A DNA stretch of 64,000 nt from an uncultured Candidatus Actinomarina sp. (GCA_902634185.1 CACPJC010000003.1:32369-96368), one strand, 5' to 3'; positions 1-64,000 are shown, counted from the first letter of the stretch. The notes: a model not told the origin generated them from the sequence alone. Translations and numbers: made by a program.

Positions 1-76
1 CATGTGTCCTTGGGATACCTCTTGATGCAATAAAACCTACACCACAAGAATCTTTTTCTTCGAAATGAAATGTCAT
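1..76 (-). CDS. gltB: glutamate synthase large subunit, N-terminal fragment (runs off window)
   Basis: Minus-strand ATG at 76 gives MTFHFEEKDSCGVGFIASRGIPRTH. The CGVGF(I/V)A motif is the N-terminal Cys1 amidotransferase signature of GltB. Position downstream of amtB fits nitrogen assimilation. Confidence 0.45.
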   Translation of the reverse strand, partial: MTFHFEEKDSCGVGFIASRGIPRTH

Positions 77-181
77 TAGTATGATAATTTTACTATGAAT
101 AAAGGGTTATTTAAATAAGAAAACCAGCCTTAAAAATCTTTAGGGGGGGACCTAAATTTAGCTGGTTTTCTTAATTATTTG

Positions 182-1381
182 TTACTTTTTAGTGATGAAA
201 TCTCCATATGCTGATGTTCCGTGCTCTGTAGCATCCAACCCAGCAATTTCTTCTTCAGCTGTAACTCTAAGTCCAACTGTTGAATCAATAGCTTTAAACA
301 CAAGGAAAGATGTTCCATATGCCCAAGCACCAATTGCTAAAATACCGATTAATTGTGGCAGAAACAATGTGGCTCCTCCGCCATAGACTAAACCATCTGT
401 AGTATCAAAAATTGCCACAGCTAGTACACCCCAGATACCACATATTCCATGAACTGAGACAGCACCTACAGCATCATCAAATCCTTTTTTCTCTAAGAAG
501 TTGATGGAGTACACAACTAACACACCTGAAACCAAACCGATTAGAACTGCACCTAAGTTGTTTACATTTGCACAACCAGCAGTTATTCCAACTAAACCAG
601 CTAGAGCACCATTTAAGGTCATACCAACATTTGGTTTACCCGAAATCATTGATGTATACATCGCAGTTATAGAACCTGCAGAAGCTGATAAAGTAGTTGT
701 TACTGCAATTGCTGCAAGGTCAACATCTACTGCTGCTAAAGCAGATCCAACGTTAAATCCATACCATCCAAACCAGAGGATAAATACACCAAGTGCTCCA
801 GCTACCATTGAGCTTCCAGGTATTACTTGAGGGTTTCCATTATCGTCGTATTTTCCAATTCTTGGACCCACAATTTGAACACCAGCTAGGGCTGCAAAGC
901 CACCAACCATGTGTACAACACCAGAACCTGCAAAGTCAATGAAACCTAAGTCACCGAGCCAACCTTGACCACTCCAGACCCAGTGGGTAACTATTGGATA
1001 AATTACACCACATATAAATGGTTGAAATAATAAGTATGCGCTAAATTTTGTTCTTTCTGCGACTGCACCAGAAACAATTGTTGCTGCAGTTGCCGCAAAG
1101 ACTACTTGGAAGAAGTAGGTAATTGAGTCACCTTCCAAAAAGAAACTACCATAGGCTAAAAATCCACCAAGAGTAGTTCCACCGTATGCCAATGCAAATC
1201 CAAATGCCCAATAGGTAATTGCACCGACTGAAAAGTCCATAAAGTTTTTCATAACTATATTGACTGAGTTTTTAGATCTTGTAAATCCGGTCTCCACAAG
1301 CATAAAGCCAGGTTGCATGAACATGACTAATATACCTGCAACAACGATCCACAAGCTATCTACATAAGTTGCTAGTTCCAT
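182..1381 (-). CDS. amtB: ammonium transporter (Amt family)
   Basis: 399-aa polytopic membrane ORF. Its N-terminus MELATYVDSLWIVVAGILVMFMQPGFMLVETGF is the canonical Amt/MEP start. Confidence 0.9.
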   Translation of the reverse strand: MELATYVDSLWIVVAGILVMFMQPGFMLVETGFTRSKNSVNIVMKNFMDFSVGAITYWAFGFALAYGGTTLGGFLAYGSFFLEGDSITYFFQVVFAATAATIVSGAVAERTKFSAYLLFQPFICGVIYPIVTHWVWSGQGWLGDLGFIDFAGSGVVHMVGGFAALAGVQIVGPRIGKYDDNGNPQVIPGSSMVAGALGVFILWFGWYGFNVGSALAAVDVDLAAIAVTTTLSASAGSITAMYTSMISGKPNVGMTLNGALAGLVGITAGCANVNNLGAVLIGLVSGVLVVYSINFLEKKGFDDAVGAVSVHGICGIWGVLAVAIFDTTDGLVYGGGATLFLPQLIGILAIGAWAYGTSFLVFKAIDSTVGLRVTAEEEIAGLDATEHGTSAYGDFITKK

Positions 1382-1463
1382 TTTTTAAATCTCCTTTTGT
1401 AACAACCTAATTAAATATAGATGTTAAGAGACCTCTTAAAAGTTAAATGATTATTACCGGAAT

Positions 1464-1480
1464 GTTTCATAAATGTTTCA
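1464..1480 (-). promoter_or_regulatory. candidate GlnR box (GAAAC-N6-GAAAC on the amtB strand) upstream of amtB
   Basis: Direct repeat GTTTCAtaaatGTTTCAC on the plus strand, equal to gtGAAAC-atttat-GAAAC on the minus strand. 11-bp periodicity, about 83-99 nt upstream of the amtB start. amtB is the classic GlnR target in actinobacteria. Confidence 0.3.
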
Positions 1481-1525
1481 CAAAAATGTAGTCTTTGTGA
1501 TTTAAAAGTCTATTCTTAAAGTGTT

Positions 1526-3145
1526 ATGTCAAAAAATGTATTAGTTTGTGTGGCTTGGCCATATGCAAGCGGGTCAAGACATCTAGGCCATATTGGTGGA
1601 GCATATCTGCCTGCTGATATTTTTGCAAGGTACCACAGAGCTGTTGGTAACAATGTTTTAATGGTGTCAGGAAGCGACGTTCACGGTACCCCAATAACTG
1701 TAAGAGCTGATGCAGAAGGTGTTCAACCAATAGATATAGTCAATAAATATCACAATGAATTTTTGGGGTATTGGGAAAAACTTCGTATTTCTTGGGATAA
1801 CTATACAACAACAATGACTGATAATCATAAAGAAGTTACTCAGGAAATGTTCTTAAAAATAAAAGAGAATGGCTTTATTGAAAAAAATAAAAGTATCCAG
1901 GCTTTTGATCCACAAGAAAAAAAGTTTTTACCTGATAGATATGTAGAGGGTACTTGTCCTTGTCCTGTTGCTTATAGTGAAGCAAGAGGTGACCAATGTG
2001 ATAGCTGTGGTAAAACTCTTGATCCAGAAGAGTTAATAAATCCTATAAGTAAAATATCTGGAAACAAAGCAGAATTTAAAGAGACTGAACATTATTTTTT
2101 AAAGTTAAGTGCTCTAAATGACAGACTTTCTGATTGGTTAAATAGCAAAGAAGGTTGGAGACCTCACGTTATAAACTTTTCTAAATCATTTGTTGAAGAA
2201 GGTCTACAAGATAGAGCTATAACGAGAGATTTAGACTGGGGAATCGACATTCCAGAAAATGAATTAGGTGATGGAAAAAAAATATACGTATGGTTTGAAG
2301 CTGTAATTGGTTATTTATCTGCAGCTAAAGAATGGGCAATAACCAATGGCACACCTGATGCATGGAAAGATTTTTGGATGAATGAGGATGCAGAGTCTTA
2401 TTATTTTGTTGGAAAAGATAATGTTCCTTTTCATGCAATAATATGGCCTGCCATGTTACTTGCATATGGTGATTTGAACCTACCAACAAATGTTCCGGCA
2501 AACCAGTACATATTGATTAAAGGTGAAAAGGCATCTGCAAGTAGGGGTGTTGGAAAAACTTTGAACGATTATCTTGATGAATGGAATCCAGATTCATTAA
2601 GATACGCACTAGCCAGTATCCTGCCAGAGCAAAATGATTCTGAAATCTCTGAAGATGAAATGATTAGACGAAATAACGAAGAACTTGTGGCGGCATGGGG
2701 AAATTTAGTTCAAAGAGTTTTTTCACAATATATAAATAATTTTGAAAAATTAGACTTTGATTTTGAGTTAAATGAAATTGATAAAAAAATAATTGATGAA
2801 GCTAGTGTTTGTTTTGAAAAGACAAGTGAATTAATCGAAAAGGTCGAACTCAAATCATCACTTCAGTCAGTTATGGGATATGTAAATAAAATAAATGCTT
2901 ATCTTAATGAAACAGAACCATGGAAGATAATAAAAGAGGACAACGCCAGAGCAACAGCAATACTACACACATCACTTACAGCAATAGATGCATGTGCATC
3001 ATTATTTACTCCTTTTATGCCGACAACATCTGAGGTTGTAAAAAATGCAATTGAAAAAAATACAAATAATAATTGGTCAGTAAACGACATAAAAAAAGGT
3101 GCCCCTTTAGAAAATATTGGACACCTTTTTAAAAAATTTGATTAG
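1526..3145 (+). CDS. metG: methionyl-tRNA synthetase (short form, no C-terminal tRNA-binding domain)
   Basis: HIGH-type motif (ASGSRHLGHIGG). Zn-knuckle CPCPVAYSEARGDQCDSCG. KMSKS-like KASASRG. 539 aa. Confidence 0.9.
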   Translation: MSKNVLVCVAWPYASGSRHLGHIGGAYLPADIFARYHRAVGNNVLMVSGSDVHGTPITVRADAEGVQPIDIVNKYHNEFLGYWEKLRISWDNYTTTMTDNHKEVTQEMFLKIKENGFIEKNKSIQAFDPQEKKFLPDRYVEGTCPCPVAYSEARGDQCDSCGKTLDPEELINPISKISGNKAEFKETEHYFLKLSALNDRLSDWLNSKEGWRPHVINFSKSFVEEGLQDRAITRDLDWGIDIPENELGDGKKIYVWFEAVIGYLSAAKEWAITNGTPDAWKDFWMNEDAESYYFVGKDNVPFHAIIWPAMLLAYGDLNLPTNVPANQYILIKGEKASASRGVGKTLNDYLDEWNPDSLRYALASILPEQNDSEISEDEMIRRNNEELVAAWGNLVQRVFSQYINNFEKLDFDFELNEIDKKIIDEASVCFEKTSELIEKVELKSSLQSVMGYVNKINAYLNETEPWKIIKEDNARATAILHTSLTAIDACASLFTPFMPTTSEVVKNAIEKNTNNNWSVNDIKKGAPLENIGHLFKKFD

Positions 3146-3528
3146 CTCTTTGTAGCTTGAAATACCTCATCTATTTCATTAATCAAACCTAGAAGTTCCT
3201 CGCCTACAGCAGGATCTTCTGTTTTCTTTGCTTCTCCAGCTTTCTTTGTTGCATTCCAAAAAAGATCATGAACATTTGGAAATTTTTCAAGGTGTTCTGG
3301 CTTGAAATAATCTGTCCACAATACCCATAGATCTTTCTTAACCTCTTCAGCCATATCTTCTTTAATGGTGATGCATCGTTGTTTGAATGCAGCATCATCA
3401 GATTCTTGATATTTTTTGGAGGCATTTACAACTGACTCTGCATTGATTCTTGCTTGTGCAGGATCATAGACACCGCATGGCAAATCACAATGAGCATGAG
3501 CTACTCTTGTTGGTTTAAATAACTTCAT
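3142..3528 (-). CDS. sodN: nickel superoxide dismutase precursor
   Basis: A leader MKLFKPTRVAHA is followed by the Ni-hook HCDLPCGVYDP, which is diagnostic of Ni-SOD. Size 128 aa. Confidence 0.9.
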   Translation of the reverse strand: MKLFKPTRVAHAHCDLPCGVYDPAQARINAESVVNASKKYQESDDAAFKQRCITIKEDMAEEVKKDLWVLWTDYFKPEHLEKFPNVHDLFWNATKKAGEAKKTEDPAVGEELLGLINEIDEVFQATKS

Positions 3529-3576
3529 AAATCTCCTTTAATAATCTACTATTAATTTTAATAACAAAAAAACTAT

Positions 3577-4080
3577 ATGATTAAAAGCATTACACGGATA
3601 TTAAATATTAGAAACCTTCTTATCATCGCTGTCTATTTATTTCTAAAAAATAATAAAGATGGAACATATAGAACATATGAAATCAAAGAAGAAAGTATGG
3701 AGCCATCATTACATGAAGGCGATTACGTATTAGCTATAAAAGTTGCAGAACCATTAAATCGAGGTGATATTGTTATTTATGAATATGCTCCAAAAAATAT
3801 TGAAATAATTAAACGAGTCATCGGACTTCCAGGTGAGACTATTTCAAATGAAGATGGGGAGATAAAAGTTGATGGAAAATCAATTAGCGATAGTTGGGGT
3901 AATGGTAAGTCAGCTTCTTTTGAAACTATTACATTGCAGGAAGATGAATTATTTGTATTAGGAGATAATAGAGAAAAATCTTCTAGTGATTCGTCATCTA
4001 TTGGTCCAATTAAAAATGAGGATTGTTGGAAATTAAGATATCTCTATTGGCCCTATCATAAGTTTAAGAGTTATGAATAA
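3577..4080 (+). CDS. sodX: S26-family signal-peptidase-like Ni-SOD maturation protease
   Basis: Divergent from sodN. S26 signal-peptidase motifs: EPSLHEGDYVLA, IKRVIGLPGETI, LGDNREKSSDS. Confidence 0.8.
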   Translation: MIKSITRILNIRNLLIIAVYLFLKNNKDGTYRTYEIKEESMEPSLHEGDYVLAIKVAEPLNRGDIVIYEYAPKNIEIIKRVIGLPGETISNEDGEIKVDGKSISDSWGNGKSASFETITLQEDELFVLGDNREKSSSDSSSIGPIKNEDCWKLRYLYWPYHKFKSYE

Positions 4081-4261
4081 TTTAGTTTGTACCTGGTGTA
4101 AAAGAGAAATGACCTATCTTCATGGTCATGGAGCTTGTATCAACAATCAATGTCCTATGTTTGGTTTGAACCAAGCTGAATGTTGTGATGGTGAAACTGT
4201 TTCAAACTGTGTTTCACCACAGAAAAATGAAATAACATTATCCCCGCGTGCATTAAACTAG
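4073..4261 (+). CDS. small Cys/His-rich hypothetical protein
   Basis: 62-aa ORF overlapping the sodX stop by 8 nt. Contains CTWCK...HGHGACINNQCP...ECCDG...NC (7 Cys, 2 His). No recognisable family. Confidence 0.3.
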   Translation: MNNLVCTWCKREMTYLHGHGACINNQCPMFGLNQAECCDGETVSNCVSPQKNEITLSPRALN

Positions 4262-4278
4262 GCAGGTAAAGTTAAATT

Positions 4279-6969
4279 ATGAGTGAAGAAAAACCTTTAA
4301 ACGTACCTGAATATCTATTGATTAGGTCTGCTGAGGCAAGAGCTAAACATTTAGGTATTTCTGTTGAACAAGCTTTAGCTGAAATCAAGGGAGAAGCTCA
4401 ACCAGTAGTTGAGGAACCTGTAGCTGAAGTTGAAGAACCTGTAGTTGAAGTTGAAGAGCCAGTTGAAGAGGAACCTGTAGCTGAAGTTGAAGAACCTATA
4501 GTTGAAGTTGAAGAGCCAGTTGAAGAACCTGTAGTTGAAGTTGAAGAGCCAGTTGAAGAACCTGTAGTTGAACAAGAACCTTTAGAGGAAGTAAGCATAG
4601 AAAATAAAACTGTTGAGTCTATACCAGCCGTTACCATTCGTTTTGCTGGTGATTCAGGTGATGGTATGCAATTAGTTGGTACTAGATTCACAGACACTTC
4701 TGCTTTATTTGGAAACGACCTTGCTACTTTGCCAGCGTTTCCTGCTGAAATTAGGGCTCCTCAAGGAACAGTTGCAGGTGTATCTTCCTTCCAAGTTCAA
4801 ATTGCTGACTTTGATATTTTGACACCAGGAGATGCCCCTGATGTTTTAGTTGCTATGAACCCTGCTGCTTTGAAAGCTCACCTACAAGATTTAACACCAA
4901 ACGGAATGTTGATATTAAACGAAGATGCTTTTGATGAAAAAAATATTAAAAAAGCAGGTTATGGGATAGATCCTAGAGAATCTGAGGAACTTGATGGATA
5001 TAGAATTTTTCAAGTCCCAATGGAAAAACTAACAAAGGAAGCTTTGGAGGAATTTGATTTACCTGGAAGAGCAGTTTTACGTTCTAAAAATATGATAGCT
5101 CTTGGTTTAATTTCATGGACTTTTAACAGAGATCTAAAAGATACTGAAAATTGGATAAACGAGAAATTCAAAAATCTACCAGAAGTCGCAAAAGCAAACA
5201 TAAAAGCACTCAAGACTGGATACAACTTTGGTATTACAGTTGAGGCATTTCACCATACTTATAAAGTAGATAAGGCCTCATTACCAGCTGGAGAGTATAC
5301 AAATATAAATGGAAATATCGGTTTAAGTTGGGGTCTTATTGCGGGTGCTAAAAAAGCTAATCTCGATCTGTTTTACGGAAGTTATCCTATTACTCCTGCA
5401 TCAGATATATTGCATGAGTTATCAAAACACAAAAATTTCAATGTGTTGACTTTCCAAGCTGAAGATGAAATTGCAGCTGCTGCAGCAGCAGTAGGTGCTT
5501 CCTTTACAGGAAAGCTTGCAGTTACAGGAACCAGTGGACCAGGTCTTGCTCTAAAAAGTGAAACCATATCTTTAGCCCTTTCTGCAGAATTGCCTTTAGT
5601 AGTAGTTAATGTTCAAAGGGGTGGGCCATCAACGGGACTACCTACAAAACCAGAACAGTCTGATCTAATGTTTGCAATGTATGGACGCCATGGAGAGGCT
5701 CCTTTACCAGTAGTTGCAGCTAAATCCCCATCTCATGCTTTCTATGCAGCGTTTGAGGCAACACGTATTGCTCTTAAATATATGACACCCGTTATTTTAT
5801 TGTCAGACAACTATGTTGCTACAGGTTCTGAGCCATGGAAACTACCTGAGATTGAAAACCTTGATGAATTGGGAACAAATTTAACCACGACTTACAACAC
5901 TGAAGATGGGTTTTTACCATTTTTTAGAGATTACGAAACTAATGCTCGACCATGGGCTATTCCTGGAGTACCAGGATTAGAGCATCGTGTAGGTGGATTA
6001 GAAAAAGAAGATGGAACTGGAAATGTTTCTTATGACACTGATAATCACCAATACATGACAGATATGAGAGCATGGAAAATTGAAAATATAGCAAATGATA
6101 TTGACCCACTTGAAATAAATGGAGACATATCATCAGATACTCTCATTTTGGGTTGGGGATCAACTTTTGGTGGTATCACACAAGCTGTAAACAGACTCAA
6201 TTCAAAAGGTGTAAAGGTAGCAAGTGCACACTTCACACACATCAATCCTTTCCCAGACAACACGGCTGAAGTTTTGAGTCAATTTAAAAACATCATTGTC
6301 CCTGAATTAAACACTGGCCAATTGTCAAAACTTTTACGTGCACGTTATCTTGTCGATACTGTCGGAATCAATAAAGTTGAAGGTTTACCTTTTACAGCTC
6401 AAGAATTAGAAGAAAAAATCGAATCTCTCATAAACTCTTTTGGTACAAAACTCGAGCCTATCGTAGAAGAAGTTGTAGCTGAGGAAGAACCTGTAGTTGA
6501 AGAGGTTGTAGAAGAAGTTGTAGCTGAGGAAGAACCTGTAGTTGAAGAGGTTGTAGCTGAGGAAGAACCTGTAGTTGAAGAGGTTGGAATACCAGAACAC
6601 CTCATAATGAGATCTGCTGAAGCACGTGCAAAAGCATTAGGTATACCTGTTGAGCAAGTTTTAGAAGAAATGAGTGCAGATAAACCAGCAGCAGAAACCC
6701 AAGAACCAGTTGTTGAACAAGAACCAGTTCTTGAAGAAGAGCCAGTTGTTGAAGAAGTAAAATCAGATACATCTGAAGAACCAGCAGCAGAAGCTCAAGA
6801 ACCTGTAGTAGAGAGAGTTGTCGAAAGGGTCACTGAAAGAGTGACTGAGAGAATTATTGAAAAAGTTGATGAGAATATGCCTGAGAATAAAGAACTTGTT
6901 CAAGACATTGATGAAGAAAGAAACAAGGTAGAGGAAGAGAAAAAAGAGGAAGTAAAGACTGATGAGTAA
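4279..6969 (+). CDS. korA: 2-oxoglutarate:ferredoxin oxidoreductase alpha subunit with N- and C-terminal low-complexity extensions
   Basis: Core residues about 110-720 match KorA (GTSGPGLALKSE, VVNVQRGGPSTGLPTK). Flanking segments are acidic EPVVE/EEVVAE repeats plus a duplicated RSAEARAK(H/A)LGI(S/P)VEQ motif. 896 aa versus about 650 aa typical. Confidence 0.85.
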   Translation: MSEEKPLNVPEYLLIRSAEARAKHLGISVEQALAEIKGEAQPVVEEPVAEVEEPVVEVEEPVEEEPVAEVEEPIVEVEEPVEEPVVEVEEPVEEPVVEQEPLEEVSIENKTVESIPAVTIRFAGDSGDGMQLVGTRFTDTSALFGNDLATLPAFPAEIRAPQGTVAGVSSFQVQIADFDILTPGDAPDVLVAMNPAALKAHLQDLTPNGMLILNEDAFDEKNIKKAGYGIDPRESEELDGYRIFQVPMEKLTKEALEEFDLPGRAVLRSKNMIALGLISWTFNRDLKDTENWINEKFKNLPEVAKANIKALKTGYNFGITVEAFHHTYKVDKASLPAGEYTNINGNIGLSWGLIAGAKKANLDLFYGSYPITPASDILHELSKHKNFNVLTFQAEDEIAAAAAAVGASFTGKLAVTGTSGPGLALKSETISLALSAELPLVVVNVQRGGPSTGLPTKPEQSDLMFAMYGRHGEAPLPVVAAKSPSHAFYAAFEATRIALKYMTPVILLSDNYVATGSEPWKLPEIENLDELGTNLTTTYNTEDGFLPFFRDYETNARPWAIPGVPGLEHRVGGLEKEDGTGNVSYDTDNHQYMTDMRAWKIENIANDIDPLEINGDISSDTLILGWGSTFGGITQAVNRLNSKGVKVASAHFTHINPFPDNTAEVLSQFKNIIVPELNTGQLSKLLRARYLVDTVGINKVEGLPFTAQELEEKIESLINSFGTKLEPIVEEVVAEEEPVVEEVVEEVVAEEEPVVEEVVAEEEPVVEEVGIPEHLIMRSAEARAKALGIPVEQVLEEMSADKPAAETQEPVVEQEPVLEEEPVVEEVKSDTSEEPAAEAQEPVVERVVERVTERVTERIIEKVDENMPENKELVQDIDEERNKVEEEKKEEVKTDE
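4393..4600 (+). repeat. in-frame minisatellite (about 39-45 nt units) encoding EPVVEVEEPVEE repeats in the korA 5' region
   Basis: Visible tandem units gttgaagaacctgtagttgaagttgaagagccagttgaagaa repeated about 4 times. They explain the spurious antisense ORFs 4375-4697. Confidence 0.8.
6457..6600 (+). repeat. in-frame minisatellite encoding EEVVAEEEPVVEEV repeats in the korA 3' region
   Basis: Tandem units gaagaagttgtagctgaggaagaacctgtagttgaagaggtt repeated 3 times. Confidence 0.8.
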
Positions 6970-7978
6970 AATTCCTCTCTCATATAAAAGAGCTGACTTT
7001 GCTAGTGACCAAGAGGTTAAATGGTGCCCTGGATGTGGTGATTATACAATTCTTGCTTCAGTGCAAAACTTTATGACTGAATTAGGTATCAGAAAAGAAA
7101 ATATTGTGTTTGTATCTGGCATTGGTTGTGCAGCAAGATTTCCTTACTACATGAACACATACGGTTTACATTCTATCCATGGTCGTGCTCCTGCAGTAGC
7201 TACTGGAGTAAGTGCATCTAACCCAGATCTTTCAGTTTGGGTAGTATCTGGAGATGGTGACGCACTATCTATTGGAGGAAACCACTTAATTCATGCACTA
7301 AGAAGAAATGTAAATATGAAGATTTTAATGTTCAATAATCAAATATATGGACTTACCAAAGGACAGTATTCCCCTACCAGTGAAGAAGGAAAGAAAACAA
7401 AATCTTCTCCCTTTGGTTCTGTAGAGCTTCCACTAAACCCAATGAGTTTAGCCTTAGGAGCTGAGGCATCATTTGTTGCAAGGTCAATTGATATGGATAG
7501 AGATCTTACAGCAGAGGTACTTCGAGCAGCATCTGAACATGAGGGCTCAGCTTATGTTGAGATTTATCAAAACTGTAACGTTTTTAATGACAAAGCCTTT
7601 GAGCAGTTAACTTCAAAGGAAGGAAAAATAGCAAATCGTATAAATCTAAAACATGGTGAGAAAGTTATCTTTGGAGCAGAAGATGAAAATGCTGTAACAA
7701 TTCGTGATGGAGAAGCGGTCATAGTCAAAAGATCTGAAATAGATGATAGTGAGATTTATGTTCATGACATTACAAAAGATAACCCTTCAATTGCTTTTTC
7801 ATTATCAAGATTATCTCATGGGCCTTATGGGCCAACGCCAGTAGGTATCTTTAGACAAGTTGAAAGAGATACTTACAATGATGAAGTCAGAGAACAAATT
7901 GACTCATCTATTGAGCAAAAAGGTGAAGGAGAACTTGATAAGCTTATTCGTTCTTTAGGAACTTGGGAAGTTAACTAA
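6962..7978 (+). CDS. korB: 2-oxoglutarate:ferredoxin oxidoreductase beta subunit (TPP-binding)
   Basis: CPGCGDY...GIGCAARFPYYMNTYGLHSIHGRAPAVATG. Start overlaps the korA stop. Confidence 0.9.
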   Translation: MSKIPLSYKRADFASDQEVKWCPGCGDYTILASVQNFMTELGIRKENIVFVSGIGCAARFPYYMNTYGLHSIHGRAPAVATGVSASNPDLSVWVVSGDGDALSIGGNHLIHALRRNVNMKILMFNNQIYGLTKGQYSPTSEEGKKTKSSPFGSVELPLNPMSLALGAEASFVARSIDMDRDLTAEVLRAASEHEGSAYVEIYQNCNVFNDKAFEQLTSKEGKIANRINLKHGEKVIFGAEDENAVTIRDGEAVIVKRSEIDDSEIYVHDITKDNPSIAFSLSRLSHGPYGPTPVGIFRQVERDTYNDEVREQIDSSIEQKGEGELDKLIRSLGTWEVN

Positions 7979-9365
7979 GGGCAGCGTTTAATCTTATCTC
8001 ATCTAAGAATATTTCATTAAACAATTTGCCGTTTTCATATCTTTTTTTTAACAAATTATTTTGAATTTCTTTATCTTCTGAAATAATCTTAATTTTTTGA
8101 TTCTTCATTATTGCAAAACGCCCTCCTCTAGAATTTTTTGATTTGTCTGTTATCGGTTTTTTGTAAACATCTCTCCACGCCACACCGTCATGTAATGCAG
8201 AAACTTTCATGGCAAATGAAAAAGTATCTCTATCGACTTTTTGCAACAATGAACCTCCCATACCGAAAGTAATGTTATTTGCTGAATACTTGTTCTTCTG
8301 CATTGATAAAAGAATTTCATTAATAACATCTTTGTCTACTCCATCACCTTGAATGACTCTTATGTAATCAGGTAGCTCTTTATACCCTTTATCATTCCAT
8401 AAAAATCCAAAGTTTTTTTCATTTGATAATATATCTAATAACTTAATAATCGTTTCAGGTAAATCTCCTGAGTCTGGCCTAACTACAAGCCTTCCACCAG
8501 AGTTAATAATTTTTGATTTGAGTTCATTAGAGATAATATTTGTTGCTGTATCAAAAGTATTGTATGAATCAATAACCGAAGCAGCAACTTTACCATCTTC
8601 TTTCAAGAAAATATCAATAACATTTTCATGAGCTTCTAATTCATTTTCTTCTCCCCAGGAAGTAATTGTTGAATGTTCCGAGGCAGGAATTGAGTAAGAT
8701 ATGTCTTCTCCCGAATAATAATCTCTTAAAAATATTGCTCCCTCAACAGTATCAGAGCCAAGAAAATTTATAAGGTGTGCTGCTCCTCCAATTTGTGATG
8801 ATTCTAAACTAGATACTCCTCTTGCGCCAAAATCATGAAGCTTAAATGGTAAATCTTCTTCATACTTAGTTGAAGTTATAGATAAATAATGATTTATTAT
8901 TTTTTTTATTTCTCTCGAAATTGTCGATACAGTAGTTGGATACCAAATAGACCTTAAAAGAGCTGTTTCAATATATGAAACAAGCCATGGAACTTTAATA
9001 TCAGTATTCACTATCTGAACTAGTGGAATAGGGTTATCAACTATACTTCCTTCATCAATTGATTGAATTTCTAGCGGAAGAAATCCATTATGCTGATTTA
9101 AAATGTACTCCCAGTCTTGACGATTAAATATCCCTATATGATCCATATAAAATTTTTCTGCTTCATTAATATCTTCCATGGTTATAGGATTTAACAGATA
9201 CTTCTTAATAAAGGCTTGGAGGCCAAAAAATACAAGTTCTTGATTATTTAAATCCCTTGCTTCAATATATGCTGATAATTTCTGAGTACTTTTTGGGTAT
9301 TGTTTAAAATGTGAAACTTTATAAGAATCTACATCAAGTATAAAATTATATTTTTTTGTGTTCAT
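7971..9365 (-). CDS. nadV: nicotinamide phosphoribosyltransferase (NAMPT/NadV family)
   Basis: N-terminal ILDVDSYKVSHFKQYP is the NAMPT signature. 464 aa. Confidence 0.7.
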   Translation of the reverse strand: MNTKKYNFILDVDSYKVSHFKQYPKSTQKLSAYIEARDLNNQELVFFGLQAFIKKYLLNPITMEDINEAEKFYMDHIGIFNRQDWEYILNQHNGFLPLEIQSIDEGSIVDNPIPLVQIVNTDIKVPWLVSYIETALLRSIWYPTTVSTISREIKKIINHYLSITSTKYEEDLPFKLHDFGARGVSSLESSQIGGAAHLINFLGSDTVEGAIFLRDYYSGEDISYSIPASEHSTITSWGEENELEAHENVIDIFLKEDGKVAASVIDSYNTFDTATNIISNELKSKIINSGGRLVVRPDSGDLPETIIKLLDILSNEKNFGFLWNDKGYKELPDYIRVIQGDGVDKDVINEILLSMQKNKYSANNITFGMGGSLLQKVDRDTFSFAMKVSALHDGVAWRDVYKKPITDKSKNSRGGRFAIMKNQKIKIISEDKEIQNNLLKKRYENGKLFNEIFLDEIRLNAALS

Positions 9366-9437
9366 GCATAAGCTACTTTTTGATTTTTACCGTATGTTTA
9401 ATTATATTTTTTTAGAATAACAATATGGCATATACTA

Positions 9438-10097
9438 ATGGAATCTAATATTTATAAAATCCGGTATGCTTTGATTGCAGAATTTTTAGGTACATTTGTT
9501 TTAGTTTTTATTGGGTGTGGTTCTATTATCCTTTCAGAAATAATGGAATTCAATAAAATATTTATTCCTATATCTTTTGGAGGATCAATTGCATTTATGG
9601 TTTATATATTAGGTAAATATTCGGGGGCACATTTTAATCCAGGTGTAACAATAGGATTTTTGATTGATAAAAAAATTAAATTAACTGACGCTTTTTTATA
9701 TATTTCAATACAGTTGTTTGGAGCCTTAATTGCATCATACATTCACTTATTAATGTTTGGCTATAACAACTCATTGGGTTTAACTGTTAAAAATACTTCT
9801 GATTTAAATGCTTACTTGTTAGAAATCTTCTTTACATTCTTACTGATGACCGTAATATTTCTTGTTACAAAAAAACAAAACTATTATGATGGAATAGCAA
9901 TTGGTGGGATTGTTGCAATAAGTGCATTCTTGATTGGAGATCTTACTGGTGGTTCATTAAATCCAGCACGTAGTCTTGGACCAATGATTGTAAAAGGAAA
10001 TTTTTTAAGTTTAGATTTATATATACTTGGACCAATAGTTGGAGCATCCTTAGCTTCCCTTATTAAAAAATTTATTGAGCAACTAATCAAAAACTAA
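9438..10097 (+). CDS. MIP-family channel (aquaporin/glycerol facilitator)
   Basis: Six TM helices. First NPA-like box is SGAHFNPGV (an NPG variant). Second box is SLNPARSLGP. Confidence 0.8.
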   Translation: MESNIYKIRYALIAEFLGTFVLVFIGCGSIILSEIMEFNKIFIPISFGGSIAFMVYILGKYSGAHFNPGVTIGFLIDKKIKLTDAFLYISIQLFGALIASYIHLLMFGYNNSLGLTVKNTSDLNAYLLEIFFTFLLMTVIFLVTKKQNYYDGIAIGGIVAISAFLIGDLTGGSLNPARSLGPMIVKGNFLSLDLYILGPIVGASLASLIKKFIEQLIKN

Positions 10098-10099
10098 TA

Positions 10100-10894
10100 T
10101 TAGGTAGTTAATCTATCTTTGATTTCTTCCTTTTGAAAATTTTGATTTTTTAATATGATTCTTTTTACTTCTTCAGATTTTGTTGCCAGACAAACTACAT
10201 CTTCTTTAATTAAATCAATTTCATTGCCTTCTAAGTCACTTATTGTTCCTCCAATCTCTTTAAGGATTGGTTCATAAGGTAACCTATCATGAGGAAATGG
10301 TGCATAGAAAACTATTGCATCAAAATCTGAAAATCCAAGGGAAATGATATCTTTACAAAATTGTTGTTTAGTAATGTGGGTATGTAATTTAGAAAAATCA
10401 AAATTAGAAATTGATTTTTCAACATTTATATTTTTTTCTATCATTACTGAAATTTTCTTTGATGAAGAAATATCTAAAGTATGATCAAACGTCGCTCTAA
10501 TTAATTTATTTTTCATTACGGCAACATAGATATCTTGAATTGGACAGATTACAATTCCTGTGTCCAAAATAGTATTTTCGTATGAGGCAATTAAAGTCCC
10601 CCATTCTGGCCTTCTCTGAGAAAAAGCGGTTGTTCCATCAATTGGGTCTATAATCCAAACTCTTGAACTATTTCCTTTTGTAAAACCCAACTCTTCACCA
10701 AATATTGAGTCCTCTGGAAAATAATTGCTTAAAATTTCTCTTATATTCTTTTCAACTAATATATCTACATCTGTAACAATAGAACCATCATCTTTAATGC
10801 GAATATTATATGGTTTGTAAAAGCCATTGAGTGAGGTTTCATTTACCTTTTTTACTAATTCATCAACAAAATTATCAAATTTAAAACTGTACAT
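10100..10894 (-). CDS. inositol monophosphatase family protein (SuhB/HisN-like)
   Basis: WIIDPIDGTTAF metal-binding motif of the IMPase/FIG superfamily. Confidence 0.7.
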   Translation of the reverse strand: MYSFKFDNFVDELVKKVNETSLNGFYKPYNIRIKDDGSIVTDVDILVEKNIREILSNYFPEDSIFGEELGFTKGNSSRVWIIDPIDGTTAFSQRRPEWGTLIASYENTILDTGIVICPIQDIYVAVMKNKLIRATFDHTLDISSSKKISVMIEKNINVEKSISNFDFSKLHTHITKQQFCKDIISLGFSDFDAIVFYAPFPHDRLPYEPILKEIGGTISDLEGNEIDLIKEDVVCLATKSEEVKRIILKNQNFQKEEIKDRLTT

Positions 10895-10954
10895 AAATTA
10901 ATTCTAAAGTCAAAACCAAGTGAAAAAGTAAAATAAAGAATGCAAAAAGTAAAT

Positions 10955-11836
10955 TTATCTTAAACTTAGTATAAATCCATCCCTAATTCCTAATGGTGAG
11001 ATCTTAATTCTTTCTAAACTTAAAATCTCCAAGATAACATAAATAACATATATTCCTGAATATAAAACTTCTGCTCTATATTTATTAATGTACCCCAGAT
11101 TAATTAATTCATCTAAAGACATCATTTCAATTTTGTTTAAAGAATGAATAATATTTTCACGATTTAATTCATAAAGATATTCTCTATCTAGATTATTTCC
11201 ATTTGTAAAAACCTGGTATAAATTTCTTGCAGAACCTCCACAAAAAATAACATTATTTTTAAAGTACGTACTTTCTAAATTGGCAAATTGTTTTTCTATA
11301 AATTTTTTTGTACTCTTTTTTTCATCTTCAAAGTAAGGAGGGCCTCCAATTATATTTCTAATATCTGACGTACCAAATTTAAAACTTTTCACATTGTAAG
11401 CATTATTATTTCTTACGGTAAATTCAGTACTTCCACCACCAATATCGATAACAAGTTTTTCAGAATCATCGATTAATCTGTGAACAGCTTTATACGAAAA
11501 GGTACCTTCTTGTTCAGGTGTTAAAATTTTGCCATAAAGATTCAATTCAGATTTTAAATCATTAAAGGCATTTAATCCATTTTCAGCTCTTCTAAAAGGA
11601 CTTGTACCTAATATATTCCACTCGATAGACTGGTTAAATTTCTTATTTAAAAGATCAAGAACAGCTTTTAACTCTCTTGATAATTTTGTTATCTTCTTTT
11701 CTCTTAACAATCCATGCTTTGTAATTTCACGTCCAAGCAAAGGCCATAATTTGTCAGAAAATATTAATTCCTCATTCTCATAAATAGCAAACCTTGCTGA
11801 GTTCCCACCAATATCAATTACTCCATCAATAATAAT
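10955..11836 (-). CDS. ppx: Ppx/GppA exopolyphosphatase-family phosphatase, probable non-ATG (ATT) start
   Basis: IDIGGNSARF and IDIGGGSTEF match the Ppx/GppA N-domain. The conserved N-terminal motif lies upstream of the ORF-track start (TTG at 11740). The frame stays open to an in-frame TAA at 11837-11839 with no ATG, GTG or TTG before the motif. First codons are ATT ATT ATT, preceded by AAAGGA. Confidence 0.7.
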   Translation of the reverse strand: MIIDGVIDIGGNSARFAIYENEELIFSDKLWPLLGREITKHGLLREKKITKLSRELKAVLDLLNKKFNQSIEWNILGTSPFRRAENGLNAFNDLKSELNLYGKILTPEQEGTFSYKAVHRLIDDSEKLVIDIGGGSTEFTVRNNNAYNVKSFKFGTSDIRNIIGGPPYFEDEKKSTKKFIEKQFANLESTYFKNNVIFCGGSARNLYQVFTNGNNLDREYLYELNRENIIHSLNKIEMMSLDELINLGYINKYRAEVLYSGIYVIYVILEILSLERIKISPLGIRDGFILSLR

Positions 11837-11844
11837 TTATCCTT

Positions 11845-12315
11845 TTAAATTTTAAATAGCTTTGCAGATTTTAATTTTCCTTTTTTTATTTTTATCCACC
11901 AATACCCAGCTTTTGGAACCTCAAAATTTTTAACTTCTTTTTTGCTTAATTTATTTTTATTTAAATATTTTGACAAATCGTACATTGTATCTCCATGAGT
12001 TGAAAGGATTACAGTTTTTATCTTCTGCTCAAGTGCAAACTTTAGGGAGGATTCAAACGAACCGTTTTCATTGAGTGAATCTAAAATGTTAATTGGTTGA
12101 GAAGAGTTTTGACTTAATACTCCTACTGTTTCAGTGCATCTAGTTTTAGGAGAAGAAAAAATTAATAATGGAGCAACATCTTTAAATTTTTGTCCAATTT
12201 TATTTGCTTGAAGATTTCCCTTAGCACTTAGCGGTCTTAGAGAATCGTCACCAAACCATCTTTCCCTTTTCCCGGCATGTGCGTGTCTTATAAATATTAT
12301 ATTTTCTAATTCCAT
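11845..12315 (-). CDS. histidine phosphatase superfamily protein (SixA-like)
   Basis: N-terminal IFIRHAHAGKR (RHG-type catalytic His). C-terminal STHGDT motif. 156 aa. Confidence 0.65.
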   Translation of the reverse strand: MELENIIFIRHAHAGKRERWFGDDSLRPLSAKGNLQANKIGQKFKDVAPLLIFSSPKTRCTETVGVLSQNSSQPINILDSLNENGSFESSLKFALEQKIKTVILSTHGDTMYDLSKYLNKNKLSKKEVKNFEVPKAGYWWIKIKKGKLKSAKLFKI

Positions 12316-12316
12316 A

Positions 12317-14293
12317 TTATTTGTTTAACTTCTCTTGGATATTGTAGTTTCCATCTAATTTTTTCCATGTTCCATCATTTTTTAACGTCCATGAATACTT
12401 GTCAGACTTTATATATTTTTCTAAGAGACTACTGAGTTTCTTTTTTATTATCGGGCTTTTTATAGGTACTAATACTTCAATTCTATGTCTTAAGTTTCTT
12501 TGCATTAAATCTGCAGACCCTATATATATTTTTTCTATATCTGATTTTCCAAATTTATATATTCTTGAGTGTTCTAAAAAAGGACCAAGTATAGAAATAA
12601 CATTTATATTTTTAATTGGTATGAGACAACAAATTCCCCTTACTATAATATTTATCTGATTACCTGCATTAGCCGCATCATATAATTTTTGTATGATTAA
12701 TGGATCAGTAAGATTATTCAATTTTAAAACAATTTTTCCTTCTTCTCCTAAATCTATTTGTTCTTCAATTAATGAGTTAATATTTTTCTCTAAAGACTCA
12801 GGGGCTACTAGCAACTCATCAAGATTTTCTCTATCAGCATAAGCAGTTAACGAATTAAAAACTATTCCACAATCATTACCAATACTTTTATCAGATGTGA
12901 AAATGCCAATATCCTCATATCCCTTTGATGTTAAAACATTGTAATTACCTGTTCCAAAGTGCATATATGGTACTAATTCATTATTTTCTTCACGAACAAC
13001 TAAAATCATTTTGGTATGAGCTTTATATCTTGGATCTCCATACGTAACATGAACACCTGATTCTTCTAAGTATTCAGCATTCGAGATGTTTTGCTCTTCA
13101 TCGAACCGTGCTCTCAATTCAACTAAAACAGCAACTTGTTTACCTCCTCTCGCTGCACTTGCTAATAGGGATGTTATCTTATCGTTTTCAGCAGTTAAAC
13201 CAGTTCTATATTGTGTCATTTTTATGGCACGTACATATGGATCAAAACATGCTTTTTCTAAAAATCGCAAAACTGTTTTCTCAAATGAATCATAAGGATG
13301 ATGTACCATCACATCATTATTTTTAATAATTTCAAACATATCATTGCTAAATTCAAATTCAGTCTCATGTAATTTCCAACTTGTAGAAAATTCGATATGG
13401 TCTATCAAAGAATTAATTTGAAATCTAGTAAGTGGGTCCTTTAATTCTACTTGAAGGTCATAATCTATTTCTAAATTATTTTTTAAGTATTTTTGAGTTG
13501 TTACTGAAACTCCCTCTTGGATTTCTAATCTTACAATTTTTCCTAATTTTCTATTTTCTAATCCCTCTTTTACAACTTCCAGAAAATTTCGCTTTAAACT
13601 TGCTCTAAATTCTAAATCTGCATCACGAGTTGTTCTAAACCAAAACTTTTCAATAACTGTGTGTGGAAAAAACAGTTTATCAATATAGTGAAGAACCAAT
13701 TCATGTATCCATACAAGTTGTTCCTTATTTAAATTTAAAAATGAACCTAAACTTGCTGGGATTTTTATACGTATAAATTGATTATCTTCAAATTCGTTTT
13801 TGATGACTACGCCGATAGACAATGATAAATCAGAAATGTATGGAAATGGATGTGTAGGGTCTGCAGCCAAGGGAGTAAGGAGGGGTTTTATATTGTTATC
13901 AAAATAATCTTCTAAGATATCAAGCTCAGATTCAGTGAGGTCTTTCATCCTCTTAAAATTTACACCATGCTTTTCTAGATCTTTTACAAAATATTCTTTC
14001 CAAACTGTGTTTCTATTTATCATCTCCTTTTTAGCTTCTTCAAGAATATCTTTAAAATATACAAATGTTTCTTTCGAAATTGAAACATCCAGCTTTTGAT
14101 TAATAGTCTCGTAAACTTTTTCAAGCAATCCAGAAATTCGAATCTGAAAAAACTCATCTAAATTAGAATGTGTTATACCGAATAAAAATAAACGATCCTT
14201 GAAAGGAACACTGCTATCTTTTGATAAAGTTAATACTCTTTTGTTGAACTCTAACCAGGATGATTCACGATCAAGAAGATCTATATCTGTCAT
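12317..14293 (-). CDS. ppk: polyphosphate kinase 1
   Basis: 658 aa. PPK1 N-domain. PLD-like HxK motifs including YKAHTKMILVV. Confidence 0.9.
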   Translation of the reverse strand: MTDIDLLDRESSWLEFNKRVLTLSKDSSVPFKDRLFLFGITHSNLDEFFQIRISGLLEKVYETINQKLDVSISKETFVYFKDILEEAKKEMINRNTVWKEYFVKDLEKHGVNFKRMKDLTESELDILEDYFDNNIKPLLTPLAADPTHPFPYISDLSLSIGVVIKNEFEDNQFIRIKIPASLGSFLNLNKEQLVWIHELVLHYIDKLFFPHTVIEKFWFRTTRDADLEFRASLKRNFLEVVKEGLENRKLGKIVRLEIQEGVSVTTQKYLKNNLEIDYDLQVELKDPLTRFQINSLIDHIEFSTSWKLHETEFEFSNDMFEIIKNNDVMVHHPYDSFEKTVLRFLEKACFDPYVRAIKMTQYRTGLTAENDKITSLLASAARGGKQVAVLVELRARFDEEQNISNAEYLEESGVHVTYGDPRYKAHTKMILVVREENNELVPYMHFGTGNYNVLTSKGYEDIGIFTSDKSIGNDCGIVFNSLTAYADRENLDELLVAPESLEKNINSLIEEQIDLGEEGKIVLKLNNLTDPLIIQKLYDAANAGNQINIIVRGICCLIPIKNINVISILGPFLEHSRIYKFGKSDIEKIYIGSADLMQRNLRHRIEVLVPIKSPIIKKKLSSLLEKYIKSDKYSWTLKNDGTWKKLDGNYNIQEKLNK

Positions 14294-14985
14294 ACATTTT
14301 GTTTAAATTTAATTGAAAAAGTAGTGCCCTCACCTAGCAAACTGTCTAGTTCAATTGTCCCGTTATTCCTATCAACTGCATGTTTTACTATTGAAAGACC
14401 GATTCCTGTTCCACCTAAGTTTCTAGACCTGCCTTTATCAATTCTATAGAATCGTTCAAAGATTCTTTCTTGATCTTGTTGAGAGATTCCCTTACCTTTA
14501 TCTATTACTTTGAATAAAACATCTTCATCATCCTTCTTCAAATGAACTTCAATAGGAGTGTCTGGGTCAGAATAAGTAACTGCGTTACGTAATATATTTC
14601 GAACGATTAATGCAAAATCTTCTTGGTCAACATTTATATGAATATTTTCAATGTTTGCATTAAGTCTGGCTTGATCGTTTTCTTTTAAGTATGAAATTTC
14701 CATATTTACTATATTTTCAAGATCAGCAATTTCTAAATTTGGTTCATTTTGCTCAATTTTAGATAAATCAAGTAAATCACTGATAAGGAGTGACATTCGT
14801 TCACTGTTTCTAAGAATTTGTTTAATAAACTTTAATCCATCCTCTGTATTTCCATCATTTATAGCATTTAATGCTGTCTCTGCTGCTAGTTGGATAGACG
14901 TTATCGGAGTTTTCAACTCATGAGATGCATTTGCAACAAAATCTTCTCTTATTTTTTCAATATTTTGTTCTTGATTTTCATTCAT
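14290..14985 (-). CDS. sensor-less minimal histidine kinase (DHp + CA only, SenX3/PhoR-like)
   Basis: H-box NASHELKTPITS sits at residue about 20. N, G1 and G2 boxes (GGTGIGLSIV) are present. No TM, HAMP or PAS domain. 231 aa. Overlaps ppk by 4 nt and the response regulator by 8 nt. Confidence 0.8.
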   Translation of the reverse strand: MNENQEQNIEKIREDFVANASHELKTPITSIQLAAETALNAINDGNTEDGLKFIKQILRNSERMSLLISDLLDLSKIEQNEPNLEIADLENIVNMEISYLKENDQARLNANIENIHINVDQEDFALIVRNILRNAVTYSDPDTPIEVHLKKDDEDVLFKVIDKGKGISQQDQERIFERFYRIDKGRSRNLGGTGIGLSIVKHAVDRNNGTIELDSLLGEGTTFSIKFKQNV

Positions 14986-15670
14986 CTTCTACAAGTTTAT
15001 ATCCTACTCCTCTAACAGTTATTAATTTTTTAGGATCTTTTGGATTTTTCTCAATTTTTTCGCGAATTCTTTGTATATGTACATCAAGTGTTTTTGAATT
15101 ACCTATAAACGTATATCCCCATATTTCATCAAATATTTGTTCTCTAGACATTAAATTACCTTTATTCTCACAGAGAGCATAAAGAAGTTCAAATTCTCGA
15201 GGTCTCAAATTAATTTGTTTATCATTAACTTTTGCTTCATATTTACCAATGTCTATCTCAATATTTCCAACTTTTATTGCCTGTGATGATTTTTCATTCT
15301 TAGACATATCTGTCCTTCGTAGCACTGCCCTGACTCTGCTTAATAATTCTCTTACAGAAAATGGCTTTATAACATAATCGTCAGCACCGATTTCAAGTCC
15401 AGCAACTCTATCAGCTTCACTATCTTTAGCAGTAACCATAATTATTGGTATATCTGATGTTTTACGAATCGATCTACATATATCTAAACCAGAAATTTCT
15501 GGAAGCATCAAATCAAGAATAATTAAACTAAACTCTTCTTCCTGGAATAGCTCTAACGCAATAGGTCCTTCATCAACATGAGTTACAGAAAAACCCTCTT
15601 GTTTTAAGTTGTATGATATTGAGTCAGCAATACTATGCTCATCCTCTACTAAAAGGACTTTTTGCTTCAT
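14978..15670 (-). CDS. OmpR/PhoB-family response regulator (RegX3/PhoP-like)
   Basis: Receiver domain (LLVEDEHSIAD...DLMLP) plus winged-helix output domain (RPREFELLYAL...VRGVGYKL). Confidence 0.9.
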   Translation of the reverse strand: MKQKVLLVEDEHSIADSISYNLKQEGFSVTHVDEGPIALELFQEEEFSLIILDLMLPEISGLDICRSIRKTSDIPIIMVTAKDSEADRVAGLEIGADDYVIKPFSVRELLSRVRAVLRRTDMSKNEKSSQAIKVGNIEIDIGKYEAKVNDKQINLRPREFELLYALCENKGNLMSREQIFDEIWGYTFIGNSKTLDVHIQRIREKIEKNPKDPKKLITVRGVGYKLVEDE

Positions 15671-16311
15671 TAAAATTCTTTAAACTCTCCGGTAACCAAA
15701 AAGTGTGTGAGCTCACAAATATCAACTGCATGATCTCCACCCCTTTCTAGTGTTCGCATACAGGTAACAAGTCTAAATAATCCATTATACAAATCTTCAT
15801 TGCCAGCAATTTTTGGGGCTTCTTCTAGCATTGAGTTGTATAATCTATTTACTTGACTATCTTTTTCTGACGTTACTAGAGCTAAGTCTTTATCTCTGGT
15901 TTTTAAGCTTTCCATAGCTGATGATGCCATGTCAATTACTATATCTCCCATTTCAACAACTGTTGCATGGATAGACTCTGGTACAGGTGAATCAAAAATC
16001 TCTTTCGTCGTTTTTCCAAGATAGACAGCTAAATCACCAAGACGCTCTAAATGTAAACTGGCTTGTAAAATAGATGTAGAAAGTCTTAAGTCAGTGGCAA
16101 CAAGTTGCTCAGTGGCCATAAGTTCAATCCAGTCCTCATCAATCTTTAGGTAAGATTTATCAATTTCATCATCTTTTTCTATTGTTTCTATAGCTCTATT
16201 GACATCTTTATCCTCTAAAGCTCTTACGCCATCTACTAAAGAATCTAGTACAAGTCTTGCCATTAAATGTAAATCTGTCTCAAGATTGTCAATCTTGTCT
16301 TGTAAACTCAT
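15670..16311 (-). CDS. phoU: phosphate transport system regulator PhoU
   Basis: 213-aa two-repeat PhoU fold. Sits between pstB and the response regulator. Confidence 0.85.
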
Positions 16312-17123
16312 CCAAACCTTCCAGATATATATTGTTCAGTTAATTCCTCATCAGGATTTGTAAACATGGTATTCGTTTCATTGAACTCAACTAATTCTCC
16401 AGTTCTTCTTTTGCCATCATCGGAGGTTTTAGTTGTAAAAAATGCACAATAATCAGAGGCTCTTGAGGCTTGCTGCATATTGTGCGTAACAATAAGAATT
16501 GAAAACTCTTTCACTAACTCTTGCATAAGGTCTTCTATTTTTTTTGTTGCTACAGGGTCTAATGCAGAGCAAGGCTCGTCCATTAAAATTGTATCTGGCT
16601 CAACTGCAATTGTTCTAGCAATACACAATCTTTGTTGCTGACCACCTGATAGCTCTAATGCATTTTTGTTTAAATCATCTTTTACTTCATCCCATAACGC
16701 TGCTTGAGTTAATGCCCTCTCTACTCTTTCATCCATATTGTCAGTCATGTTGTTGACTTTAAGCCCAAAGGTAATATTTTCTTTGATAGTTTTTGGGAAA
16801 GGATTTGGTTTTTGAAAAACCATTCCGATTCTTCTTCTCACTTGCACTGGATCAACCATTTTGTCGTATAAATCAACACCTTGATAATTTATTGTTCCAT
16901 TAACTTTTGCACCCAATATAAGATCATTCATTCTATTAAATGTTCTTATCAAAGTACTCTTTCCACAACCAGATGGGCCAATAAAAGCTGTAATTTTATT
17001 TTTAGAGATATCCATATTTACATTTTTGATAGCTACGAATTCTCCGTAGCTTACGGAGACATCTTTTACATTGAATACATTTTCATTGTTTACTTGAACT
17101 GTTTCTTTAGTTTCCATTCTCAT
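16308..17123 (-). CDS. pstB: phosphate ABC transporter ATP-binding protein
   Basis: Walker [10 protein letters not shown]. Signature [13 protein letters not shown]. PstB-type C-terminus. Confidence 0.9.
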
Positions 17124-17141
17124 TCTCCTTTATGATTTTCA

Positions 17142-18089
17142 CTAAAAATCTTTCTCATATCTGTTTCTTATAAATATTGCTATTGAATTCATTAATAATA
17201 ATAAACCTAGAAGTAAAATGATTCCAGCGGAAGCTGTCTCCTTCCACTCAGCTTGAGGATAACCAACCCAGTTATAAACTTGAATTGGAATAGCGGTAAA
17301 CCCACTTAAAGGAGTGTCTGGAAAATAATTAACATAAGTCAATGCACCCATAAAAATTAATGGTGCGGTCTCTCCAATTGCTCTTGAGAGCCCAAGGACC
17401 ATTCCAGTAACCATTCCTGGTATTGCAGAGGGAACAACCTGCCTAAAAACTGCTTGAAATTTAGTGGAACCTAGCGCCAATGCACCCTGGCGTATTGTAT
17501 CTGGAACAGCTTTAAGAGCCTCCCTAGATGCTACGATTACAACTGGAAGAATTAATAACGTTAATGTTAAACCTCCTGAAAGTACTGACCTTCCAAATCC
17601 AGCTAAACGAACAAAAACAGCTAATCCTAGTAAACCATAAATAACTGATGGAACTCCAGCCAAGTTTGTTAGATTTAATTCAATAAATCTTGTAAGCCTA
17701 TTTTTTGGAGCAAATTCTTGAAGATATATTGCTGCTCCTGCACCAAAAGGAAATGTTGCAGAAATAACTATTATCATTAACCATAATGTTCCAGCAAAAG
17801 CAGGTCCAATACCAGCTCTATCTGGATATCTTGAGTCTAAAGTTGTTAAAAAATCTCTCGGGTTATCAATTTGTATTTTTGTAATGAGGCCAACCTCGTA
17901 GTCTGATGTCAATCTTGTAGTCCCAGTAGAAAGAACATCATAGATTAAGGTCATCAAAGTTAAAATAGCAATCGTTACACAAATATAAAGAGTGAACAGA
18001 AACAAACTCTCCTTTATTGCATTTTCAGCTTTCTTGCCGGTTATAATTGTTTCGTTACTCATATTCTTTTCTGTACTTTCTAGCGACAT
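17142..18089 (-). CDS. pstA: phosphate ABC transporter permease PstA
   Basis: Polytopic permease carrying the EAA-like loop (LGSTKFQAVFRQVVP...). Follows pstC. Confidence 0.85.
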   Translation of the reverse strand: MSLESTEKNMSNETIITGKKAENAIKESLFLFTLYICVTIAILTLMTLIYDVLSTGTTRLTSDYEVGLITKIQIDNPRDFLTTLDSRYPDRAGIGPAFAGTLWLMIIVISATFPFGAGAAIYLQEFAPKNRLTRFIELNLTNLAGVPSVIYGLLGLAVFVRLAGFGRSVLSGGLTLTLLILPVVIVASREALKAVPDTIRQGALALGSTKFQAVFRQVVPSAIPGMVTGMVLGLSRAIGETAPLIFMGALTYVNYFPDTPLSGFTAIPIQVYNWVGYPQAEWKETASAGIILLLGLLLLMNSIAIFIRNRYEKDF

Positions 18090-18972
18090 AATCAGAAGCT
18101 ATATTCAAAATAAAAGTCATAATAAATAAAGTTATTCCAAGTGCGAATAAAGCATTATAAGCAGTGGTGCCATGAGGTGTATCACCAAGGGATACGTTTA
18201 CTATTGAGGAAGTGATCGTATACATTGCACTCCTAGGATCTAAATTTAATTCAGGATACTGCCCACCTGCAATAGTCACAATCATTGTTTCACCTATGGC
18301 TCTTGAAAAACCTAATATAAATGAAGCAATAATTCCAGATATTGCTGCAGGGAACATAATTTTAAGTGCTGTGATCCTCCTGGTAGAGCCAAGAGCTAAG
18401 GATCCATTCCTTAGAGAGTTTGGTACTGCATTAAGGGCATCATCAGAGATTGATGCAATTGTAGGTATTATCATTATTCCTACTGCAATACCTGCGGACA
18501 GAGCATTGAATACACCGGTACCTGGAATAAATCTTTGAATTATATTTGGCGTAATCCAGTTAAGTGCAAAATAACCAAATACCACTGTAGGAACTCCAGC
18601 CAAAACTTCTAAAACTGGTTTGATAACTTTTCTTGTTCTTTTTGTGGCAAACTCAGATAGGTAAATTGCAGAAAACAAACCTAATGGAAAAGAAATAAGA
18701 CACGCAATAACCGCAATATAAAGAGTTGAAGAGATTAAAACAATAACACCGTACTCAGGATTTTGAAACGTAGGTGTCCACCTAGTTGCAGTAAAATAGC
18801 CCTTTAAAGTTACAGCTGGATCTTGAAAAAAGTTAATGGCTTCAGTTAGTAAGGTAAAAACAATTGAAATTGATATTAGTATTGCTGCAAAAGCAGAGAC
18901 AGTTATAAAAAATTTTACTACTTTTTCAAAAGGTTTTATTGAGGTTTGAGATAATTCAGATAGTAGACTCAT
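18055..18972 (-). CDS. pstC: phosphate ABC transporter permease PstC
   Basis: Polytopic permease (LGSTRRITALKIMFPAA...). Lies between pstS and pstA. Confidence 0.85.
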   Translation of the reverse strand: MSLLSELSQTSIKPFEKVVKFFITVSAFAAILISISIVFTLLTEAINFFQDPAVTLKGYFTATRWTPTFQNPEYGVIVLISSTLYIAVIACLISFPLGLFSAIYLSEFATKRTRKVIKPVLEVLAGVPTVVFGYFALNWITPNIIQRFIPGTGVFNALSAGIAVGIMIIPTIASISDDALNAVPNSLRNGSLALGSTRRITALKIMFPAAISGIIASFILGFSRAIGETMIVTIAGGQYPELNLDPRSAMYTITSSIVNVSLGDTPHGTTAYNALFALGITLFIMTFILNIASDYVARKYRKEYE

Positions 18973-19018
18973 ATTTTGCTTTTTATTCTTTCTTTAACTT
19001 CTTCTTTAATTGTAGTTT

Positions 19019-19041
19019 GTGAGGGCCAATTAGGCCCTCAC
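19019..19041 (-). terminator. perfect 9-bp stem/5-nt loop hairpin between pstS and pstC (intercistronic attenuator candidate)
   Basis: GTGAGGGCC-AATTA-GGCCCTCAC in the 93-nt pstS-pstC spacer. Confidence 0.4.
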
Positions 19042-19065
19042 AAATTTACAAATAATTGAGGAGTT

Positions 19066-20922
19066 TTATCCTCGACTGAATGCGGACCAGCCCATCAATG
19101 ATGCCATCTTTTGTTCTGGAAGCATTGGAACATATCCCACTGCTGGGACAATTGCATCCATTGCTACGAAATAAAAGTCAACAAATTGACGAACTTGAGA
19201 CATTCCTTTTGCAGCTTCAGCTACATAAATGAATAGCGGACGTGCTAGGAAGTAATTTCCTTCAAAAGCTGCTTCTGGTGGTTGACAACCATCACCTGCA
19301 TCAACTTCAACAGCAGTTAGTTTATCTTTGTTCTCTTCATAATATGCGAGTCCAAAGTATCCTAATCCACCAGCTGATCCTGCGACACCGTTTACGAGAA
19401 CGTTGTCATCTTCAGATGCTGTATAGTCTGATCGACTTCCACCTGCGTCTTCTGTAAGCTCTTCATTGAAGAAGTCAAATGTACCTGAGTCTGTACCTGG
19501 ACCATATAGGTCTAGTGCAACATCAGGGAAACCTGCTCTAACATCTTTCCAGTTTGTTATTGTGCTATCTGCACCCCAGATTGATGTTAATTCAGCAGTT
19601 GTTAAACATGTTGCCCAGTCATTTGATGTTGGAACAACAACAGAAAGTGCATCGATACCTACTTGAATTTCAAGGTATCCAACACCATTTTCTTCACAAA
19701 GTGCTTTTTCTTTATCTTTAATTGGACGTGACGCGTCTGAAATCATTGTCTCACCTGGACAGAATTTCTTGAATCCTCCACCAGTTCCTGAAACACCGAC
19801 TGATATAGCTACATCTGAATGAATAGCTGTAAACTCTTCAGCAACGGCTTGTGTTACAGGGAACACTGTCGATGAACCATCAATAAGAATTTCTCCACTG
19901 AGGGTTGAATCGCCAGATATAACCTGCCAGTATTCTAATTGTCTATCAGCTGCATCTGGCAACATTGGTATGTAGCCAACAGCTTCAACAATTGGATCAA
20001 GTGAGTCAAAGTAAAAGTCAACGAAAGCTTTGATTACAGGATCTTTTGCTTTAGCATCATTTACATATATAAATAATGGTCTTGCTAATCCATAAGTTCC
20101 TGAGAAAGCTCCTTCAGGACCTATACATCCTTTTCCTGCATCAACTTCAACAGCAGTTAGTTTATCTTTGTTCTCTTCATAATATGCGAGTCCAAAGTAT
20201 CCTAATCCACCAGCTGATCCAGAGACACCGTTTACGAGAACGTTGTCATCTTCAGATGCTGTATAGTCTGATCGACTTCCACCCAAATCTTCAGTTATTT
20301 CTTCATTGAAGAAGTCAAATGTACCTGAGTCTGTACCTGGACCATATAGGTCTAGTGCAACATCAGGGAAACCTGCTCTAACATCTTTCCAGTTTGTTAT
20401 TGTGCTATCTGCACCCCAGATTTTTCCTAATTCTTCAACTGTTAAACATGTTGCCCAGTCATTTGATGTTGGAACAACAACAGAAAGTGCATCTACACCG
20501 ACTTGTAGTTCAGTGAACTCTGTGCCACCTTCATAACAGAGATTTCTTTCTTTATCTTTGATTGGTCTTGAAGCATCAGATATATCTGTTTCTCCAGGAC
20601 AAAATTTCTTGAATCCTCCACCGGTTCCTGACACACCTACAGATATTTCTACACCTGGGTTAACTGCAGTAAATTCTTCTGCTACAGCTTGTGTAATAGG
20701 GAAAACAGTTGAAGATCCGTCGATAAGTATTGATCCAGTTAAGCCTGCATCACTACTACCACTATCAGAAGCTACAGTTGTTTGACTACTGGCTGTTTCC
20801 TCCGATGTTGTTGGTTCTTCACTTTCTTCTGAAGAGGTATCATCATCTCCACCACCACAGGCAGCAAGAACGAGAACCATCACAAGAAGTAAAGACCAAA
20901 ACTTAGATCTTGATCTAATCAT
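19066..20922 (-). CDS. pstS: phosphate-binding lipoprotein PstS, tandemly duplicated (two PBP domains in one 618-aa chain)
   Basis: Lipobox LVLAAC. Two consecutive full PstS domains, each beginning IDGSSTVFP(I/V)[10 protein letters not shown]...[19 protein letters not shown]...[11 protein letters not shown] and ending ...PLFIYV. Confidence 0.85.
19262..20420 (-). repeat. near-identical DNA duplicates inside pstS (19262-19580 vs 20102-20420)
   Basis: Stretches of more than 200 nt are almost identical, e.g. ...tgcatcaacttcaacagcagttagtttatctttgttctcttcataatatgcgagtccaaagtatcctaatccaccagctgatcc... in both copies. Confidence 0.75.
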
Positions 20923-20974
20923 GGATTTCCTTTCTTTAATTTAATTAAATTAACAATGGTAAGAGTATTTTGTA

Positions 20975-20996
20975 AAAGTAAACGCAAAGTAAACGT
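20975..20996 (-). promoter_or_regulatory. candidate Pho box (two 11-bp direct repeats) upstream of pstS
   Basis: AAAGTAAACGC AAAGTAAACGT on the plus strand, equal to ACGTTTACTTT GCGTTTACTTT on the pstS strand. Sits 53-74 nt upstream of the pstS ATG. 11-bp phasing is typical of PhoP/RegX3/PhoB boxes. Confidence 0.35.
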
Positions 20997-21018
20997 TAAG
21001 CTTAAATATGTTTAAGTT

Positions 21019-21849
21019 TCAAATTAACTCAGTAGGTGAAAACCAATTTCCTCTATTAAATGCTAGGATATAACTTTCGTATCCAAGAAAGTCTTTTTGA
21101 TATTCTTCAGGGATATTGAATCCCCACCAATCTGTTTTAAATTGTGATCGATGAGCCTTCATAGAATTGATTTTATTTTCAATATACTTTGTTCCATCTA
21201 TTTCGACATCAATATCCTCATTATCACTTCCGATAGGATTAAATGCATTAAACTCATCTTCAGTTAATATTCCAGCCTCATACATTTGAGTTCGTCTTGC
21301 TTGAATTCTCGATTTTGACCACGCATTAAAATAAAGTCTTTCTGGAATCCATATGTCTTCTTCATCTTTTAATGGAAACTTATCTATATCACCAGCTGCA
21401 AAAAACGCAGCTGTTCCAACTCTATGTGTTTGAATATGATCAGGATGCCCATATCCCCCAAATGGATCATAGGTTATTAAAACATCAGGTTTATATTTTC
21501 TTATTTCTGTCACAAGCTTGCCCACAGGTCCAAAATAGTCTTGTCTCCAAAAACAATCAGGATCATTGTTCTCCTCTGTGCCCATCATTCCAGAGTCTTT
21601 ATATCCAAGCCATTCATATTCTTTTACACCTAGAGCATCTAAACTTTTTTCAAGTTCCTCTTTTCGCATTTCAGCCAATTTTGGAAATAACTCTTCTGGG
21701 TTTTCATAGTTATGAATTTCTCCAGCTGAACCATCAGTTGCTGTAACAACAACAACTCGATGACCTTCATCTGCATATTTAGCTAAGGTAACACCTGTTG
21801 ATACGCTTTCATCGTCAGGATGTGCGTGAAAAGCAAGAATTGTTGCCAT
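21019..21849 (-). CDS. PIG-L/LmbE-family N-acetylglucosaminyl deacetylase (MshB/Mca-like)
   Basis: N-terminal AFHAHPDDESVSTG is the PIG-L zinc-binding motif. 276 aa. Confidence 0.75.
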   Translation of the reverse strand: MATILAFHAHPDDESVSTGVTLAKYADEGHRVVVVTATDGSAGEIHNYENPEELFPKLAEMRKEELEKSLDALGVKEYEWLGYKDSGMMGTEENNDPDCFWRQDYFGPVGKLVTEIRKYKPDVLITYDPFGGYGHPDHIQTHRVGTAAFFAAGDIDKFPLKDEEDIWIPERLYFNAWSKSRIQARRTQMYEAGILTEDEFNAFNPIGSDNEDIDVEIDGTKYIENKINSMKAHRSQFKTDWWGFNIPEEYQKDFLGYESYILAFNRGNWFSPTELI

Positions 21850-22166
21850 TATTCGTCTGAGGTAAATGTCTTCTTTGCTAACTCTTGCCCGAGTTCGATG
21901 GCTTTATCATGATCACCGTCAATTTTTTCAACTAACTCACCAAGAACAATTACTTTTTCACCAGTAATTTGAAGTATTCCGCCAGAAATTGCAAAAGATG
22001 TTCTCTGATTATCATGCTCTATGGTTAACCCACCTGGAACTAATGTAGCTACGGTTGGTTCATGGCCTTCTAATATACCAATCTCTCCGTTTGGAGTTCT
22101 TGATATGACCATTGTTGCATCCCCTGTAAAGCAACTCTCCTCAGGAGAAACGACCTCTACATACAT
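21849..22166 (-). CDS. atpC: F1Fo ATP synthase epsilon subunit
   Basis: 105 aa immediately downstream of atpD. Epsilon N-terminal beta-sandwich sequence. Confidence 0.85.
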   Translation of the reverse strand: MYVEVVSPEESCFTGDATMVISRTPNGEIGILEGHEPTVATLVPGGLTIEHDNQRTSFAISGGILQITGEKVIVLGELVEKIDGDHDKAIELGQELAKKTFTSDE

Positions 22167-23585
<1,419 letters not shown>

Positions 23586-23596
23586 TTAGTTTCTCC

Positions 23597-24466
23597 TTAC
23601 CCGGCTAAAGCTTCCGCTCCACCAACAATTTCTGAAATCTCTGTTGTAATCTCAGCTTGTCTAGCTTGATTACTTTGTCTTGATAAAATCTTGATTAACT
23701 CTTCTGCGTTCTCGGTAGCAGCTTTCATTGCTCTCATTCGTGACGCATGCTCTGATGTTGAAGCATTCAGTAATGAAGAGAAGATTGTCGCATTTGTATA
23801 TTTTGGAATGATGTTGCTGAGAACCTGACTTGCTGAAGGTTCAAATGTATACCCACCAACTGACTCTATTTCTTTCGCTATCTGTTCTACTTCGAAAGGA
23901 AGTACTGTCTTATACAACGCCGTTTGAGTCATTGCAGATTTATATTCTGTGTAAACAATTTCAATTTGATTTGTTTTTCCATCATAGAATTCTTGTACAA
24001 GAGGTGTCATAATCTCTAGTGCATTCTCGAAATTTGGCTCATCAGTAATGCCCTCATAGTTTTGTTTAGGTTCAATATTTCTGTACTTAAAGTAACCATT
24101 TGCTTTTTTTCCAACGGTCACAATCTCAACTTTATTATTCAAGTTTTCATATTCAGCTTTTCTTACCTCAGCAAGTTTTAAAATATTGGTGTTATATGCA
24201 CCAGCAAGTCCTCGATCTGAAGTAATAACAACTAATGTTATTTTTTTTGTTCCTTCAACCGGTGGTGAACTTGGCATCTCTCCACTTCCTGTTAATTCCT
24301 CAACAATTTGTGAGAGTAGATTTGTGTAATTATTTGATGATGTAAGTCTTTGTTGTGCTTTTACGATTCTTGAAGATGCAATAAGTTCCATTGCACGTGT
24401 TATTTTCTTAGTGGATTTAACACTCTTTATTCTTCTATTTATGATTCGTAATTCAGCACTTGCCAT
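23597..24466 (-). CDS. atpG: F1Fo ATP synthase gamma subunit
   Basis: 289 aa. Gamma-subunit N- and C-terminal helices (ITKAMELIASSR...). Confidence 0.9.
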   Translation of the reverse strand: MASAELRIINRRIKSVKSTKKITRAMELIASSRIVKAQQRLTSSNNYTNLLSQIVEELTGSGEMPSSPPVEGTKKITLVVITSDRGLAGAYNTNILKLAEVRKAEYENLNNKVEIVTVGKKANGYFKYRNIEPKQNYEGITDEPNFENALEIMTPLVQEFYDGKTNQIEIVYTEYKSAMTQTALYKTVLPFEVEQIAKEIESVGGYTFEPSASQVLSNIIPKYTNATIFSSLLNASTSEHASRMRAMKAATENAEELIKILSRQSNQARQAEITTEISEIVGGAEALAG

Positions 24467-24469
24467 GGT

Positions 24470-25987
24470 TTATTCTTCTTTTTTCTCCAATGTACTTACA
24501 AAGGCTTCAACAGCTGTTTTTAATTCCTCTTCAGGTAATTCACCTGTTGTTTTTATTGAATTAATAACATCTGAATGTCTTGTTTTAACAAAATCAATCA
24601 AATCTAATTCGGTTTGAGGGATGTCAGCAGGATCAACTACATCTAAAAATCCCTCTGTTACTGCATAGAGTGAGATGACTTGCTCTTCCATTGGCACTGG
24701 TTGATATTGTGGCTGCTTTAATAATTCGACAACTCTTCTTCCTCTATCAAGCTGTGCTTGTGATGCAGCATCCAAGTCTGATCCAAACTCTGCAAAGGCC
24801 TCTAACTCTCTGAACTGTGCAAGGTTAATTCTTAAAGGTCCTGAAACTTTCTTCATAGCTTTAGTTTGTGCAGCACCACCCACTCTTGATACTGATGTAC
24901 CTGGGTTTACAGCAGGTCTAACACCAGAATAAAAGAGTTCTGATTCCAAATAAATCTGTCCATCTGTAATGGAAATAACATTTGTTGGGATGAATGCCGA
25001 TACGTCTCCAGCTTTTGTTTCTATGATTGGTAGCCCTGTAAGTGAACCGCCACCTAACTCTTCACTAACTTTTGCACAACGCTCTAATAGCCTCGAGTGA
25101 AGATAGAAAACGTCACCAGGATAAGCCTCTCTTCCAGGAGGTCTTCTTAGTAGAAGTGATATCTGACGATATGCGATGGCTTGTTTTGATAGATCGTCAA
25201 AAACAATTAATCCATGCTCACCGTTATACATCCAATGTTGGCCAATTGCTGACCCAGCATAAGGAGCATACATCTGCAATGCAGCTGCAGCTGAGGCGGG
25301 TGCGTTTACAATTACTACTTTATCTAGAACACCCTCTTGCTCAAATCTCTCTACTACTTCTGCAACAGTTGATGATTTTTGACCAATAGCAACATAGATA
25401 CATTTAACATCTGTGTCTTTTTGATTGATTATTGTATCAACTGCAACAGCAGTTTTTCCAATCTGTCTATCACCAATAATTAATTCTCTTTGTCCACGAC
25501 CAATTGGAATCATTGAGTCAATAGCTTTAATACCAGTTTGTAGTGGCTCCCCAACGGGTTGTCTTTCAACAACAGATGGGGCTTGAAGTTCTAATCGTCT
25601 TCGTTCAGTAAATTCAATAGGTCCTTTGCCATCAATTGGATTTCCTAGGGGATCAATAACTCTTCCCAAAAAGCCATCACCAACACCAATTGACAACACC
25701 TCTCCAGTTTGTTTTACAGGCATGCCCTCTTCTATGTGATTTGAGTCACCCATCAAAACAACACCGATAGAATCCTCTTCAAGGTTAAGTGCTACTCCAA
25801 CAAGTCCCCCTGGGAATTCAAGAAGCTCTGATGCCATAACATTTTCTAAGCCTTTAACTCTTGCTACTCCATCAGCTACCGCAGAAACGTAACCAACAAG
25901 ATCGTCTTTTACAGAATCCTGCCAATCACCTAGAGTCTCTTTTAATGAATCTGATATTTGTTTTGCATCAATATTAAATTCGCTCAA
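24470..25987 (-). CDS. atpA: F1Fo ATP synthase alpha subunit
   Basis: [12 protein letters not shown]-loop. 505 aa. Confidence 0.95.
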
Positions 25988-25988
25988 T

Positions 25989-26516
25989 TTACCTACTTTC
26001 TAAAACTGTTTTTATCTCTGAGATTTTTGAGGAAATCAATCCATCAAATGTTCTCTCACCAATACTTACGCTAAGTCCACCCAATACATCTGGATTAACT
26101 TCAACTTTTATTTCCACATCGGTGCCTAATTTTTTCTTGAGGGCACTTATTAAACTTTTTTCAGTTTTTGCATCTAATTCAACAGCTGAAACAACTTTTG
26201 CAACTGATGCCCCTCTTTTTTCAGCAATATAATTTGCGACCGAACTCTCGATATCAGAGAGGTTATCTCCAAAACCTTGAGATATTGTCAAGGTTATTAG
26301 ATCAAGAGTGAGTGGTAACACTCTTTTGTCGAGTAATGAATTAACTACCTCTATCTTCTTTTCAACAGGAATACCAAAATTTCTAAACACATCTAATGCT
26401 TCAGAGCTTTTTGAAAATGCATTGAAAACTTGGAGGATTTCATTTTCAACTCTTTCAGCATCTTTAGATGAAGAAATAATTTCAACAATTCCTTTTGAGA
26501 AAGAATCAACAGACAT
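25989..26516 (-). CDS. atpH: F1Fo ATP synthase delta subunit
   Basis: 175 aa. Operon position between atpF and atpA. Confidence 0.8.
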
Positions 26517-26520
26517 TTAC

Positions 26521-27057
26521 TTAATTCAACTCCTTAATAAACTTTTCAATTAATTTTTTTTGATCAGCTTTTGACATTGAAGAAGCTACTTTTTGAGAAA
26601 TCTCAAGAGATAGATCAGCTACCTCACTTTTTAACTCAGTTGAGACTCTTTCTTTTTCAGCGTCTGAGTCTGACTTTGCTTTTTCAATTATTGCTTCTGC
26701 TTCAGCTCTTGCTTCAGTTAAAACATCTTCTTTAAGTTTTTCTGCAGCTTGCTTACCTTCATCAATAATTTTTTGAACTTCTGCGTCAGCGTTTGAAACT
26801 AAAGCATCATATTCTTGCTTTGATTTCTCAGCTTCTGATTTAGTATCTTCAGCTTCCTTTATCTGTCCTTCTATTTCAGCAGATCTTTTATCAAGTGTTT
26901 CGTTCATGGCAGGTAAAGCCCACTTCCAAACAAAGAAAAATACTACTGCAAAAGCTACTACTCCAGCTACTAATTCTGAAGTTGCAGGCAGCAATAAGTC
27001 AACACCTGAGCTTGACTCTTCTGCTTCCGCTAAAAATGTATCCAAATAAAACATCAT
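26521..27057 (-). CDS. atpF: F1Fo ATP synthase b subunit
   Basis: Single N-terminal TM helix followed by a long charged helix. Confidence 0.8.
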   Translation of the reverse strand: MMFYLDTFLAEAEESSSGVDLLLPATSELVAGVVAFAVVFFFVWKWALPAMNETLDKRSAEIEGQIKEAEDTKSEAEKSKQEYDALVSNADAEVQKIIDEGKQAAEKLKEDVLTEARAEAEAIIEKAKSDSDAEKERVSTELKSEVADLSLEISQKVASSMSKADQKKLIEKFIKELN

Positions 27058-27059
27058 TT

Positions 27060-27275
<216 letters not shown>

Positions 27276-27279
27276 TTAA

Positions 27280-28086
27280 TTAATGCTCTGGATGCAGAGA
27301 CGTCTGTATATAAACTGCTGACAACAAAGTAAATATGTATGCCTGCAGAATAGAAACTATTAATTCAAAACCATATATTGCAAGACCTAATGTAAACCAT
27401 GCAAGACCAACAGGTGCTTTTGATACGATATACTCGCCTACTCCAGGTTGTACAACAAAGAAATATGCTGAAGCCAAGAGAAGACTTAACATTACGTGAC
27501 CCGCTACAAGGTTAGCAAATAATCGAACAGCTAAACTAAATGGTCTTACAAGTAGAACTGAAACTAACTCGATTGCGCCAACAAGAGGTTTTAAGGCTAC
27601 AGGAACTCCTGGTGGCCATAGTAAGTTTGTAAAATATTTTATTCCCTCTGTTTTGATTCCGACAAAAAGAAATATTACGTAGGTGATAAGGCTTAAGAAT
27701 AGAGGAAGTGCCATGCGAGATGTTACTGGGAAATTGATAAGTGGAGTGACCTCAAATAAGTTACCAACCAAGATAAACATAAATACTGAAATTAGATATG
27801 GTGTAAATTTCTCTCCACCTCGGCCAATTACACCTAGGGCTATTTCATCTTTCACGAAAGTAAAGATGCTTTCAACTACAGATTGAAGTCTTCCAGGAAC
27901 AACTGATTTTTTTCTAAGCCCAAAAAACATTAAAACTACTGGGATAATCGCAGCTAAAAGTATAAGAATTTCTGTTCGGGAGATATCAGAAGAACCAAAG
28001 TTCCCAAATTCGAACAAAGAGTTTACATTTTCAGGTTTGCAAACAACGTTGTTTATAAAATCACAAGTCTCAGCTGCTGTTATCAT
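27280..28086 (-). CDS. atpB: F1Fo ATP synthase a subunit
   Basis: RLFANLVAGH contains the essential Arg of subunit a. Confidence 0.9.
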   Translation of the reverse strand: MITAAETCDFINNVVCKPENVNSLFEFGNFGSSDISRTEILILLAAIIPVVLMFFGLRKKSVVPGRLQSVVESIFTFVKDEIALGVIGRGGEKFTPYLISVFMFILVGNLFEVTPLINFPVTSRMALPLFLSLITYVIFLFVGIKTEGIKYFTNLLWPPGVPVALKPLVGAIELVSVLLVRPFSLAVRLFANLVAGHVMLSLLLASAYFFVVQPGVGEYIVSKAPVGLAWFTLGLAIYGFELIVSILQAYIFTLLSAVYIQTSLHPEH

Positions 28087-28474
28087 TTGCCCAATCTAAG
28101 TCAGTGTCTTTTCTTTTAATTACCATAGCCATTTCTAAGAATAACATACTTAAAAACACGATTGGCACTGTCAAAGACATTGCCAATTCATCAATAGAAT
28201 ATAAGCTTCTCAGTAATAAGAGAAGTCCAAAAATGAAAATTAATCTGAATAAATATCCAAAAATTGCGGCGAAGTAATAGAAATTTAATGAGACTTTTGC
28301 TGCATATGACATGATGACTGCACCCAAATAAAATCCAATTGCAACAATTATTGATGACGCAAGAGATGTAACAAATGCATTTTGTGATCTAATTAAAAAA
28401 AGAAGTGGGCAAAGAATATAAATTATTGACGCCCTTTTAAGCATTCTTGTAGCTAGTACTAATTCAACATTCAT
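28070..28474 (-). CDS. small membrane protein upstream of atpB (AtpI-like candidate)
   Basis: 134 aa with about 4 TM helices, at the canonical atpI position. Overlaps the atpB start. Confidence 0.4.
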   Translation of the reverse strand: MNVELVLATRMLKRASIIYILCPLLFLIRSQNAFVTSLASSIIVAIGFYLGAVIMSYAAKVSLNFYYFAAIFGYLFRLIFIFGLLLLLRSLYSIDELAMSLTVPIVFLSMLFLEMAMVIKRKDTDLDWANDNSS

Positions 28475-28683
28475 TGATCTTGTTCAAGCTTTTTTGAAAT
28501 TTTCCACATTCTTCTGAAACCATCATAAATTCCAACAAACAAAAAGATGATAACTGTGTACGGCTCAAACCCGATAAAATTTTGGACAAGTAAACCCACT
28601 AACAGACCGCTAATTATTGAAGTTGAAAACGAACTTACTGGACCGTAGTCTTCTAAATTTAATTTTCTTCGATTGTTAGACAT
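28471..28683 (-). CDS. small 2-TM membrane protein (AtpZ-like candidate)
   Basis: 70 aa with two hydrophobic helices. Translationally coupled between glyA and the atpI-like gene. Confidence 0.3.
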
Positions 28684-29938
28684 ATGGCTTGTATTGTGAA
28701 GCTAACTCTTTTACTTCATCTTTTAATTCATCAAGCTTGTTTGAATCTGATCTATTTTTTAGAATTTCTGAAATTAAATATCCTACTTTTGTTAATTCAC
28801 TTTCCTTCATTCCACATGTTGTTGCAGCTGGCGTACCCATTCTTATGCCTGATGTAACAAATGGTGATCTCTCATCAAATGGAATGGCATTTCGATTTAG
28901 CGTAATTCCCATTTCATTGAGTAAAATACCTGCATCTTTACCAGTTAGCTCTTCGTCAACACTGTTTGTATCAACTAATACAATGTGATTAGTTGTTCCC
29001 CCGCTTACAACTCTTAGACCTTCATTTATGAAAGAGTCAGAGAGTGCTGAAGCATTCTTTAAAATTTGAGCGGTATAATCTTGAAAATCTTTTGATAGTG
29101 CTTCTTTAAAGCAAACGGCCTTTGCTGCAATCTGGTTATTTAATGCTCCACCTTGTGCTCCTGGGAAAATATTTTTATCTACACCTTTTGCAAATTCCTC
29201 AGTTGATAAAATCATTCCACCTCTTGGACCTCTCAGTGCTTTGTGAGTTGTTGCAGTGACAACATCAGCATATTTCATTGGATTCTCAACAACCTTACCG
29301 GCAACAAGGCCAATAAAATGTGCGGCATCAACCATAAAATAAGCTCCAACTGAATCAGCAATCTCTCTAAAAGCCTTGTAATCAAGCTCCTGAGAATAAG
29401 ATGAGTATCCTGCAATTAGTAATTTTGGTTTTGTTTCCTCTGCTAATTTTGCAACATCATCCATATTGATCAATTCAGTTTCTTTATCTAATCCATAACC
29501 AACAAAGTTATACATTCTTCCAGAAAAGTTAACAGGAGAACCGTGTGTTAAATGCCCACCTTGGTCAAGAGACATACCCATAACGGTGTCACCAGCTTCT
29601 AGGAGGTTTAAGTAGACTGCCATGTTTGCTGATGATCCTGAATGAGGCTGGACGTTTGCATGATCTGCCTCAAATAATTCACATGCTCTGTCAATTGCGA
29701 GTTGTTCTATCTCATCAACAGTCTCACAACCCTCGTAATATCTTCTTCCTGGAAAACCTTCTGAATACTTGTTTGTAAGAATAGAACCTGACGCCTGCAT
29801 CACTGCCTTTGATGCAAAGTTCTCCGAAGCAATTAAATGTATATGTGAGTTTTGACGTGCTAAATCATTATCAATTAATGATGCTATCTCATTATCTGTT
29901 TCAAATAATTCAGTGTTTAATGCGCCAGTATTTTCCAT
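28676..29938 (-). CDS. glyA: serine hydroxymethyltransferase
   Basis: [12 protein letters not shown] and the [15 protein letters not shown]-Lys region. Confidence 0.95.
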
Positions 29939-29947
29939 ATTTACACT

Positions 29948-30535
29948 TTAACAGTAACTTGGAGGCCATTTAAGTGGCCCTTGCCTTAAAATTTCCCCAC
30001 CTGTAACTCTAAAATCGACAACTGTAGATCCATCTCCATGGATTGATGATCCCTCTAAATAATATCCAATATTGTCTTTAAACATTTCATATGCCTCACT
30101 GTCGTTCTTTGCTTCTTCGTCGCCAGAGGTATTTGCACTTGTAACTGCCAGTGGACCAATTTCATTTAATAGTTGTATAGTTAGTTCATTATCAGGAACT
30201 CTTAATCCAATTGTGTTTGGATTTTTTGTACCGACACCATCAACATATTCTTCATTGGTTTCAACAACTGCAGTCAGAGGTCCTGGCCAGTAGAGATCTA
30301 CAATTTCAGGTACTTGTGTAACAAGATCAAGTTGTTGCAAATATGTGTATGAGGGAATAAGTAATGAGATAGGTTTTGAATCATCTCTTTCTTTTAATTC
30401 GAATAATTTTTCTACAGCTTCTTTAGAGTTTGGATTGACGCCTATACCGTAAACGGTTTCTGTGGGAATACCAACAACTTCATTTTTATTAATTGCATCT
30501 ATTGCTTGTGAGATATTATCGCCTTGCATAAACAT
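29948..30535 (-). CDS. tsaC: L-threonylcarbamoyladenylate synthase (Sua5/YrdC/TsaC family)
   Basis: VVGIPTETVYGIGVNP and KERDDSKPISLLIPS match the YrdC fold. Confidence 0.8.
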   Translation of the reverse strand: MFMQGDNISQAIDAINKNEVVGIPTETVYGIGVNPNSKEAVEKLFELKERDDSKPISLLIPSYTYLQQLDLVTQVPEIVDLYWPGPLTAVVETNEEYVDGVGTKNPNTIGLRVPDNELTIQLLNEIGPLAVTSANTSGDEEAKNDSEAYEMFKDNIGYYLEGSSIHGDGSTVVDFRVTGGEILRQGPLKWPPSYC

Positions 30536-31268
30536 ACCTATCTTTGTCTGCCAAGTCTTTAATTAATTCTACATCGTCATAGTTATTCAATAATTCAATT
30601 ACTTTCTGCCCAAATCTCTCATCAATCTCAAGAAATATTTCAAAGTCTTTGTATTCTTTATGATCAATTTGATTTATAAGGTTTTGAATAATGTTAATCC
30701 CGTCATTATCTCCACCATCAAGGGCATTTAAAGGTTCGTAATTAAGGACTTCCAAATCAAGAGTTTCAATTTCACTACTTGGTATATATGGTAAGTTTGC
30801 AATTATTAAGTCAAAATTATTACTACTTACTTCATTAAGGAGATCTGATTGGATGAATTCAATATTCATTCCATTGAGGGTTGCGTTTTCAGTAGCTAAT
30901 TGAATAGCAAAAGGTGAGATATCGATCCCTTTTACTTCAGCTTCTGGATATAAATGTTTCATCATCAGACTTATACAACCAGAACCAGTACCAACATCTA
31001 ATATGCTTTTTGGTTTTACAACCTTGTTTTTAATTATCTCGATCAAATACTCTGTTTCAGGTCTTGGAATTAATGCACGTTCATCTACTTTTAACTGGAC
31101 CGTATAAAAGGGCATGAATTCTTCAATATATTGAATTGGTTCGTGATTTAACCTGCGTGTAAGTAATGTTGAATATTCATTTTGATATTCTGTTTTACTA
31201 CCAGAGATTTCTTGAGCTTTTTGTTTTAACCTCTCAAGTTCATGATTTGGGATAGATTTTATATCCAA
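30516..31268 (-). CDS. prmC: release factor glutamine N5-methyltransferase
   Basis: SAM motif ILDVGTGSGCI. NLPY catalytic motif, a variant of NPPY. Directly downstream of prfA. Confidence 0.8.
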   Translation of the reverse strand: MDIKSIPNHELERLKQKAQEISGSKTEYQNEYSTLLTRRLNHEPIQYIEEFMPFYTVQLKVDERALIPRPETEYLIEIIKNKVVKPKSILDVGTGSGCISLMMKHLYPEAEVKGIDISPFAIQLATENATLNGMNIEFIQSDLLNEVSSNNFDLIIANLPYIPSSEIETLDLEVLNYEPLNALDGGDNDGINIIQNLINQIDHKEYKDFEIFLEIDERFGQKVIELLNNYDDVELIKDLADKDRYVYARR

Positions 31269-32351
31269 TTATTCCTCTAGAGTTGCGAGTCTTGTTGTTT
31301 CATTATCTGCTATTAGAGCGTCAATAAAATCACCTAAATCACCATCTAAGACCTGATCTAGTTTCTTGAGGGTTAAGTTGATTCTGTGATCAGACACCCT
31401 GTTGTCTTTATAATTGTAAGTTCTAATTTTGTCAGATCGCTCACCAGAACCTACTTGTTCCTTTCTATTCTTTGCTCGTTCAGCTTCAGCTTCGTCTTGA
31501 CGTGCTTTTAATAATCTTGCTCTTAAAATTCTCATAGCTTTTTCTTTATTTTGTAACTGTGACTTTTCATCTTGGCAGGAGACAACAAGCCCAGTAGGTA
31601 CATGAGTAATTCTTACAGCTGAGTCTGTCGTGTTCACACTTTGGCCACCTGGTCCACTTGATCTGTAGACATCGACTTTTAAATCATTTTGATCAATATC
31701 TATATCTACTTCCTCTGCTTCAGGTAAGACAGCTACCGTTGCAATAGAAGTATGGACTCTTCCTTGTGACTCTGTTTTGGGAATTCTCTGTACTCTGTGT
31801 GCACCAGCTTCAAATTTAAGTTTCGAATAAACACCTTTAGATTTTATAGCAAAGATAACCTTGCTATATCCACCCATATCAGAATCAGTCATCTCTATCT
31901 TTTCAACATTCCATGAATTACGTTCTGCAAAACGGGAATACATTTTAAATAAATCCCCAACCCAAATAGATGCTTCCTCACCACCTGCTCCTGGACGAAT
32001 CTCTACAAGAACATCTTTCTCATCAGATGGATCTTTTGGTAGTAGGCCAACTTTTATTTTTGTAACAATGTTTTCAATTTCAGCAGTTGAGTTTTTAATG
32101 ATGTCCTCATATTCACTCTTCATCTCTTCGTCGGTTTCCTCATTAAGCAACTCTTCAGCATCTGATATATCTGAAGTTAGTGTTTCCCATTGTCTGAAAA
32201 GCTCAACAATTGAAGACATATCACTGTGTTTTTTTGCCATTTCTGCATATTTATTTGGATCACTTGAAATATCAACTTTTGATAAATCATCTTCTAATTG
32301 TTTTTGTGACTCAACTATTGCAGTAAGTTTTTTAATTAATGTTTCATCCAT
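31269..32351 (-). CDS. prfA: peptide chain release factor 1
   Basis: GGQSVNTTDSAVRITHVPTG (GGQ motif). PVT-type RF1 recognition region. Confidence 0.9.
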   Translation of the reverse strand: MDETLIKKLTAIVESQKQLEDDLSKVDISSDPNKYAEMAKKHSDMSSIVELFRQWETLTSDISDAEELLNEETDEEMKSEYEDIIKNSTAEIENIVTKIKVGLLPKDPSDEKDVLVEIRPGAGGEEASIWVGDLFKMYSRFAERNSWNVEKIEMTDSDMGGYSKVIFAIKSKGVYSKLKFEAGAHRVQRIPKTESQGRVHTSIATVAVLPEAEEVDIDIDQNDLKVDVYRSSGPGGQSVNTTDSAVRITHVPTGLVVSCQDEKSQLQNKEKAMRILRARLLKARQDEAEAERAKNRKEQVGSGERSDKIRTYNYKDNRVSDHRINLTLKKLDQVLDGDLGDFIDALIADNETTRLATLEE

Positions 32352-33255
32352 GAGTTACCTCTTTTGTATTTTCAAGAAAAGTATCAAGTTCATCAGTATT
32401 TTCACTATGTTTTATGCAATTTGCCATAGCAACTCTTGCGACCTCAATCTGGTCATCAGATGGAGGTTTTGTTGTCATTTTCTGCATCCATATTCCAGGA
32501 GTGCTAAAAAATCTTGAAAAAAGTGAGCCTGAGTATTGAAAATTTAATTTAAGTATCTCATATGAAAGCATGGCAACGACAAACACATGAACAATACGTG
32601 TTACAAGTGTCATGAAAATACTCAATGTTGGAATAAATGGAAGAGTTAACAAACTAACAAAAACTATCAAAAATATGAATGCGGTTCCACATCGAATGTG
32701 TTCTTTAGGGAAAGTCTTTATATGATCAAGATTAAGATCTCTGTTATTTTCAAAAGCTGCAATGGTCATGTGCTCTGCGCCGTGAAATTCGAATAGCTCT
32801 TGTGCATCTTTTGTTTTTCCAATAAGGAAAATGTATAGAACAACGATTACTCCACGTAAAAGTCCCTCATATAACCCTTTCGATGTCTGATCTGTTTCAA
32901 TCAAATCGATCAGTAATCTTGGTCCTGCAATAAGGAGCGAGAGAAACACAACAATAAAAACATAGTTAAATATTTTATTAATAAGTGTTGGTTCTGGCTC
33001 ATCCTCATAATATATTTCATCAGACATTGTTAAACCTTGATATCCAACATATAAAGAATCAATGAGTGCTCCAATACCACGCATTAATGGAAGTTTAAAA
33101 ATACCAGGCCTTCTAACCAAAGGCGTTCTCTCTTTAAAGAACTTTACAATTTCATTATTTTGATTTCTTACAGCAACTGACCAACCCTTTGGGCTTTGAA
33201 TTAGGACACCACTAATTACAGCTTGTCCACCATAAGAAATATCATTTTCAGACAT
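32344..33255 (-). CDS. DUF1385 (YqhQ-like) membrane protein
   Basis: N-terminal SYGGQAVISGVLIQ resembles the YqhQ signature. 303 aa. C-terminal hydrophobic helices. Confidence 0.6.
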   Translation of the reverse strand: MSENDISYGGQAVISGVLIQSPKGWSVAVRNQNNEIVKFFKERTPLVRRPGIFKLPLMRGIGALIDSLYVGYQGLTMSDEIYYEDEPEPTLINKIFNYVFIVVFLSLLIAGPRLLIDLIETDQTSKGLYEGLLRGVIVVLYIFLIGKTKDAQELFEFHGAEHMTIAAFENNRDLNLDHIKTFPKEHIRCGTAFIFLIVFVSLLTLPFIPTLSIFMTLVTRIVHVFVVAMLSYEILKLNFQYSGSLFSRFFSTPGIWMQKMTTKPPSDDQIEVARVAMANCIKHSENTDELDTFLENTKEVTHG

Positions 33256-33276
33256 GAGAAAAAGGGATTAAAGAAG

Positions 33277-33570
33277 TTATTCTTCTTCTTGAGAAGAAAC
33301 TTCTTGCTTAGGTGCTTGTCTTGTACTTGTTGATCCGTATCGTTGTTTGAATCTTTCAACTCGACCTGTAGAGTCAACTAGTTTTTGTTTTCCAGTAAAA
33401 AAAGGATGGCTTGCACTAGAGATTTCTAGTTTTACAAGCGGATATTCTTTTCCATCTTCCCAAGTAATTGTTTCAGATGTTTTAATGGTTGATCTTGTTA
33501 GAAATGCAAAATCAGCATCTTCATCTCTGAAAACGACTTCTTTATATTCGGGATGTATATCTTTTTTCAC
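33277..33570 (-). CDS. rpmE2: 50S ribosomal protein L31, type B (no CxxC zinc motif)
   Basis: [14 protein letters not shown] start. No Cys pairs. 97 aa with a charged C-terminal tail. Confidence 0.8.
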
Positions 33571-33585
33571 AGTGTCTACTTTACT

Positions 33586-34935
33586 TTATTTATTGGTTTT
33601 TGCGACATCCTTTAAGAATGCGTCATTGCTTTTGAGAGTTTTAAGCCTATCAATTAATAATTCTGTTGCTGCACCACCTTCAAGGCCAACAAGAACTCTT
33701 CTTAGAGTCCATAATGACTCCAGTTCTTTTGGAGAAACTAGTCGTTGTTCTTCACGAGTTCCAGATGGAGTAACATCTATCGCCGGGAATACTCTTTTAT
33801 CTGCAAGCTGTCTATCTAATCTAAGCTCCATGTTTCCAGTTCCTTTAAACTCTTCAAAGATAACTTCATCCATTTTTGAGCCCGTCTCAACAAGTGCAGT
33901 ACCAAGAATTGTTAAACTTCCTCCACCTTCTATGTTTCTAGCTGCACCAAAGAATTGTTTTGGAGGTGTTAAAGCAGTTGAATCAACACCACCTGATAAA
34001 ATTCTTCCACTAGCTGGAGTAGCTAAGTTGTGAGCTCTCGCAAGTCTTGTAATTGAATCCAATAAAATTACTACGTCCTTACCTTCTTCAACAAGTCTTT
34101 TTGCTCTTTCGATAGCTAATTTAGAAACTTGAGTGTGCTCATCTGGTGGTCTATCAAAGGTTGAAAATACAACTTCTCCGTCAACCGAACGTTGCATATC
34201 GGTAACCTCTTCTGGTCTTTCATCAACTAAGACAACCATTAAATAAACTTCTGGATTGTTAGCAGTAATAGAGTTTGCAATTTCTTTAAGAATTGTAGTT
34301 TTACCTGCTTTCGGTGGGGAAACAATCAATCCTCTCTGACCTTTTCCAATAGGTGCAATAAGGTCTACGATTCTTCCAACAAGTCGCTCTGGTTCACCAT
34401 CAATCTCAAGTTTTAGTCTCTCATCAGGAAAAAGAGGTGTCAGTTTATCAAAGTCTACTCTACGAGCCAAAAGTTCTGGATCAGCTCCATTTACAGTCTT
34501 AGGTTCAACTAATGCAGGATACTTTTCTTTTGCACGTGGTGCACGAATTGGTCCTGTTACGAGATCTCCTTTTCTCATTCTAAATTTTTTGATTGCTCCC
34601 GCTGGTACATATACATCCATCTCACTTGGTTTATAACCACTACATCTTAAAAATCCATAACCCTCTGGCAAGATATCAAGAATACCCTCTCTTGTTTCAC
34701 CCTCTTTAATTTGGCTATCACCAGAATTTACAACAGATGGCATATCTTTGTCTGAAGCTACAACTGCTACTTCTTCTTCTGCACCATCTGCAATATCACC
34801 AATTGCGTCACCTTGTTCTAATAAAAGATCTATTAACTTTGCCTTTTGAAGGCCTTTGTGTTCAAGACCTAAACCATCAGCTATTTCACGAAGATCTGCT
34901 ACTGGTTTTGATTGTAATTGTGACCTTGCGGACAT
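33586..34935 (-). CDS. rho: transcription termination factor Rho
   Basis: Rho_N/HeH domain. CSD. Walker A (SPPKAGKTT). RecA-like core. Confidence 0.95.
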   Translation of the reverse strand: MSARSQLQSKPVADLREIADGLGLEHKGLQKAKLIDLLLEQGDAIGDIADGAEEEVAVVASDKDMPSVVNSGDSQIKEGETREGILDILPEGYGFLRCSGYKPSEMDVYVPAGAIKKFRMRKGDLVTGPIRAPRAKEKYPALVEPKTVNGADPELLARRVDFDKLTPLFPDERLKLEIDGEPERLVGRIVDLIAPIGKGQRGLIVSPPKAGKTTILKEIANSITANNPEVYLMVVLVDERPEEVTDMQRSVDGEVVFSTFDRPPDEHTQVSKLAIERAKRLVEEGKDVVILLDSITRLARAHNLATPASGRILSGGVDSTALTPPKQFFGAARNIEGGGSLTILGTALVETGSKMDEVIFEEFKGTGNMELRLDRQLADKRVFPAIDVTPSGTREEQRLVSPKELESLWTLRRVLVGLEGGAATELLIDRLKTLKSNDAFLKDVAKTNK

Positions 34936-35050
34936 ATTTCTCCTAATTTCAAAACATTCATGGTTTGGAATGGTTTGTGAATTGTGTTTGTCTGAAAGAC
35001 ATTCTTATTATATACACAGCAATTTTAAATTAACAACATTTAAATTTTTT

Positions 35051-35845
35051 TTAAGCTGAACAAATATTGATGTAATCGGTTAAATACTCTTGTTCACTTG
35101 AATCTAATTCACCTGCTGTTCTGTAGTGATTGTATGCACCACCGTAATAACGCACAAGTGCATCAACTAAATATTCTTCCCCTCCAAAAAAGTCTCGTGC
35201 ATCTTGACGATATAACGTTGTTGAATTTTTTGGACAGTTCCTAGTTAAATATGTAAATGCATGAAGTGATTCATGAAGTAAAACATCATAAGAAACTGCA
35301 GCTGAAAAAGCTCTATCCGATATCCAAATAGAAAGTTTCCATTCTGCATTTTTGGTTCCATCTGAGCTTGTTCCGCTTGGATCCCATACTCCATAAGGAC
35401 ACCTCCCAACAAGTGAAGCCCCATATTGATGACAACCATTAATAACACTTATATTGTTTGTTTCGATTATTTGTAACAGTAATGGAGGTAATTGTTTGAC
35501 TAGTTCACCCAAAGTAGTTTGATTTGTGCCTTCGAATCCTGCGTATTCTGCAAATGGACCTGTGTAAACCGTTGTGGTTGTGGTTGAAGTGGTTGTTGTT
35601 GAAGTTGTAGATGTTGTGGTTGAAGTGGTTGTTGTTGAAGGTGGAACAGTTGTTGTTGAAGGTGGAACAGTGGTTGTAGTTGAAGATGTAGTAGTCGTTG
35701 GCTCAAGAGTTGTTGTAGTAGTATCAATGACTTGAATTTCTTCTTGTTCAAGTACAATTGTCTCTTCTTCTTGATTAAAGTTTATTACAACTAAAGAAAC
35801 AATTAATAACAGAAAAATAAATGAGTTTATATATCTGTTGTTCAT
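35051..35845 (-). CDS. secreted Thr-rich (mucin-like linker) protein with C-terminal HExxH domain
   Basis: Signal peptide. About 50-aa T/S/P-rich linker. C-terminal domain containing LLHESLHAF. Confidence 0.5.
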   Translation of the reverse strand: MNNRYINSFIFLLLIVSLVVINFNQEEETIVLEQEEIQVIDTTTTTLEPTTTTSSTTTTVPPSTTTVPPSTTTTSTTTSTTSTTTTSTTTTTVYTGPFAEYAGFEGTNQTTLGELVKQLPPLLLQIIETNNISVINGCHQYGASLVGRCPYGVWDPSGTSSDGTKNAEWKLSIWISDRAFSAAVSYDVLLHESLHAFTYLTRNCPKNSTTLYRQDARDFFGGEEYLVDALVRYYGGAYNHYRTAGELDSSEQEYLTDYINICSA

Positions 35846-37287
35846 CTTCTGGCCTTTACTTTTATAAATAAACCTAGAATCAAAATTGTTAAAATGTATC
35901 CAATTAGGCCAATTGCAAAGGTTAAAGAAAATGAACCCATACTTAATAAATCTTGTTGCATGTTGGCAAATTCACTATCTGGAGGAACAATAAGAATTCT
36001 TATAAACAACCACAAACCCAATATAAAACTTAAAAGTGGAAAGATTTTAAAAACACCTTGAGAGTCGGTAAGAGATTCAAATAACTCATTTCCACCACCC
36101 GGCAGTGACTTAAACAAAACTCCTTCTAAACACATCAAATAGCTAAGGGCTGCAGCTGCCGTCAGTACCGTTGAGTCTTTAATAAGAGGTATAGATGTTA
36201 GATAGAAGAAACCAAACCCTGCAAGACTCAAAGCAATTGTTGAGTAAAATTTTGGTGAAAGTTTTGCTATATTTCTTCTTCCAGTGATGTACGCAGATGC
36301 AAAAAATCCAAATATAAATCCAATTGGCATTTCAAAATAGATGAAAGCAAGAGTAGAAATCCCCGCAAAAAATATTGCTTGAGGAGCCCATTTAATTCTT
36401 ACTTTTTGCTTAAAAACTTTACTCTCAATTAATCCCTCTGTCCCCTCGTAAAACAAAGTAACAGCAATTAACCCAACGAGTGCAGCAATAAATATTGCTA
36501 AATTTTCAAGATCTAAAGTTAGATCAGCTCCTTCCTCAACAAAGCCTATTAAAAATGCAGTTGAAAAAAGAACGAAAAGAACTTTAACTAAAGTAATAAG
36601 CTTCTTTGAGCCACGAATGTTTCTATCTTTGGCAAACCATCGAATATTATTCGTTGAAATAATTTTGTTAAACCATTCTTGTAAGAGCAACACTACATAA
36701 AACAAAAAGATGATTCCCGTTGAAACAATTACAGCGATGCTGTTTTTTTCTTGATCTGTCAGATCAACATCCTCAAATAAGGGAATAGACGTAATCAACT
36801 CATTTGTTATTTCAATATTTAAAAAATCAGTTTCCTCGATGACGGGTGGTGGAAGAGTTGTTGTAGTTGTTGAAGTGGTAGTTGTTGTTGAAGTTGTTGT
36901 TGGTGGTGGAATTATTTTTAATAATTTTTGATTTATGTATTCCATCTCAACTATTTTTTTACATTCCTCTGCAGGACAATCAGGCCCAGTAACATTCTCA
37001 AATTCAGTAATAAAAACGCGTATTGTGACCCTTACATAATCTGGATAGCAACATAGCTCAAGTTCGCCATCTGGGCTTTCAAGTTGAATTGTTTCAATAT
37101 TGTTGTCGTGTGAAATTTGGAGGACGATGTCATCATAGTCCTCAAAATTTATAGACCATTCAACTAATATCTTTTCATTTTCTAATCGTTTTATATCAAG
37201 CTTTATATTTTCGGTATCTAAAGTTGGAGTAAAAAATGAACCATTGAAAAAGAGGAGGAATAATAAAAATATTAGACTTTTTTTCAT
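35842..37287 (-). CDS. polytopic membrane protein with N-terminal exported domain and poly-Thr linker
   Basis: Signal peptide. About 130-aa domain. PPPTTTSTTTTTSTTTTTLPPP linker. About 8-10 TM helices. No recognisable family. Confidence 0.5.
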   Translation of the reverse strand: MKKSLIFLLFLLFFNGSFFTPTLDTENIKLDIKRLENEKILVEWSINFEDYDDIVLQISHDNNIETIQLESPDGELELCCYPDYVRVTIRVFITEFENVTGPDCPAEECKKIVEMEYINQKLLKIIPPPTTTSTTTTTSTTTTTLPPPVIEETDFLNIEITNELITSIPLFEDVDLTDQEKNSIAVIVSTGIIFLFYVVLLLQEWFNKIISTNNIRWFAKDRNIRGSKKLITLVKVLFVLFSTAFLIGFVEEGADLTLDLENLAIFIAALVGLIAVTLFYEGTEGLIESKVFKQKVRIKWAPQAIFFAGISTLAFIYFEMPIGFIFGFFASAYITGRRNIAKLSPKFYSTIALSLAGFGFFYLTSIPLIKDSTVLTAAAALSYLMCLEGVLFKSLPGGGNELFESLTDSQGVFKIFPLLSFILGLWLFIRILIVPPDSEFANMQQDLLSMGSFSLTFAIGLIGYILTILILGLFIKVKARR

Positions 37288-37290
37288 TGA

Positions 37291-37920
37291 CTACTTTTGG
37301 ATTTTAGTTGCCTTTTCAAAAATTTCATTTACATTTTCTACATACCATTCATCTGTATATTTAGACCAGACGGGATAACTTGGATCATAACGTAGCCATA
37401 GAAATGTGGATCCATTGAATAATTGAAAAATATCATCAGCAAGTTCATCAGCAGAATCAGCATCATAATTTTTGCAGAGAGATTTGAGAACATCATAGGG
37501 TTCGCGCTGTATCCATTTTCCCGATGCTTGAATATCTCTAACTTCAAACCAAGCAAATCTAATTGCATTACCAAGTTCAACAACTTTATTTGCGATTGTG
37601 TCCAAAAACATGGTTATAGCGGCACCAGGCTCTGGGGAGGTTTGTAAAAATGCATTCAACTCATCAGCAACATCTTTAAATCCTAATTGAAATAGTGATC
37701 CATAAACATCTAATTTATTCTCAGGAAAATGATTGTAAGCAGTTGCAACAGACACTCCAGCATGCTTTGCAATTTGTGAGACAGTGACTTTTTCATGAGA
37801 AACGAGTGGATTATTAAATAGCTCGACTGCACTATTTATAAGTTTTTTATGCGCCTCATCATATGTTTTTTGTGCACGTAATGATCTTCCATCCTGTTTT
37901 TTTAATGGTTCAATGCTCAT
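37291..37920 (-). CDS. TetR-family transcriptional regulator
   Basis: HTH VSQIAKHAGVSVATAYNHF. 209 aa. Start directly abuts the stop of the giant ORF. Confidence 0.8.
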   Translation of the reverse strand: MSIEPLKKQDGRSLRAQKTYDEAHKKLINSAVELFNNPLVSHEKVTVSQIAKHAGVSVATAYNHFPENKLDVYGSLFQLGFKDVADELNAFLQTSPEPGAAITMFLDTIANKVVELGNAIRFAWFEVRDIQASGKWIQREPYDVLKSLCKNYDADSADELADDIFQLFNGSTFLWLRYDPSYPVWSKYTDEWYVENVNEIFEKATKIQK

Positions 37921-40900
37921 TTAATTACCACTTTCTATCCTAGTAAGAATCCCTGAAACAACGAGTCTTTGCCTAGCAGAGTACCTAGGGTGACAAGTTG
38001 TCAATGTCAGCCTGTCATCACCTCGATTAAAAAGAACATAATCTCCTGTGTTAGCATCAACCACTTCTATATCATCCACAATGTAATGGTATTTATTTGA
38101 CCCATATGTTAAATAAATCTCATCTCCAATTTCGACCAAATCTAATCTACTGAAAGGGGCACCATATGTTGTCCTATGGCCTGCAATTCCAACATTTCCA
38201 CCTGAACCCGGTAGTTTTGTCCCAAGATAGTGTCCTGGACCAAATTGCAAATTAAGTTCATCAGTACCTGAAACAACATATTGATTTACGTTTATACCTG
38301 GAATTTCAAGAAGACCGAATATTTCAGGTTGAAATTCATCAATCTTTGCACTTTGGTCAATGATGGTAAAATCTTGCAAAGTTTCAAAAACAGGAATGTC
38401 ACTTTGGAATAAGCGAAGAGGATTTGAAAAAATTGTAGGAGGATCTACGTCCTTTATTTCCTCACCTAGATAGATTTGTTCAAGATAAGCTTGAGCATTG
38501 TCTTGTTGAACATTTGATAAAAACATTTGTTGTGTTGCATAAATACCAAAACCCATACCTGTAATTATCGATAAAACAGCAAATCCAAGAGCAGGTCGTT
38601 TTAATTTTTTTCTATCAAAAAATTTTCTGTTAATTTTTTTTGTGTCTTTTTTTCGAGAAAATACCTTTTTCTCCGCGATTTTTGCATCGAGCTCATTACC
38701 AGAATATATAATTTGAAAGTTATTTGAAATTAGACCCAAACGCTCTTCAAGAATTTCTTTTGTAAGTTCTGTATTTTCTTCCTCGCAAATAGATTTTATG
38801 TTTTCAATTGCGACTAGAGTATATTGAAGCTCACTATCAAGTGCTTGTATCTCTGATTGATAAGTTGTAAAACTCTTTGCATATGGAGCAAATTTATTTA
38901 TATCAATACTAATTTCTACTTTTTCTTGTATTAGTTTCTCAATTTTTGTTTTTAATTTGAAGGCATGCTTATAAATATCCTCTAGCGAAATTTCACTTTC
39001 CATTAGTTTTCTTTTTCGATAAGATGTAAAAAGTATTACACCACCAACTAAAAATACTGAACCGCTTATGACAATATAGTCTAAATTTATTCCTGTAGCT
39101 GCCAAGGCTATACTATCCTCTCGATAGATGTAGGTAACGTTGTAACTACCATCAGTGAAATATATGTCATCATCATCATCCCACTCTAGAAAGTCATTTC
39201 CAGTTTCATCAGTAAGAGGTGCTTCACATATATCATCCTCTTCTAATATCATATCCTCACAAAAGTCATCCACTAATGGATCCGTTGGGTCTGGATCCGT
39301 TGGGTCAACTATACACTCAAGAAGTTCTTGTAAGTTTGTTGGATTACAAAATTCTTCTGGAGCAGGATCCGTTGGGTTTATAGGATCAGGATCTCTTGGA
39401 TCAATTGGACCTGGATCTGGATCTGTAGGATCAGTTGTTGTAGTTATTGTAGGATCAGTTGTTGTAGTTATTGTAGGATCAGTTGTTGTAGTTGTTGGGC
39501 AATCAACTGTAAAGCTTGGACCCCAACGTTTCCAACCGCCTGAAAAAGAATTAGAAGTTGTAGAGGTTTTGTATCTCCATCTAACGTTTTGTCCGCTTGG
39601 AACATTTACAGATCCCCTTTCTGAGCTACCTGGTGGAACAGATCGATTAGAAACGAGTGTTGACCAGTTTTTTCCACCATCTAGGGAATACTCAGCTAAG
39701 AAATAAGCATTCGCATTTGAAGAGTCGGAGTTAGCCATATTGAAATGTATGAGTTTTGCACCTCCTGAACATTCCTCTCGTGTATTTGAAACAGAAGGGT
39801 TAATTATTGGAGGTCCTGGCAGTGTTGTTGTAGTTGTTGGACAATCAACTGTAAAGTCTGGACCCCAACGTTTCCAACCGCCTGAAAAAGAATTAGGAGT
39901 TGTCGAGGTTTTGTATCGCCATCTAACGTTTTGTCCGCTTGGAACATTTACAGAGGCCATTTCTGAGCTACCTGGTGCAACAGATTGATTAGAAACGAGT
40001 GTTGACCAGCTTTCCCCACCATCTAGGGAGTACTGAGCTAAGAAATAAGCATTTGCATTTGAAGAGTCTGAGTTAGCCATATGGAAGTGTGTGAGTTTTG
40101 CACCTCCAGAACAAGCATTTCGAGTATTTGAAACAGAAGGGTTAATTGTTGGAGGTCCTGGCAGTGTTGTTGTGGTCGTTGGAGACGGATCATCAATACA
40201 ATCTAAAACTTTCTTGGTACCACCTTTTGTTTTTCTACCACTTAGTTCATCTTTAATAATAAAACGAAGTTTATATGTAGATCCATTTGGGACAGATAAA
40301 AGTGTAGTTAAGTCTCGTGTTTCTCCAGCAGCAATACTAAAAGTTTGATCAACAACTTTGGCTTTGTTTATTCTAATTCTCATTCTAATTGTTATGCCAA
40401 CAGTTGACCTTGAGTTATCTACAATTAAACCAATTCTCGCAGTTCCATCATCATTACATTCCATGAAGTTTGCAATCCTAAAATCTACTCTTGGAATTTC
40501 AACTGTTGTAGTAGTAATTTCCGGCAGTGTCGTAGTAGTTGTTGTAGTTGTAGTAGTTGTAGTTGTAGTTGTAGTAGTTGTAGTAGTTGTAGTTGTAGTA
40601 GTAGTGGTTGTTGTTACAACACAGCTAGCCGTATATGAAAGAGTAGGATCTACGCCTGGGATATCTGTATCTTCAGTCACCCAAGTACTACTGTCATGAG
40701 CGCCTCCAGATTTTCTTGAACTATATCTCCATTGAATACTTTCTCCATTAGCTAATGCGGGAGCAGAATACGTCTCCGATGAAGTAGCTGGTACCTCTTC
40801 ATCATCTTTCAATTGTGTCCAGTTAGAGCCACCATCAGTTGAGTATTCCACCCTATAAAAGACTGAGACAGTCGAATCAGAACCGCTACTAAGAGTTATT

Positions 40901-43900
40901 GAAGGTGTTTGTGTCTGAGAATCAGAACATGATCCTAGTGATGTTGAAACACTAGCGCACGATATCGTAAGCTTCGATCCTATCTCTGTCCATGTTGACC
41001 CACCATCAGTTGAATACCTATGTTCACGTCCAGTACCATTTGCTATTGCAGTATTTACCGCAAATTCTTGTGTAGCGCCAGCATTTATTGACTTACCACT
41101 GTCTTCACCGGTAACACTGCCTCCAAAATATGCCCAATCCCCAACATTTCCAGTCACCGCATTGGTTGCTCTTTTTTGTACTAAAAATGTAATAGCGACA
41201 TTACTTCCGCTGTTGTCGACAGTTATTTTAATTTTACCCATTGTGCCGCCCTGGCTTGTGCCGTTATTTTTACAACCATTTGTTTCGTGAGAAACAGCCG
41301 GAGCAATAACGGGACAATCAATAGTTATTGTTGAAAGTGTTACCTCTGATTGGCTGAGTCCCTCTGATGAGTTAGCAACAGAGTATTTTATGATTACCGA
41401 GGTATCGTGACTTAGTGCTGGTACGGAAAGTGAGGAGGAGTCTGTCGCTCCAGCTCCAACGGTTGTAGCAGTTAATACTGTAAAGTTTGATCCCCCGTCA
41501 GTTGAGTAGCTGACGGTGAATGTTCCAGCAGCGGTTGAATTTGTATTTATAAGAGTAATTGGGATTGCTGCACTTCCACTCGAACAACTTGCAGCAGTTG
41601 CTGTGGCAGTAGCATTAAGTATGGGGCAATCTATCTCAATACTGCTTAGGTTGGTTGTTGAAGCAGATGAAAAGTCGGTACTTGATGAGGTCTGATAACG
41701 AATATAGACGGTAGTGTCGTTTGTAAATGATGAACCTGAGAGACTAACAGTAGAGGTTGAGTCTGCTCCAACTAAAACATGAGATCCTCCGATACCGTCT
41801 GTCCAGGTTGAGTTATCTGTAGAGTATTGAACTTTAAAATAATTACCAGAACCCTGTCCAGTATTGTCAAGGAGTACGTTTATAGGTGCTCCCCCACCTG
41901 AACATGTTCCATGCGTTGCAGAGACTGCTGGTGTTGTACAACTGACTGTGGCACTATTTAAACTAGCACCAGTGACATAATCTCCTGAGAATGATCCAGA
42001 AACCGTAGAGGTTTTATATCTCCACTGAATTGCAGTACCGTTATTGACAGTTTGCGTCACTGTATCTGATCCACCAACCGTAACCGATTTACTTGCTTCT
42101 TTTTCAACCCAGTTTGATCCACCGTCTATTGAGTACTCAATTAGGAAATACGCAGTAGCTTGTGATGAACCACTGTTTGAGATAGCTAATGTTGATGTCT
42201 TTGAAGCTCCACTACAACTAGCTGATAAACTCTGTGAACCAGAAGTTGTAATATTACATGAAACATCTGAACTTGCACTTCCAGTAGCAGTAGGAGTTCC
42301 TGTAAACGTTGCACTTGTTGTCGATTCTTCATATCTCCAGGTGATGTTTGAGCCAACCGGGACGCTATGCGTCAATGTTTCTGTGCTATCAACACCAACA
42401 GACTGATTAGCTTCCTTCACTTGCCAGGCACCGCTATCAATCTTGTACTCAACTTTTACATACGCTGTTGTTGTTGCAGAGGATGAGTTTGTAATTGCAA
42501 AACTTGATGTTGCGCTACCACTGGAACAAGTTCCAAGTGTAGCTGAAACACTTACGTCTATAACAGGACAGTCAACAGTTGCACTATTTAGATCACTACT
42601 TGTGACATAACTTCCTGAGTATGATCCTGAAGTTGTAGAGGTTTTATATCTCCATTGTATAGCTGAATTATGTGGTACAGACTGTGTAAGTGTTGCTGAG
42701 CCATTATTATTTACAGTTTGATTGGCTGCTTTCTCTGTCCAGTTAGATCCGCCATCTAAAGAGTACTCAACAAGGACATAAGCTACAGCATTTGCTGAAT
42801 CAGAGTTATTAATAGTTAATGTAGAGGTTTTTGCTCCACTAGAACAACTTCCAAGGGACTGTGATGCACTGACATCTATTATTGGACAATCAACAGTTGC
42901 ACTGTTCATATCACTACTTGTGACATAACTTCCTGAGAATGATCCTGAAGTTGTAGAAGACTTATATCTCCACTGAATAGCTGCATCGTGAGATACAGAT
43001 TGTGTCAGTGTTTCAGATGCGTTTTTTGCAACGGACTGGTTCGATGCTTTCTCTGTCCATGTTGACCCACCATCAACGGAGTATTCAACTAGGAAGTACG
43101 CTGTTGTGTTGGCGGAGTTAGAGTTTGATAAAGTTAAAGTTGAAGTTGCTGCTCCAGCTGAACAACTACCTAATGCCTGTGATGCACTTACATCTATTAC
43201 TGGACAATCAACAGTACCACTTGCAACAGTTGTGGGTGTCAGTCCTGTAAAACTAGCTGATGTATCTGAAGATGTAACTCTCCAAGTTATTGCAGAACCA
43301 TGAGATACATTTTCTGAAAATAAGGAACCCGTTCCAGTTAATATAGTGGCGCTTGCATTCTTTTCTGTATAAGTCGAACCACCATCCGTTGAGTATTCTA
43401 CTTTTACGTAAGCAGTTGAACCTGACGTATTCGTTACTGTAAGTGTTGATGTAGCAGTTCCAGAACCAGAACAACTACCTAAATCTTGAGAGCTTGAAAC
43501 TGTTACGGCTTGAGGACAATCAACAGTTGCACTATTCATATCATCAGCTGTGATATAACTTAGTCCCGTCCAGTTCCCTGATGTATCAGAGCTTTTATAT
43601 CTCCACTGGATAGCTGACCCATCAGGTACACTAACCGTCAAAGAGGTATTTGTTTGACCATCGGAAATTGATAAGTTATCTCCTTCCTGTGCATCTGTGT
43701 GAACAGTCCAGCTTGAACCTCCATCTAGTGAGTACTCAGCAGTAACATATGCTGTTGAACCAGAACTATTTTGTAGAGAAAGGGTAGAGGTATCAGAACC
43801 AGCTGAACAACCTCCTAGTGATTGTGAATCTGTCAGAGATATAGCTGTAGGACAGTCAACAGTACTACTTGTTACTTCTGTACCTGAACCAGAAAATGTA

Positions 43901-46900
43901 TTACTTGTTGAAGAAGTTAGATAGGTCCATGTAATAGTAGATCCATCAGGAACTGTTTGGGCAGCCAGTGTTGTAGAAGCACCTGCTGCAACTGATTGAT
44001 TTGTGACTACTGTATTCCAGTTTCCACTATCGATTTTGTATCGAACATAAAAATATGCTGTTGTATTTGCTGATCCAGAGTTAGATAAAGTTAAAGTTGA
44101 ATTTTGAGATCCTCCAGAACAGCTACCATCAAGTGATTGGGATACAGAGGGGTCAATATATGGGCAATCAATTGTATCGCTATTTACTATAGTGGCGTCA
44201 CCGCTAAAATAACCACTTGTAGTTGATGTCTGATAATACCATTTAGCATAAGAGCCATCCGCAATCGGTAATGTGACGGTCACGGAGCTACCTGCAGCCA
44301 CTGCTATATTGAAGTTACTATCTCCCGACGATACGGTCAAATTAGATGATGATAAACCTCCTGATCCATCAAGTTGGTACCTTATCTTTACGTAGACAGT
44401 TGAATTTGCTGATGCGGAGTTTGATAAAGTGACCGTTACTGTTGCTGAACCAGCGGAACAACTACCGACTGATTGAGCAAAAGAGAAATCTGTATATACA
44501 CAATCAACAGTTGCACTATTCATATCACTAGCTGTCACATAACTTAGTCCCGTCCAGCTCCCTGACGCGTTAGAGCTTTTGTATCTCCATTGGATAGCTG
44601 ATCCATGAGGTACGCTTACTGTTAAAGAGGTGTTCGTTTGACCATTGGTAATTGTTAAATTGTCTGCTTCCTGTGCGTCTGTGTGTACAGTCCAAGTAGA
44701 CCCGCCATCGGTTGAGTACTCAGCTGTGACATACGCTGTTGATCCAGAAGTATTTTGAAGAGAAAGTGTAGATGTAGCAGAACCAGCTGAGCAACTACCA
44801 AGTGATTGTGAATCTGTCAGAGTTACTGCAGTAACACAGTCCACCGTTAATGCCGTACCATCTGGAGAGGTATAGCTTCCAGAAGTTGGATCCGATGATG
44901 CATCAGCTCGAGCTCGCCAAGATACCTGATACCCATGTGGTTGGGCGGATAATGAACGTGTAATCGATGCACCTTGAGCTAATTCAATTCCAGTTAAATT
45001 GTCAGTCCAATCAGATATATCACTGCCGTCTAAAGTGAGTTTGTACTGAAGGTCGACAAAAATTGAACCGTTAGCAGTGTTGGTGATTGTAGCTGAAGGA
45101 ACAGCTGAACCAGCTGAGCATGAACCCATAGCATCTGTAATTGTAAATGTTGCCGTTGCGCAGTTAACTGTTGAGCTATTCATGTCACTAGCTGTGATGT
45201 AACTTAGTCCTGTCCAATCACCTGATGTATCAGAGCTCTTGTACCTCCATTGAATTGATGAGCCGTGAGAAACACTGACCGTCAGCGAGGTATTCGTCTG
45301 ACCATTAGTAATAGTTAAATTATCTGCTTCCTGTGCGTCAGTGTGAACAGTCCAACTAGAACCACCATTGGTTGAGTACTCAGCAGTAACATACGCGGTT
45401 GAACCTGAACTATTTTGTAGTGATAGTGTAGAGGTAGCAGAGCCTTCAGAACAACTACCAAGTGATTGTGAGTCAGTGAGGCTAACTGCTGTTGGATCAG
45501 GAGAACAACCGGAGGCATTAATCGTTATTGAAGAAAGAGCAGTCGTATTTGAAGTCGGTTCACGCAAATCATAAGTAGTGTTTTCTGCATACCAACTAAT
45601 TACCACTGTAGCACCATTAGATTGACCTGGAACATCTAGGGAGGTATTGCTCGATGATGACGAGACAGAAGTGCCTGATGTCAGAGATTGTGAGCTTCCA
45701 CCATTAACTGTATATGTAACAACAAAGTTAGTAGTTACGTTAGAACTTAAGTTATTTAAGGTAACATCTATTTTACGATTTGACCCATCACAACTTCCCT
45801 GAGTAGCTGTAACAGTGGGGGCGAAATCAACATTGGGTGCACCTTCGTGGCATGCAGCACCATCATTTTTATTTGCTCCAGATTGTACTGTGCCTAGACT
45901 TGAACTCCAGCTCCAACTACTTCCGTTATATTCAGCTTTTCGAACATCTCCAGTTGAATTATGCACAAAATAAGCATGTTCTCCACCAAATCCAAACGCA
46001 GCACCAACATCTGAATTGCTCCATGAATATGGTGAAGTTGGTGAGCTTAATGAGTGGTCAGTTATTTCTATTGTGAAAGAACTCCCAGATACAATTAAGT
46101 ATCCAAGCATTACTTGATCATTTACATTGTCATAAGCCACAAAATCTGCTTCGTGGTTTACACCTCCACTAGAGAATGTTGGAAAGTTTGAACCATCTCT
46201 CAACCAGGTAAAGTCTTTTGCTTTAGCTAAATTACCTGCAACAGAGTTTGTGTTTACTGTAAGAGAGGAAGTTACATCTGTATAATTTGAAGAGTTAGTG
46301 TAATCTGTACCATCTATACGAATTAAGAGTGGTGATGAGCCCTTTAAGAACCCATTACCTGAAAGTAAATAACCAGTTCCGTTGTATTCAAAATAGGATG
46401 CAGCATTATTATCAGCAGAACTAAAACTGGCTATTAACGATGGGTTGTTATCAGCAATATTATCGTTGTTAGCATCAGTTGCATCCATATAGTAAAGTGT
46501 CCTATTTTTACTCGAATCTTTCCGAATCATCCAGAGATTTCCAAGATTATCCATCATCGAGTTGTTCCACTCATTTGAATTTGATCCTGGAAGGTTTTGA
46601 TACTCGAATGTTGCTCCTGATGGTGTGGCAGGACTAGAACTCACAAGATTTCCTGAGTTACTGTCCCACCCGTATACTTCAACTTTGTCATCTGAAGAGT
46701 TGTATTTTGTTTGATAACCTAATGGATTTCCATCTGAGTTAAAACATGAGAGCTGTGAAGATGCAAAAGCAGGTTCAGGATCAACTGTCTCAATGGTCAC
46801 ATATGCAAGAGAGACAATCATTAAAAATGACATAACTAAATTGAAAGTTTTCTTATTAAAGACGAACGAAAACAGCTTTTTACACAAAAGCACAACAAAG

Positions 46901-46932
46901 TCGAAGGCGTTTAATATTTTTATATTCCCCAC
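37921..46932 (-). CDS. giant (3003-aa) cell-surface repeat protein carrying a C-terminal LAATG sorting signal fused in frame to a class E sortase domain
   Basis: Single open frame. The probable true start is the internal Met of MSFLMIVSLAYVTIETVDPEPAFA (signal peptide). It contains about 17 Ig-like ~100-aa repeats, poly-Thr and PT/DP linkers, then LAATG + hydrophobic segment + RKRK, a coiled-coil, a TM helix and a sortase domain. Confidence 0.75.
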   Translation of the reverse strand: MGNIKILNAFDFVVLLCKKLFSFVFNKKTFNLVMSFLMIVSLAYVTIETVDPEPAFASSQLSCFNSDGNPLGYQTKYNSSDDKVEVYGWDSNSGNLVSSSPATPSGATFEYQNLPGSNSNEWNNSMMDNLGNLWMIRKDSSKNRTLYYMDATDANNDNIADNNPSLIASFSSADNNAASYFEYNGTGYLLSGNGFLKGSSPLLIRIDGTDYTNSSNYTDVTSSLTVNTNSVAGNLAKAKDFTWLRDGSNFPTFSSGGVNHEADFVAYDNVNDQVMLGYLIVSGSSFTIEITDHSLSSPTSPYSWSNSDVGAAFGFGGEHAYFVHNSTGDVRKAEYNGSSWSWSSSLGTVQSGANKNDGAACHEGAPNVDFAPTVTATQGSCDGSNRKIDVTLNNLSSNVTTNFVVTYTVNGGSSQSLTSGTSVSSSSSNTSLDVPGQSNGATVVISWYAENTTYDLREPTSNTTALSSITINASGCSPDPTAVSLTDSQSLGSCSEGSATSTLSLQNSSGSTAYVTAEYSTNGGSSWTVHTDAQEADNLTITNGQTNTSLTVSVSHGSSIQWRYKSSDTSGDWTGLSYITASDMNSSTVNCATATFTITDAMGSCSAGSAVPSATITNTANGSIFVDLQYKLTLDGSDISDWTDNLTGIELAQGASITRSLSAQPHGYQVSWRARADASSDPTSGSYTSPDGTALTVDCVTAVTLTDSQSLGSCSAGSATSTLSLQNTSGSTAYVTAEYSTDGGSTWTVHTDAQEADNLTITNGQTNTSLTVSVPHGSAIQWRYKSSNASGSWTGLSYVTASDMNSATVDCVYTDFSFAQSVGSCSAGSATVTVTLSNSASANSTVYVKIRYQLDGSGGLSSSNLTVSSGDSNFNIAVAAGSSVTVTLPIADGSYAKWYYQTSTTSGYFSGDATIVNSDTIDCPYIDPSVSQSLDGSCSGGSQNSTLTLSNSGSANTTAYFYVRYKIDSGNWNTVVTNQSVAAGASTTLAAQTVPDGSTITWTYLTSSTSNTFSGSGTEVTSSTVDCPTAISLTDSQSLGGCSAGSDTSTLSLQNSSGSTAYVTAEYSLDGGSSWTVHTDAQEGDNLSISDGQTNTSLTVSVPDGSAIQWRYKSSDTSGNWTGLSYITADDMNSATVDCPQAVTVSSSQDLGSCSGSGTATSTLTVTNTSGSTAYVKVEYSTDGGSTYTEKNASATILTGTGSLFSENVSHGSAITWRVTSSDTSASFTGLTPTTVASGTVDCPVIDVSASQALGSCSAGAATSTLTLSNSNSANTTAYFLVEYSVDGGSTWTEKASNQSVAKNASETLTQSVSHDAAIQWRYKSSTTSGSFSGSYVTSSDMNSATVDCPIIDVSASQSLGSCSSGAKTSTLTINNSDSANAVAYVLVEYSLDGGSNWTEKAANQTVNNNGSATLTQSVPHNSAIQWRYKTSTTSGSYSGSYVTSSDLNSATVDCPVIDVSVSATLGTCSSGSATSSFAITNSSSATTTAYVKVEYKIDSGAWQVKEANQSVGVDSTETLTHSVPVGSNITWRYEESTTSATFTGTPTATGSASSDVSCNITTSGSQSLSASCSGASKTSTLAISNSGSSQATAYFLIEYSIDGGSNWVEKEASKSVTVGGSDTVTQTVNNGTAIQWRYKTSTVSGSFSGDYVTGASLNSATVSCTTPAVSATHGTCSGGGAPINVLLDNTGQGSGNYFKVQYSTDNSTWTDGIGGSHVLVGADSTSTVSLSGSSFTNDTTVYIRYQTSSSTDFSSASTTNLSSIEIDCPILNATATATAASCSSGSAAIPITLINTNSTAAGTFTVSYSTDGGSNFTVLTATTVGAGATDSSSLSVPALSHDTSVIIKYSVANSSEGLSQSEVTLSTITIDCPVIAPAVSHETNGCKNNGTSQGGTMGKIKITVDNSGSNVAITFLVQKRATNAVTGNVGDWAYFGGSVTGEDSGKSINAGATQEFAVNTAIANGTGREHRYSTDGGSTWTEIGSKLTISCASVSTSLGSCSDSQTQTPSITLSSGSDSTVSVFYRVEYSTDGGSNWTQLKDDEEVPATSSETYSAPALANGESIQWRYSSRKSGGAHDSSTWVTEDTDIPGVDPTLSYTASCVVTTTTTTTTTTTTTTTTTTTTTTTTTTTTTLPEITTTTVEIPRVDFRIANFMECNDDGTARIGLIVDNSRSTVGITIRMRIRINKAKVVDQTFSIAAGETRDLTTLLSVPNGSTYKLRFIIKDELSGRKTKGGTKKVLDCIDDPSPTTTTTLPGPPTINPSVSNTRNACSGGAKLTHFHMANSDSSNANAYFLAQYSLDGGESWSTLVSNQSVAPGSSEMASVNVPSGQNVRWRYKTSTTPNSFSGGWKRWGPDFTVDCPTTTTTLPGPPIINPSVSNTREECSGGAKLIHFNMANSDSSNANAYFLAEYSLDGGKNWSTLVSNRSVPPGSSERGSVNVPSGQNVRWRYKTSTTSNSFSGGWKRWGPSFTVDCPTTTTTDPTITTTTDPTITTTTDPTDPDPGPIDPRDPDPINPTDPAPEEFCNPTNLQELLECIVDPTDPDPTDPLVDDFCEDMILEEDDICEAPLTDETGNDFLEWDDDDDIYFTDGSYNVTYIYREDSIALAATGINLDYIVISGSVFLVGGVILFTSYRKRKLMESEISLEDIYKHAFKLKTKIEKLIQEKVEISIDINKFAPYAKSFTTYQSEIQALDSELQYTLVAIENIKSICEEENTELTKEILEERLGLISNNFQIIYSGNELDAKIAEKKVFSRKKDTKKINRKFFDRKKLKRPALGFAVLSIITGMGFGIYATQQMFLSNVQQDNAQAYLEQIYLGEEIKDVDPPTIFSNPLRLFQSDIPVFETLQDFTIIDQSAKIDEFQPEIFGLLEIPGINVNQYVVSGTDELNLQFGPGHYLGTKLPGSGGNVGIAGHRTTYGAPFSRLDLVEIGDEIYLTYGSNKYHYIVDDIEVVDANTGDYVLFNRGDDRLTLTTCHPRYSARQRLVVSGILTRIESGN
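37924..38593 (-). other. class E sortase catalytic domain (C-terminal 223 aa of the giant ORF)
   Basis: TM anchor ALGFAVLSIITGMGFGIYA. GHYLGTKLPG..GNVGIAGHRTTYGAPFSRLD (catalytic His). LTLTTCHP (catalytic Cys, codon 37993-37995). QRLVVSG (Arg). Order and spacing match SrtE. Confidence 0.8.
39007..39105 (-). other. cell-wall sorting signal: LAATG + 24-aa hydrophobic segment + RKRK
   Basis: Translation IALAATGINLDYIVISGSVFLVGGVILFTSYRKRKL. LAxTG is the class E sortase recognition motif. LAATG maps to 39091-39105. Confidence 0.7.
40525..40620 (-). repeat. (ACN)n tract encoding about 30 consecutive Thr
   Basis: Plus strand reads gtagtagttgtagttgtagtagttgtagtagttgtagttgtagttgtagtagtggttgt. Protein reads VVT(30)LPEITTTT. 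Confidence 0.85.
40700..45600 (-). repeat. tandem ~300-nt (~100-aa) near-identical coding repeats (Ig/FN3-like modules) in the giant gene
   Basis: Protein units SLGSCSAGSATSTL.L.NSSGSTAYV.AEYS.DGGS.WT...WRYKSS..SG...ATVDCP recur. Long stretches are nearly identical at the DNA level, e.g. 43540-43830, 44520-44820 and 45190-45480. Confidence 0.8.
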
Positions 46933-46986
46933 TTCTACAACAAATTTAATTTTACCTTAGAAAAGTTTCTAATCAAACAAATTTTT

Positions 46987-48315
46987 TCAGGAAAACCTTG
47001 CTTTTATAGATTCAATGATTTGATCTTTTTGAGGCTCTAGAGTCTCAAAATCCTCATCCTGATCAATCTCAGAACCAGGAAAATCTTTAATAAGTGGAGA
47101 TATCACATTGCTGAACTTTTCAGGTGATGCAGTAGCTACAGCGACTGTTGGAACACTTGAGTTTATATCTATAGCCATTCTTAAAGAGGTGACTGTATGA
47201 GGATCAAAAACAATATTAAAAAGATCATTGAATGTTTTTATTTCCTCTTTTATCTTTTCATCATCAAAGGTCTGTGAGCTAAATATATGTTGTAATTTAT
47301 CTCTGCTACCTTCACTTAACATTCCTTTTTTATTTTCATTAAGATCTTGATAGAAAGATGATGCATCTGATTCAAAGTCATATATTAATCTCTCTAAACT
47401 AGATGGGATCTGAATATCCATACTTGGGGCAACACTGGGTTTTGTTGTTTGTGGTTCTAGGATTCCAGAATCAATAAAACGCTTCAAGACATCATTAACA
47501 TTTGTTGTACACATGATCTGATTTATTTTCAGTCCATGTGATCTACCAAACCATGCTGAGTAAGCATTACCAAAATTTCCAGACGGTATTGCAACATTTA
47601 TTGGTGAAGTAAACTGTTTGGTCAACCAGACATAATAAGTGACCTGTCCCATAACTCGAAGCCAGTTGATTGAGTTCAAAGAGATAATTCTTCTCTCAAA
47701 TGGATTGTCAGATAATATCTCTTTTGCAATTCTTTGACAGTCATCATATGACCCTTCAACTGCAATATTGAAAACATTATCTTTGATAACACTTGTCATT
47801 TGTTTTCTTTGATATTCACTAATTTTGTTTGCGGGATGAAGAACGACAATATCAATATTGTCTGAATCTTTTACAGCTTGGATAGCAGCACTCCCTGTAT
47901 CACCGCTGGTTGCTACAAGAACGAGCCCTCTCTCTCCTAATTCACTCAGTCTTTTACCAGCAATTGCTCCTAGAGGTTGTAGAGCATAATCTTTAAATGA
48001 TTTTGTAGGTCCATGAAAAAGCTCCATGACGACGGTTGTATCATTTAAATCTTTAAGTACTGGTTCTGGAGAGTTTTCAAATCCAGAATATAGTGATAAG
48101 CCATCAACATATTTAGCTGAGTTTTTATCTAGTGCAATAAAGATTGTTTTTACAAAATCCTCATAACTTAAGTCCTCTTCAGTTAAATGATTAAGGTTAT
48201 CAATTGTTAATGAATCAGGTAAATAAAGGCCTTTATCAGGTGCTAGCCCTGAAAGAATGACATCTTCAAAAGAGATGGTCTCTTTATGTCCCCTGGTTGA
48301 TTGATACTGTACCAC
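46987..48315 (-). CDS. thrC: threonine synthase
   Basis: PLP-lysine context PTKSFKDYALQ. 442 aa. Follows hom. Confidence 0.85.
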   Translation of the reverse strand: MVQYQSTRGHKETISFEDVILSGLAPDKGLYLPDSLTIDNLNHLTEEDLSYEDFVKTIFIALDKNSAKYVDGLSLYSGFENSPEPVLKDLNDTTVVMELFHGPTKSFKDYALQPLGAIAGKRLSELGERGLVLVATSGDTGSAAIQAVKDSDNIDIVVLHPANKISEYQRKQMTSVIKDNVFNIAVEGSYDDCQRIAKEILSDNPFERRIISLNSINWLRVMGQVTYYVWLTKQFTSPINVAIPSGNFGNAYSAWFGRSHGLKINQIMCTTNVNDVLKRFIDSGILEPQTTKPSVAPSMDIQIPSSLERLIYDFESDASSFYQDLNENKKGMLSEGSRDKLQHIFSSQTFDDEKIKEEIKTFNDLFNIVFDPHTVTSLRMAIDINSSVPTVAVATASPEKFSNVISPLIKDFPGSEIDQDEDFETLEPQKDQIIESIKARFS

Positions 48316-49572
48316 TTAGACGTAGACGCGAAGTGTTGAGGTCACTGTTGTGACGGAATCTAGTGCTGATATTTGATCAATAGAATTCTTGATATCTTTC
48401 TCTGGTGCCTCGTGGGTAACTAAAACAAGTTCTGCTTTATCTCCCCTGCCTTCTTGGATAACACTCTCAATACTTACGTTATTTTCACCAAAAGTTCCAG
48501 AGATTTTTGCCAAAACACCAGGTTCATCATTGACGGAAAGCCTTATAAACATGCTTGATACCACATCCTCAAAACTTTTCATTTCGCCTTTAAATTCTCT
48601 TAGTGGATACCAGTTTGTTTGATCACTGCTTAGTTGATGGCAAGCACTTAACACGTCTCCAATAATTGCACTTGCTGTTGGTTCAGCACCTGCGCCTGGT
48701 CCTGAAAACACCAACTGATTTATATTATCTCCTTCAACGACAACAGCATTTAAAGCTCCTCTTATTGCAGCAAGAGGATGTTTCGTATCAATTAAGACAG
48801 GATGAACCCTTGCATTAAAGCCATTCTTATTTTCAATCTGTGCAACTAATTTAATTGTCTTTCCGAGCCTTGCTGCCCATTCAAAATCTTCTTTTGTAAT
48901 GCCAGAAATTCCATCGGTAAAGAGTTCGTCTGCACTTGGTGATACTCCAAAACAAAGAAGCGATAAAATTACTGCTTTGTATTTTGCATCTATTCCTTCA
49001 ACATCATTTGTTGGATCAGGTTCTGCATATCCTAGTTCCTGTGCAGTCGATAGTGCATCTTCGTAGGAACTTCCCTCTTCCATAGCAGTCAGCATATAGT
49101 TGGTTGTTCCGTTTATGATCCCGAGTACCTTTGACAACTCTTCGCCTCTAAGACTTTCTATGAGTGGTTTAAGTACAGGTATACCTGCAGCGACTGCTGC
49201 CTCAAAATATAAACAAGCATTATTTTCTTTTGCAGTATTAATTAGATCAGATCCAGAATCGGCAATGATATCTTTATTTGCTGTTATTACTGCTTTACCA
49301 TTTTGCAAGATTGCCTTTATGTACTCTTTACCGGGATCAATACCTCCAAGAACTTCTATAACAAGATCAATTGAATCATCATTTAAAATGTCATCAAAAT
49401 TGTCAGTGAGAATATCGTCTGGTATTTCTCTTTTTTTACTTTTATCTTTTACTAAAACTCTTTTTACATTTAATCCAACTATTCCTTTATCTAAGTTCAT
49501 GAGGCGTGAGATAACAGCTGAACCAATATTGCCAGCACCCATAACAGCTACATTAAATGTTTTATTTTCCAT
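48316..49572 (-). CDS. hom: homoserine dehydrogenase
   Basis: VAVMGAGNIGSAV NAD(P) motif. C-terminal ACT domain. Confidence 0.9.
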   Translation of the reverse strand: MENKTFNVAVMGAGNIGSAVISRLMNLDKGIVGLNVKRVLVKDKSKKREIPDDILTDNFDDILNDDSIDLVIEVLGGIDPGKEYIKAILQNGKAVITANKDIIADSGSDLINTAKENNACLYFEAAVAAGIPVLKPLIESLRGEELSKVLGIINGTTNYMLTAMEEGSSYEDALSTAQELGYAEPDPTNDVEGIDAKYKAVILSLLCFGVSPSADELFTDGISGITKEDFEWAARLGKTIKLVAQIENKNGFNARVHPVLIDTKHPLAAIRGALNAVVVEGDNINQLVFSGPGAGAEPTASAIIGDVLSACHQLSSDQTNWYPLREFKGEMKSFEDVVSSMFIRLSVNDEPGVLAKISGTFGENNVSIESVIQEGRGDKAELVLVTHEAPEKDIKNSIDQISALDSVTTVTSTLRVYV

Positions 49573-49615
49573 ATTTAGTAAGGATAAATGTTATTCAGAT
49601 TGAAACAACAGTTTT

Positions 49616-52180
49616 TTATTCATCACCATCAGCGATTCCATCTGTGTCAGCATCTGAGCTTGCATTTGGGTCTAAAGGAAATGCATCTAAAGAGTCTAAT
49701 ACCCCATCACCATCATCATCTGTGTCTGATGAATTATCGATACCGTCTCCATCTGTATCAACAGCAGTTAGTTTCCATCTTCTCATAAATTCATCTTCAA
49801 ACATTACTATTCCTACTTCAGGGTTCACCCAAAAATTTAGTATCTGTAAAGACCGGTGAAATGAACTTGATGCACCAATACTAACTTGTGAATGAGTAAT
49901 TTTGTATGCATCGTATGCACCGTGAGGTGTAACAACTAACTCTTGATTTACATAATTTGTAAAATTCCAAGTATCGTAATAAGTAGTGCCAAAAGTGGAT
50001 GTATTTTCATATCTTGAAGAACAATCTGATTCATTATATTCACCTGTCTTCATGTAATGGTCAATGAATAGACAAGGATTTTGAAATTCTCTTTCAATAG
50101 AGCCGTCACTTGGTGTTGAACCGGCAAATATCTTTTCCCAACCAACAGTCTTTATAAAGTAATTACCATTGTTTATATAAAATAATATTCCAAATTTATG
50201 GTTAACATCGCCTGTATTAAATGGATTCACATAATTCATGTCACAATTTTGTGTATCACACCAGTAAAAAGTTTCGTATGTAGTTCCACCATCCTCAATA
50301 TCTGAGCCTTTTTCGACATACATTGTTTTTGTTGCAGAAGTAGTTTCAGAAATTGATTCTGTAAAGCTATATGACGATGAACCACCATCAATTAATGGAA
50401 AATATGCTTTTGATTTTATTGAATAACTTCCGATGTCAACGCCATAATTTGTAGATGGCCCAAATCTGTCATATTCATGTGCATATTCTTGCATTACTCT
50501 CGAAGCATCAGATTGATCATTTACTCCAGCACTTTGTGTGCCTTGTGTTCCATCATTTTGATAGTGGAAAGGAATGCCAAGATCATTTACTTCTGGAAAT
50601 CCAGCACATGTTAAATCTGGATTTGAATAAATTCCACAAAAAGCCATTCCATACCCTACGAGAGTTGAGAAAGGTTGGTCGCCTGTCTGATTATAAGCAT
50701 GTGCATAATCGGTAATTCCATCTCCTGTTGATCCAGGATTTGAACTTTGCTCTCTTGAATGTGCTATCCCCAAAGCATGTCCTAACTCATGTGGAAAGAG
50801 CTTGTTATTATATCTGTAATCCAAGCTTGTAACTTTGAAAACATTTCTCCTGTCTTTTGTTGTATCTCTATATAAATATGAAGAACTTCCCTCTCCAGGA
50901 AGGAGTGCACCTACAATATCAGCACCTTTTTTAACTTTAGTTTTGTGGACTTCTTGATCATATTGTAAAAAGTTTAAAATATTGCTACTTACGTCTGAGT
51001 AAGTCACATTCCAAGAATGGATATCCAAAACATTCATTTCCAAGTTAGTAATCTGACTATTCGCAAAAATCTCATTTTGATTTGTCTCTAACTGACCCTG
51101 AGCAAAAGAAAGCAATTCACTGGTAGTATCGTAATCGCTTGGTGCAGATCCAATTGTGTCATTGTGGTAAACAAGTAAAAGATCTATGGAAAATTTTTCT
51201 GATATATCTGTCACGTTAACTGTAAAATTTTTGCAAGATATTCCCAAACTGTCAGTCACATTTGCAGTTGCTGAATAACTTGTCTTTTGCTCATAGTCAG
51301 CATTTGTATTTAAAGTTATTACTCCGTTTGAATCAACCGACATAAGTCTTGAATCACTTCCAGTAATTGAGTAAGACAATGTGCCTGATCCCGTTGCTGA
51401 AATGGTATCAATAGATTTTTGATTTTCATTTATTGTTATTGGAGTAGTTAAATTAGTAATTGTTGGACCATTGCTACAGCTATCCTCAGAAGAATTTCCT
51501 GATCCAGTTCCACCAGTTCCACCAGTTCCAGGTGTTATTCCTGGGATGGGTTTTTCTATAAAATCAAAACCACTATTTTTTAATTGTTTATGTTCATCGC
51601 AGTCTCTATATGTAGTCCATTCACCTGCTGCATTCCATAAAGTTCCAACTTCTCCATGCCACATCTTTCCACCATCATCACAATCAATTTTCTCACTTAC
51701 TGTTTCCGTGATAATTTCATCAACCTCTGTGATAACTTCATCGACCTCTAAGAGATTTTGTTTTATTGGTCTATTTTCAAAAAAAGTACATTCTTTGTAA
51801 GCTAAATAGTCACCGCAATCTATAAATATAGCTTTGACCTCCATCTCACAATTGTTATAAGTTGTCATAGCTTTATGTGTTGAAGGTCCAATAATGCCAT
51901 CAACTCTAATCCCAATAAATCTTTGAAAATTTTTGATTGCTAGCCTAAGACTTTTTGTCATATAAGCTTCAATTTTTCCAGTGAAAAAACCTTCTTCATT
52001 CAGAAAATCATATAAATTACTAACTTCAAGAAAATTTACGTTACCGTAATTATTTTCAACACATTCCTGAGTAGTTTCATTAAAGACTGATTCAGTTACT
52101 TCGATTTGGGTTGGAAACATTAGAGTTGTAAAAATAATCAAAAATACAAAAATAAAACAAGTAAAAATTCTCCAACCCAT
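49616..52180 (-). CDS. secreted multidomain metzincin metalloprotease (PG-binding + cadherin-like + HExxHxxGxxH + Asp-rich Ca-binding repeats)
   Basis: Signal/TM anchor. PG_binding_1-like LAIKNFQRFIGIRVDGIIGPSTHKAM. Cadherin-like module. HELGHALGIAHS. C-terminal DTDGDGIDNSSDTDDDGDGVLD...DADTDGIADGDE. Confidence 0.7.
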   Translation of the reverse strand: MGWRIFTCFIFVFLIIFTTLMFPTQIEVTESVFNETTQECVENNYGNVNFLEVSNLYDFLNEEGFFTGKIEAYMTKSLRLAIKNFQRFIGIRVDGIIGPSTHKAMTTYNNCEMEVKAIFIDCGDYLAYKECTFFENRPIKQNLLEVDEVITEVDEIITETVSEKIDCDDGGKMWHGEVGTLWNAAGEWTTYRDCDEHKQLKNSGFDFIEKPIPGITPGTGGTGGTGSGNSSEDSCSNGPTITNLTTPITINENQKSIDTISATGSGTLSYSITGSDSRLMSVDSNGVITLNTNADYEQKTSYSATANVTDSLGISCKNFTVNVTDISEKFSIDLLLVYHNDTIGSAPSDYDTTSELLSFAQGQLETNQNEIFANSQITNLEMNVLDIHSWNVTYSDVSSNILNFLQYDQEVHKTKVKKGADIVGALLPGEGSSSYLYRDTTKDRRNVFKVTSLDYRYNNKLFPHELGHALGIAHSREQSSNPGSTGDGITDYAHAYNQTGDQPFSTLVGYGMAFCGIYSNPDLTCAGFPEVNDLGIPFHYQNDGTQGTQSAGVNDQSDASRVMQEYAHEYDRFGPSTNYGVDIGSYSIKSKAYFPLIDGGSSSYSFTESISETTSATKTMYVEKGSDIEDGGTTYETFYWCDTQNCDMNYVNPFNTGDVNHKFGILFYINNGNYFIKTVGWEKIFAGSTPSDGSIEREFQNPCLFIDHYMKTGEYNESDCSSRYENTSTFGTTYYDTWNFTNYVNQELVVTPHGAYDAYKITHSQVSIGASSSFHRSLQILNFWVNPEVGIVMFEDEFMRRWKLTAVDTDGDGIDNSSDTDDDGDGVLDSLDAFPLDPNASSDADTDGIADGDE

Positions 52181-52222
52181 AGAGAAAAATTCTAAGTTAT
52201 AAAATTTTCTATTTCAAATAAT

Positions 52223-52669
52223 TTAAGTCAGTTTTTGTTTGACTATTTTACTTACGACCGAACCATCTATGCCGTCACCTTTTGCCATAACTGCACCAAT
52301 TACTCTTCCCATTTGAGAAATATCAACGTCACCTAATTCAGAAAGGACCTCATCAACAATTTTTTCAACTTCCTCTTCACCAAGTTGTTCTGGTAAATAG
52401 GTACTTAGAAAATCAATCTCAAATTGTATTTTGTCCGCCATCTCTTGACCCCTTTCGCCCAAAGATTGATATTCTTCAACAGCTTTTATCATTTTTTTAA
52501 CATATGAAGAGATCACTCCAAGTACAAGGTCGTCATTTACTTCTTCGCCTTTTTCAGCTTTCTTTTTTGCAATCTCTGTTTGGATTTGTCTAATAGCATC
52601 AAGTTTGGGTTTATCTTTTGCCTTCATTGCATCTTTTAATGCTGAGCTTAAGTCATCTGCTAGTGCCAT
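52223..52669 (-). CDS. GatB/YqeY domain protein
   Basis: 148 aa. LSSALKDAMKAKDKPKLDAIRQI matches the YqeY N-terminus. Confidence 0.75.
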   Translation of the reverse strand: MALADDLSSALKDAMKAKDKPKLDAIRQIQTEIAKKKAEKGEEVNDDLVLGVISSYVKKMIKAVEEYQSLGERGQEMADKIQFEIDFLSTYLPEQLGEEEVEKIVDEVLSELGDVDISQMGRVIGAVMAKGDGIDGSVVSKIVKQKLT

Positions 52670-52688
52670 AATTTTCTATCCTATCTAG

Positions 52689-53327
52689 TTAAAGTTTATC
52701 ACCAATATCAGTGACCACACCATAAACTCCTGTATTTAAAATATTATCTATTTCATCTTTATCATTAACTGTCCACACAACACATTTATCTTTTGGTAGG
52801 TCAAACTTTCTAGAATGAAAAATATCTTTCTGGATCATAAACATTAAATTATCATCTAAATTCGAAATAGATTTGCTTTCGAATAATTGATTTTCTTCAT
52901 CAATCAAAATACCATATCTTGAATTAAATTTTTCTCTGTTGCTTAAAATTGTTCCCCAATCAAATGAAGAAACAATATCATCAGGATTTGTTAACTCAAT
53001 AATTTTTTCTACAAAGATGGTGTTTAGAGTTTCTTGTTTATTGTTTACTTTTAATTCAAAATTTACATCTCCCAATATTTGATCTCTAGATGTTAAATGA
53101 TTATCACTTAGGTCAGTACTTTTAATGTCTGATATCTCTTGTAATGACAAATCTTCAATTTCTTGATTATTAATTGTCGAATCATGAAAAAGAATTAACT
53201 CTTCATCTTTTGTTATCCGTACATCTGTTTCAACGAAATCACATATTTCAAGGGCTTTATTGAGACTCAAAAAGGTGTTTTCAGGGTATAAATTGGGTAA
53301 ACCTCTATGACCAAAAATTTTTTTCAA
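52689..53327 (-). CDS. glycerophosphodiester phosphodiesterase family protein
   Basis: N-terminal FGHRGLPNLYPENT (HR...EN catalytic motif of GDPD). Confidence 0.7.
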   Translation of the reverse strand: MKKIFGHRGLPNLYPENTFLSLNKALEICDFVETDVRITKDEELILFHDSTINNQEIEDLSLQEISDIKSTDLSDNHLTSRDQILGDVNFELKVNNKQETLNTIFVEKIIELTNPDDIVSSFDWGTILSNREKFNSRYGILIDEENQLFESKSISNLDDNLMFMIQKDIFHSRKFDLPKDKCVVWTVNDKDEIDNILNTGVYGVVTDIGDKL

Positions 53328-53374
53328 AAATACTTCCTTATATTTCCAATTTTAGTACAATTAATTCACTAGAT

Positions 53375-53390
53375 TGTGAAACATTTCACA
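53375..53390 (+). promoter_or_regulatory. CRP/GlxR-type operator TGTGA-N6-TCACA (within the perfect 18-bp palindrome TTGTGAAACATTTCACAA)
   Basis: Lies in the divergent GDPD/whiB intergenic region. Ends 14 nt before the whiB GTG start and just upstream of its AAGGAA Shine-Dalgarno. Confidence 0.45.
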
Positions 53391-53404
53391 AAGTAAGGAA
53401 TAAA

Positions 53405-53689
53405 GTGCAAATAGTAAATTTTGACTTAGAACAAGAACTTTGGATGCAGGAGGGTGCATGCGTTTTTGCTGATCCTGACCTGTTTTTTCCAGTAGGTTCT
53501 TCTATGAAAGCATTAAAACAAGCTGCTGAGGCTAAGGCAATTTGTAATGAGTGTGACGTAAAAATTGAATGTTTAGAATATGCTATTAGAACAAATCAAG
53601 ACTCTGGTGTTTGGGGTGGAACAACAGAGGACGAGAGAAAATCAATTAGAAGAGAGTATAAAAAAACAGGTACTCTTGTAACTTCCTAA
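53405..53689 (+). CDS. whiB: WhiB-family redox-sensing transcription factor
   Basis: Four Cys (C..C..C..C pattern: CVFADPD...CNEC...C). GVWGG turn. Basic C-terminus. GTG start. Confidence 0.85.
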   Translation: MQIVNFDLEQELWMQEGACVFADPDLFFPVGSSMKALKQAAEAKAICNECDVKIECLEYAIRTNQDSGVWGGTTEDERKSIRREYKKTGTLVTS

Positions 53690-53910
53690 ACTAAGCCAGC
53701 TTCCCTTTTATCGGTATCATCAACAAATTCAATGGAATGTATTTGTTTAGCGTTGATTCCAATCTCACCGTCTTCATCTTTAATCCAATACATTCCACCA
53801 TTTTGGATTAATTCTTCAATTTCTTTTGTAAATTTCTTCTTATCATCAACTTCGGTTTGAAATTCCTTCATTGAACCAAGTAGTGCGATTTTTACTTTTT
53901 GCTTAGCCAC
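53686..53910 (-). CDS. small conserved actinobacterial protein (DUF3107-like)
   Basis: 74 aa. VKIAL..S.KEF...VDD....EIEELI.NGG...I.DEDG.EIGINA..I.SIEFVD fits the DUF3107 pattern. Confidence 0.4.
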   Translation of the reverse strand: MAKQKVKIALLGSMKEFQTEVDDKKKFTKEIEELIQNGGMYWIKDEDGEIGINAKQIHSIEFVDDTDKREAGLV

Positions 53911-53919
53911 TATATCTCC

Positions 53920-54897
53920 TTATAAAACGTTTTCACCCATAAAAATTGCGGAGACAGAATCGTCCGCAAAAATAGATGTTAGTGCCGTTGCAATAATAGA
54001 GGAAACGGAGAGAATGTTTACATTTCCGATTTTTTCGATATTCCCATTTTGTTTAAGTGTGTCTGTTACGACGATTTCTTCTATAGGGGTATCTTGAAGT
54101 TTCTCGACACTTTCATCAGAAAAAATTCCGTGAGTTGCTGCTACGCTCACAGACTTTGCACCTCTCTCAATTAGAGCTCTTGATGCAGCAGCAATTGTGC
54201 CTCCTGTATCAATTATGTCATCAAATAATATTGCGTGTCGATCCTCAACTTCACCGATGACAGTAAATGCCTTTACTTCGTTATGTATCTTTGGATCTCT
54301 CTTCTTGTGTACAAAACCAACATAAGCCTCCATATTTTTAGCAAAAGTTGTAGCTCTTCTCACTCCTCCAGCGTCTGGGGAAATTATTGTTATAGGCTCT
54401 TGAAATTTTTCTTTAAAGTAATTTACAAATAATGGCATAGCTGTCAAATGATCGAATGGCTGATCAACAAATCCTTGAATCTGTTGTGTGTGTAAATCAA
54501 TTGAGACTATCCTGTCTGCTCCTGCTGCAATAAATAGGTCGGCAACTAATCGAGCAGATATTGGCTCTCTAGGTAATGCTTTTTTATCCTGTCTTGAATA
54601 TGGGTAAAACGGAAGTACAGCAGTGATTCTTTTTGCAGATGCTCTTTTTAAGGCATCTACAAGTAAAAGCTGCTCCATTATTGTAAAGTTAACTTGGCCC
54701 GAATGGCTTTGCATTACAAAACAATCAGCACCTCTTACACTTTCTTGTAAACGTATATAAATTTCTCCATTTGCAAATTGAGTCTTATCTACTTCAGCAA
54801 GTTCAGTTCCTAGTTCTTTTGCAACTTTATCGGCTAATTCAGGATTTGATGAACCTGAAAATATGAGCATTTTCTTTTTACCAGCTCTCTCAATCAT
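53920..54897 (-). CDS. prs: ribose-phosphate pyrophosphokinase
   Basis: PRPP-binding DDIIDTGGT. 325 aa. Confidence 0.9.
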   Translation of the reverse strand: MIERAGKKKMLIFSGSSNPELADKVAKELGTELAEVDKTQFANGEIYIRLQESVRGADCFVMQSHSGQVNFTIMEQLLLVDALKRASAKRITAVLPFYPYSRQDKKALPREPISARLVADLFIAAGADRIVSIDLHTQQIQGFVDQPFDHLTAMPLFVNYFKEKFQEPITIISPDAGGVRRATTFAKNMEAYVGFVHKKRDPKIHNEVKAFTVIGEVEDRHAILFDDIIDTGGTIAAASRALIERGAKSVSVAATHGIFSDESVEKLQDTPIEEIVVTDTLKQNGNIEKIGNVNILSVSSIIATALTSIFADDSVSAIFMGENVL

Positions 54898-56267
54898 TTC
54901 TTTCCTTTTTTATTTTTTCGATCCATATAGCCCTCAATATTTTTCTGATCATTTCTTTCAATACCAAGAGCTCCTGGAGGAATATCTTTTGTAATTACAG
55001 ATCCAGCACCCACCATAGCTCCCTCACCAATGGTCACGGGAGCAACAAGCATTGTATCTGAACCTACAAATGCATTTTTCTTTATCTCAGTTTTATGTTT
55101 TTCTTTACCGTCATAATTAACAGTTATTGCTCCGGCTGAAAAATTTACATTTTCTTCTAATTCTGCATCTCCAACATAAGCAAGATGGGGTACTTTACTG
55201 CCTTTTCCAATTTTTGAATTTTTTGTTTCTGCAAAAGCTCCAACTTTCACATTTTCATCAAGAATAGATCCCTTTCTTAAATGAGCATAAGGACCAATTG
55301 TTGCCTTGCCTTTTATTTCTGCTTCATCGATCACTGAAAATTGAACGACAGAACCCTCGCCTATTTTTGAATCATTAATTATGGAGTTTGGTCCTATGAC
55401 ACAATCCTTTTCAATACTTGTTTTTCCCGTTAAATGACAATTAGCTAAAATTCTCGATCCGGAGGCTATCTCCACAGACTTATCTATATATGTTGAATTT
55501 GGATCTTGAAAATATACACCATTTTCCATGTGGGATTCAATTAGTTCTTTCCGAAGCGTGTTCTCAACATCATTCAGCTGACTCATGGAATTTATACCTT
55601 GTATTGAATCTTCATTTACTTGTACTATAACCCTTTCAAGATTGTTTTGAAAAGCTATATTTATTAAATCTGTAAGATAAAATTCTTTTTGATTATTTGA
55701 ACTTTCTAAACTCCCGATATTTGAATTTAGGAAACTTATATCTATGCAATATATTCCAGAATTAATTTCATTGATTTGTTTCTCAGTTTCATTTGCATCG
55801 GATTCTTCAATTATCTTTTCAAACTCTTTATTATTTTTTACAATTCTTCCATACCCAAACGGGTTTTTAACTTTTGCCGAAATTAATCCGATTGCAGCTT
55901 TATTTTCTATGACATCATTTACTAATTTATCTAGCTCGTTCTTTCTTATCAGAGGAACATCGCCTGGAATTACTACTAAGTATTGACTGTTATCACTTTC
56001 AAACTCGCTGCTCTCTAATAATGTAGAAATTGCGTGACCTGTACCAAGTTGTTCTTTTTGTACTACCGGAATAAAATTCTCAAATATGGTTGAGGATACT
56101 TTTTCTGATTGATGTCCAACAACTACATATTTGCTATCAAAATGACTAATTGCTTCTTGAGCATAATCAATCATTGGAATGCCAAGTACGTTATGAAGAA
56201 CTTTTGGAAGGGAGGACTTCATTCTTGTTCCCTGACCAGCAGCTAAAATTACACCTGAAATACTCAT
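54894..56267 (-). CDS. glmU: bifunctional UDP-GlcNAc pyrophosphorylase / GlcN-1-P acetyltransferase
   Basis: N-terminal LAAGQGTRMKSSLPKVLH. C-terminal left-handed beta-helix hexapeptide repeats. Confidence 0.9.
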   Translation of the reverse strand: MSISGVILAAGQGTRMKSSLPKVLHNVLGIPMIDYAQEAISHFDSKYVVVGHQSEKVSSTIFENFIPVVQKEQLGTGHAISTLLESSEFESDNSQYLVVIPGDVPLIRKNELDKLVNDVIENKAAIGLISAKVKNPFGYGRIVKNNKEFEKIIEESDANETEKQINEINSGIYCIDISFLNSNIGSLESSNNQKEFYLTDLINIAFQNNLERVIVQVNEDSIQGINSMSQLNDVENTLRKELIESHMENGVYFQDPNSTYIDKSVEIASGSRILANCHLTGKTSIEKDCVIGPNSIINDSKIGEGSVVQFSVIDEAEIKGKATIGPYAHLRKGSILDENVKVGAFAETKNSKIGKGSKVPHLAYVGDAELEENVNFSAGAITVNYDGKEKHKTEIKKNAFVGSDTMLVAPVTIGEGAMVGAGSVITKDIPPGALGIERNDQKNIEGYMDRKNKKGKK

Positions 56268-56275
56268 TTAATTTT

Positions 56276-56350
56276 TGGCTGGGGGAGAAGGACTCGAACC
56301 CTCAACGTTGGGACCAAAACCCAATGTGTTGCCAATTACACCATCCCCCA
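56276..56350 (-). tRNA. tRNA-Gln (anticodon UUG)
   Basis: The reverse complement folds as a cloverleaf. Acceptor TGGGGGA/TCCCCCA. D-stem GTGT/ACAC. Anticodon stem TTGGG/CCCAA with loop TTTTGGT. T-loop TTCGAGT. 3' GCCA. Confidence 0.85.
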
Positions 56351-56365
56351 ATACTTGTCTTAATT

Positions 56366-57190
56366 CTAATCTGAAATTGTTTCCAAACTAAAATCAATTT
56401 TTTTTACTATTTTTACAATTCTAAATTGGTTCTCATCTATAAGGTCAAACTTTTTTTGTAAGTTATCCAAAGTGCCAAGACAAAACATCGAGCTACCACT
56501 CCCCGACAAAAAGAATTCTTCATCTGTTGATGATTCTAAGTAATCTTTAATTTTTATTAAATTGGGTTCAATTATTGTTGATGGATTCCAGAAGTCGTTA
56601 AATATTTTTATATCTTTATACGTATTTACTAAAGTTGAAGTATTTTTTAATCGATCAAACTCTAAAAATGCTTTTGCAGTTGAAACAATTTCATTAGGTA
56701 CCACAAGCAACATATTCAATTCAATATCAATTTTTTTTGGCTCGATAATATCACCGATTCCTGTTACAAACGCTGGTTGTCCATTAATAAAGAAAGGTAC
56801 ATCGCTACCAATTTTTTGAACAACATCTTCATTGGATGGAATAGATAGGTTATATACTTCTGACAACTTCGACAATAACGCTCCTGCATTGGAACTACCG
56901 CCTCCAAGGCCCGATTCTGTTGGAATATTCTTAGTTATATTTATTTCAAAAAATTTAGAAAAATCATTTATTTCGCGTAATAAGTTTAAAGATTTAGATA
57001 CAGTATTATTTTCTGGGATATTCATTGAGTCGAAAGTAATAATATCTTTATCATTCTTAATCTCTTTTATTTCAATAACATCATAAAGATCTATTGGAAC
57101 GATTAAAGACTCAATTTTGTGAAGTCCATTAACTAATTCGTCTAACACTCTCAGGTTTAGATTTATTTTTCCAAAGGATTTAATTTTCAT
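56366..57190 (-). CDS. ispE: 4-diphosphocytidyl-2-C-methyl-D-erythritol kinase
   Basis: MKIKSFGKINLNLRV. GHMP kinase motif PTESGLGGGSSNAGA. Confidence 0.85.
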   Translation of the reverse strand: MKIKSFGKINLNLRVLDELVNGLHKIESLIVPIDLYDVIEIKEIKNDKDIITFDSMNIPENNTVSKSLNLLREINDFSKFFEINITKNIPTESGLGGGSSNAGALLSKLSEVYNLSIPSNEDVVQKIGSDVPFFINGQPAFVTGIGDIIEPKKIDIELNMLLVVPNEIVSTAKAFLEFDRLKNTSTLVNTYKDIKIFNDFWNPSTIIEPNLIKIKDYLESSTDEEFFLSGSGSSMFCLGTLDNLQKKFDLIDENQFRIVKIVKKIDFSLETISD

Positions 57191-57978
57191 TGTATGCTTT
57201 CTGCAATTGCTAAATAATCTTCAGGAGTTAACTCCTGTGGTCTTAAATCTAGATTTAACGATAATTTCACAGCCATATCCTCATCAATATACTCACTTAA
57301 GGCTGATTTAATTTTTTTTCTCTTTTGTTGAAATGCAACTTTTGAGATTTCAAAAGCTTTTAATCTTAATGCTTCATCAACAAGTGTCTCTCTTTGGATT
57401 GTTACAACTGTTGATAAAATTTTTGGTTTTGGTTCGAAACAGTTTTTACTTACATTGAACTGAATTTTTGTACTAGTAAATAATGACGTAAGAACAGAAA
57501 GAGAACCATATTGTTTAGTGTTTGGCATTGCTACCATTCTTTCGGCGACTTCATCCTGTAGCATTACAACATATCGATGTATTTGAGGAACTTCAGTAAT
57601 CAGCTTAACCAACAATCTTGTTCCAATATTATATGGTAAATTACCGACCATAATCCACCAAGGGCCTGATAATTGCTTATAATCATAATCCATTGCGTCT
57701 TCATGAATTACCTCTATGTTTGGTACTTCTCCGAATCTTTCAATAAGAAGATTGACTAATTCTTTATCAATTTCTACAGCTTTAATTCTGTAATTATCTT
57801 TTAGTAATTCATTAGTAAGTGATCCTGTTCCTGGCCCAATCTCTATAATTGGATCGGCTAATTGACCTTGGACAAGTTTCGTAATCTTCCTAGAAATATT
57901 TGTATCAATTAAAAAGTTTTGCCCTAAATTCTTTTTTGGTTTTATATTTAATTTGTTAATCCAAAATACTTCGCTCAA
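57187..57978 (-). CDS. rsmA: 16S rRNA (adenine1518/1519-N6)-dimethyltransferase
   Basis: LGQNFLID. SAM motif IEIGPGTGSLT. NLPYNI. Confidence 0.9.
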   Translation of the reverse strand: MSEVFWINKLNIKPKKNLGQNFLIDTNISRKITKLVQGQLADPIIEIGPGTGSLTNELLKDNYRIKAVEIDKELVNLLIERFGEVPNIEVIHEDAMDYDYKQLSGPWWIMVGNLPYNIGTRLLVKLITEVPQIHRYVVMLQDEVAERMVAMPNTKQYGSLSVLTSLFTSTKIQFNVSKNCFEPKPKILSTVVTIQRETLVDEALRLKAFEISKVAFQQKRKKIKSALSEYIDEDMAVKLSLNLDLRPQELTPEDYLAIAESIQ

Positions 57979-58748
57979 GATTGCCTCTTTAATAACTCTC
58001 TGGAATTTCTAATTGTAATTTCGGATAATTTTTTTTCATCTATATCTAATAGACTCGATATTTTTGATGCTGTGTGCTCTATAAAATTTGGTCTATTTTC
58101 TTCTCCCTTTAATGGCATAGGTGTCAAGTATGGTGTGTCTGTTTCTAGTAGTAACCTATTAGTAGGTATCTCTTGTACAGATAACTGTAAATCTTTTGCA
58201 GTTTCATAAGTTACTATTCCAGAAATTGAAAAGTAAACATCTAATTCTCTAAATCGTTTTGTCCATTTTCTACCCCCTGTCCAGGAATGTAAAATAACCG
58301 ATGAAGGGTTATTAAACTCAACTAATAAATCGTAAGTATCTCGAAAACTATCACGGCAGTGAATAATAATTGGTTTATTTAATTGTTTAGAAAATTCTAA
58401 GTGGAACAAAAAGTTTTCTCTCTGTTCCTCTTTGGTGGACAAATTTCTATAAAAATCAAGACCTGTTTCTCCAATTAAATCTGCTTCTACAAAAAGCTTT
58501 TCAAGATCGTGTTTTTGAGTATCTAAAAGTTTTGCGTCATGAGGATGCAGACCAGCAGACCAGTAACTTTCTACTTCTAATGATGAACTTATCTCTTTTG
58601 CCTTTGAAGATGATTCAACATCAACTCCGGGTATTATTAAAAATTCAATATTCTTGTAATGATTTTCGTCCAAATTTTTGTTTAATAATTGTAAATGACA
58701 ATGGGTATCAACCCACTTGATTTCCATAAATGATTGCGATTTATTCAC
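57975..58748 (-). CDS. tatD: TatD-family metal-dependent deoxyribonuclease
   Basis: VDTHCHL. GETGLDF. HCRD motifs. Confidence 0.85.
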   Translation of the reverse strand: MNKSQSFMEIKWVDTHCHLQLLNKNLDENHYKNIEFLIIPGVDVESSSKAKEISSSLEVESYWSAGLHPHDAKLLDTQKHDLEKLFVEADLIGETGLDFYRNLSTKEEQRENFLFHLEFSKQLNKPIIIHCRDSFRDTYDLLVEFNNPSSVILHSWTGGRKWTKRFRELDVYFSISGIVTYETAKDLQLSVQEIPTNRLLLETDTPYLTPMPLKGEENRPNFIEHTASKISSLLDIDEKKLSEITIRNSRELLKRQS

Positions 58749-59015
58749 TACTATAAGAATAGGAGTATTAAAAATATGGTCAAAGGTAATAAATCTAAGA
58801 TAGACAACCTAGGGAGGGTTGTAATACCTAAATCTATTCGAAAAGCTCTTAATGTTGAACACAATGATGAAATATCTATGCATGTGGAAAATCAAGCATT
58901 AATAATTACGAAAAATAATAACGTTTGCACAATATGTGTAAAAGAAAAAATTGAAATACAAATTAAAGATAAATATTTATGTAAAAGCTGTGTGGAGACA
59001 ATTAAAGGTTTTTAA
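58734..59015 (+). CDS. AbrB/MazE/SpoVT-type DNA-binding protein with C-terminal CxxC...CxxC zinc ribbon
   Basis: LGRVVIPKSIRKALNV..DEISMHVEN matches a swapped-hairpin barrel. C-terminal CTICV...CKSCV. Sandwiched between tatD and rsmI on the opposite strand. Confidence 0.45.
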   Translation: MRFIHYYKNRSIKNMVKGNKSKIDNLGRVVIPKSIRKALNVEHNDEISMHVENQALIITKNNNVCTICVKEKIEIQIKDKYLCKSCVETIKGF

Positions 59016-59817
59016 TTAAATCGTATATATTATTAACTTTTTCTTTAGTTATCGATGATATAATCTTTGCAATTTCTCTCTTTGGAACCCTATACTCAAT
59101 CAACTTTTTCGCTAGATCTTCACTGTTTATATCAATAGTTTTTATTTTTTGTGATTTATCAATTACGAGGGTTACCTCTCCTTTATATTCAGTATCTGGA
59201 ATATCTCTTAAGAGGGTCGCAGCAGTACCCCTATAAATTGTTTCAAATTTTTTCGTAAGCTCTCTGCATACAACTATTTCATTTTCTATGTTTTTATTAA
59301 CAAATTCCTCAAGGTCTTTCTTTAATCTATTTGGAGAAGTAAAACATATTAATGTCAATTGAGTTTCCTGAATATTGTTAAAAAATTCAGCTCTTTCTTT
59401 TCCTGATTTTGGAACAAAACCCAAAAACGTAAATTTTTCTGTATCAAAACCTGACAAAGTCAAAGCAACTAAAACACTTGATGGGCCAGGTATAGATACA
59501 ATTTCAACGTTACTTTTTACTAATTTCTTAACAAGCGTATTGCCAGGATCAGAGATGAGAGGCGTTCCAGCATCTGAAATCATTGCAATCGACTTATCAT
59601 CGTCTAATAAATTAAGTATCTCATTAATTTTTTTTACTTCATTTCCTTTGAAATATGAGCGGACTTCTTTTTTTTGGTTCAAATGTGATAATAATTTTTT
59701 TGCTACACGTGTATCTTCAGCATAAACAATATCTACATCAGATAAAACCTGGACCAATCTTGTTGATATGTCGTTTAAGTTCCCAATGGGAGTTGGACAA
59801 ATGTAAAAAGTTCCCAT
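59002..59817 (-). CDS. rsmI: 16S rRNA 2'-O-ribose C1402 methyltransferase (tetrapyrrole-methylase fold)
   Basis: MGTFYICPTPIGNLNDIS...YAEDTR. Start taken at the internal Met, which avoids overlap with the upstream gene. Confidence 0.8.
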   Translation of the reverse strand: MGTFYICPTPIGNLNDISTRLVQVLSDVDIVYAEDTRVAKKLLSHLNQKKEVRSYFKGNEVKKINEILNLLDDDKSIAMISDAGTPLISDPGNTLVKKLVKSNVEIVSIPGPSSVLVALTLSGFDTEKFTFLGFVPKSGKERAEFFNNIQETQLTLICFTSPNRLKKDLEEFVNKNIENEIVVCRELTKKFETIYRGTAATLLRDIPDTEYKGEVTLVIDKSQKIKTIDINSEDLAKKLIEYRVPKREIAKIISSITKEKVNNIYDLIKNL

Positions 59818-59818
59818 T

Positions 59819-61210
59819 TTAAAAACTTGTATTACATTGTTCACTAGAACAATTATTTAGAAAAGATACCATGAATTCTATATCGTTTGATAATGCCAGT
59901 CTTAGATAATTTCCATCATTATATATCCAAAAGTTTGTATCACCTTCATATAAAATTCCTTTCCAGCTTGAATTGCTCGAACTTTTAATAAATCTTGTTT
60001 GGAAATCTGCCCAATTTTGGAATGCATCTGCAATCTCATTCAATTCATTAACATCATCACCTGATATCTTGACTGTCATAAATAAATCGTTTGAGTCATT
60101 AATATAGTCAACCCAAGATCCGCCACCCAAACCAATTGCTGCATTAACTGCCTCGTTTTTACCTATTTTGGTTTGGAGCAGATATACCAGGTCTAATGAA
60201 TCAATTTTTCCTTCGTCAATGACTGTAAAATTTTCTAACTCTAAAGTTTCAATATCAACATAAATATATGGTTCTTCAGAAAAATATTTTTCTGGTGAGT
60301 ATATTTGTTCAGCGGTAGGTAATTTATAAAGAGCTTCATTAAGTGCTTCCATTTTTCCTTTAGAGTGAATCTGTTTACCTAACTTACCTCCAAAATCATA
60401 ATAAAGATCTAATGGTATATAAAAATATTCTGGAAGTGATACCGAGCATCTGAAATTTGGCCGTTCTGAAGCCATTCTTTGCCTATCATAGGAATCTAAA
60501 TTAGATTCCCAATATGCTTGAACTAAATCTGCTTGAGCTTCTATGATGGACCTTCTGCCAGGATAATTCATAAAATCATCATTGTCTTTCATAGTTGTAT
60601 ACCATTCAGAAAGATCAACTATTTGACCTTGAAGCGAATGTACTAATTCATGTACTATCACAGATTGTTCCCAAAGATTCAACTTTGTCTGATTACGTTT
60701 AATTGGAACTCGTAATATTTGATCAAGTAAATTGTATGAACCAGCTGATGCACATCTTTGAAATTCTACTATCAACTCTTTCATTTTTTCAGGAGATGCG
60801 TTTGTTAGACCCCACATATTTTCTGATAACACAGCCCTCTCCCACTCTCCTTCTTCATAATCTTTTTCAAAATCGTCAAGATAAGAGGCGGCACTATAAT
60901 CTCTGTATCCATCTAATGTATACAAATTAAATTTTGGATATTCTGAGTAAGACAAGCCTGTTCTTTTTTCAACAAACGCAATAAGTTCATCAAATTGCTG
61001 TTTCATTTCTGGGCTTACGTCAAGCAATTCAATTCCAAATTCATCGACGACAATTTCCTCATCAATGTTTTGAACTGTTGTAGTAGTGGAAGATGTTGTA
61101 GTTGAGCTTGTCGTTGTTGAAGTTTCAAGAACTTCTGGCTCAGCTTCAGTATCTAAAGTACAGCTAGAAACTAAGCATAAAACAAGTAAATAATTTATAT
61201 ATTTTCTCAT
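59819..61210 (-). CDS. lipoprotein with Ser/Thr-rich linker and HExxH (zincin-like) domain
   Basis: Lipobox LVSSC. TSTTTSSTTTSSTTTT linker. VIVHELVHSLQGQ. Confidence 0.5.
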   Translation of the reverse strand: MRKYINYLLVLCLVSSCTLDTEAEPEVLETSTTTSSTTTSSTTTTVQNIDEEIVVDEFGIELLDVSPEMKQQFDELIAFVEKRTGLSYSEYPKFNLYTLDGYRDYSAASYLDDFEKDYEEGEWERAVLSENMWGLTNASPEKMKELIVEFQRCASAGSYNLLDQILRVPIKRNQTKLNLWEQSVIVHELVHSLQGQIVDLSEWYTTMKDNDDFMNYPGRRSIIEAQADLVQAYWESNLDSYDRQRMASERPNFRCSVSLPEYFYIPLDLYYDFGGKLGKQIHSKGKMEALNEALYKLPTAEQIYSPEKYFSEEPYIYVDIETLELENFTVIDEGKIDSLDLVYLLQTKIGKNEAVNAAIGLGGGSWVDYINDSNDLFMTVKISGDDVNELNEIADAFQNWADFQTRFIKSSSNSSWKGILYEGDTNFWIYNDGNYLRLALSNDIEFMVSFLNNCSSEQCNTSF

Positions 61211-61263
61211 AGGACTTAAGAATAATTGTAATCTTAACTATTGAGATACAAATAGGAGGATTC

Positions 61264-61671
61264 ATGGTAAAAGAGTTTAGAAATTTTATCAACAGAGGAA
61301 ATGTTGTTGAACTTGGGGTTGCATTTGTTATGGGTGCATCATTCAAATCATTAGTAGATGTATTTACTAAAAGGTTAATAGAGCCATTAATTGGATTAAT
61401 TATTAATCTTCCAAACCTAGACAATCTTGGACTTTTTGGTGATGTAGATCCTAACTCTGGATTGCAATCAGGTAGTTTTGGAGCATTTCTTGGAGAGATA
61501 ATCAATTATTTAATCATTGCATTTGTGATGTTTCTAGTCATTAAGGCTTACAATCATTTTGAAGATATGGTTGATGACGAAGATAATGAAGAAGTTGTTG
61601 CTACAGAATCAAAAGAAGTAACCCTTCTTAAACAAATAAGAGATGGTATAAATAATTTACAAACTAAGTAA
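61264..61671 (+). CDS. mscL: large-conductance mechanosensitive channel
   Basis: MVKEFRNFINRGNVVELGVAFVMGASF. 135 aa. Confidence 0.9.
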   Translation: MVKEFRNFINRGNVVELGVAFVMGASFKSLVDVFTKRLIEPLIGLIINLPNLDNLGLFGDVDPNSGLQSGSFGAFLGEIINYLIIAFVMFLVIKAYNHFEDMVDDEDNEEVVATESKEVTLLKQIRDGINNLQTK

Positions 61672-61682
61672 AGTAACAACCA

Positions 61683-63446
61683 ATGAAACAAAATAATCTA
61701 AGAGATTTATATAAATACGCTCAACAAAATCAAACAAAAGTTAAAAGAGGAATCCTCTATTCAATTTTAAATAAATTGTTCGATCTCGCTCCTCCGGTCT
61801 TGATTGGTATAGCAATTGATATTGTTGTGGAGGGATCTGATTCTTTCATTGGTTCATTTGGGTTTGAAGACAGACGACAACAATTAATTATTCTTGCATT
61901 TATTACTTTTGTAATTTGGGGTTTAGAATCAATTTTTGATTATGTCGCAGCAGTTACTTGGAGAAATATTGCACAAGATCTACAACATTCCTTACGTACT
62001 GAAACTTTTGAAAAAACACTGGATTTAGATTTATCTTTTTTTGAGAATAAATCTTCTGGACGCCTAATGGCAATATTGAATGACGATGTAAATCAAATGG
62101 AACAGTTTTTAAATGAAGCAGCTAATCGTTTAATTCAGACAGCAACAACCGTTATAGTCATCGGTGGAACCTTTATTTATATATCACCTTTAGTTGCAGT
62201 TTTTGCATTTATTCCAATTCCAGTAATCATTTTTGGATCTTATAAATTTACACAAAGAATTGCCGAAAGATATTCAAAAATACGAAATAATGTTGAATCA
62301 TTAAATGCTCATCTTTCTAATTCAATAACAGGAGTACTAACAGTAAAGAGTTTTAATAGAAAAGACAGAGAGTATAAAAGAATTGACGAAGCATCGAAAG
62401 AGGTAAAAACTGCAAATTATGAAGCAATAAAACTATCTGCCGCATTCATACCCATCATAAGAATTGCAATATTATTTGGCTTTACTGCGACACTTCTCAT
62501 CGGTGGATTTCTTGCTCTAGACGGGCAAATCAAAGTTGCTATGTACTCTGTCATGTTATTTATTACTCAAAGACTTTTATGGCCTTTGACCGAATTAGGA
62601 ATGATTTTTGATGTTTATCAAAAAGCAATGGCATCTTTTAGAAGAATTATCAATTTGAAAGAAACTAAACCACTAATCAACGATGGAAATACCTTTATGG
62701 AGGAACTTAAAGAAAGTATTAGATTTGAAAATCTTAATTTTGAATACGTCTCTGACTTTCCCGTATTGAAAGATGTAAACATCGAAATTATGAAAGGAAA
62801 AACAACGGCAATCGTTGGGAGTACAGGATCTGGTAAATCAACACTAATAAAATTAATTCTCAGATTTTATGAAAAAAATTCTGGAAAAATATTTTTTGAT
62901 AACAATGAAATTGAATCTTTAGTAATTGATAGTCTTCGAAGCAAAATAGGACTTGTAAGCCAAGATGTATTTTTGTTTGAGGGAACTGTTTTTGAAAATA
63001 TAGCTTATGGAAATATAGATGCGTCAACAGAAGACGTATGGAATGCTGCCCGTTTATCTGAATCTGATAAATTTATAAGTGAACTTCCTAATCAAGAAAA
63101 TACTATTGTTGGTGAGCGAGGGCAGAAACTTTCGGGCGGACAAAGACAAAGAATATCTATTGCTAGAGCAATATTGAAAAATCCTGAGATTTTAATCCTT
63201 GATGAAGCAACTTCAGCCGTTGATAATGAAACTGAGGCTGCAATTCAGGAGTCTCTTGAGACATTAAAAGAAGGAAGAACGGTAATTGCTATAGCCCATA
63301 GACTTTCTACTATAAGAAATGCTGACTTAATTTATGTATTAGAGTCAGGTGAGATAGTTGAGTATGGTACTCATGATGAACTACTGAACAGCCAAGGTGT
63401 GTACGCAAAATTATGGGATGTTCAAACAGGAAAGATAAAAAGATAA
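61683..63446 (+). CDS. ABC exporter, fused permease/ATPase (MsbA/Cyd-like)
   Basis: 6-TM domain. Walker A GSTGSGKST. LSGGQRQRISIAR. ILILDEATSAVD. Confidence 0.85.
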   Translation: MKQNNLRDLYKYAQQNQTKVKRGILYSILNKLFDLAPPVLIGIAIDIVVEGSDSFIGSFGFEDRRQQLIILAFITFVIWGLESIFDYVAAVTWRNIAQDLQHSLRTETFEKTLDLDLSFFENKSSGRLMAILNDDVNQMEQFLNEAANRLIQTATTVIVIGGTFIYISPLVAVFAFIPIPVIIFGSYKFTQRIAERYSKIRNNVESLNAHLSNSITGVLTVKSFNRKDREYKRIDEASKEVKTANYEAIKLSAAFIPIIRIAILFGFTATLLIGGFLALDGQIKVAMYSVMLFITQRLLWPLTELGMIFDVYQKAMASFRRIINLKETKPLINDGNTFMEELKESIRFENLNFEYVSDFPVLKDVNIEIMKGKTTAIVGSTGSGKSTLIKLILRFYEKNSGKIFFDNNEIESLVIDSLRSKIGLVSQDVFLFEGTVFENIAYGNIDASTEDVWNAARLSESDKFISELPNQENTIVGERGQKLSGGQRQRISIARAILKNPEILILDEATSAVDNETEAAIQESLETLKEGRTVIAIAHRLSTIRNADLIYVLESGEIVEYGTHDELLNSQGVYAKLWDVQTGKIKR

Positions 63447-63447
63447 A

Positions 63448-64000
63448 TTAATTTGTTATTTTTGAAACTATTGATTCTCCAATAGCTAAAGAAGCGGTTG
63501 CTGCAGGACTTGGTGAATTAAGGACATGTAAAGAATTTTCTCCCTCTTCAAAAAGAAAGTCATCGACTAAATTCCCATCTTTATCAACAGCTTGTGCTCT
63601 TACACCAGATGGTATTTGTTTGATATCTTTTAGATTTACTCCATTAATTAATTTTTGAATCTCTTTTACAAAAATTTTTTTATTTAATGATCTATACATT
63701 TCAGAAATTCCTGTCCTGAAATATTTTTTCCCTAGTTTGAGCATTCCGGGGAAAGTCAAAACTTTTGTTAAATCTACAAAATTAATATCTGTCCATTTAT
63801 ATCCTTCTTTTGAAAAAGCCAGTACTGCATTTGGTCCAGCCTCAATGTCACCATTTGCAGTTTTTGTTAAATGTATACCTAGGAATGGAAGATCAGGATC
63901 AGCCAATGGATAAATCATATTGTTTAGAATTTTATTTTTTGTGTTACTTATTTTGTAATACTCTCCCCTAAAAGGAATTATTTTTACATTTGGAGACATA
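63448..64000 (-). CDS. FAD-dependent oxidoreductase, L-2-hydroxyglutarate oxidase-like (C-terminal part, N-terminus beyond window)
   Basis: The C-terminal KIIPFRGEYY and the surrounding region resemble the LhgO/L2HGDH C-terminus. The ORF is open to the window edge. Confidence 0.45.
   Translation of the reverse strand, partial: MSPNVKIIPFRGEYYKISNTKNKILNNMIYPLADPDLPFLGIHLTKTANGDIEAGPNAVLAFSKEGYKWTDINFVDLTKVLTFPGMLKLGKKYFRTGISEMYRSLNKKIFVKEIQKLINGVNLKDIKQIPSGVRAQAVDKDGNLVDDFLFEEGENSLHVLNSPSPAATASLAIGESIVSKITN

Follow-up and report, generated by a model that had tools for sequence, protein, structure and literature searches.

Genes of the thrC–rho locus

The DNA analysed here, a 64-kb stretch from an uncultured Candidatus Actinomarina sp. 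(hereafter, the window), carries four genes between thrC and rho, at positions 35051–46932. According to the ORF listing and to Pfam and NCBIfam scans, they are part of a series of genes that are all on the minus strand: glmU, prs, yqeY, the gene of an 854-aa metzincin-like secreted protein, hom and thrC are followed by an ORF of 3003 aa, a TetR gene and the genes of a 481-aa membrane protein and a 264-aa poly-Thr protein, and then by rho, rpmE, DUF1385, prfA, prmC, tsaC, glyA, an atpI-like gene and atpB onwards. The four genes, referred to below as the cassette, point in the same direction and are separated by 0–3 nt or overlap by 4 nt. The left flank (46987–49572) is formed by hom (48316–49572, NF004976, E = 5.5e-138) and thrC (46987–48315, TIGR00260, E = 5e-60), and is conserved according to profiles and to homology with relatives; the conserved right flank is rho (33586–34935, TIGR00767, E = 1e-179).

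This four-gene content was proposed in the first-pass annotation, together with the lack of a homoserine kinase, and both were confirmed. In Mycobacterium tuberculosis the order is hom-thrC-thrB-rho-rpmE-prfA-hemK-sua5...atp (Rv1294–Rv1304). Neither profiles nor a reading of all ORFs revealed a homoserine kinase in the 64 kb; for the alternative homoserine kinase types, this negative result is that of the ORF reading. The sole GHMP kinase of the window was ispE (56366–57190, TIGR00154, E = 1.5e-39), and tblastn with E. coli ThrB gave only a weak match to this gene.

The TetR-family regulator (37291–37920, minus strand), recognised by its N-terminal HTH domain (PF00440, 29 bits versus a cutoff of 24), starts immediately after the stop of the giant gene. 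Its orthologues in the cassette were 45–98% identical, the exact protein being present in three SAGs and one metagenome contig. It probably regulates the operon. The 481-aa protein (35842–37287, minus strand) comprises a signal, a beta-sandwich domain, a poly-Thr stalk and a polytopic membrane domain, as deduced from its sequence and from a model that is confident for aa 20–125 only. It matched NF041501 weakly (E = 4e-13, 49 bits versus a cutoff of 150), and just 31 clusters were retrieved among 1.84 billion representatives.

The 264-aa protein (35051–35845, minus strand) consists of an N-terminal anchor, a poly-Thr stalk and a 170-aa Cys-rich domain in which the HExxH motif reads LLHESLH; it is a putative zincin on the basis of an alignment, with H97/E98/H101, E129/E130 and four Cys invariant, and of an AF2 model (pLDDT 89.8). 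It had no Pfam, PDB-sequence or other sequence-family match, and its fold matches, although all of them zincins (PPEP-2, anthrax LF, selecase and YbeY), were weak and non-significant (E of at least 0.07), the best being PPEP-2 (6fpc; E = 0.07, TM 0.36–0.38, 12–13% identity). The Pro-Pro endopeptidases PPEP-1/Zmp1 and PPEP-2 (M34; C. difficile and P. alvei) are encoded next to the genes of the sortase-anchored adhesins that they release. Similarly, a small secreted HExxH protein is encoded here beside a sortase substrate but, unlike the PPEPs, it bears its own anchor and a poly-Thr stalk. Probably, this protein works as a small zincin on the surface layer. The roles proposed for these three accessory proteins relate to sequences with weak homology or none.

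Distribution and composition of the cassette

The region had been regarded as a strain-variable envelope island of about 12 kb, inserted where thrB lies in M. tuberculosis. Comparison with relatives spoke against this insertion and largely fitted what the first-pass annotation had set as the sign of an ancestral core region. A giant repeat-protein gene lies directly after thrC in 42 of the 45 informative Ca. Actinomarina(-les) species genomes, over a range of thrC amino acid identities from 66 to 97%, and downstream of thrC at most of 80 metagenomic loci. The complete cassette up to rho was present at the same site wherever the contig extended far enough (L010, L011, L033, L055, L057 and L063), and also in near-identical SAGs. 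The sortase end of the giant gene, TetR, the membrane protein and the HExxH protein were 73–99% identical to those of relatives at the nucleotide level, with dN/dS values of 0.06–0.33, showing purifying selection.

The composition was likewise core-like. GC3 was 0.19–0.27 in the cassette and 0.18–0.24 in the flanks, while the total GC of 39–46 kb exceeded that of the flanks because GC2 is 0.59, corresponding to Ser/Thr/Ala/Gly codons. No tRNA flanks the cassette, the only one in the window being a tRNA-Gln (56276–56350); no integrase was found among the ORFs of the window, and no direct-repeat boundary was detected, every repeat found being an internal coding repeat.

Six lineages were devoid of the cassette (L043, L041, L090, L091, L094 and L142), with thrC beside rho, or in the arrangements thrC–TetR–rho or thrC–SBF transporter–rho. 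None of them has thrB at this site, and therefore the cassette did not displace it. They are nested among cassette-bearing lineages, which indicates loss, with polarity taken from a hom + thrC tree that is affected by recombination; having been lost in several lineages, the cassette is therefore dispensable. A recent insertion at the thrC–rho junction in place of thrB would account for these six lineages, for the raised total GC and for the existence of a hypervariable portion. Nevertheless, given the occupation of the same site in nearly all informative species genomes, the flank-like GC3, the missing integration marks, the purifying selection on three of the four genes and on both ends of the fourth, and the absence of thrB from the nested cassette-less lineages, it is considered highly improbable. 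Of the original proposal, the cell-surface nature of the locus and the high variability of part of it among close lineages stand, but not the insertion or variability of the whole 12 kb.

Architecture of the giant protein

The 3003-aa ORF (37921–46932, minus strand, as are all its parts) encodes a giant, presumably exported protein to which a sortase is fused in frame, as seen from the ORF listing, from profiles and from the same architecture elsewhere. The listed start codon is GTG, and the true start may be up to ~25 codons further downstream. Hydropathy delimited an N-terminal signal region (aa 1–57, 46762–46932), with a hydrophobic core at aa 29–51 and the sequence AFA/SS; this region is 82–100% conserved where the adjoining domain is ~30–40% identical, and the signal peptides of L099 and L102 are shorter. 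The adjoining domain is a hypervariable N-terminal tip (aa 58–370, 45823–46761), with identities of 27–99% among relatives and no Pfam family.

The bulk of the variable passenger is an array of ~16 tandem repeats of beta-sandwich type (40621–45822), each of 104–112 aa, delimited by Cys spacing and VDC boundaries. Each repeat contains a Cys pair and an Asp-box-like YSxDGGSxW motif; the array matched Reelin_subrepeat-B, CHB_HEX_C and BNR, and its repeat unit at the nucleotide level is 318 nt. It is followed by a stalk (39106–40620), defined by sequence and repeat analysis, which includes a poly-Thr run, two 114-aa modules (a 342-nt repeat, 91% identical), TITTTTDP repeats and an acidic Pro/Asp-rich stretch.

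A motif scan and hydropathy revealed an internal cell-wall sorting signal (39019–39105), LAATG-INLDYIVISGSVFLVGGVILFTSY-RKRK, that is, a motif (aa 2610–2614, 39091–39105), a hydrophobic segment (TM1, aa 2615–2638) and a basic tail. It is the sole site of this type in the window (aa 2610–2642), and is not at the extreme C-terminus, with 389 residues after the motif. A helical linker, predicted to be cytoplasmic (aa 2639–2780) and basic at both ends, and a second membrane span (TM2, aa 2781–2800) follow at 38533–39018, according to hydropathy and homology. The sortase catalytic domain (aa 2875–2994, 37951–38310; PF04203, E = 1.6e-29) contains the motifs GHRTTYG, TLTTC(2980)HP and RQRLV, all three invariant in 14 aligned sequences. 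Hydropathy and the distribution of basic residues fit an out-in-out topology of the giant protein.

The substrate–sortase fusion

The best-scoring sortase class was class E, with 104.4 bits, below the NCBIfam cutoff of 160 for this class (NF033747). The nearest solved structures to the domain were 5uus and 5go5, and its orthologues are named class E sortases by NCBI. Class E (housekeeping) sortases and their LAxTG substrates are represented by SrtE1/E2 of S. coelicolor, SrtF of C. diphtheriae and SrtA of A. oris (PMC5148588, PMC9282373). The Actinomarina protein shares with these enzymes the sortase fold, the His/Cys/Arg triad, the membrane anchoring and a predicted extracellular catalytic domain, and with their substrates the LAxTG motif, the hydrophobic segment and the basic tail. 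In contrast to those systems, enzyme and substrate form a single polypeptide, and in place of one N-terminal anchor the enzyme part has two spans plus a helical linker of ~140 aa, predicted to be cytoplasmic. A SafA-like partner was not observed. Self-cleaving sortase–LPXTG fusion tags are engineered, artificial and soluble proteins in the order enzyme–motif–cargo. Both they and the giant protein carry sortase and recognition motif on one chain, which permits intramolecular or neighbour cleavage, but the latter is a natural membrane protein in the order cargo–motif–membrane loop–enzyme. Engineered tags of this kind are also treated in PMC4658790. A description of a comparable natural fusion was not found in the literature, nor was a natural protein in which an internal LAATG has been shown to be cleaved.

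The fusion is conserved across relatives. The same architecture was present as a single ORF in 15 complete genes on other contigs, from independent SAG, MAG and metagenome assemblies (12 genome loci, 1763–2892 aa; three metagenome contigs, 1168–1360 aa), in which LAxTG or MADTG precedes the sortase C-terminus by ~390–400 aa. In the sister lineages L029 and L059–L062, substrate and sortase are two separate genes, the first ending in a canonical terminal sorting signal and the second beginning 6 nt later. The internal signal of the giant protein aligned with the terminal ...PIAATG-hydrophobic-RRRRG-stop of the L029 substrate, its linker/TM2 region corresponded by homology to the first half of P0103, a free-standing sortase of 390 aa, and the fused form lacked exactly the ~38-aa junction. 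These alignments suggest an in-frame deletion as the origin of the fusion, joining the sorting-signal helix of the substrate to the first helix of the sortase.

Two long-read MAGs show split ORFs here (a frameshift in L033, and a split into 123 + 415 aa in L063), as would be expected of a sequencing or annotation artefact or of a pseudogene. Such an origin is hardly credible and is refuted by conservation: the unbroken frame recurs in the 15 complete genes, obtained in different projects and with different technologies, and in near-identical SAG contigs of the same strain; the dN/dS of the C-terminal module is 0.06–0.19, versus 0.07–0.11 for thrC, and no conserved internal Met occurs in the fused genes.

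We propose that the giant protein is a Ser/Thr-rich fibre made up of the tip domain, the Asp-box repeats and the poly-Thr and acidic stalks, that the N-terminal signal would direct its export, that the hydrophobic segment of the LAATG sorting signal would stop it in the membrane, and that the chain would then cross, through the cytoplasmic helical linker and the second span, to the extracellular class-E-like sortase domain. The sortase, in cis or on an adjacent molecule, may cleave LAATG between T and G and pass the ~2550-aa passenger to peptidoglycan, while the ~390-aa two-span sortase would stay in the membrane, equal to the free-standing enzyme of the sister lineages. Since the sortase is fused in cis downstream of its own substrate, a single translation product would therefore give rise to a fibre anchored in the wall and to a sortase in the membrane.

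Alternatively, LAATG might be left unprocessed, with the two helices tethering the giant protein and the sortase serving other substrates or being structural only. The internal position of the motif favours this possibility, whereas all characterised substrates carry it at the C-terminus. However, xAxTG is kept in all fused genes (LAATG, LADTG, LANTG, LAETG and MADTG; IAATG also occurs among orthologues) at module identities of 41–98%, it is homologous to the canonical terminal signal of the two-gene lineage, the catalytic triad is invariant and the window is devoid of any other sorting signal, so that an unprocessed motif appears unlikely.

If the proposal of self-anchoring is true, selection has kept the fusion in several genera that belong to the most streamlined of marine actinobacteria. 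The natural fusion, together with a two-gene sister form showing its origin, constitutes a ready system for sortase biology, and raises the questions of sortase action in cis, of the role of a cytoplasmic domain on a sortase and of enzyme–substrate stoichiometry. With regard to annotation, gene callers and assemblers routinely shorten the giant gene, and what many database entries list as 'class E sortase, partial' is the end of a giant protein.

Hypervariability of the passenger

The variability map of the locus showed that conserved flanks, fixed position and divergent content are combined in the passenger segment only, and not in the other three genes. As defined by loss of nucleotide homology, the hypervariable segment extends over 39300–46700 (minus strand), its right boundary varying between ~39.2 and 41.0 kb; the variable span of ~5.7–7.5 kb thus lies within the presumably exported passenger of the giant gene (~39.3/41.0–46.7 kb). 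Homology to relatives covers thrC and ends 140–230 nt inside the giant ORF, with breakpoints at 46.70–46.79 kb, and is regained at 39.2–41.0 kb (at 40970 in L004, L064 and L071; at 39175–39270, within the stalk, in L009–L011). For instance, L002 was 95.9% identical over 58324–46710, with only scattered repeat matches of 65–81% thereafter.

The identity of the N-terminal domain is decoupled from that of thrC. Pairs with thrC identities of at least 95% had a median N-domain identity of 40%, L006 and L007 sharing 100% in thrC and 32% in the N-domain; conversely, L003/L015 and L005/L034 had thrC identities of 75 and 71% and N-domain identities of 87 and 84%, respectively. In L007, a dS of 1.13 for thrC versus 0.056 for the giant C-terminus points to recent import. 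Near-clonal SAGs had a common allele at 96–99% nucleotide identity, with repeat-number indels. The same allele was found at flank identities of 97–99% (L055–L057) and differing alleles at 95.3–95.9% (L002 and L064), strictly within-species replacement being seen only at this species boundary.

We suggest that homologous recombination swaps the passenger among lineages, anchored in the conserved thrC/signal-peptide end, with hom and thrC as the left anchor, and in the stalk/sortase/TetR end, and that gain and loss of repeats add further variation. The outcome would be deeply divergent tip alleles common to several species, on which the selective agent is most plausibly phage or grazer pressure. 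If an exposed, receptor-like fibre of cells with ~1-Mb genomes is under selection by phages or grazers, allele classes that cross species boundaries are to be expected.

Neutral repeat instability plus assembly noise, with no allele replacement under selection, would explain the repeat indels between near-identical strains, given internal repeats of 318–342 nt, and also the SAG contigs that end or form chimeras within the gene (L020 and L056); in addition, the metagenome contig-end distribution is just mildly skewed. This explanation is judged quite improbable. The non-repetitive N-domain occurs as discrete alleles, 27–45% identical beside thrC genes that are 95–100% identical, identical allele classes return at 84–98% in distant species, and the breakpoints at 46.70–46.79 kb recur in nine independent metagenome contigs and several SAGs.

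Taken as a whole, the region is probably best explained as an old operon for surface proteins, passed on vertically within Ca. Actinomarinales, with a self-anchoring fusion and passenger replacement. To the fuller claim, that it encodes a natural self-sorting surface protein, a deletion-born fusion kept by selection and an overlooked second order-wide, trans-species hypervariable locus, we attach an even chance.

Relation to other variable envelope loci

Replacement-type flexible genomic islands and hypervariable giant surface-protein genes of marine bacterioplankton have been described by Rodriguez-Valera and co-workers (cited in PMC7771536). They share with the thrC–rho locus a fixed chromosomal position, conserved flanks and highly divergent versions in close genomes, and also, as proposed here, a product exposed on the envelope and alleles exchanged through homologous recombination. 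They are, however, multigene clusters, whereas the thrC–rho locus would swap an internal segment of one gene, is core-like in composition and has alleles common across species and genera.

In Ca. Actinomarinales, the glycotype island fGI1 (43–79 kb of glycosyltransferase and sugar genes, 28% GC, with tRNA-targeted cassettes) is reportedly the one fGI that the whole order shares (PMC7771536). Both loci diversify the cell envelope of the same organisms at a conserved location, but the thrC–rho locus lacks a tRNA and its GC3 is core-like. That study does not mention the thrC–rho locus, and the words 'sortase' and 'giant' do not occur in it. To the single order-wide island published, the thrC–rho locus adds a hypervariable gene for a surface protein, fixed in its position in the core genome.

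Together with an adjoining presence/absence slot, the thrC–rho locus extends the known envelope variability of the order. This slot, between yqeY and hom (49616–52180, minus strand), was identified by profiles and by comparison of genome loci, and is the real presence/absence site, outside the 35051–46932 stretch. Here it is occupied by the gene of the 854-aa secreted protein, which has PG-binding, reprolysin/metzincin-like, cadherin and TSP3 regions. It was empty (47–97 nt) in 19 of 43 genome loci and measured 1–6.4 kb in the remaining 24, the filled slots containing homologues at 39–99% identity and/or paralogues of the 264-aa protein.

Gene order between thrC and rho

The GC content of the window was about 35%, and every gene from 27 to 57 kb was located on the minus strand. 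Gene order was established from the ORF listing and from Pfam and NCBIfam scans. On the hom-thrC side it comprised glmU, prs, yqeY, a gene for a secreted protein of 854 aa (49616-52180), hom (48316-49572) and thrC (46987-48315), all on the minus strand. Between thrC and rho (33586-34935, minus), the same listing and scans bore out the four genes named in the first-pass annotation, also on the minus strand: a giant ORF of 3003 aa (37921-46932), a TetR regulator (37291-37920) whose HTH domain was confirmed by the Pfam scan, a membrane protein of 481 aa (35842-37287) and a poly-Thr protein of 264 aa with the motif LLHESLH (35051-35845). Beyond rho were found rpmE, a DUF1385 gene, prfA, prmC, tsaC, glyA, an atpI-like gene and the atp operon.

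Reading of all ORFs revealed no homoserine kinase in the 64-kb window; a profile scan identified ispE as its sole GHMP kinase, and tblastn with E. coli ThrB returned only a weak match to ispE. This confirms the gene order and the absence of thrB from the window, as the first-pass annotation had observed in comparison with the Mycobacterium tuberculosis order, in which thrB lies between thrC and rho. The thrC gene was of the long type, with Thr_synth_N and THR4_C domains; its protein gave no match in an exact-protein look-up, and matches outside the Actinomarinales were from Bacteroidetes only (29-31% identity), in a scan seeded with peptides of this thrC that leaves distant relatives unranked. 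Promoters were not enriched (54 vs 62.8 in shuffles), and the promoter/terminator scan provided no usable operon boundary.

Conservation of the cassette in related genomes

The thrC scan, with one genome per species, yielded 50 Actinomarina/Actinomarinales loci, 45 of them with sequence downstream of thrC. A homologue of the giant gene was immediately 3' of thrC in 34 of these 45, and TetR came first in nine, with an ORF for a repeat protein longer than 3000 aa visible behind it in eight of the nine. Of the remaining two, one had the order thrC-TetR-rho (L041) and the other had rho immediately after thrC (L043). On sufficiently long contigs the cassette continued to rho and rpmE. Four loci (L010, L011, L055 and L057) had the order giant gene, TetR, membrane protein, HExxH protein and rho; in L033 the giant gene, membrane protein, TetR and an unmatched 283-aa ORF preceded rho, and in L063 the giant gene, a separate sortase and three more ORFs. 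Metagenome contigs agreed with the genome loci, apart from a few cassette-less lineages in which rho adjoined thrC (L090, L091, L142) or was separated from it by an SBF transporter gene (L094, L096).

In a neighbour-joining tree of hom and thrC, subject to midpoint rooting and recombination, the cassette-less lineages fell within groups that carry the cassette, a pattern that points to its repeated loss. None of the cassette-less lineages examined had thrB at the thrC-rho site, so the cassette did not take the place of thrB. GC3 was 0.19-0.27 in the cassette vs 0.18-0.24 in adjacent housekeeping genes, and the raised total GC at 39-46 kb was due to Ser/Thr/Ala/Gly content (codon position 2 GC of 0.59); nothing in the composition suggests a foreign origin. 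The only tRNA of the window was a tRNA-Gln at 56.3 kb.

The comparison shows that the cassette is ancient and that its site is fixed. The first-pass annotation had proposed a strain-variable envelope island of about 12 kb inserted in the thrB slot. With a giant gene following thrC in 42 of 45 loci, core-like GC3 and relatives without cassette that likewise lack thrB at the site, neither the insertion nor the occupation of a thrB slot was upheld. The proposal was largely refuted on the synteny half of the annotation's own test, the presence of these genes at this place in related genomes. Its suspicion of a variable envelope locus was right for a segment of the giant gene, with other boundaries and another history. 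The thrC-rho region is a core-like architecture with one hypervariable gene segment.

By gene content the yqeY-hom interval is the real island. Of 43 genome loci (L001-L053), 19 had it empty, at 47-97 nt; in the others it measured 1-6.4 kb and contained homologues (39-99% identity), paralogues of the 264-aa HExxH protein, or both. In the window it holds the 854-aa protein, with PG_binding_1, reprolysin/metzincin-like, cadherin and TSP3 regions. Two surface-protein loci flank hom-thrC.

Fusion of substrate and sortase in the giant protein

The giant protein begins with a signal region (aa 1-57, AFA|SS) and a tip domain without family match (aa 58-370). Behind these are about 16 repeats (aa 371-2104), which are 104-112 aa long, carry one Cys pair and one Asp-box-like YSxDGGSxW motif apiece and matched Reelin subrepeat B, CHB_HEX_C and BNR in Pfam. 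The region at aa 2105-2609 contains a poly-Thr run, two more modules, repeats of TITTTTDP and an acidic Asp/Pro stalk. There follow LAATG (aa 2610-2614), a hydrophobic segment, TM1 (aa 2615-2638), with RKRK directly after it, a helical linker of about 140 aa with a basic cluster at its end (aa 2639-2780), a second hydrophobic segment, TM2 (aa 2781-2800), and a sortase domain (aa 2875-2994) with GHRTTYG, TLTTC(2980)HP and RQRLV. Class E scored best among the sortase classes, yet under the cutoff; the nearest solved structures were 5uus and 5go5/5go6.

Twelve genome loci had a single complete fused ORF (1763-2892 aa) in which LAxTG stood about 390-400 aa ahead of the sortase C-terminus, and three complete metagenome genes (1168-1360 aa) had MADTG at the equivalent place. 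In the alignment, the sorting motif, catalytic residues and linker were conserved, and no conserved internal start codon was found. The dN/dS values of the C-terminal module, TetR and membrane protein were 0.06-0.33, mostly 0.06-0.19, and those of thrC 0.07-0.11. The substrate-sortase fusion is real, conserved and under purifying selection, and constitutes the unexpected feature of this locus. Neither a natural substrate-sortase fusion nor the thrC-rho locus was found described in the searchable literature, and the cassette had no small gene for a SafA-type partner (PMC9282373).

Another lineage (L029, L059-L062) encodes a separate substrate whose C-terminus is a canonical sorting signal (...PIAATGIFLELYVFFFVIFSSAGIVLINWLPRRRRG-stop). 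Beginning 6 nt past it is a 390-aa sortase ORF that has an N-terminal helix of its own, KKKN, the linker, a second helix and the catalytic domain. Aligned with this two-gene form, fused proteins lack exactly the ~38 junction residues; the two helices have merged into one, and the predicted topology is preserved. In a third lineage (L063, protein P0091), TetR precedes the giant gene, and the giant gene has a sorting-signal-like tail of its own; there is a separate 542-aa two-span sortase, still adjoining rho.

By the known chemistry of the sortase family, the passenger (the part before LAATG) would be exported by Sec, with TM1 as stop-transfer and TM2 re-exporting the sortase domain. Cys2980, acting in cis or on a neighbouring molecule, would cut between T and G of LAATG and hand the passenger to a peptidoglycan precursor, while the two-span sortase would stay in the membrane.

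Variability of the passenger

Nucleotide alignments to close relatives spanned hom and thrC and ended at 46.70-46.79 kb, 140-230 nt inside the giant ORF and right behind the signal peptide; homology restarted within the ORF at 39.2 to 41.0 kb, before the LAATG site. In the related locus L002 the flank was 95.9% identical across 11.6 kb, and beyond it only scattered repeat matches of 65-81% remained. The same breakpoint was found in nine metagenome contigs (thrC 95-98% aa identity), and in the five long enough the N-domain (the tip) differed, at 35-42% identity. Metagenome contig ends within 1.5 kb of thrC showed only a mild skew (23/77 downstream vs 14/76 upstream) and were set aside as evidence.

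Across all genome pairs with thrC identity of at least 95%, median N-domain identity was 40%, and 77% of pairs were below 50%; L006 and L007 had identical thrC and N-domains 32% identical. N-domains were 87% identical in L003/L015 (thrC 75%) and 84% in L005/L034 (thrC 71%). N-domain identity is decoupled from thrC identity, and the N-domains are discrete old allele classes that cross species.

Relative to the window, L007 is a mosaic, with dS of 1.13 in thrC, 0.056 in the giant C-terminus and 0.09 in TetR. The giant C-terminus and TetR were near-identical between L007:17751-21315 and window 35739-39306 (dS 0.06-0.09), despite the thrC divergence, which indicates a recent recombination import reaching past the giant gene. 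Homologous recombination at the conserved ends of the gene probably swaps the passenger; phage or grazers as the selective agent are a conjecture. In L032 and L044, of TetR-first order, hom was 93% identical to that of the window and the neighbouring thrC only 72%; the hom-thrC boundary itself looks like a recombination junction there.

Three SAG contigs (L055-L057) encoding a TetR identical to that of the window also carried its allele (96-99% nt), with whole-repeat deletions attributable to poly-Thr microsatellites and to repeats of 318-342 nt inside the gene. Two single-cell assemblies joined the giant gene to neighbouring sequence copied in inverted orientation: in L020:13965-21326 the rho-side genes, in L056:4353-12794 the 5' part of the giant gene itself together with thrC and hom. 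These are probably amplification or assembly chimeras arising in repeats, and database copies of the giant gene should be handled with care.

Accessory genes

The 264-aa protein is made up of an N-terminal anchor, a poly-Thr stalk and a domain of 170 aa in which HExxH, EE and four Cys are invariant. Its AlphaFold model was confident (pLDDT 89.8), and the best PDB matches were all zincins (PPEP-2, anthrax lethal factor, selecase, YbeY, BlaR1), none of them significant (E ≥0.07, TM ~0.36). A putative surface metallopeptidase is a reasonable guess; a PPEP-like release role, by analogy, is speculation.

In the 481-aa protein (pLDDT 50) the N-terminal beta-sandwich was confidently modelled and the membrane domain poorly. 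It weakly matched NF041501 ("FGLLP"), a family for which nothing relevant was found in the literature. Related clusters numbered only 31 among 1.84 billion representatives, not enough for a deeper alignment. One candidate role considered was that of a protein O-glycosyltransferase for the poly-Thr stalks.

Other features of the window

Poly-Thr stalks occurred in several exported proteins of the window, among them a second secreted or lipoprotein-like protein of 463 aa (59819-61210) with HELVH and no Pfam family. A soluble HisKA+HATPase_c kinase and an OmpR-type response regulator (14290-15670) adjoined phoU-pstBAC, a double-domain pstS, ppk, ppx and sixA, in a region (8-15 kb) of unusually low GC (0.27-0.31); the published Actinomarinales analysis describes two-component systems as totally absent (PMC7771536). 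The 2-oxoacid:ferredoxin oxidoreductase alpha subunit (4279-6969) had long acidic extensions of EPVVE-type repeats and duplicated IRSAEARAKxLGI segments at both termini.

Follow-up and report, generated by a model that had tools for sequence, protein, structure and literature searches.

The minus strand of the window (the whole 64,000-nucleotide stretch of DNA analyzed here, from Candidatus Actinomarina, an abundant bacterium of marine waters) encodes a giant surface protein and a class-E-like sortase in one reading frame at 37921..46932. We interpret this gene, with a probability of about 0.72, as an evolutionarily fixed fusion whose single translation product unites a giant wall-anchored surface protein with the sortase dedicated to it; the export order, the cleavage and the anchoring are inferred. 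Several observations lie behind this interpretation: the frame is continuous and conserved, its domains, catalytic residues and topology signals can be read from the sequence, and it is homologous to loci in which the same two proteins are encoded separately. As far as sequence comparison can settle the matter, it is confirmed that the substrate-sortase fusion is real, not an assembly artefact, and conserved over dozens of species.

One reading frame encodes both substrate and sortase

Translation of 37921..46932 gives a single open reading frame of 3003 codons (3003 aa) without an internal stop. A sortase domain (PF04203) lies in the same frame as the sorting signal, which bears out the initial claim, made from the sequence alone, that the two form one 3003-aa polypeptide. 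From the N-terminus, a signal peptide is followed by a repeat passenger of about 2550 aa, LAATG, a hydrophobic span, RKRK, a 138-aa cytoplasmic domain, a second transmembrane (TM) helix, a 75-aa linker and the sortase domain. All features of the fusion lie on the minus strand. Its landmarks are LAATG (aa 2610-2614; window 39091-39105), RKRKL (from aa 2639), MESEIS (aa 2644; window 39003), ALGFAV... (aa 2781), GHYLG (aa 2900), AGHRTT (aa 2917), TLTTCHP (aa 2976) and QRLVV (aa 2988). The TAA stop codon (37921..37923) directly adjoins the ATG of a TetR-family gene (37291..37920; TetR_N, PF00440), which is also found 3' of the sortase in the related loci L013, L081 and L082. With three alternative starts, the protein had no exact match in a collection of 15 billion proteins.

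The N-terminal export signal (aa 1-57; 46762..46932) has a long n-region and a hydrophobic core, MSFLMIVSLAYVTIETV, with a Kyte-Doolittle hydropathy peak at aa 32-50. Its predicted cleavage site, AFA|SS, is inferred from the A-x-A rule and not by a predictor; 12 full-length orthologous ORFs open with the conserved pattern ...VTIETxDPEPAxA|S. The passenger (aa 58-2609; 39106..46761) comprises a region at its N-terminus that varies, about 20 repeats, each 105-115 aa long, a poly-Thr tract of 29 residues (aa 2107-2135), Thr/Pro linkers and an acidic, Cys-containing C-terminal stalk. The repeats were delimited by motifs and Cys spacing and carry a Cys pair, an Asp-box-like SxDGGxxW and I/VxWRY. 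Neither Pfam nor NCBIfam assigns the passenger to a family, and only weak matches at the level of single repeats were obtained (Reelin_subrepeat-B, CHB_HEX_C and BNR in Pfam). Its homology to the giant protein that split loci encode separately extends over about 2000 aa and reaches the final residue of the latter.

The passenger is followed by the sorting pentapeptide LAATG (39091..39105), with predicted cleavage at Thr2613|Gly2614, then two residues, a 22-aa hydrophobic span and the basic tail RKRK (aa 2639-2642; 39007..39018), where the fusion junction lies. Across 38 homologues, A and T of the pentapeptide are invariant and G is at least 90% conserved; in the tail, R2639 is invariant and K2640 nearly so. 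Among the matches listed, sortase and [LM]AxTG share one chain in each of the 57 fused clusters (LAATG in 32, LAETG in 11, LANTG in 6, MADTG in 5 and LADTG in 3). The HMMs for LPXTG anchors (Pfam Gram_pos_anchor and TIGR01167) gave no match at E<=0.01 in the Pfam search or in the NCBIfam search of aa 1-2643, and the signal is recognized by motif, hydropathy and homology only. On these three grounds, the last being its homology to the C-terminal signals of the split giants, the proposal of a cell-wall sorting signal made of LAxTG, hydrophobic span and basic tail holds. The signal does not sit at the extreme C-terminus: 361 residues follow the RKRK tail, and this internal position is the novelty.

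The C-terminal domain resembles class E sortases

The sortase catalytic domain (aa 2875-3003; 37924..38310) contains Tyr2902 (GPGHY), His2919 (AGHRTT), Cys2980 (TLTTCHP) and Arg2989 (QRLVV). It matches PF04203 over aa 2875-2994 (E=1.6e-29; 102.6 bits against a cut-off of 26.6) and TIGR01076 (85.7 bits against 39.35). His2919, Cys2980 and Arg2989 are invariant in 38 homologues and align with those of solved sortases, and the spacing of Cys and Arg, nine residues apart, matches C320/R329 of SrtE1 (PMC5148588). The triad is thus positioned as had been supposed.

Among the models of sortase classes, the class E model of NCBIfam, NF033747, scores highest, at 110.1 bits, below its curated cut-off of 160; SrtD reaches 91.2 bits and class C 86.8. 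The match to TIGR03784 is weak (63.8 bits, below cut-off). Tyr2902 in GPGHY is invariant in the family and corresponds to SrtE1 Tyr229, which follows His228 in the beta3/beta4 loop. This correspondence comes from the G-x-G-H-Y shared in alignments to 5uus and 5go5, with no structural superposition. In SrtE1, the tyrosine of H228-Y229 has been proposed to read the Ala of LAxTG, the sorting signal of class E (PMC5148588). The LAxTG of the window, taken from the outset for a class E motif, agrees with that work, as does [LM]AxTG in every fused cluster. Among the nearest relatives of known structure, judged by sequence, are entries titled SrtE1 (5cuw) and Sortase E of Thermobifida fusca (9iok). 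We therefore place the domain provisionally in class E by best match and motifs, not by the NCBIfam cut-off. The sequence-only reading had spoken of a complete class E sortase; the PF04203 domain, triad, tyrosine and best class model uphold that description, and the class E cut-off of NCBIfam is the part not met. NCBI names homologues 'class E sortase'.

An AlphaFold model of aa 2590-3003 (414 aa) built with 38 homologues had a mean pLDDT of 58, with the motif region below 40. Foldseek matched this low-confidence model to sortase structures (E about 1e-6; TMt 0.5-0.67), which is consistent with a generic sortase fold but only a weak test of it. The model is poor and therefore uninformative on whether the catalytic site lies within reach of the LAATG in the same chain.

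Two predicted membrane helices enclose a family-specific domain

Kyte-Doolittle analysis finds hydrophobic spans in three regions only: N-terminal (peaks at aa 6-24 and 32-50), aa 2617-2635 and aa 2781-2799. TM helix 1 (aa 2617-2638; 39019..39084; peak 2.09) is the hydrophobic span of the sorting signal, and TM helix 2 (aa 2781-2799, ALGFAVLSIITGMGFGIYA; 38536..38592; peak 1.78) is the predicted signal-anchor of the sortase. Basic residues follow the second hydrophobic region (RKRK) and precede the third (KINRKFFDRKKLKRP). This arrangement fits a predicted out-TM-in-TM-out topology. That topology had already been suggested; hydropathy and charge support it, and split loci whose separate enzyme has the order TM, cytoplasmic domain, TM, sortase support it more strongly.

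The predicted cytoplasmic domain (aa 2643-2780; 38593..39006) is Lys/Glu-rich, with predicted helices, two strands and a strongly basic end before TM helix 2. The inter-TM segment holds 23 K and 18 E in 142 aa, and in its AlphaFold model (pLDDT 74) helices alternate with two strands. Of the Lys/Glu-rich coiled coil of about 135 aa first described, the composition stands and the plain coiled coil does not. A search of 1.84 billion representatives with aa 2600-3003 found the domain in this family only, in about ten representatives; looking for further fusions among sortases at large lay outside its design.

Between TM helix 2 and the catalytic domain lies a predicted extracellular linker of about 75 aa (aa 2800-2874; 38311..38535), in which alignments show conserved QQ..AQ..L..IY and D.PVFE motifs. 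In the split-form sortase, the Pfam domain starts at aa 431 and TM2 spans roughly aa 338-358 (read from sequence). Because the linker there is similarly long, that of the fusion is no special adaptation to being fused.

The fusion is conserved across Actinomarinales

The frame is continuous in 31 of 31 species-representative Actinomarinales genomes that reach the junction, a set of single-cell genomes and MAGs from several projects. All read [LM]AxTG, TM, basic tail, cytoplasmic domain, TM and sortase with no stop, and thus supply the further genomes, sought as a check, in which an LAxTG protein runs into a sortase. In 12 of the 31 the ORF is complete, at 1763-2892 aa, with a conserved signal peptide at its start; a complete metagenome example (P0242) has 1471 aa. 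Signal and sortase also occur together in 57 of the 120 listed representatives of 90%-identity clusters (ENA, JGI, Tara and NCBI), so that at least 57 metagenome clusters, at 41-98% identity, carry the fusion. Against three relatives (L005-L007), dN/dS is 0.05-0.15 in each of four segments and 0.05-0.11 in the signal segment.

Could the window instead hold two ordinary genes whose separating stop was lost through a one-nucleotide homopolymer error in CGAAAAAGAAAACTAATG? The worry was reasonable, because the junction reads TAT CGA AAA AGA AAA CTA ATG and one A fewer in either A-run would create TAATG, a stop overlapping the Met codon of MESEIS. Split relatives do have overlapping stop/start junctions (TAGTG, TGATG), and some database proteins are 360 aa long and start exactly at the junction Met (P0013, P0026). 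The other genomes tell against it. The frame is kept in all 31 species and in the metagenome clusters, and the Leu codon before the window's Met varies among species (CTA, CTT, CTC, TTA, TTG); because close relatives have CTT, CTC, TTA or TTG there, the out-of-frame TAA is not conserved. The Met itself is present in 12 of 31 species, the window's included, and absent from the other 19, and the junction varies by in-frame indels and synonymous codon changes, usually without a Met. Moreover, the junction is intact and in frame on the contig from which the 360-aa P0026 was called; only frameshifts in acidic low-complexity DNA, about 60 aa upstream, made that call begin at the Met. The window also lacks the extra N-terminal TM helix of the sortases of split relatives. 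We reject the homopolymer indel on the junction codons of the 31 species and the intact junction behind the 360-aa call, and leave it only a vanishing chance. The fusion thus survives the refutation set for it beforehand, an in-frame stop between RKRK and MESEIS, in 31 genomes and at least 57 metagenome clusters.

The same Met raises a second question, whether the sortase is made mainly on its own from an internal start, the ATG of MESEIS, with the long read-through product a minor one. An ATG does stand right behind the basic tail in the window and 11 other species, and gene callers sometimes choose it (P0013, P0026). As the main mode of expression this is very improbable: 19 of 31 species have no Met there, some with extra in-frame residues in its place; on the coding strand near the junction, promoter-like sites do not exceed those in shuffled sequence and no terminator-like site was found; and a sortase started at MESEIS would lack the first TM helix present in every free-standing relative. 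An additional, internally initiated sortase cannot be excluded in the 12 Met-bearing species, window included.

Split loci point to a probable origin of the fusion

In sister lineages the same locus holds two genes: the giant ends in xAxTG, TM and basic tail at a stop codon, and the next gene encodes a sortase that brings an N-terminal TM helix of its own. Two forms can be told apart. In L033-L047 a giant of more than 3100 aa ends in xAxTG or xPxTG, TM and RRGYRY before the stop, and an overlapping gene encodes a sortase of about 545 aa with its own N-terminal TM helix and, unlike the fusion, a RecA_C domain (PF21096). In L082-L085 the order is thrC, a giant ending in IASTG, TM and RRRKD, a stop, 20 nt, a 391-aa sortase (TM1, cytoplasmic domain, TM2, sortase) and a TetR-like gene. 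The passenger, sorting signal, cytoplasmic domain, TM2 and sortase of the split pairs are all homologous to those of the window: in blastp alignments, window aa 673-2639 match the split giant through to its final residue, and aa 2647-3000 match aa 184-550 of the split sortase. Split and fused loci also share flanking genes, thrC upstream and TetR, rho and prfA downstream. The split pairs differ in making two polypeptides, in the sortase's own N-terminal TM helix, in a signal that is truly C-terminal, and in more varied motifs (YAITG, FAPTG, IPFTG, LPVTG, IASTG).

Most likely, the fusion arose from a split ancestor. The only argument for this direction, made without a phylogeny, is that split pairs are general in outgroups. 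Three things alone set the closest split form, L082, apart: the stop codon, the 20-nt spacer and the first TM helix of its sortase. A deletion of about 110-130 nt would therefore have sufficed. TM helix 1 of the fusion sits where split-gene relatives have the sortase's own first TM helix. The sorting-signal helix replaces that helix; therefore cleavage at T|G would leave the layout of a free-standing sortase, with TM helix 1 as the N-terminal membrane anchor of the sortase fragment.

A second, independently arisen fusion is found in Coriobacteriia, in three small sequences (L059; L064, which is P0122 and NCBI MBI5230851.1, named 'class E sortase'; and P0121). It has the same order of signal peptide, passenger, LPxTG-type motif, TM, basic loop, TM and sortase, and differs in its low-complexity passenger of about 110 aa, a loop of about 18 aa without a domain, and the motif LPFTG. 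Its relatives have a substrate gene adjacent to a separate sortase gene.

A model for export and anchoring

Export order, cleavage, transpeptidation, linkage to peptidoglycan and the choice between cis and trans action are inferences, for which there is no biochemical, proteomic or transcript evidence. In the model that we prefer, the N-terminal signal peptide would route the repeat passenger of about 2550 aa through Sec until the sorting-signal helix (aa 2617-2638) and RKRK stop transfer. The 138-aa domain would remain cytoplasmic, and the second helix (aa 2781-2799) would restart export, placing the linker and sortase domain outside, near LAATG. Cys2980 of the same chain or of a neighboring precursor would then attack the Thr2613-Gly2614 bond, giving a thioacyl intermediate with the passenger, and the amine of a peptidoglycan precursor would resolve it, fixing the passenger to the wall. 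The 390-aa remainder (Gly2614 to the end) would start with a short N-terminal stretch on the outside and continue as TM, cytoplasmic domain, TM and sortase. Because this is the layout of the free-standing sortases of sister lineages, the fragment could keep working as an ordinary membrane sortase. For Actinomarinales, cell-wall chemistry is undescribed (PMC7771536).

A stricter version, which we put forward only tentatively, is an obligate self-anchoring module. Each sortase would cut its own chain in cis, in a single turnover that joins the passenger to peptidoglycan, and the freed two-helix fragment would persist as a working sortase or as a marker of the place of anchoring; such a module would be the monoderm counterpart of an autotransporter. 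If so, ultra-small, streamlined cells, for which diffusion-limited encounters of few molecules are no reliable basis, would be using the stoichiometric fusion of enzyme and substrate as a strategy. The AA_MB45 genome has a fused locus, a split locus and an extra IAATG protein, so the sortase may not be strictly dedicated.

A real fusion need not be a processed one. The internal LAxTG may no longer be cut, leaving the giant tethered to the membrane by a two-helix hairpin and the sortase serving other substrates or merely carried along. There is no evidence of cleavage, the LPXTG-anchor HMMs are silent, the separate IAATG-ending protein of one related genome is a possible client in trans, and to our knowledge an internal rather than C-terminal sorting signal is unprecedented. 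We nonetheless think it unlikely that the signal has decayed: its A, T and G, hydrophobic span and basic tail are conserved across species at 41-55% identity there, its dN/dS (0.05-0.11) is low, and the catalytic triad is invariant. In 712 kb of Actinomarinales sequence around the loci, the whole window included, none of the genomes with the fused form alone showed another classical sorting signal, and the fused-form sortase is thus without another detected client nearby.

We give slightly less weight still to a cut that releases the passenger, whether hydrolysis frees it or some nucleophile that is not peptidoglycan, for example a protein lysine or a lipid, accepts it. Sortases that lack a nucleophile hydrolyze their substrates, and for class C enzymes lysines are the acceptors. 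Wall anchoring is favored over release by the best-matching class, E, which is the housekeeping wall-anchoring class of Actinobacteria, by the absence of any pilin-like partner or second sortase from the locus, and by peptidoglycan-related genes in the window, namely glmU (54894..56267; identified by eye from the translation) and a gene for a PG_binding_1 protein. On the side of release, the wall structure of these ultra-small cells is unknown (PMC7771536).

Relation to known systems and significance

Streptomyces coelicolor SrtE1/SrtE2 with their chaplin substrates (PDB 5CUW; PMC5148588) share with the window the triad spacing, the GHY tyrosine and the LAxTG substrate motif. SrtE1 also has a similar layout, an N-terminal cytoplasmic extension, which it requires (PMC5148588), then TM helix, linker and catalytic domain. 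It is a separate gene product with several substrates, one TM helix and a linker of about 30 aa, whereas the window's enzyme part has two TM helices, a linker of about 75 aa and its substrate covalently joined on the upstream side. TIGR03784, which we take to be a marine proteobacterial sortase with a single adjacent target (NCBIfam: class GN sortase), likewise stands beside one large substrate gene in an apparent 1:1 relation, but as a separate protein of another sortase class in Gram-negative hosts. Engineered BISOP-type tags also place enzyme and recognition motif in one polypeptide; they are artificial and soluble, and in them the sortase reportedly stands N-terminal to the motif and the product is released, not wall-anchored. 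Such sortase-LPXTG fusions are described as self-cleaving (PMC2901362), which makes processing within one chain chemically plausible. Given its resemblance to these tags, the natural fusion may supply a naturally optimized LAxTG-specific tag.

We found no description of a natural sortase-substrate fusion or of this giant protein in the full-text literature accessible, among it the genome paper on Actinomarinales and work on C-terminal sorting systems; the coverage excludes subscription-only papers. Within that scope the sequence-only reading of a new architecture stands, but not as something unique to the window: it is the norm in one Actinomarinales clade and has a second origin in Coriobacteriia. 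Current annotation obscures it, since proteins of 1,500-3,000 aa labelled only 'class E sortase' hide a giant surface protein and shortened gene calls of 360 aa conceal the fusion.

In textbooks, sortase anchoring is a two-component process: the substrates, each with a sorting signal at its end, are made separately and then encounter an enzyme in the membrane. In the window, enzyme and substrate are one polypeptide and the signal is internal. The natural series at the same locus (split plus RecA_C domain, plain split, fused) offers a way to learn how the two-helix layout of the sortase and the cytoplasmic domain work, and the fusion poses a testable question: whether processing occurs in cis or in trans, with single or multiple turnover. 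Such fusions have at least two origins, and this one is fixed in a whole Actinomarinales clade, within one of the most abundant groups of marine actinobacteria.

Domain organization of the fused protein

The open frame at 37921..46932 (-) runs uninterrupted from a GTG start for 3003 codons, in a window of 35% G+C. An N-terminal export signal (...KKTFNLVMSFLMIVSLAYVTIETVDPEPAFA|SS) is followed by a passenger of ~2550 aa, the sorting pentapeptide LAATG (aa 2610-2614), a hydrophobic span (aa 2617-2638) and the basic tail RKRK (aa 2639-2642). The chain then continues through a Lys/Glu-rich segment of 138 aa to a second hydrophobic helix, TM2 (ALGFAVLSIITGMGFGIYA, aa 2781-2799), a linker of ~75 aa and a sortase domain (PF04203, aa 2875-2994, Pfam E=1.6e-29) that also scores over the NCBIfam cut-off for TIGR01076. 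All the motifs quoted by the sequence-only reading, which had proposed a sortase substrate fused to a class E sortase, were located at their places in the window translation.

A hydropathy scan confined hydrophobic spans to three regions: the signal region, where peaks at aa 6-24 and 32-50 adjoin, the helix at aa 2617-2638 and the one at aa 2781-2799. Because basic charge follows the sorting-signal helix (RKRK) and precedes TM2 (KINRKFFDRKKLKRP), the segment between the helices appears to be cytoplasmic. A structure model of this domain (pLDDT 74) predicts helices alternating with two strands, and no recognisable structural relative was found.

Within the passenger, 29 consecutive Thr codons (aa 2107-2135, window 40528-40614 (-)) and several shorter Thr/Pro linkers are probably glycosylated spacers. 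Read from the other strand, the Thr/Pro-coding stretches give spurious poly-Val ORFs such as 40358..40699 (+).

The fusion is conserved in an Actinomarinales clade

The junction between the RKRK tail and the downstream domain reads TAT CGA AAA AGA AAA CTA ATG GAA. Loss of a single A here would create a TAA overlapping the ATG, so the possibility of an assembly or sequencing artefact was worth testing. When the C-terminal 419 aa were searched against 5.8 billion proteins, matches came from ENA, JGI, Tara and NCBI, dozens of independent metagenome proteins that align end to end at 42-97% identity, and 57 of 120 cluster representatives among the matches listed contained both sorting signal and sortase. 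With each GTDB species represented by one genome, a scan recovered 32 Candidatus Actinomarina / Actinomarinales loci of the fused type. Wherever such a locus reaches the junction (31/31), an [LM]AxTG motif, helix and basic tail run in frame into the sortase. The ORF is complete in 12 of these 31, with a common conserved signal peptide at its start and a length of 1763-2892 aa; a further complete example, the database protein P0242, has 1471 aa. Passenger length thus varies, and complete fused genes span 1471 to 3003 aa.

An artefact is also at odds with the junction itself. The Leu codon preceding the window Met varies across species (CTA, CTT, CTC, TTA or TTG), the Met is present in only 12/31 species, and in-frame insertions such as RKKKLLAEPGSITIENVYK and RKRKLLSEIRTVDSKDLDSVYK distinguish lineages. 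Measured against relatives at 82-88% identity, dN/dS stays at 0.05-0.15 in the sorting signal, in the cytoplasmic domain, in TM2 with its linker and in the sortase. These comparative data led us to reject the artefact, and with it the missing stop or frameshift that would have undone the claim of one continuous frame, which is borne out in the window and in its relatives. We put the probability of a genuine fusion under selection at about 0.97.

Some database entries do begin at the junction Met. In the contig behind one of them, P0026, LAATG...RKKKLMQSEIS lies in one frame, and the 360-aa gene call was shortened by frameshifts ~60 aa upstream of the junction. In metagenome contig L081 (1800-2700 (+)), two frameshifts lie in the acidic low-complexity DNA that immediately precedes the sorting signal, and they led the gene caller to begin the sortase at this Met, giving 360 aa. 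The 360-aa proteins with this start are gene-calling artefacts, and truncated calls of this kind disguise the fusion as a stand-alone sortase in protein databases. At two other loci (L013:5401-11263 (+) and L018:405-2918 (+)), the fused ORF is far shorter (664-837 aa), with a further long ORF or a stop ahead of it, reflecting either true passenger interruption or assembly collapse in repeats.

Split-gene relatives occupy the same locus

Fused and split lineages have common neighbours, with thrC upstream and a TetR-family gene, rho, prfA, prmC, sua5 and glyA downstream, and in sister lineages two genes occupy the chromosomal position of the fused one. Fifteen species (L033-L047) have a giant protein of >3100 aa with a classical sorting signal at its C-terminus: YAITG, FAPTG, IPFTG or LPVTG, a TM helix, RRGYRY and a stop that overlaps the start of a ~545-aa sortase. 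This sortase consists of its own N-terminal TM helix, RRNK, RecA_C, the shared cytoplasmic domain, TM2 and the sortase domain. The RecA_C match (PF21096, E=2.7e-16, aa 83-137 in L035:9452-11110 (+), likewise across L033-L047; TIGR02012 also matches) is oddly located between the first helix and the cytoplasmic domain, and is absent from the window's fused form. A Tara lineage (L082-L085) has a giant that terminates in ...GNDFIEWDDYDEEIYLTDGSYVVQYFYTEDEVNIASTG-TM-RRRKD and a stop, followed after 20 nt by a 391-aa sortase (TM1, cytoplasmic domain, TM2, sortase) and a TetR-like gene.

By blastp, window aa 673-2639 align to the split giant as far as its last residue, and aa 2647-3000 align to aa 184-550 of the split sortase. 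Together with the split layouts, this indicates that the fused form is what remains of the split form once stop, spacer and the first helix of the sortase are taken away. The substrate's sorting-signal helix fills the role of that first helix.

Both forms coexist in MAG AA_MB45, where a 1.02-Mb contig (CALSSQ010000001.1) carries a fused gene (L013) and, 19 kb away, a split giant and sortase (L035). A putative extra client also exists there: a separate 385-aa ORF (L013:2261-3415 (+)) ending IAATG-TM-RRRRG, ~6 kb upstream of the fused gene. Neither the window nor 712 kb of related loci, taken from genomes with only the fused form, showed another classical sorting signal, which fits a dedicated substrate-sortase pair.

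Spacing is nil or negative across the three genes that come after the sortase stop in the window (35051-37920 (-)), so they look co-transcribed. The first (37291..37920 (-)) encodes a TetR-family regulator, the second (35842..37287 (-)) a 481-aa polytopic membrane protein whose linker is Thr-rich, and the third (35051..35845 (-)) a Thr-rich protein of 264 aa that looks secreted from its sequence alone; Pfam matches neither of the latter two. L013, L081 and L082 also have a TetR-sized gene after the sortase, and a ~480-aa gene comes next in L013 and L081; the TetR_N evidence is limited to the window and, faintly, L081. On the other side, an 854-aa protein (49616-52180 (-)) combines a PG_binding_1 domain and a reprolysin-like metallopeptidase region with a cadherin-like repeat, and its C-terminus is acidic and rich in Asp. 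It is probably secreted, judging from its hydrophobic N-terminus alone.

The sortase domain is class-E-like

Among NCBIfam classes, the domain scores best with class E (110 bits, against 91 for SrtD and 87 for class C). Homologues carry the NCBI label "class E sortase", and solved structures with matching sequence include, by entry title, SrtE1 (5cuw) and Thermobifida fusca Sortase E (9iok and mutants). His2919, Cys2980 and Arg2989 are invariant, and the Arg lies nine residues after the Cys, as in SrtE1. In SrtE1, the tyrosine of His228-Tyr229 is proposed to recognise the Ala of LAxTG (PMC5148588); the invariant Tyr2902 (GPGHY) corresponds to it. SrtE1 also has an N-terminal cytoplasmic extension before its TM helix, required for function (PMC5148588), as the fused protein has its cytoplasmic domain. 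The resemblance to class E rests on best class, triad and Tyr2902, but the score falls below the curated NCBIfam cut-off of 160. We call the domain class-E-like from these comparisons, without strict membership.

A second fusion in Coriobacteriia

Two Coriobacteriia MAGs (L059, 9239-10366 (+); L064, 8117-9142 (+)) and a JGI protein (P0121) encode fusions of 340-375 aa, the only three sequences of this type that were found. Each comprises a signal peptide, ~110 aa of Pro/Glu/Ser-rich low complexity, LPFTG, a TM helix, an 18-aa basic loop, another TM helix and a sortase. This fusion is independent of the Actinomarinales one. In related loci (L053, L067, L069), a small LPxTG gene lies directly upstream of a separate ~200-aa sortase. 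Adjacent dedicated pairs thus seem prone to fuse, and the product seems to be tolerated.

A proposed self-contained anchoring module

The best reading is self-contained anchoring, in which all steps are inferred. Sec would export the passenger, the sorting-signal helix would act as stop-transfer, and TM2 would restart export to place the sortase outside. Cys2980 would then attack Thr2613-Gly2614, in cis or between neighbouring precursors, and pass the passenger to a peptidoglycan precursor, while a 390-aa fragment would remain in the membrane. Since the sorting-signal helix replaces the first helix of the split sortase, this cleavage would leave the exact architecture of the clade's free-standing enzyme; that predicted resemblance is the strongest argument for the mechanism. 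The ~75-aa linker is long enough to reach LAATG, 2 residues from the membrane. It is no specific adaptation of the fusion, since the linker of split relatives is equally long (domain start from Pfam, TM2 read from sequence). The structure model of the C-terminal part is too poor to inform LAATG docking. We consider self-processing and wall anchoring likely; the original interpretation holds as far as sequence analysis reaches, with cleavage and anchoring inferred. The chemistry is presumably that of an ordinary sortase.

Searches of full-text literature, including work on Actinomarinales genomes and C-terminal sorting, turned up no account of a sortase fused to its substrate in nature, and none of the Actinomarina giant protein. 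The sole related literature found concerns engineered self-cleaving sortase tags (PMC2901362). Databases contain the fused proteins only as "class E sortase". The fusion has good support, occurs widely in an abundant marine lineage and lends itself to direct testing.
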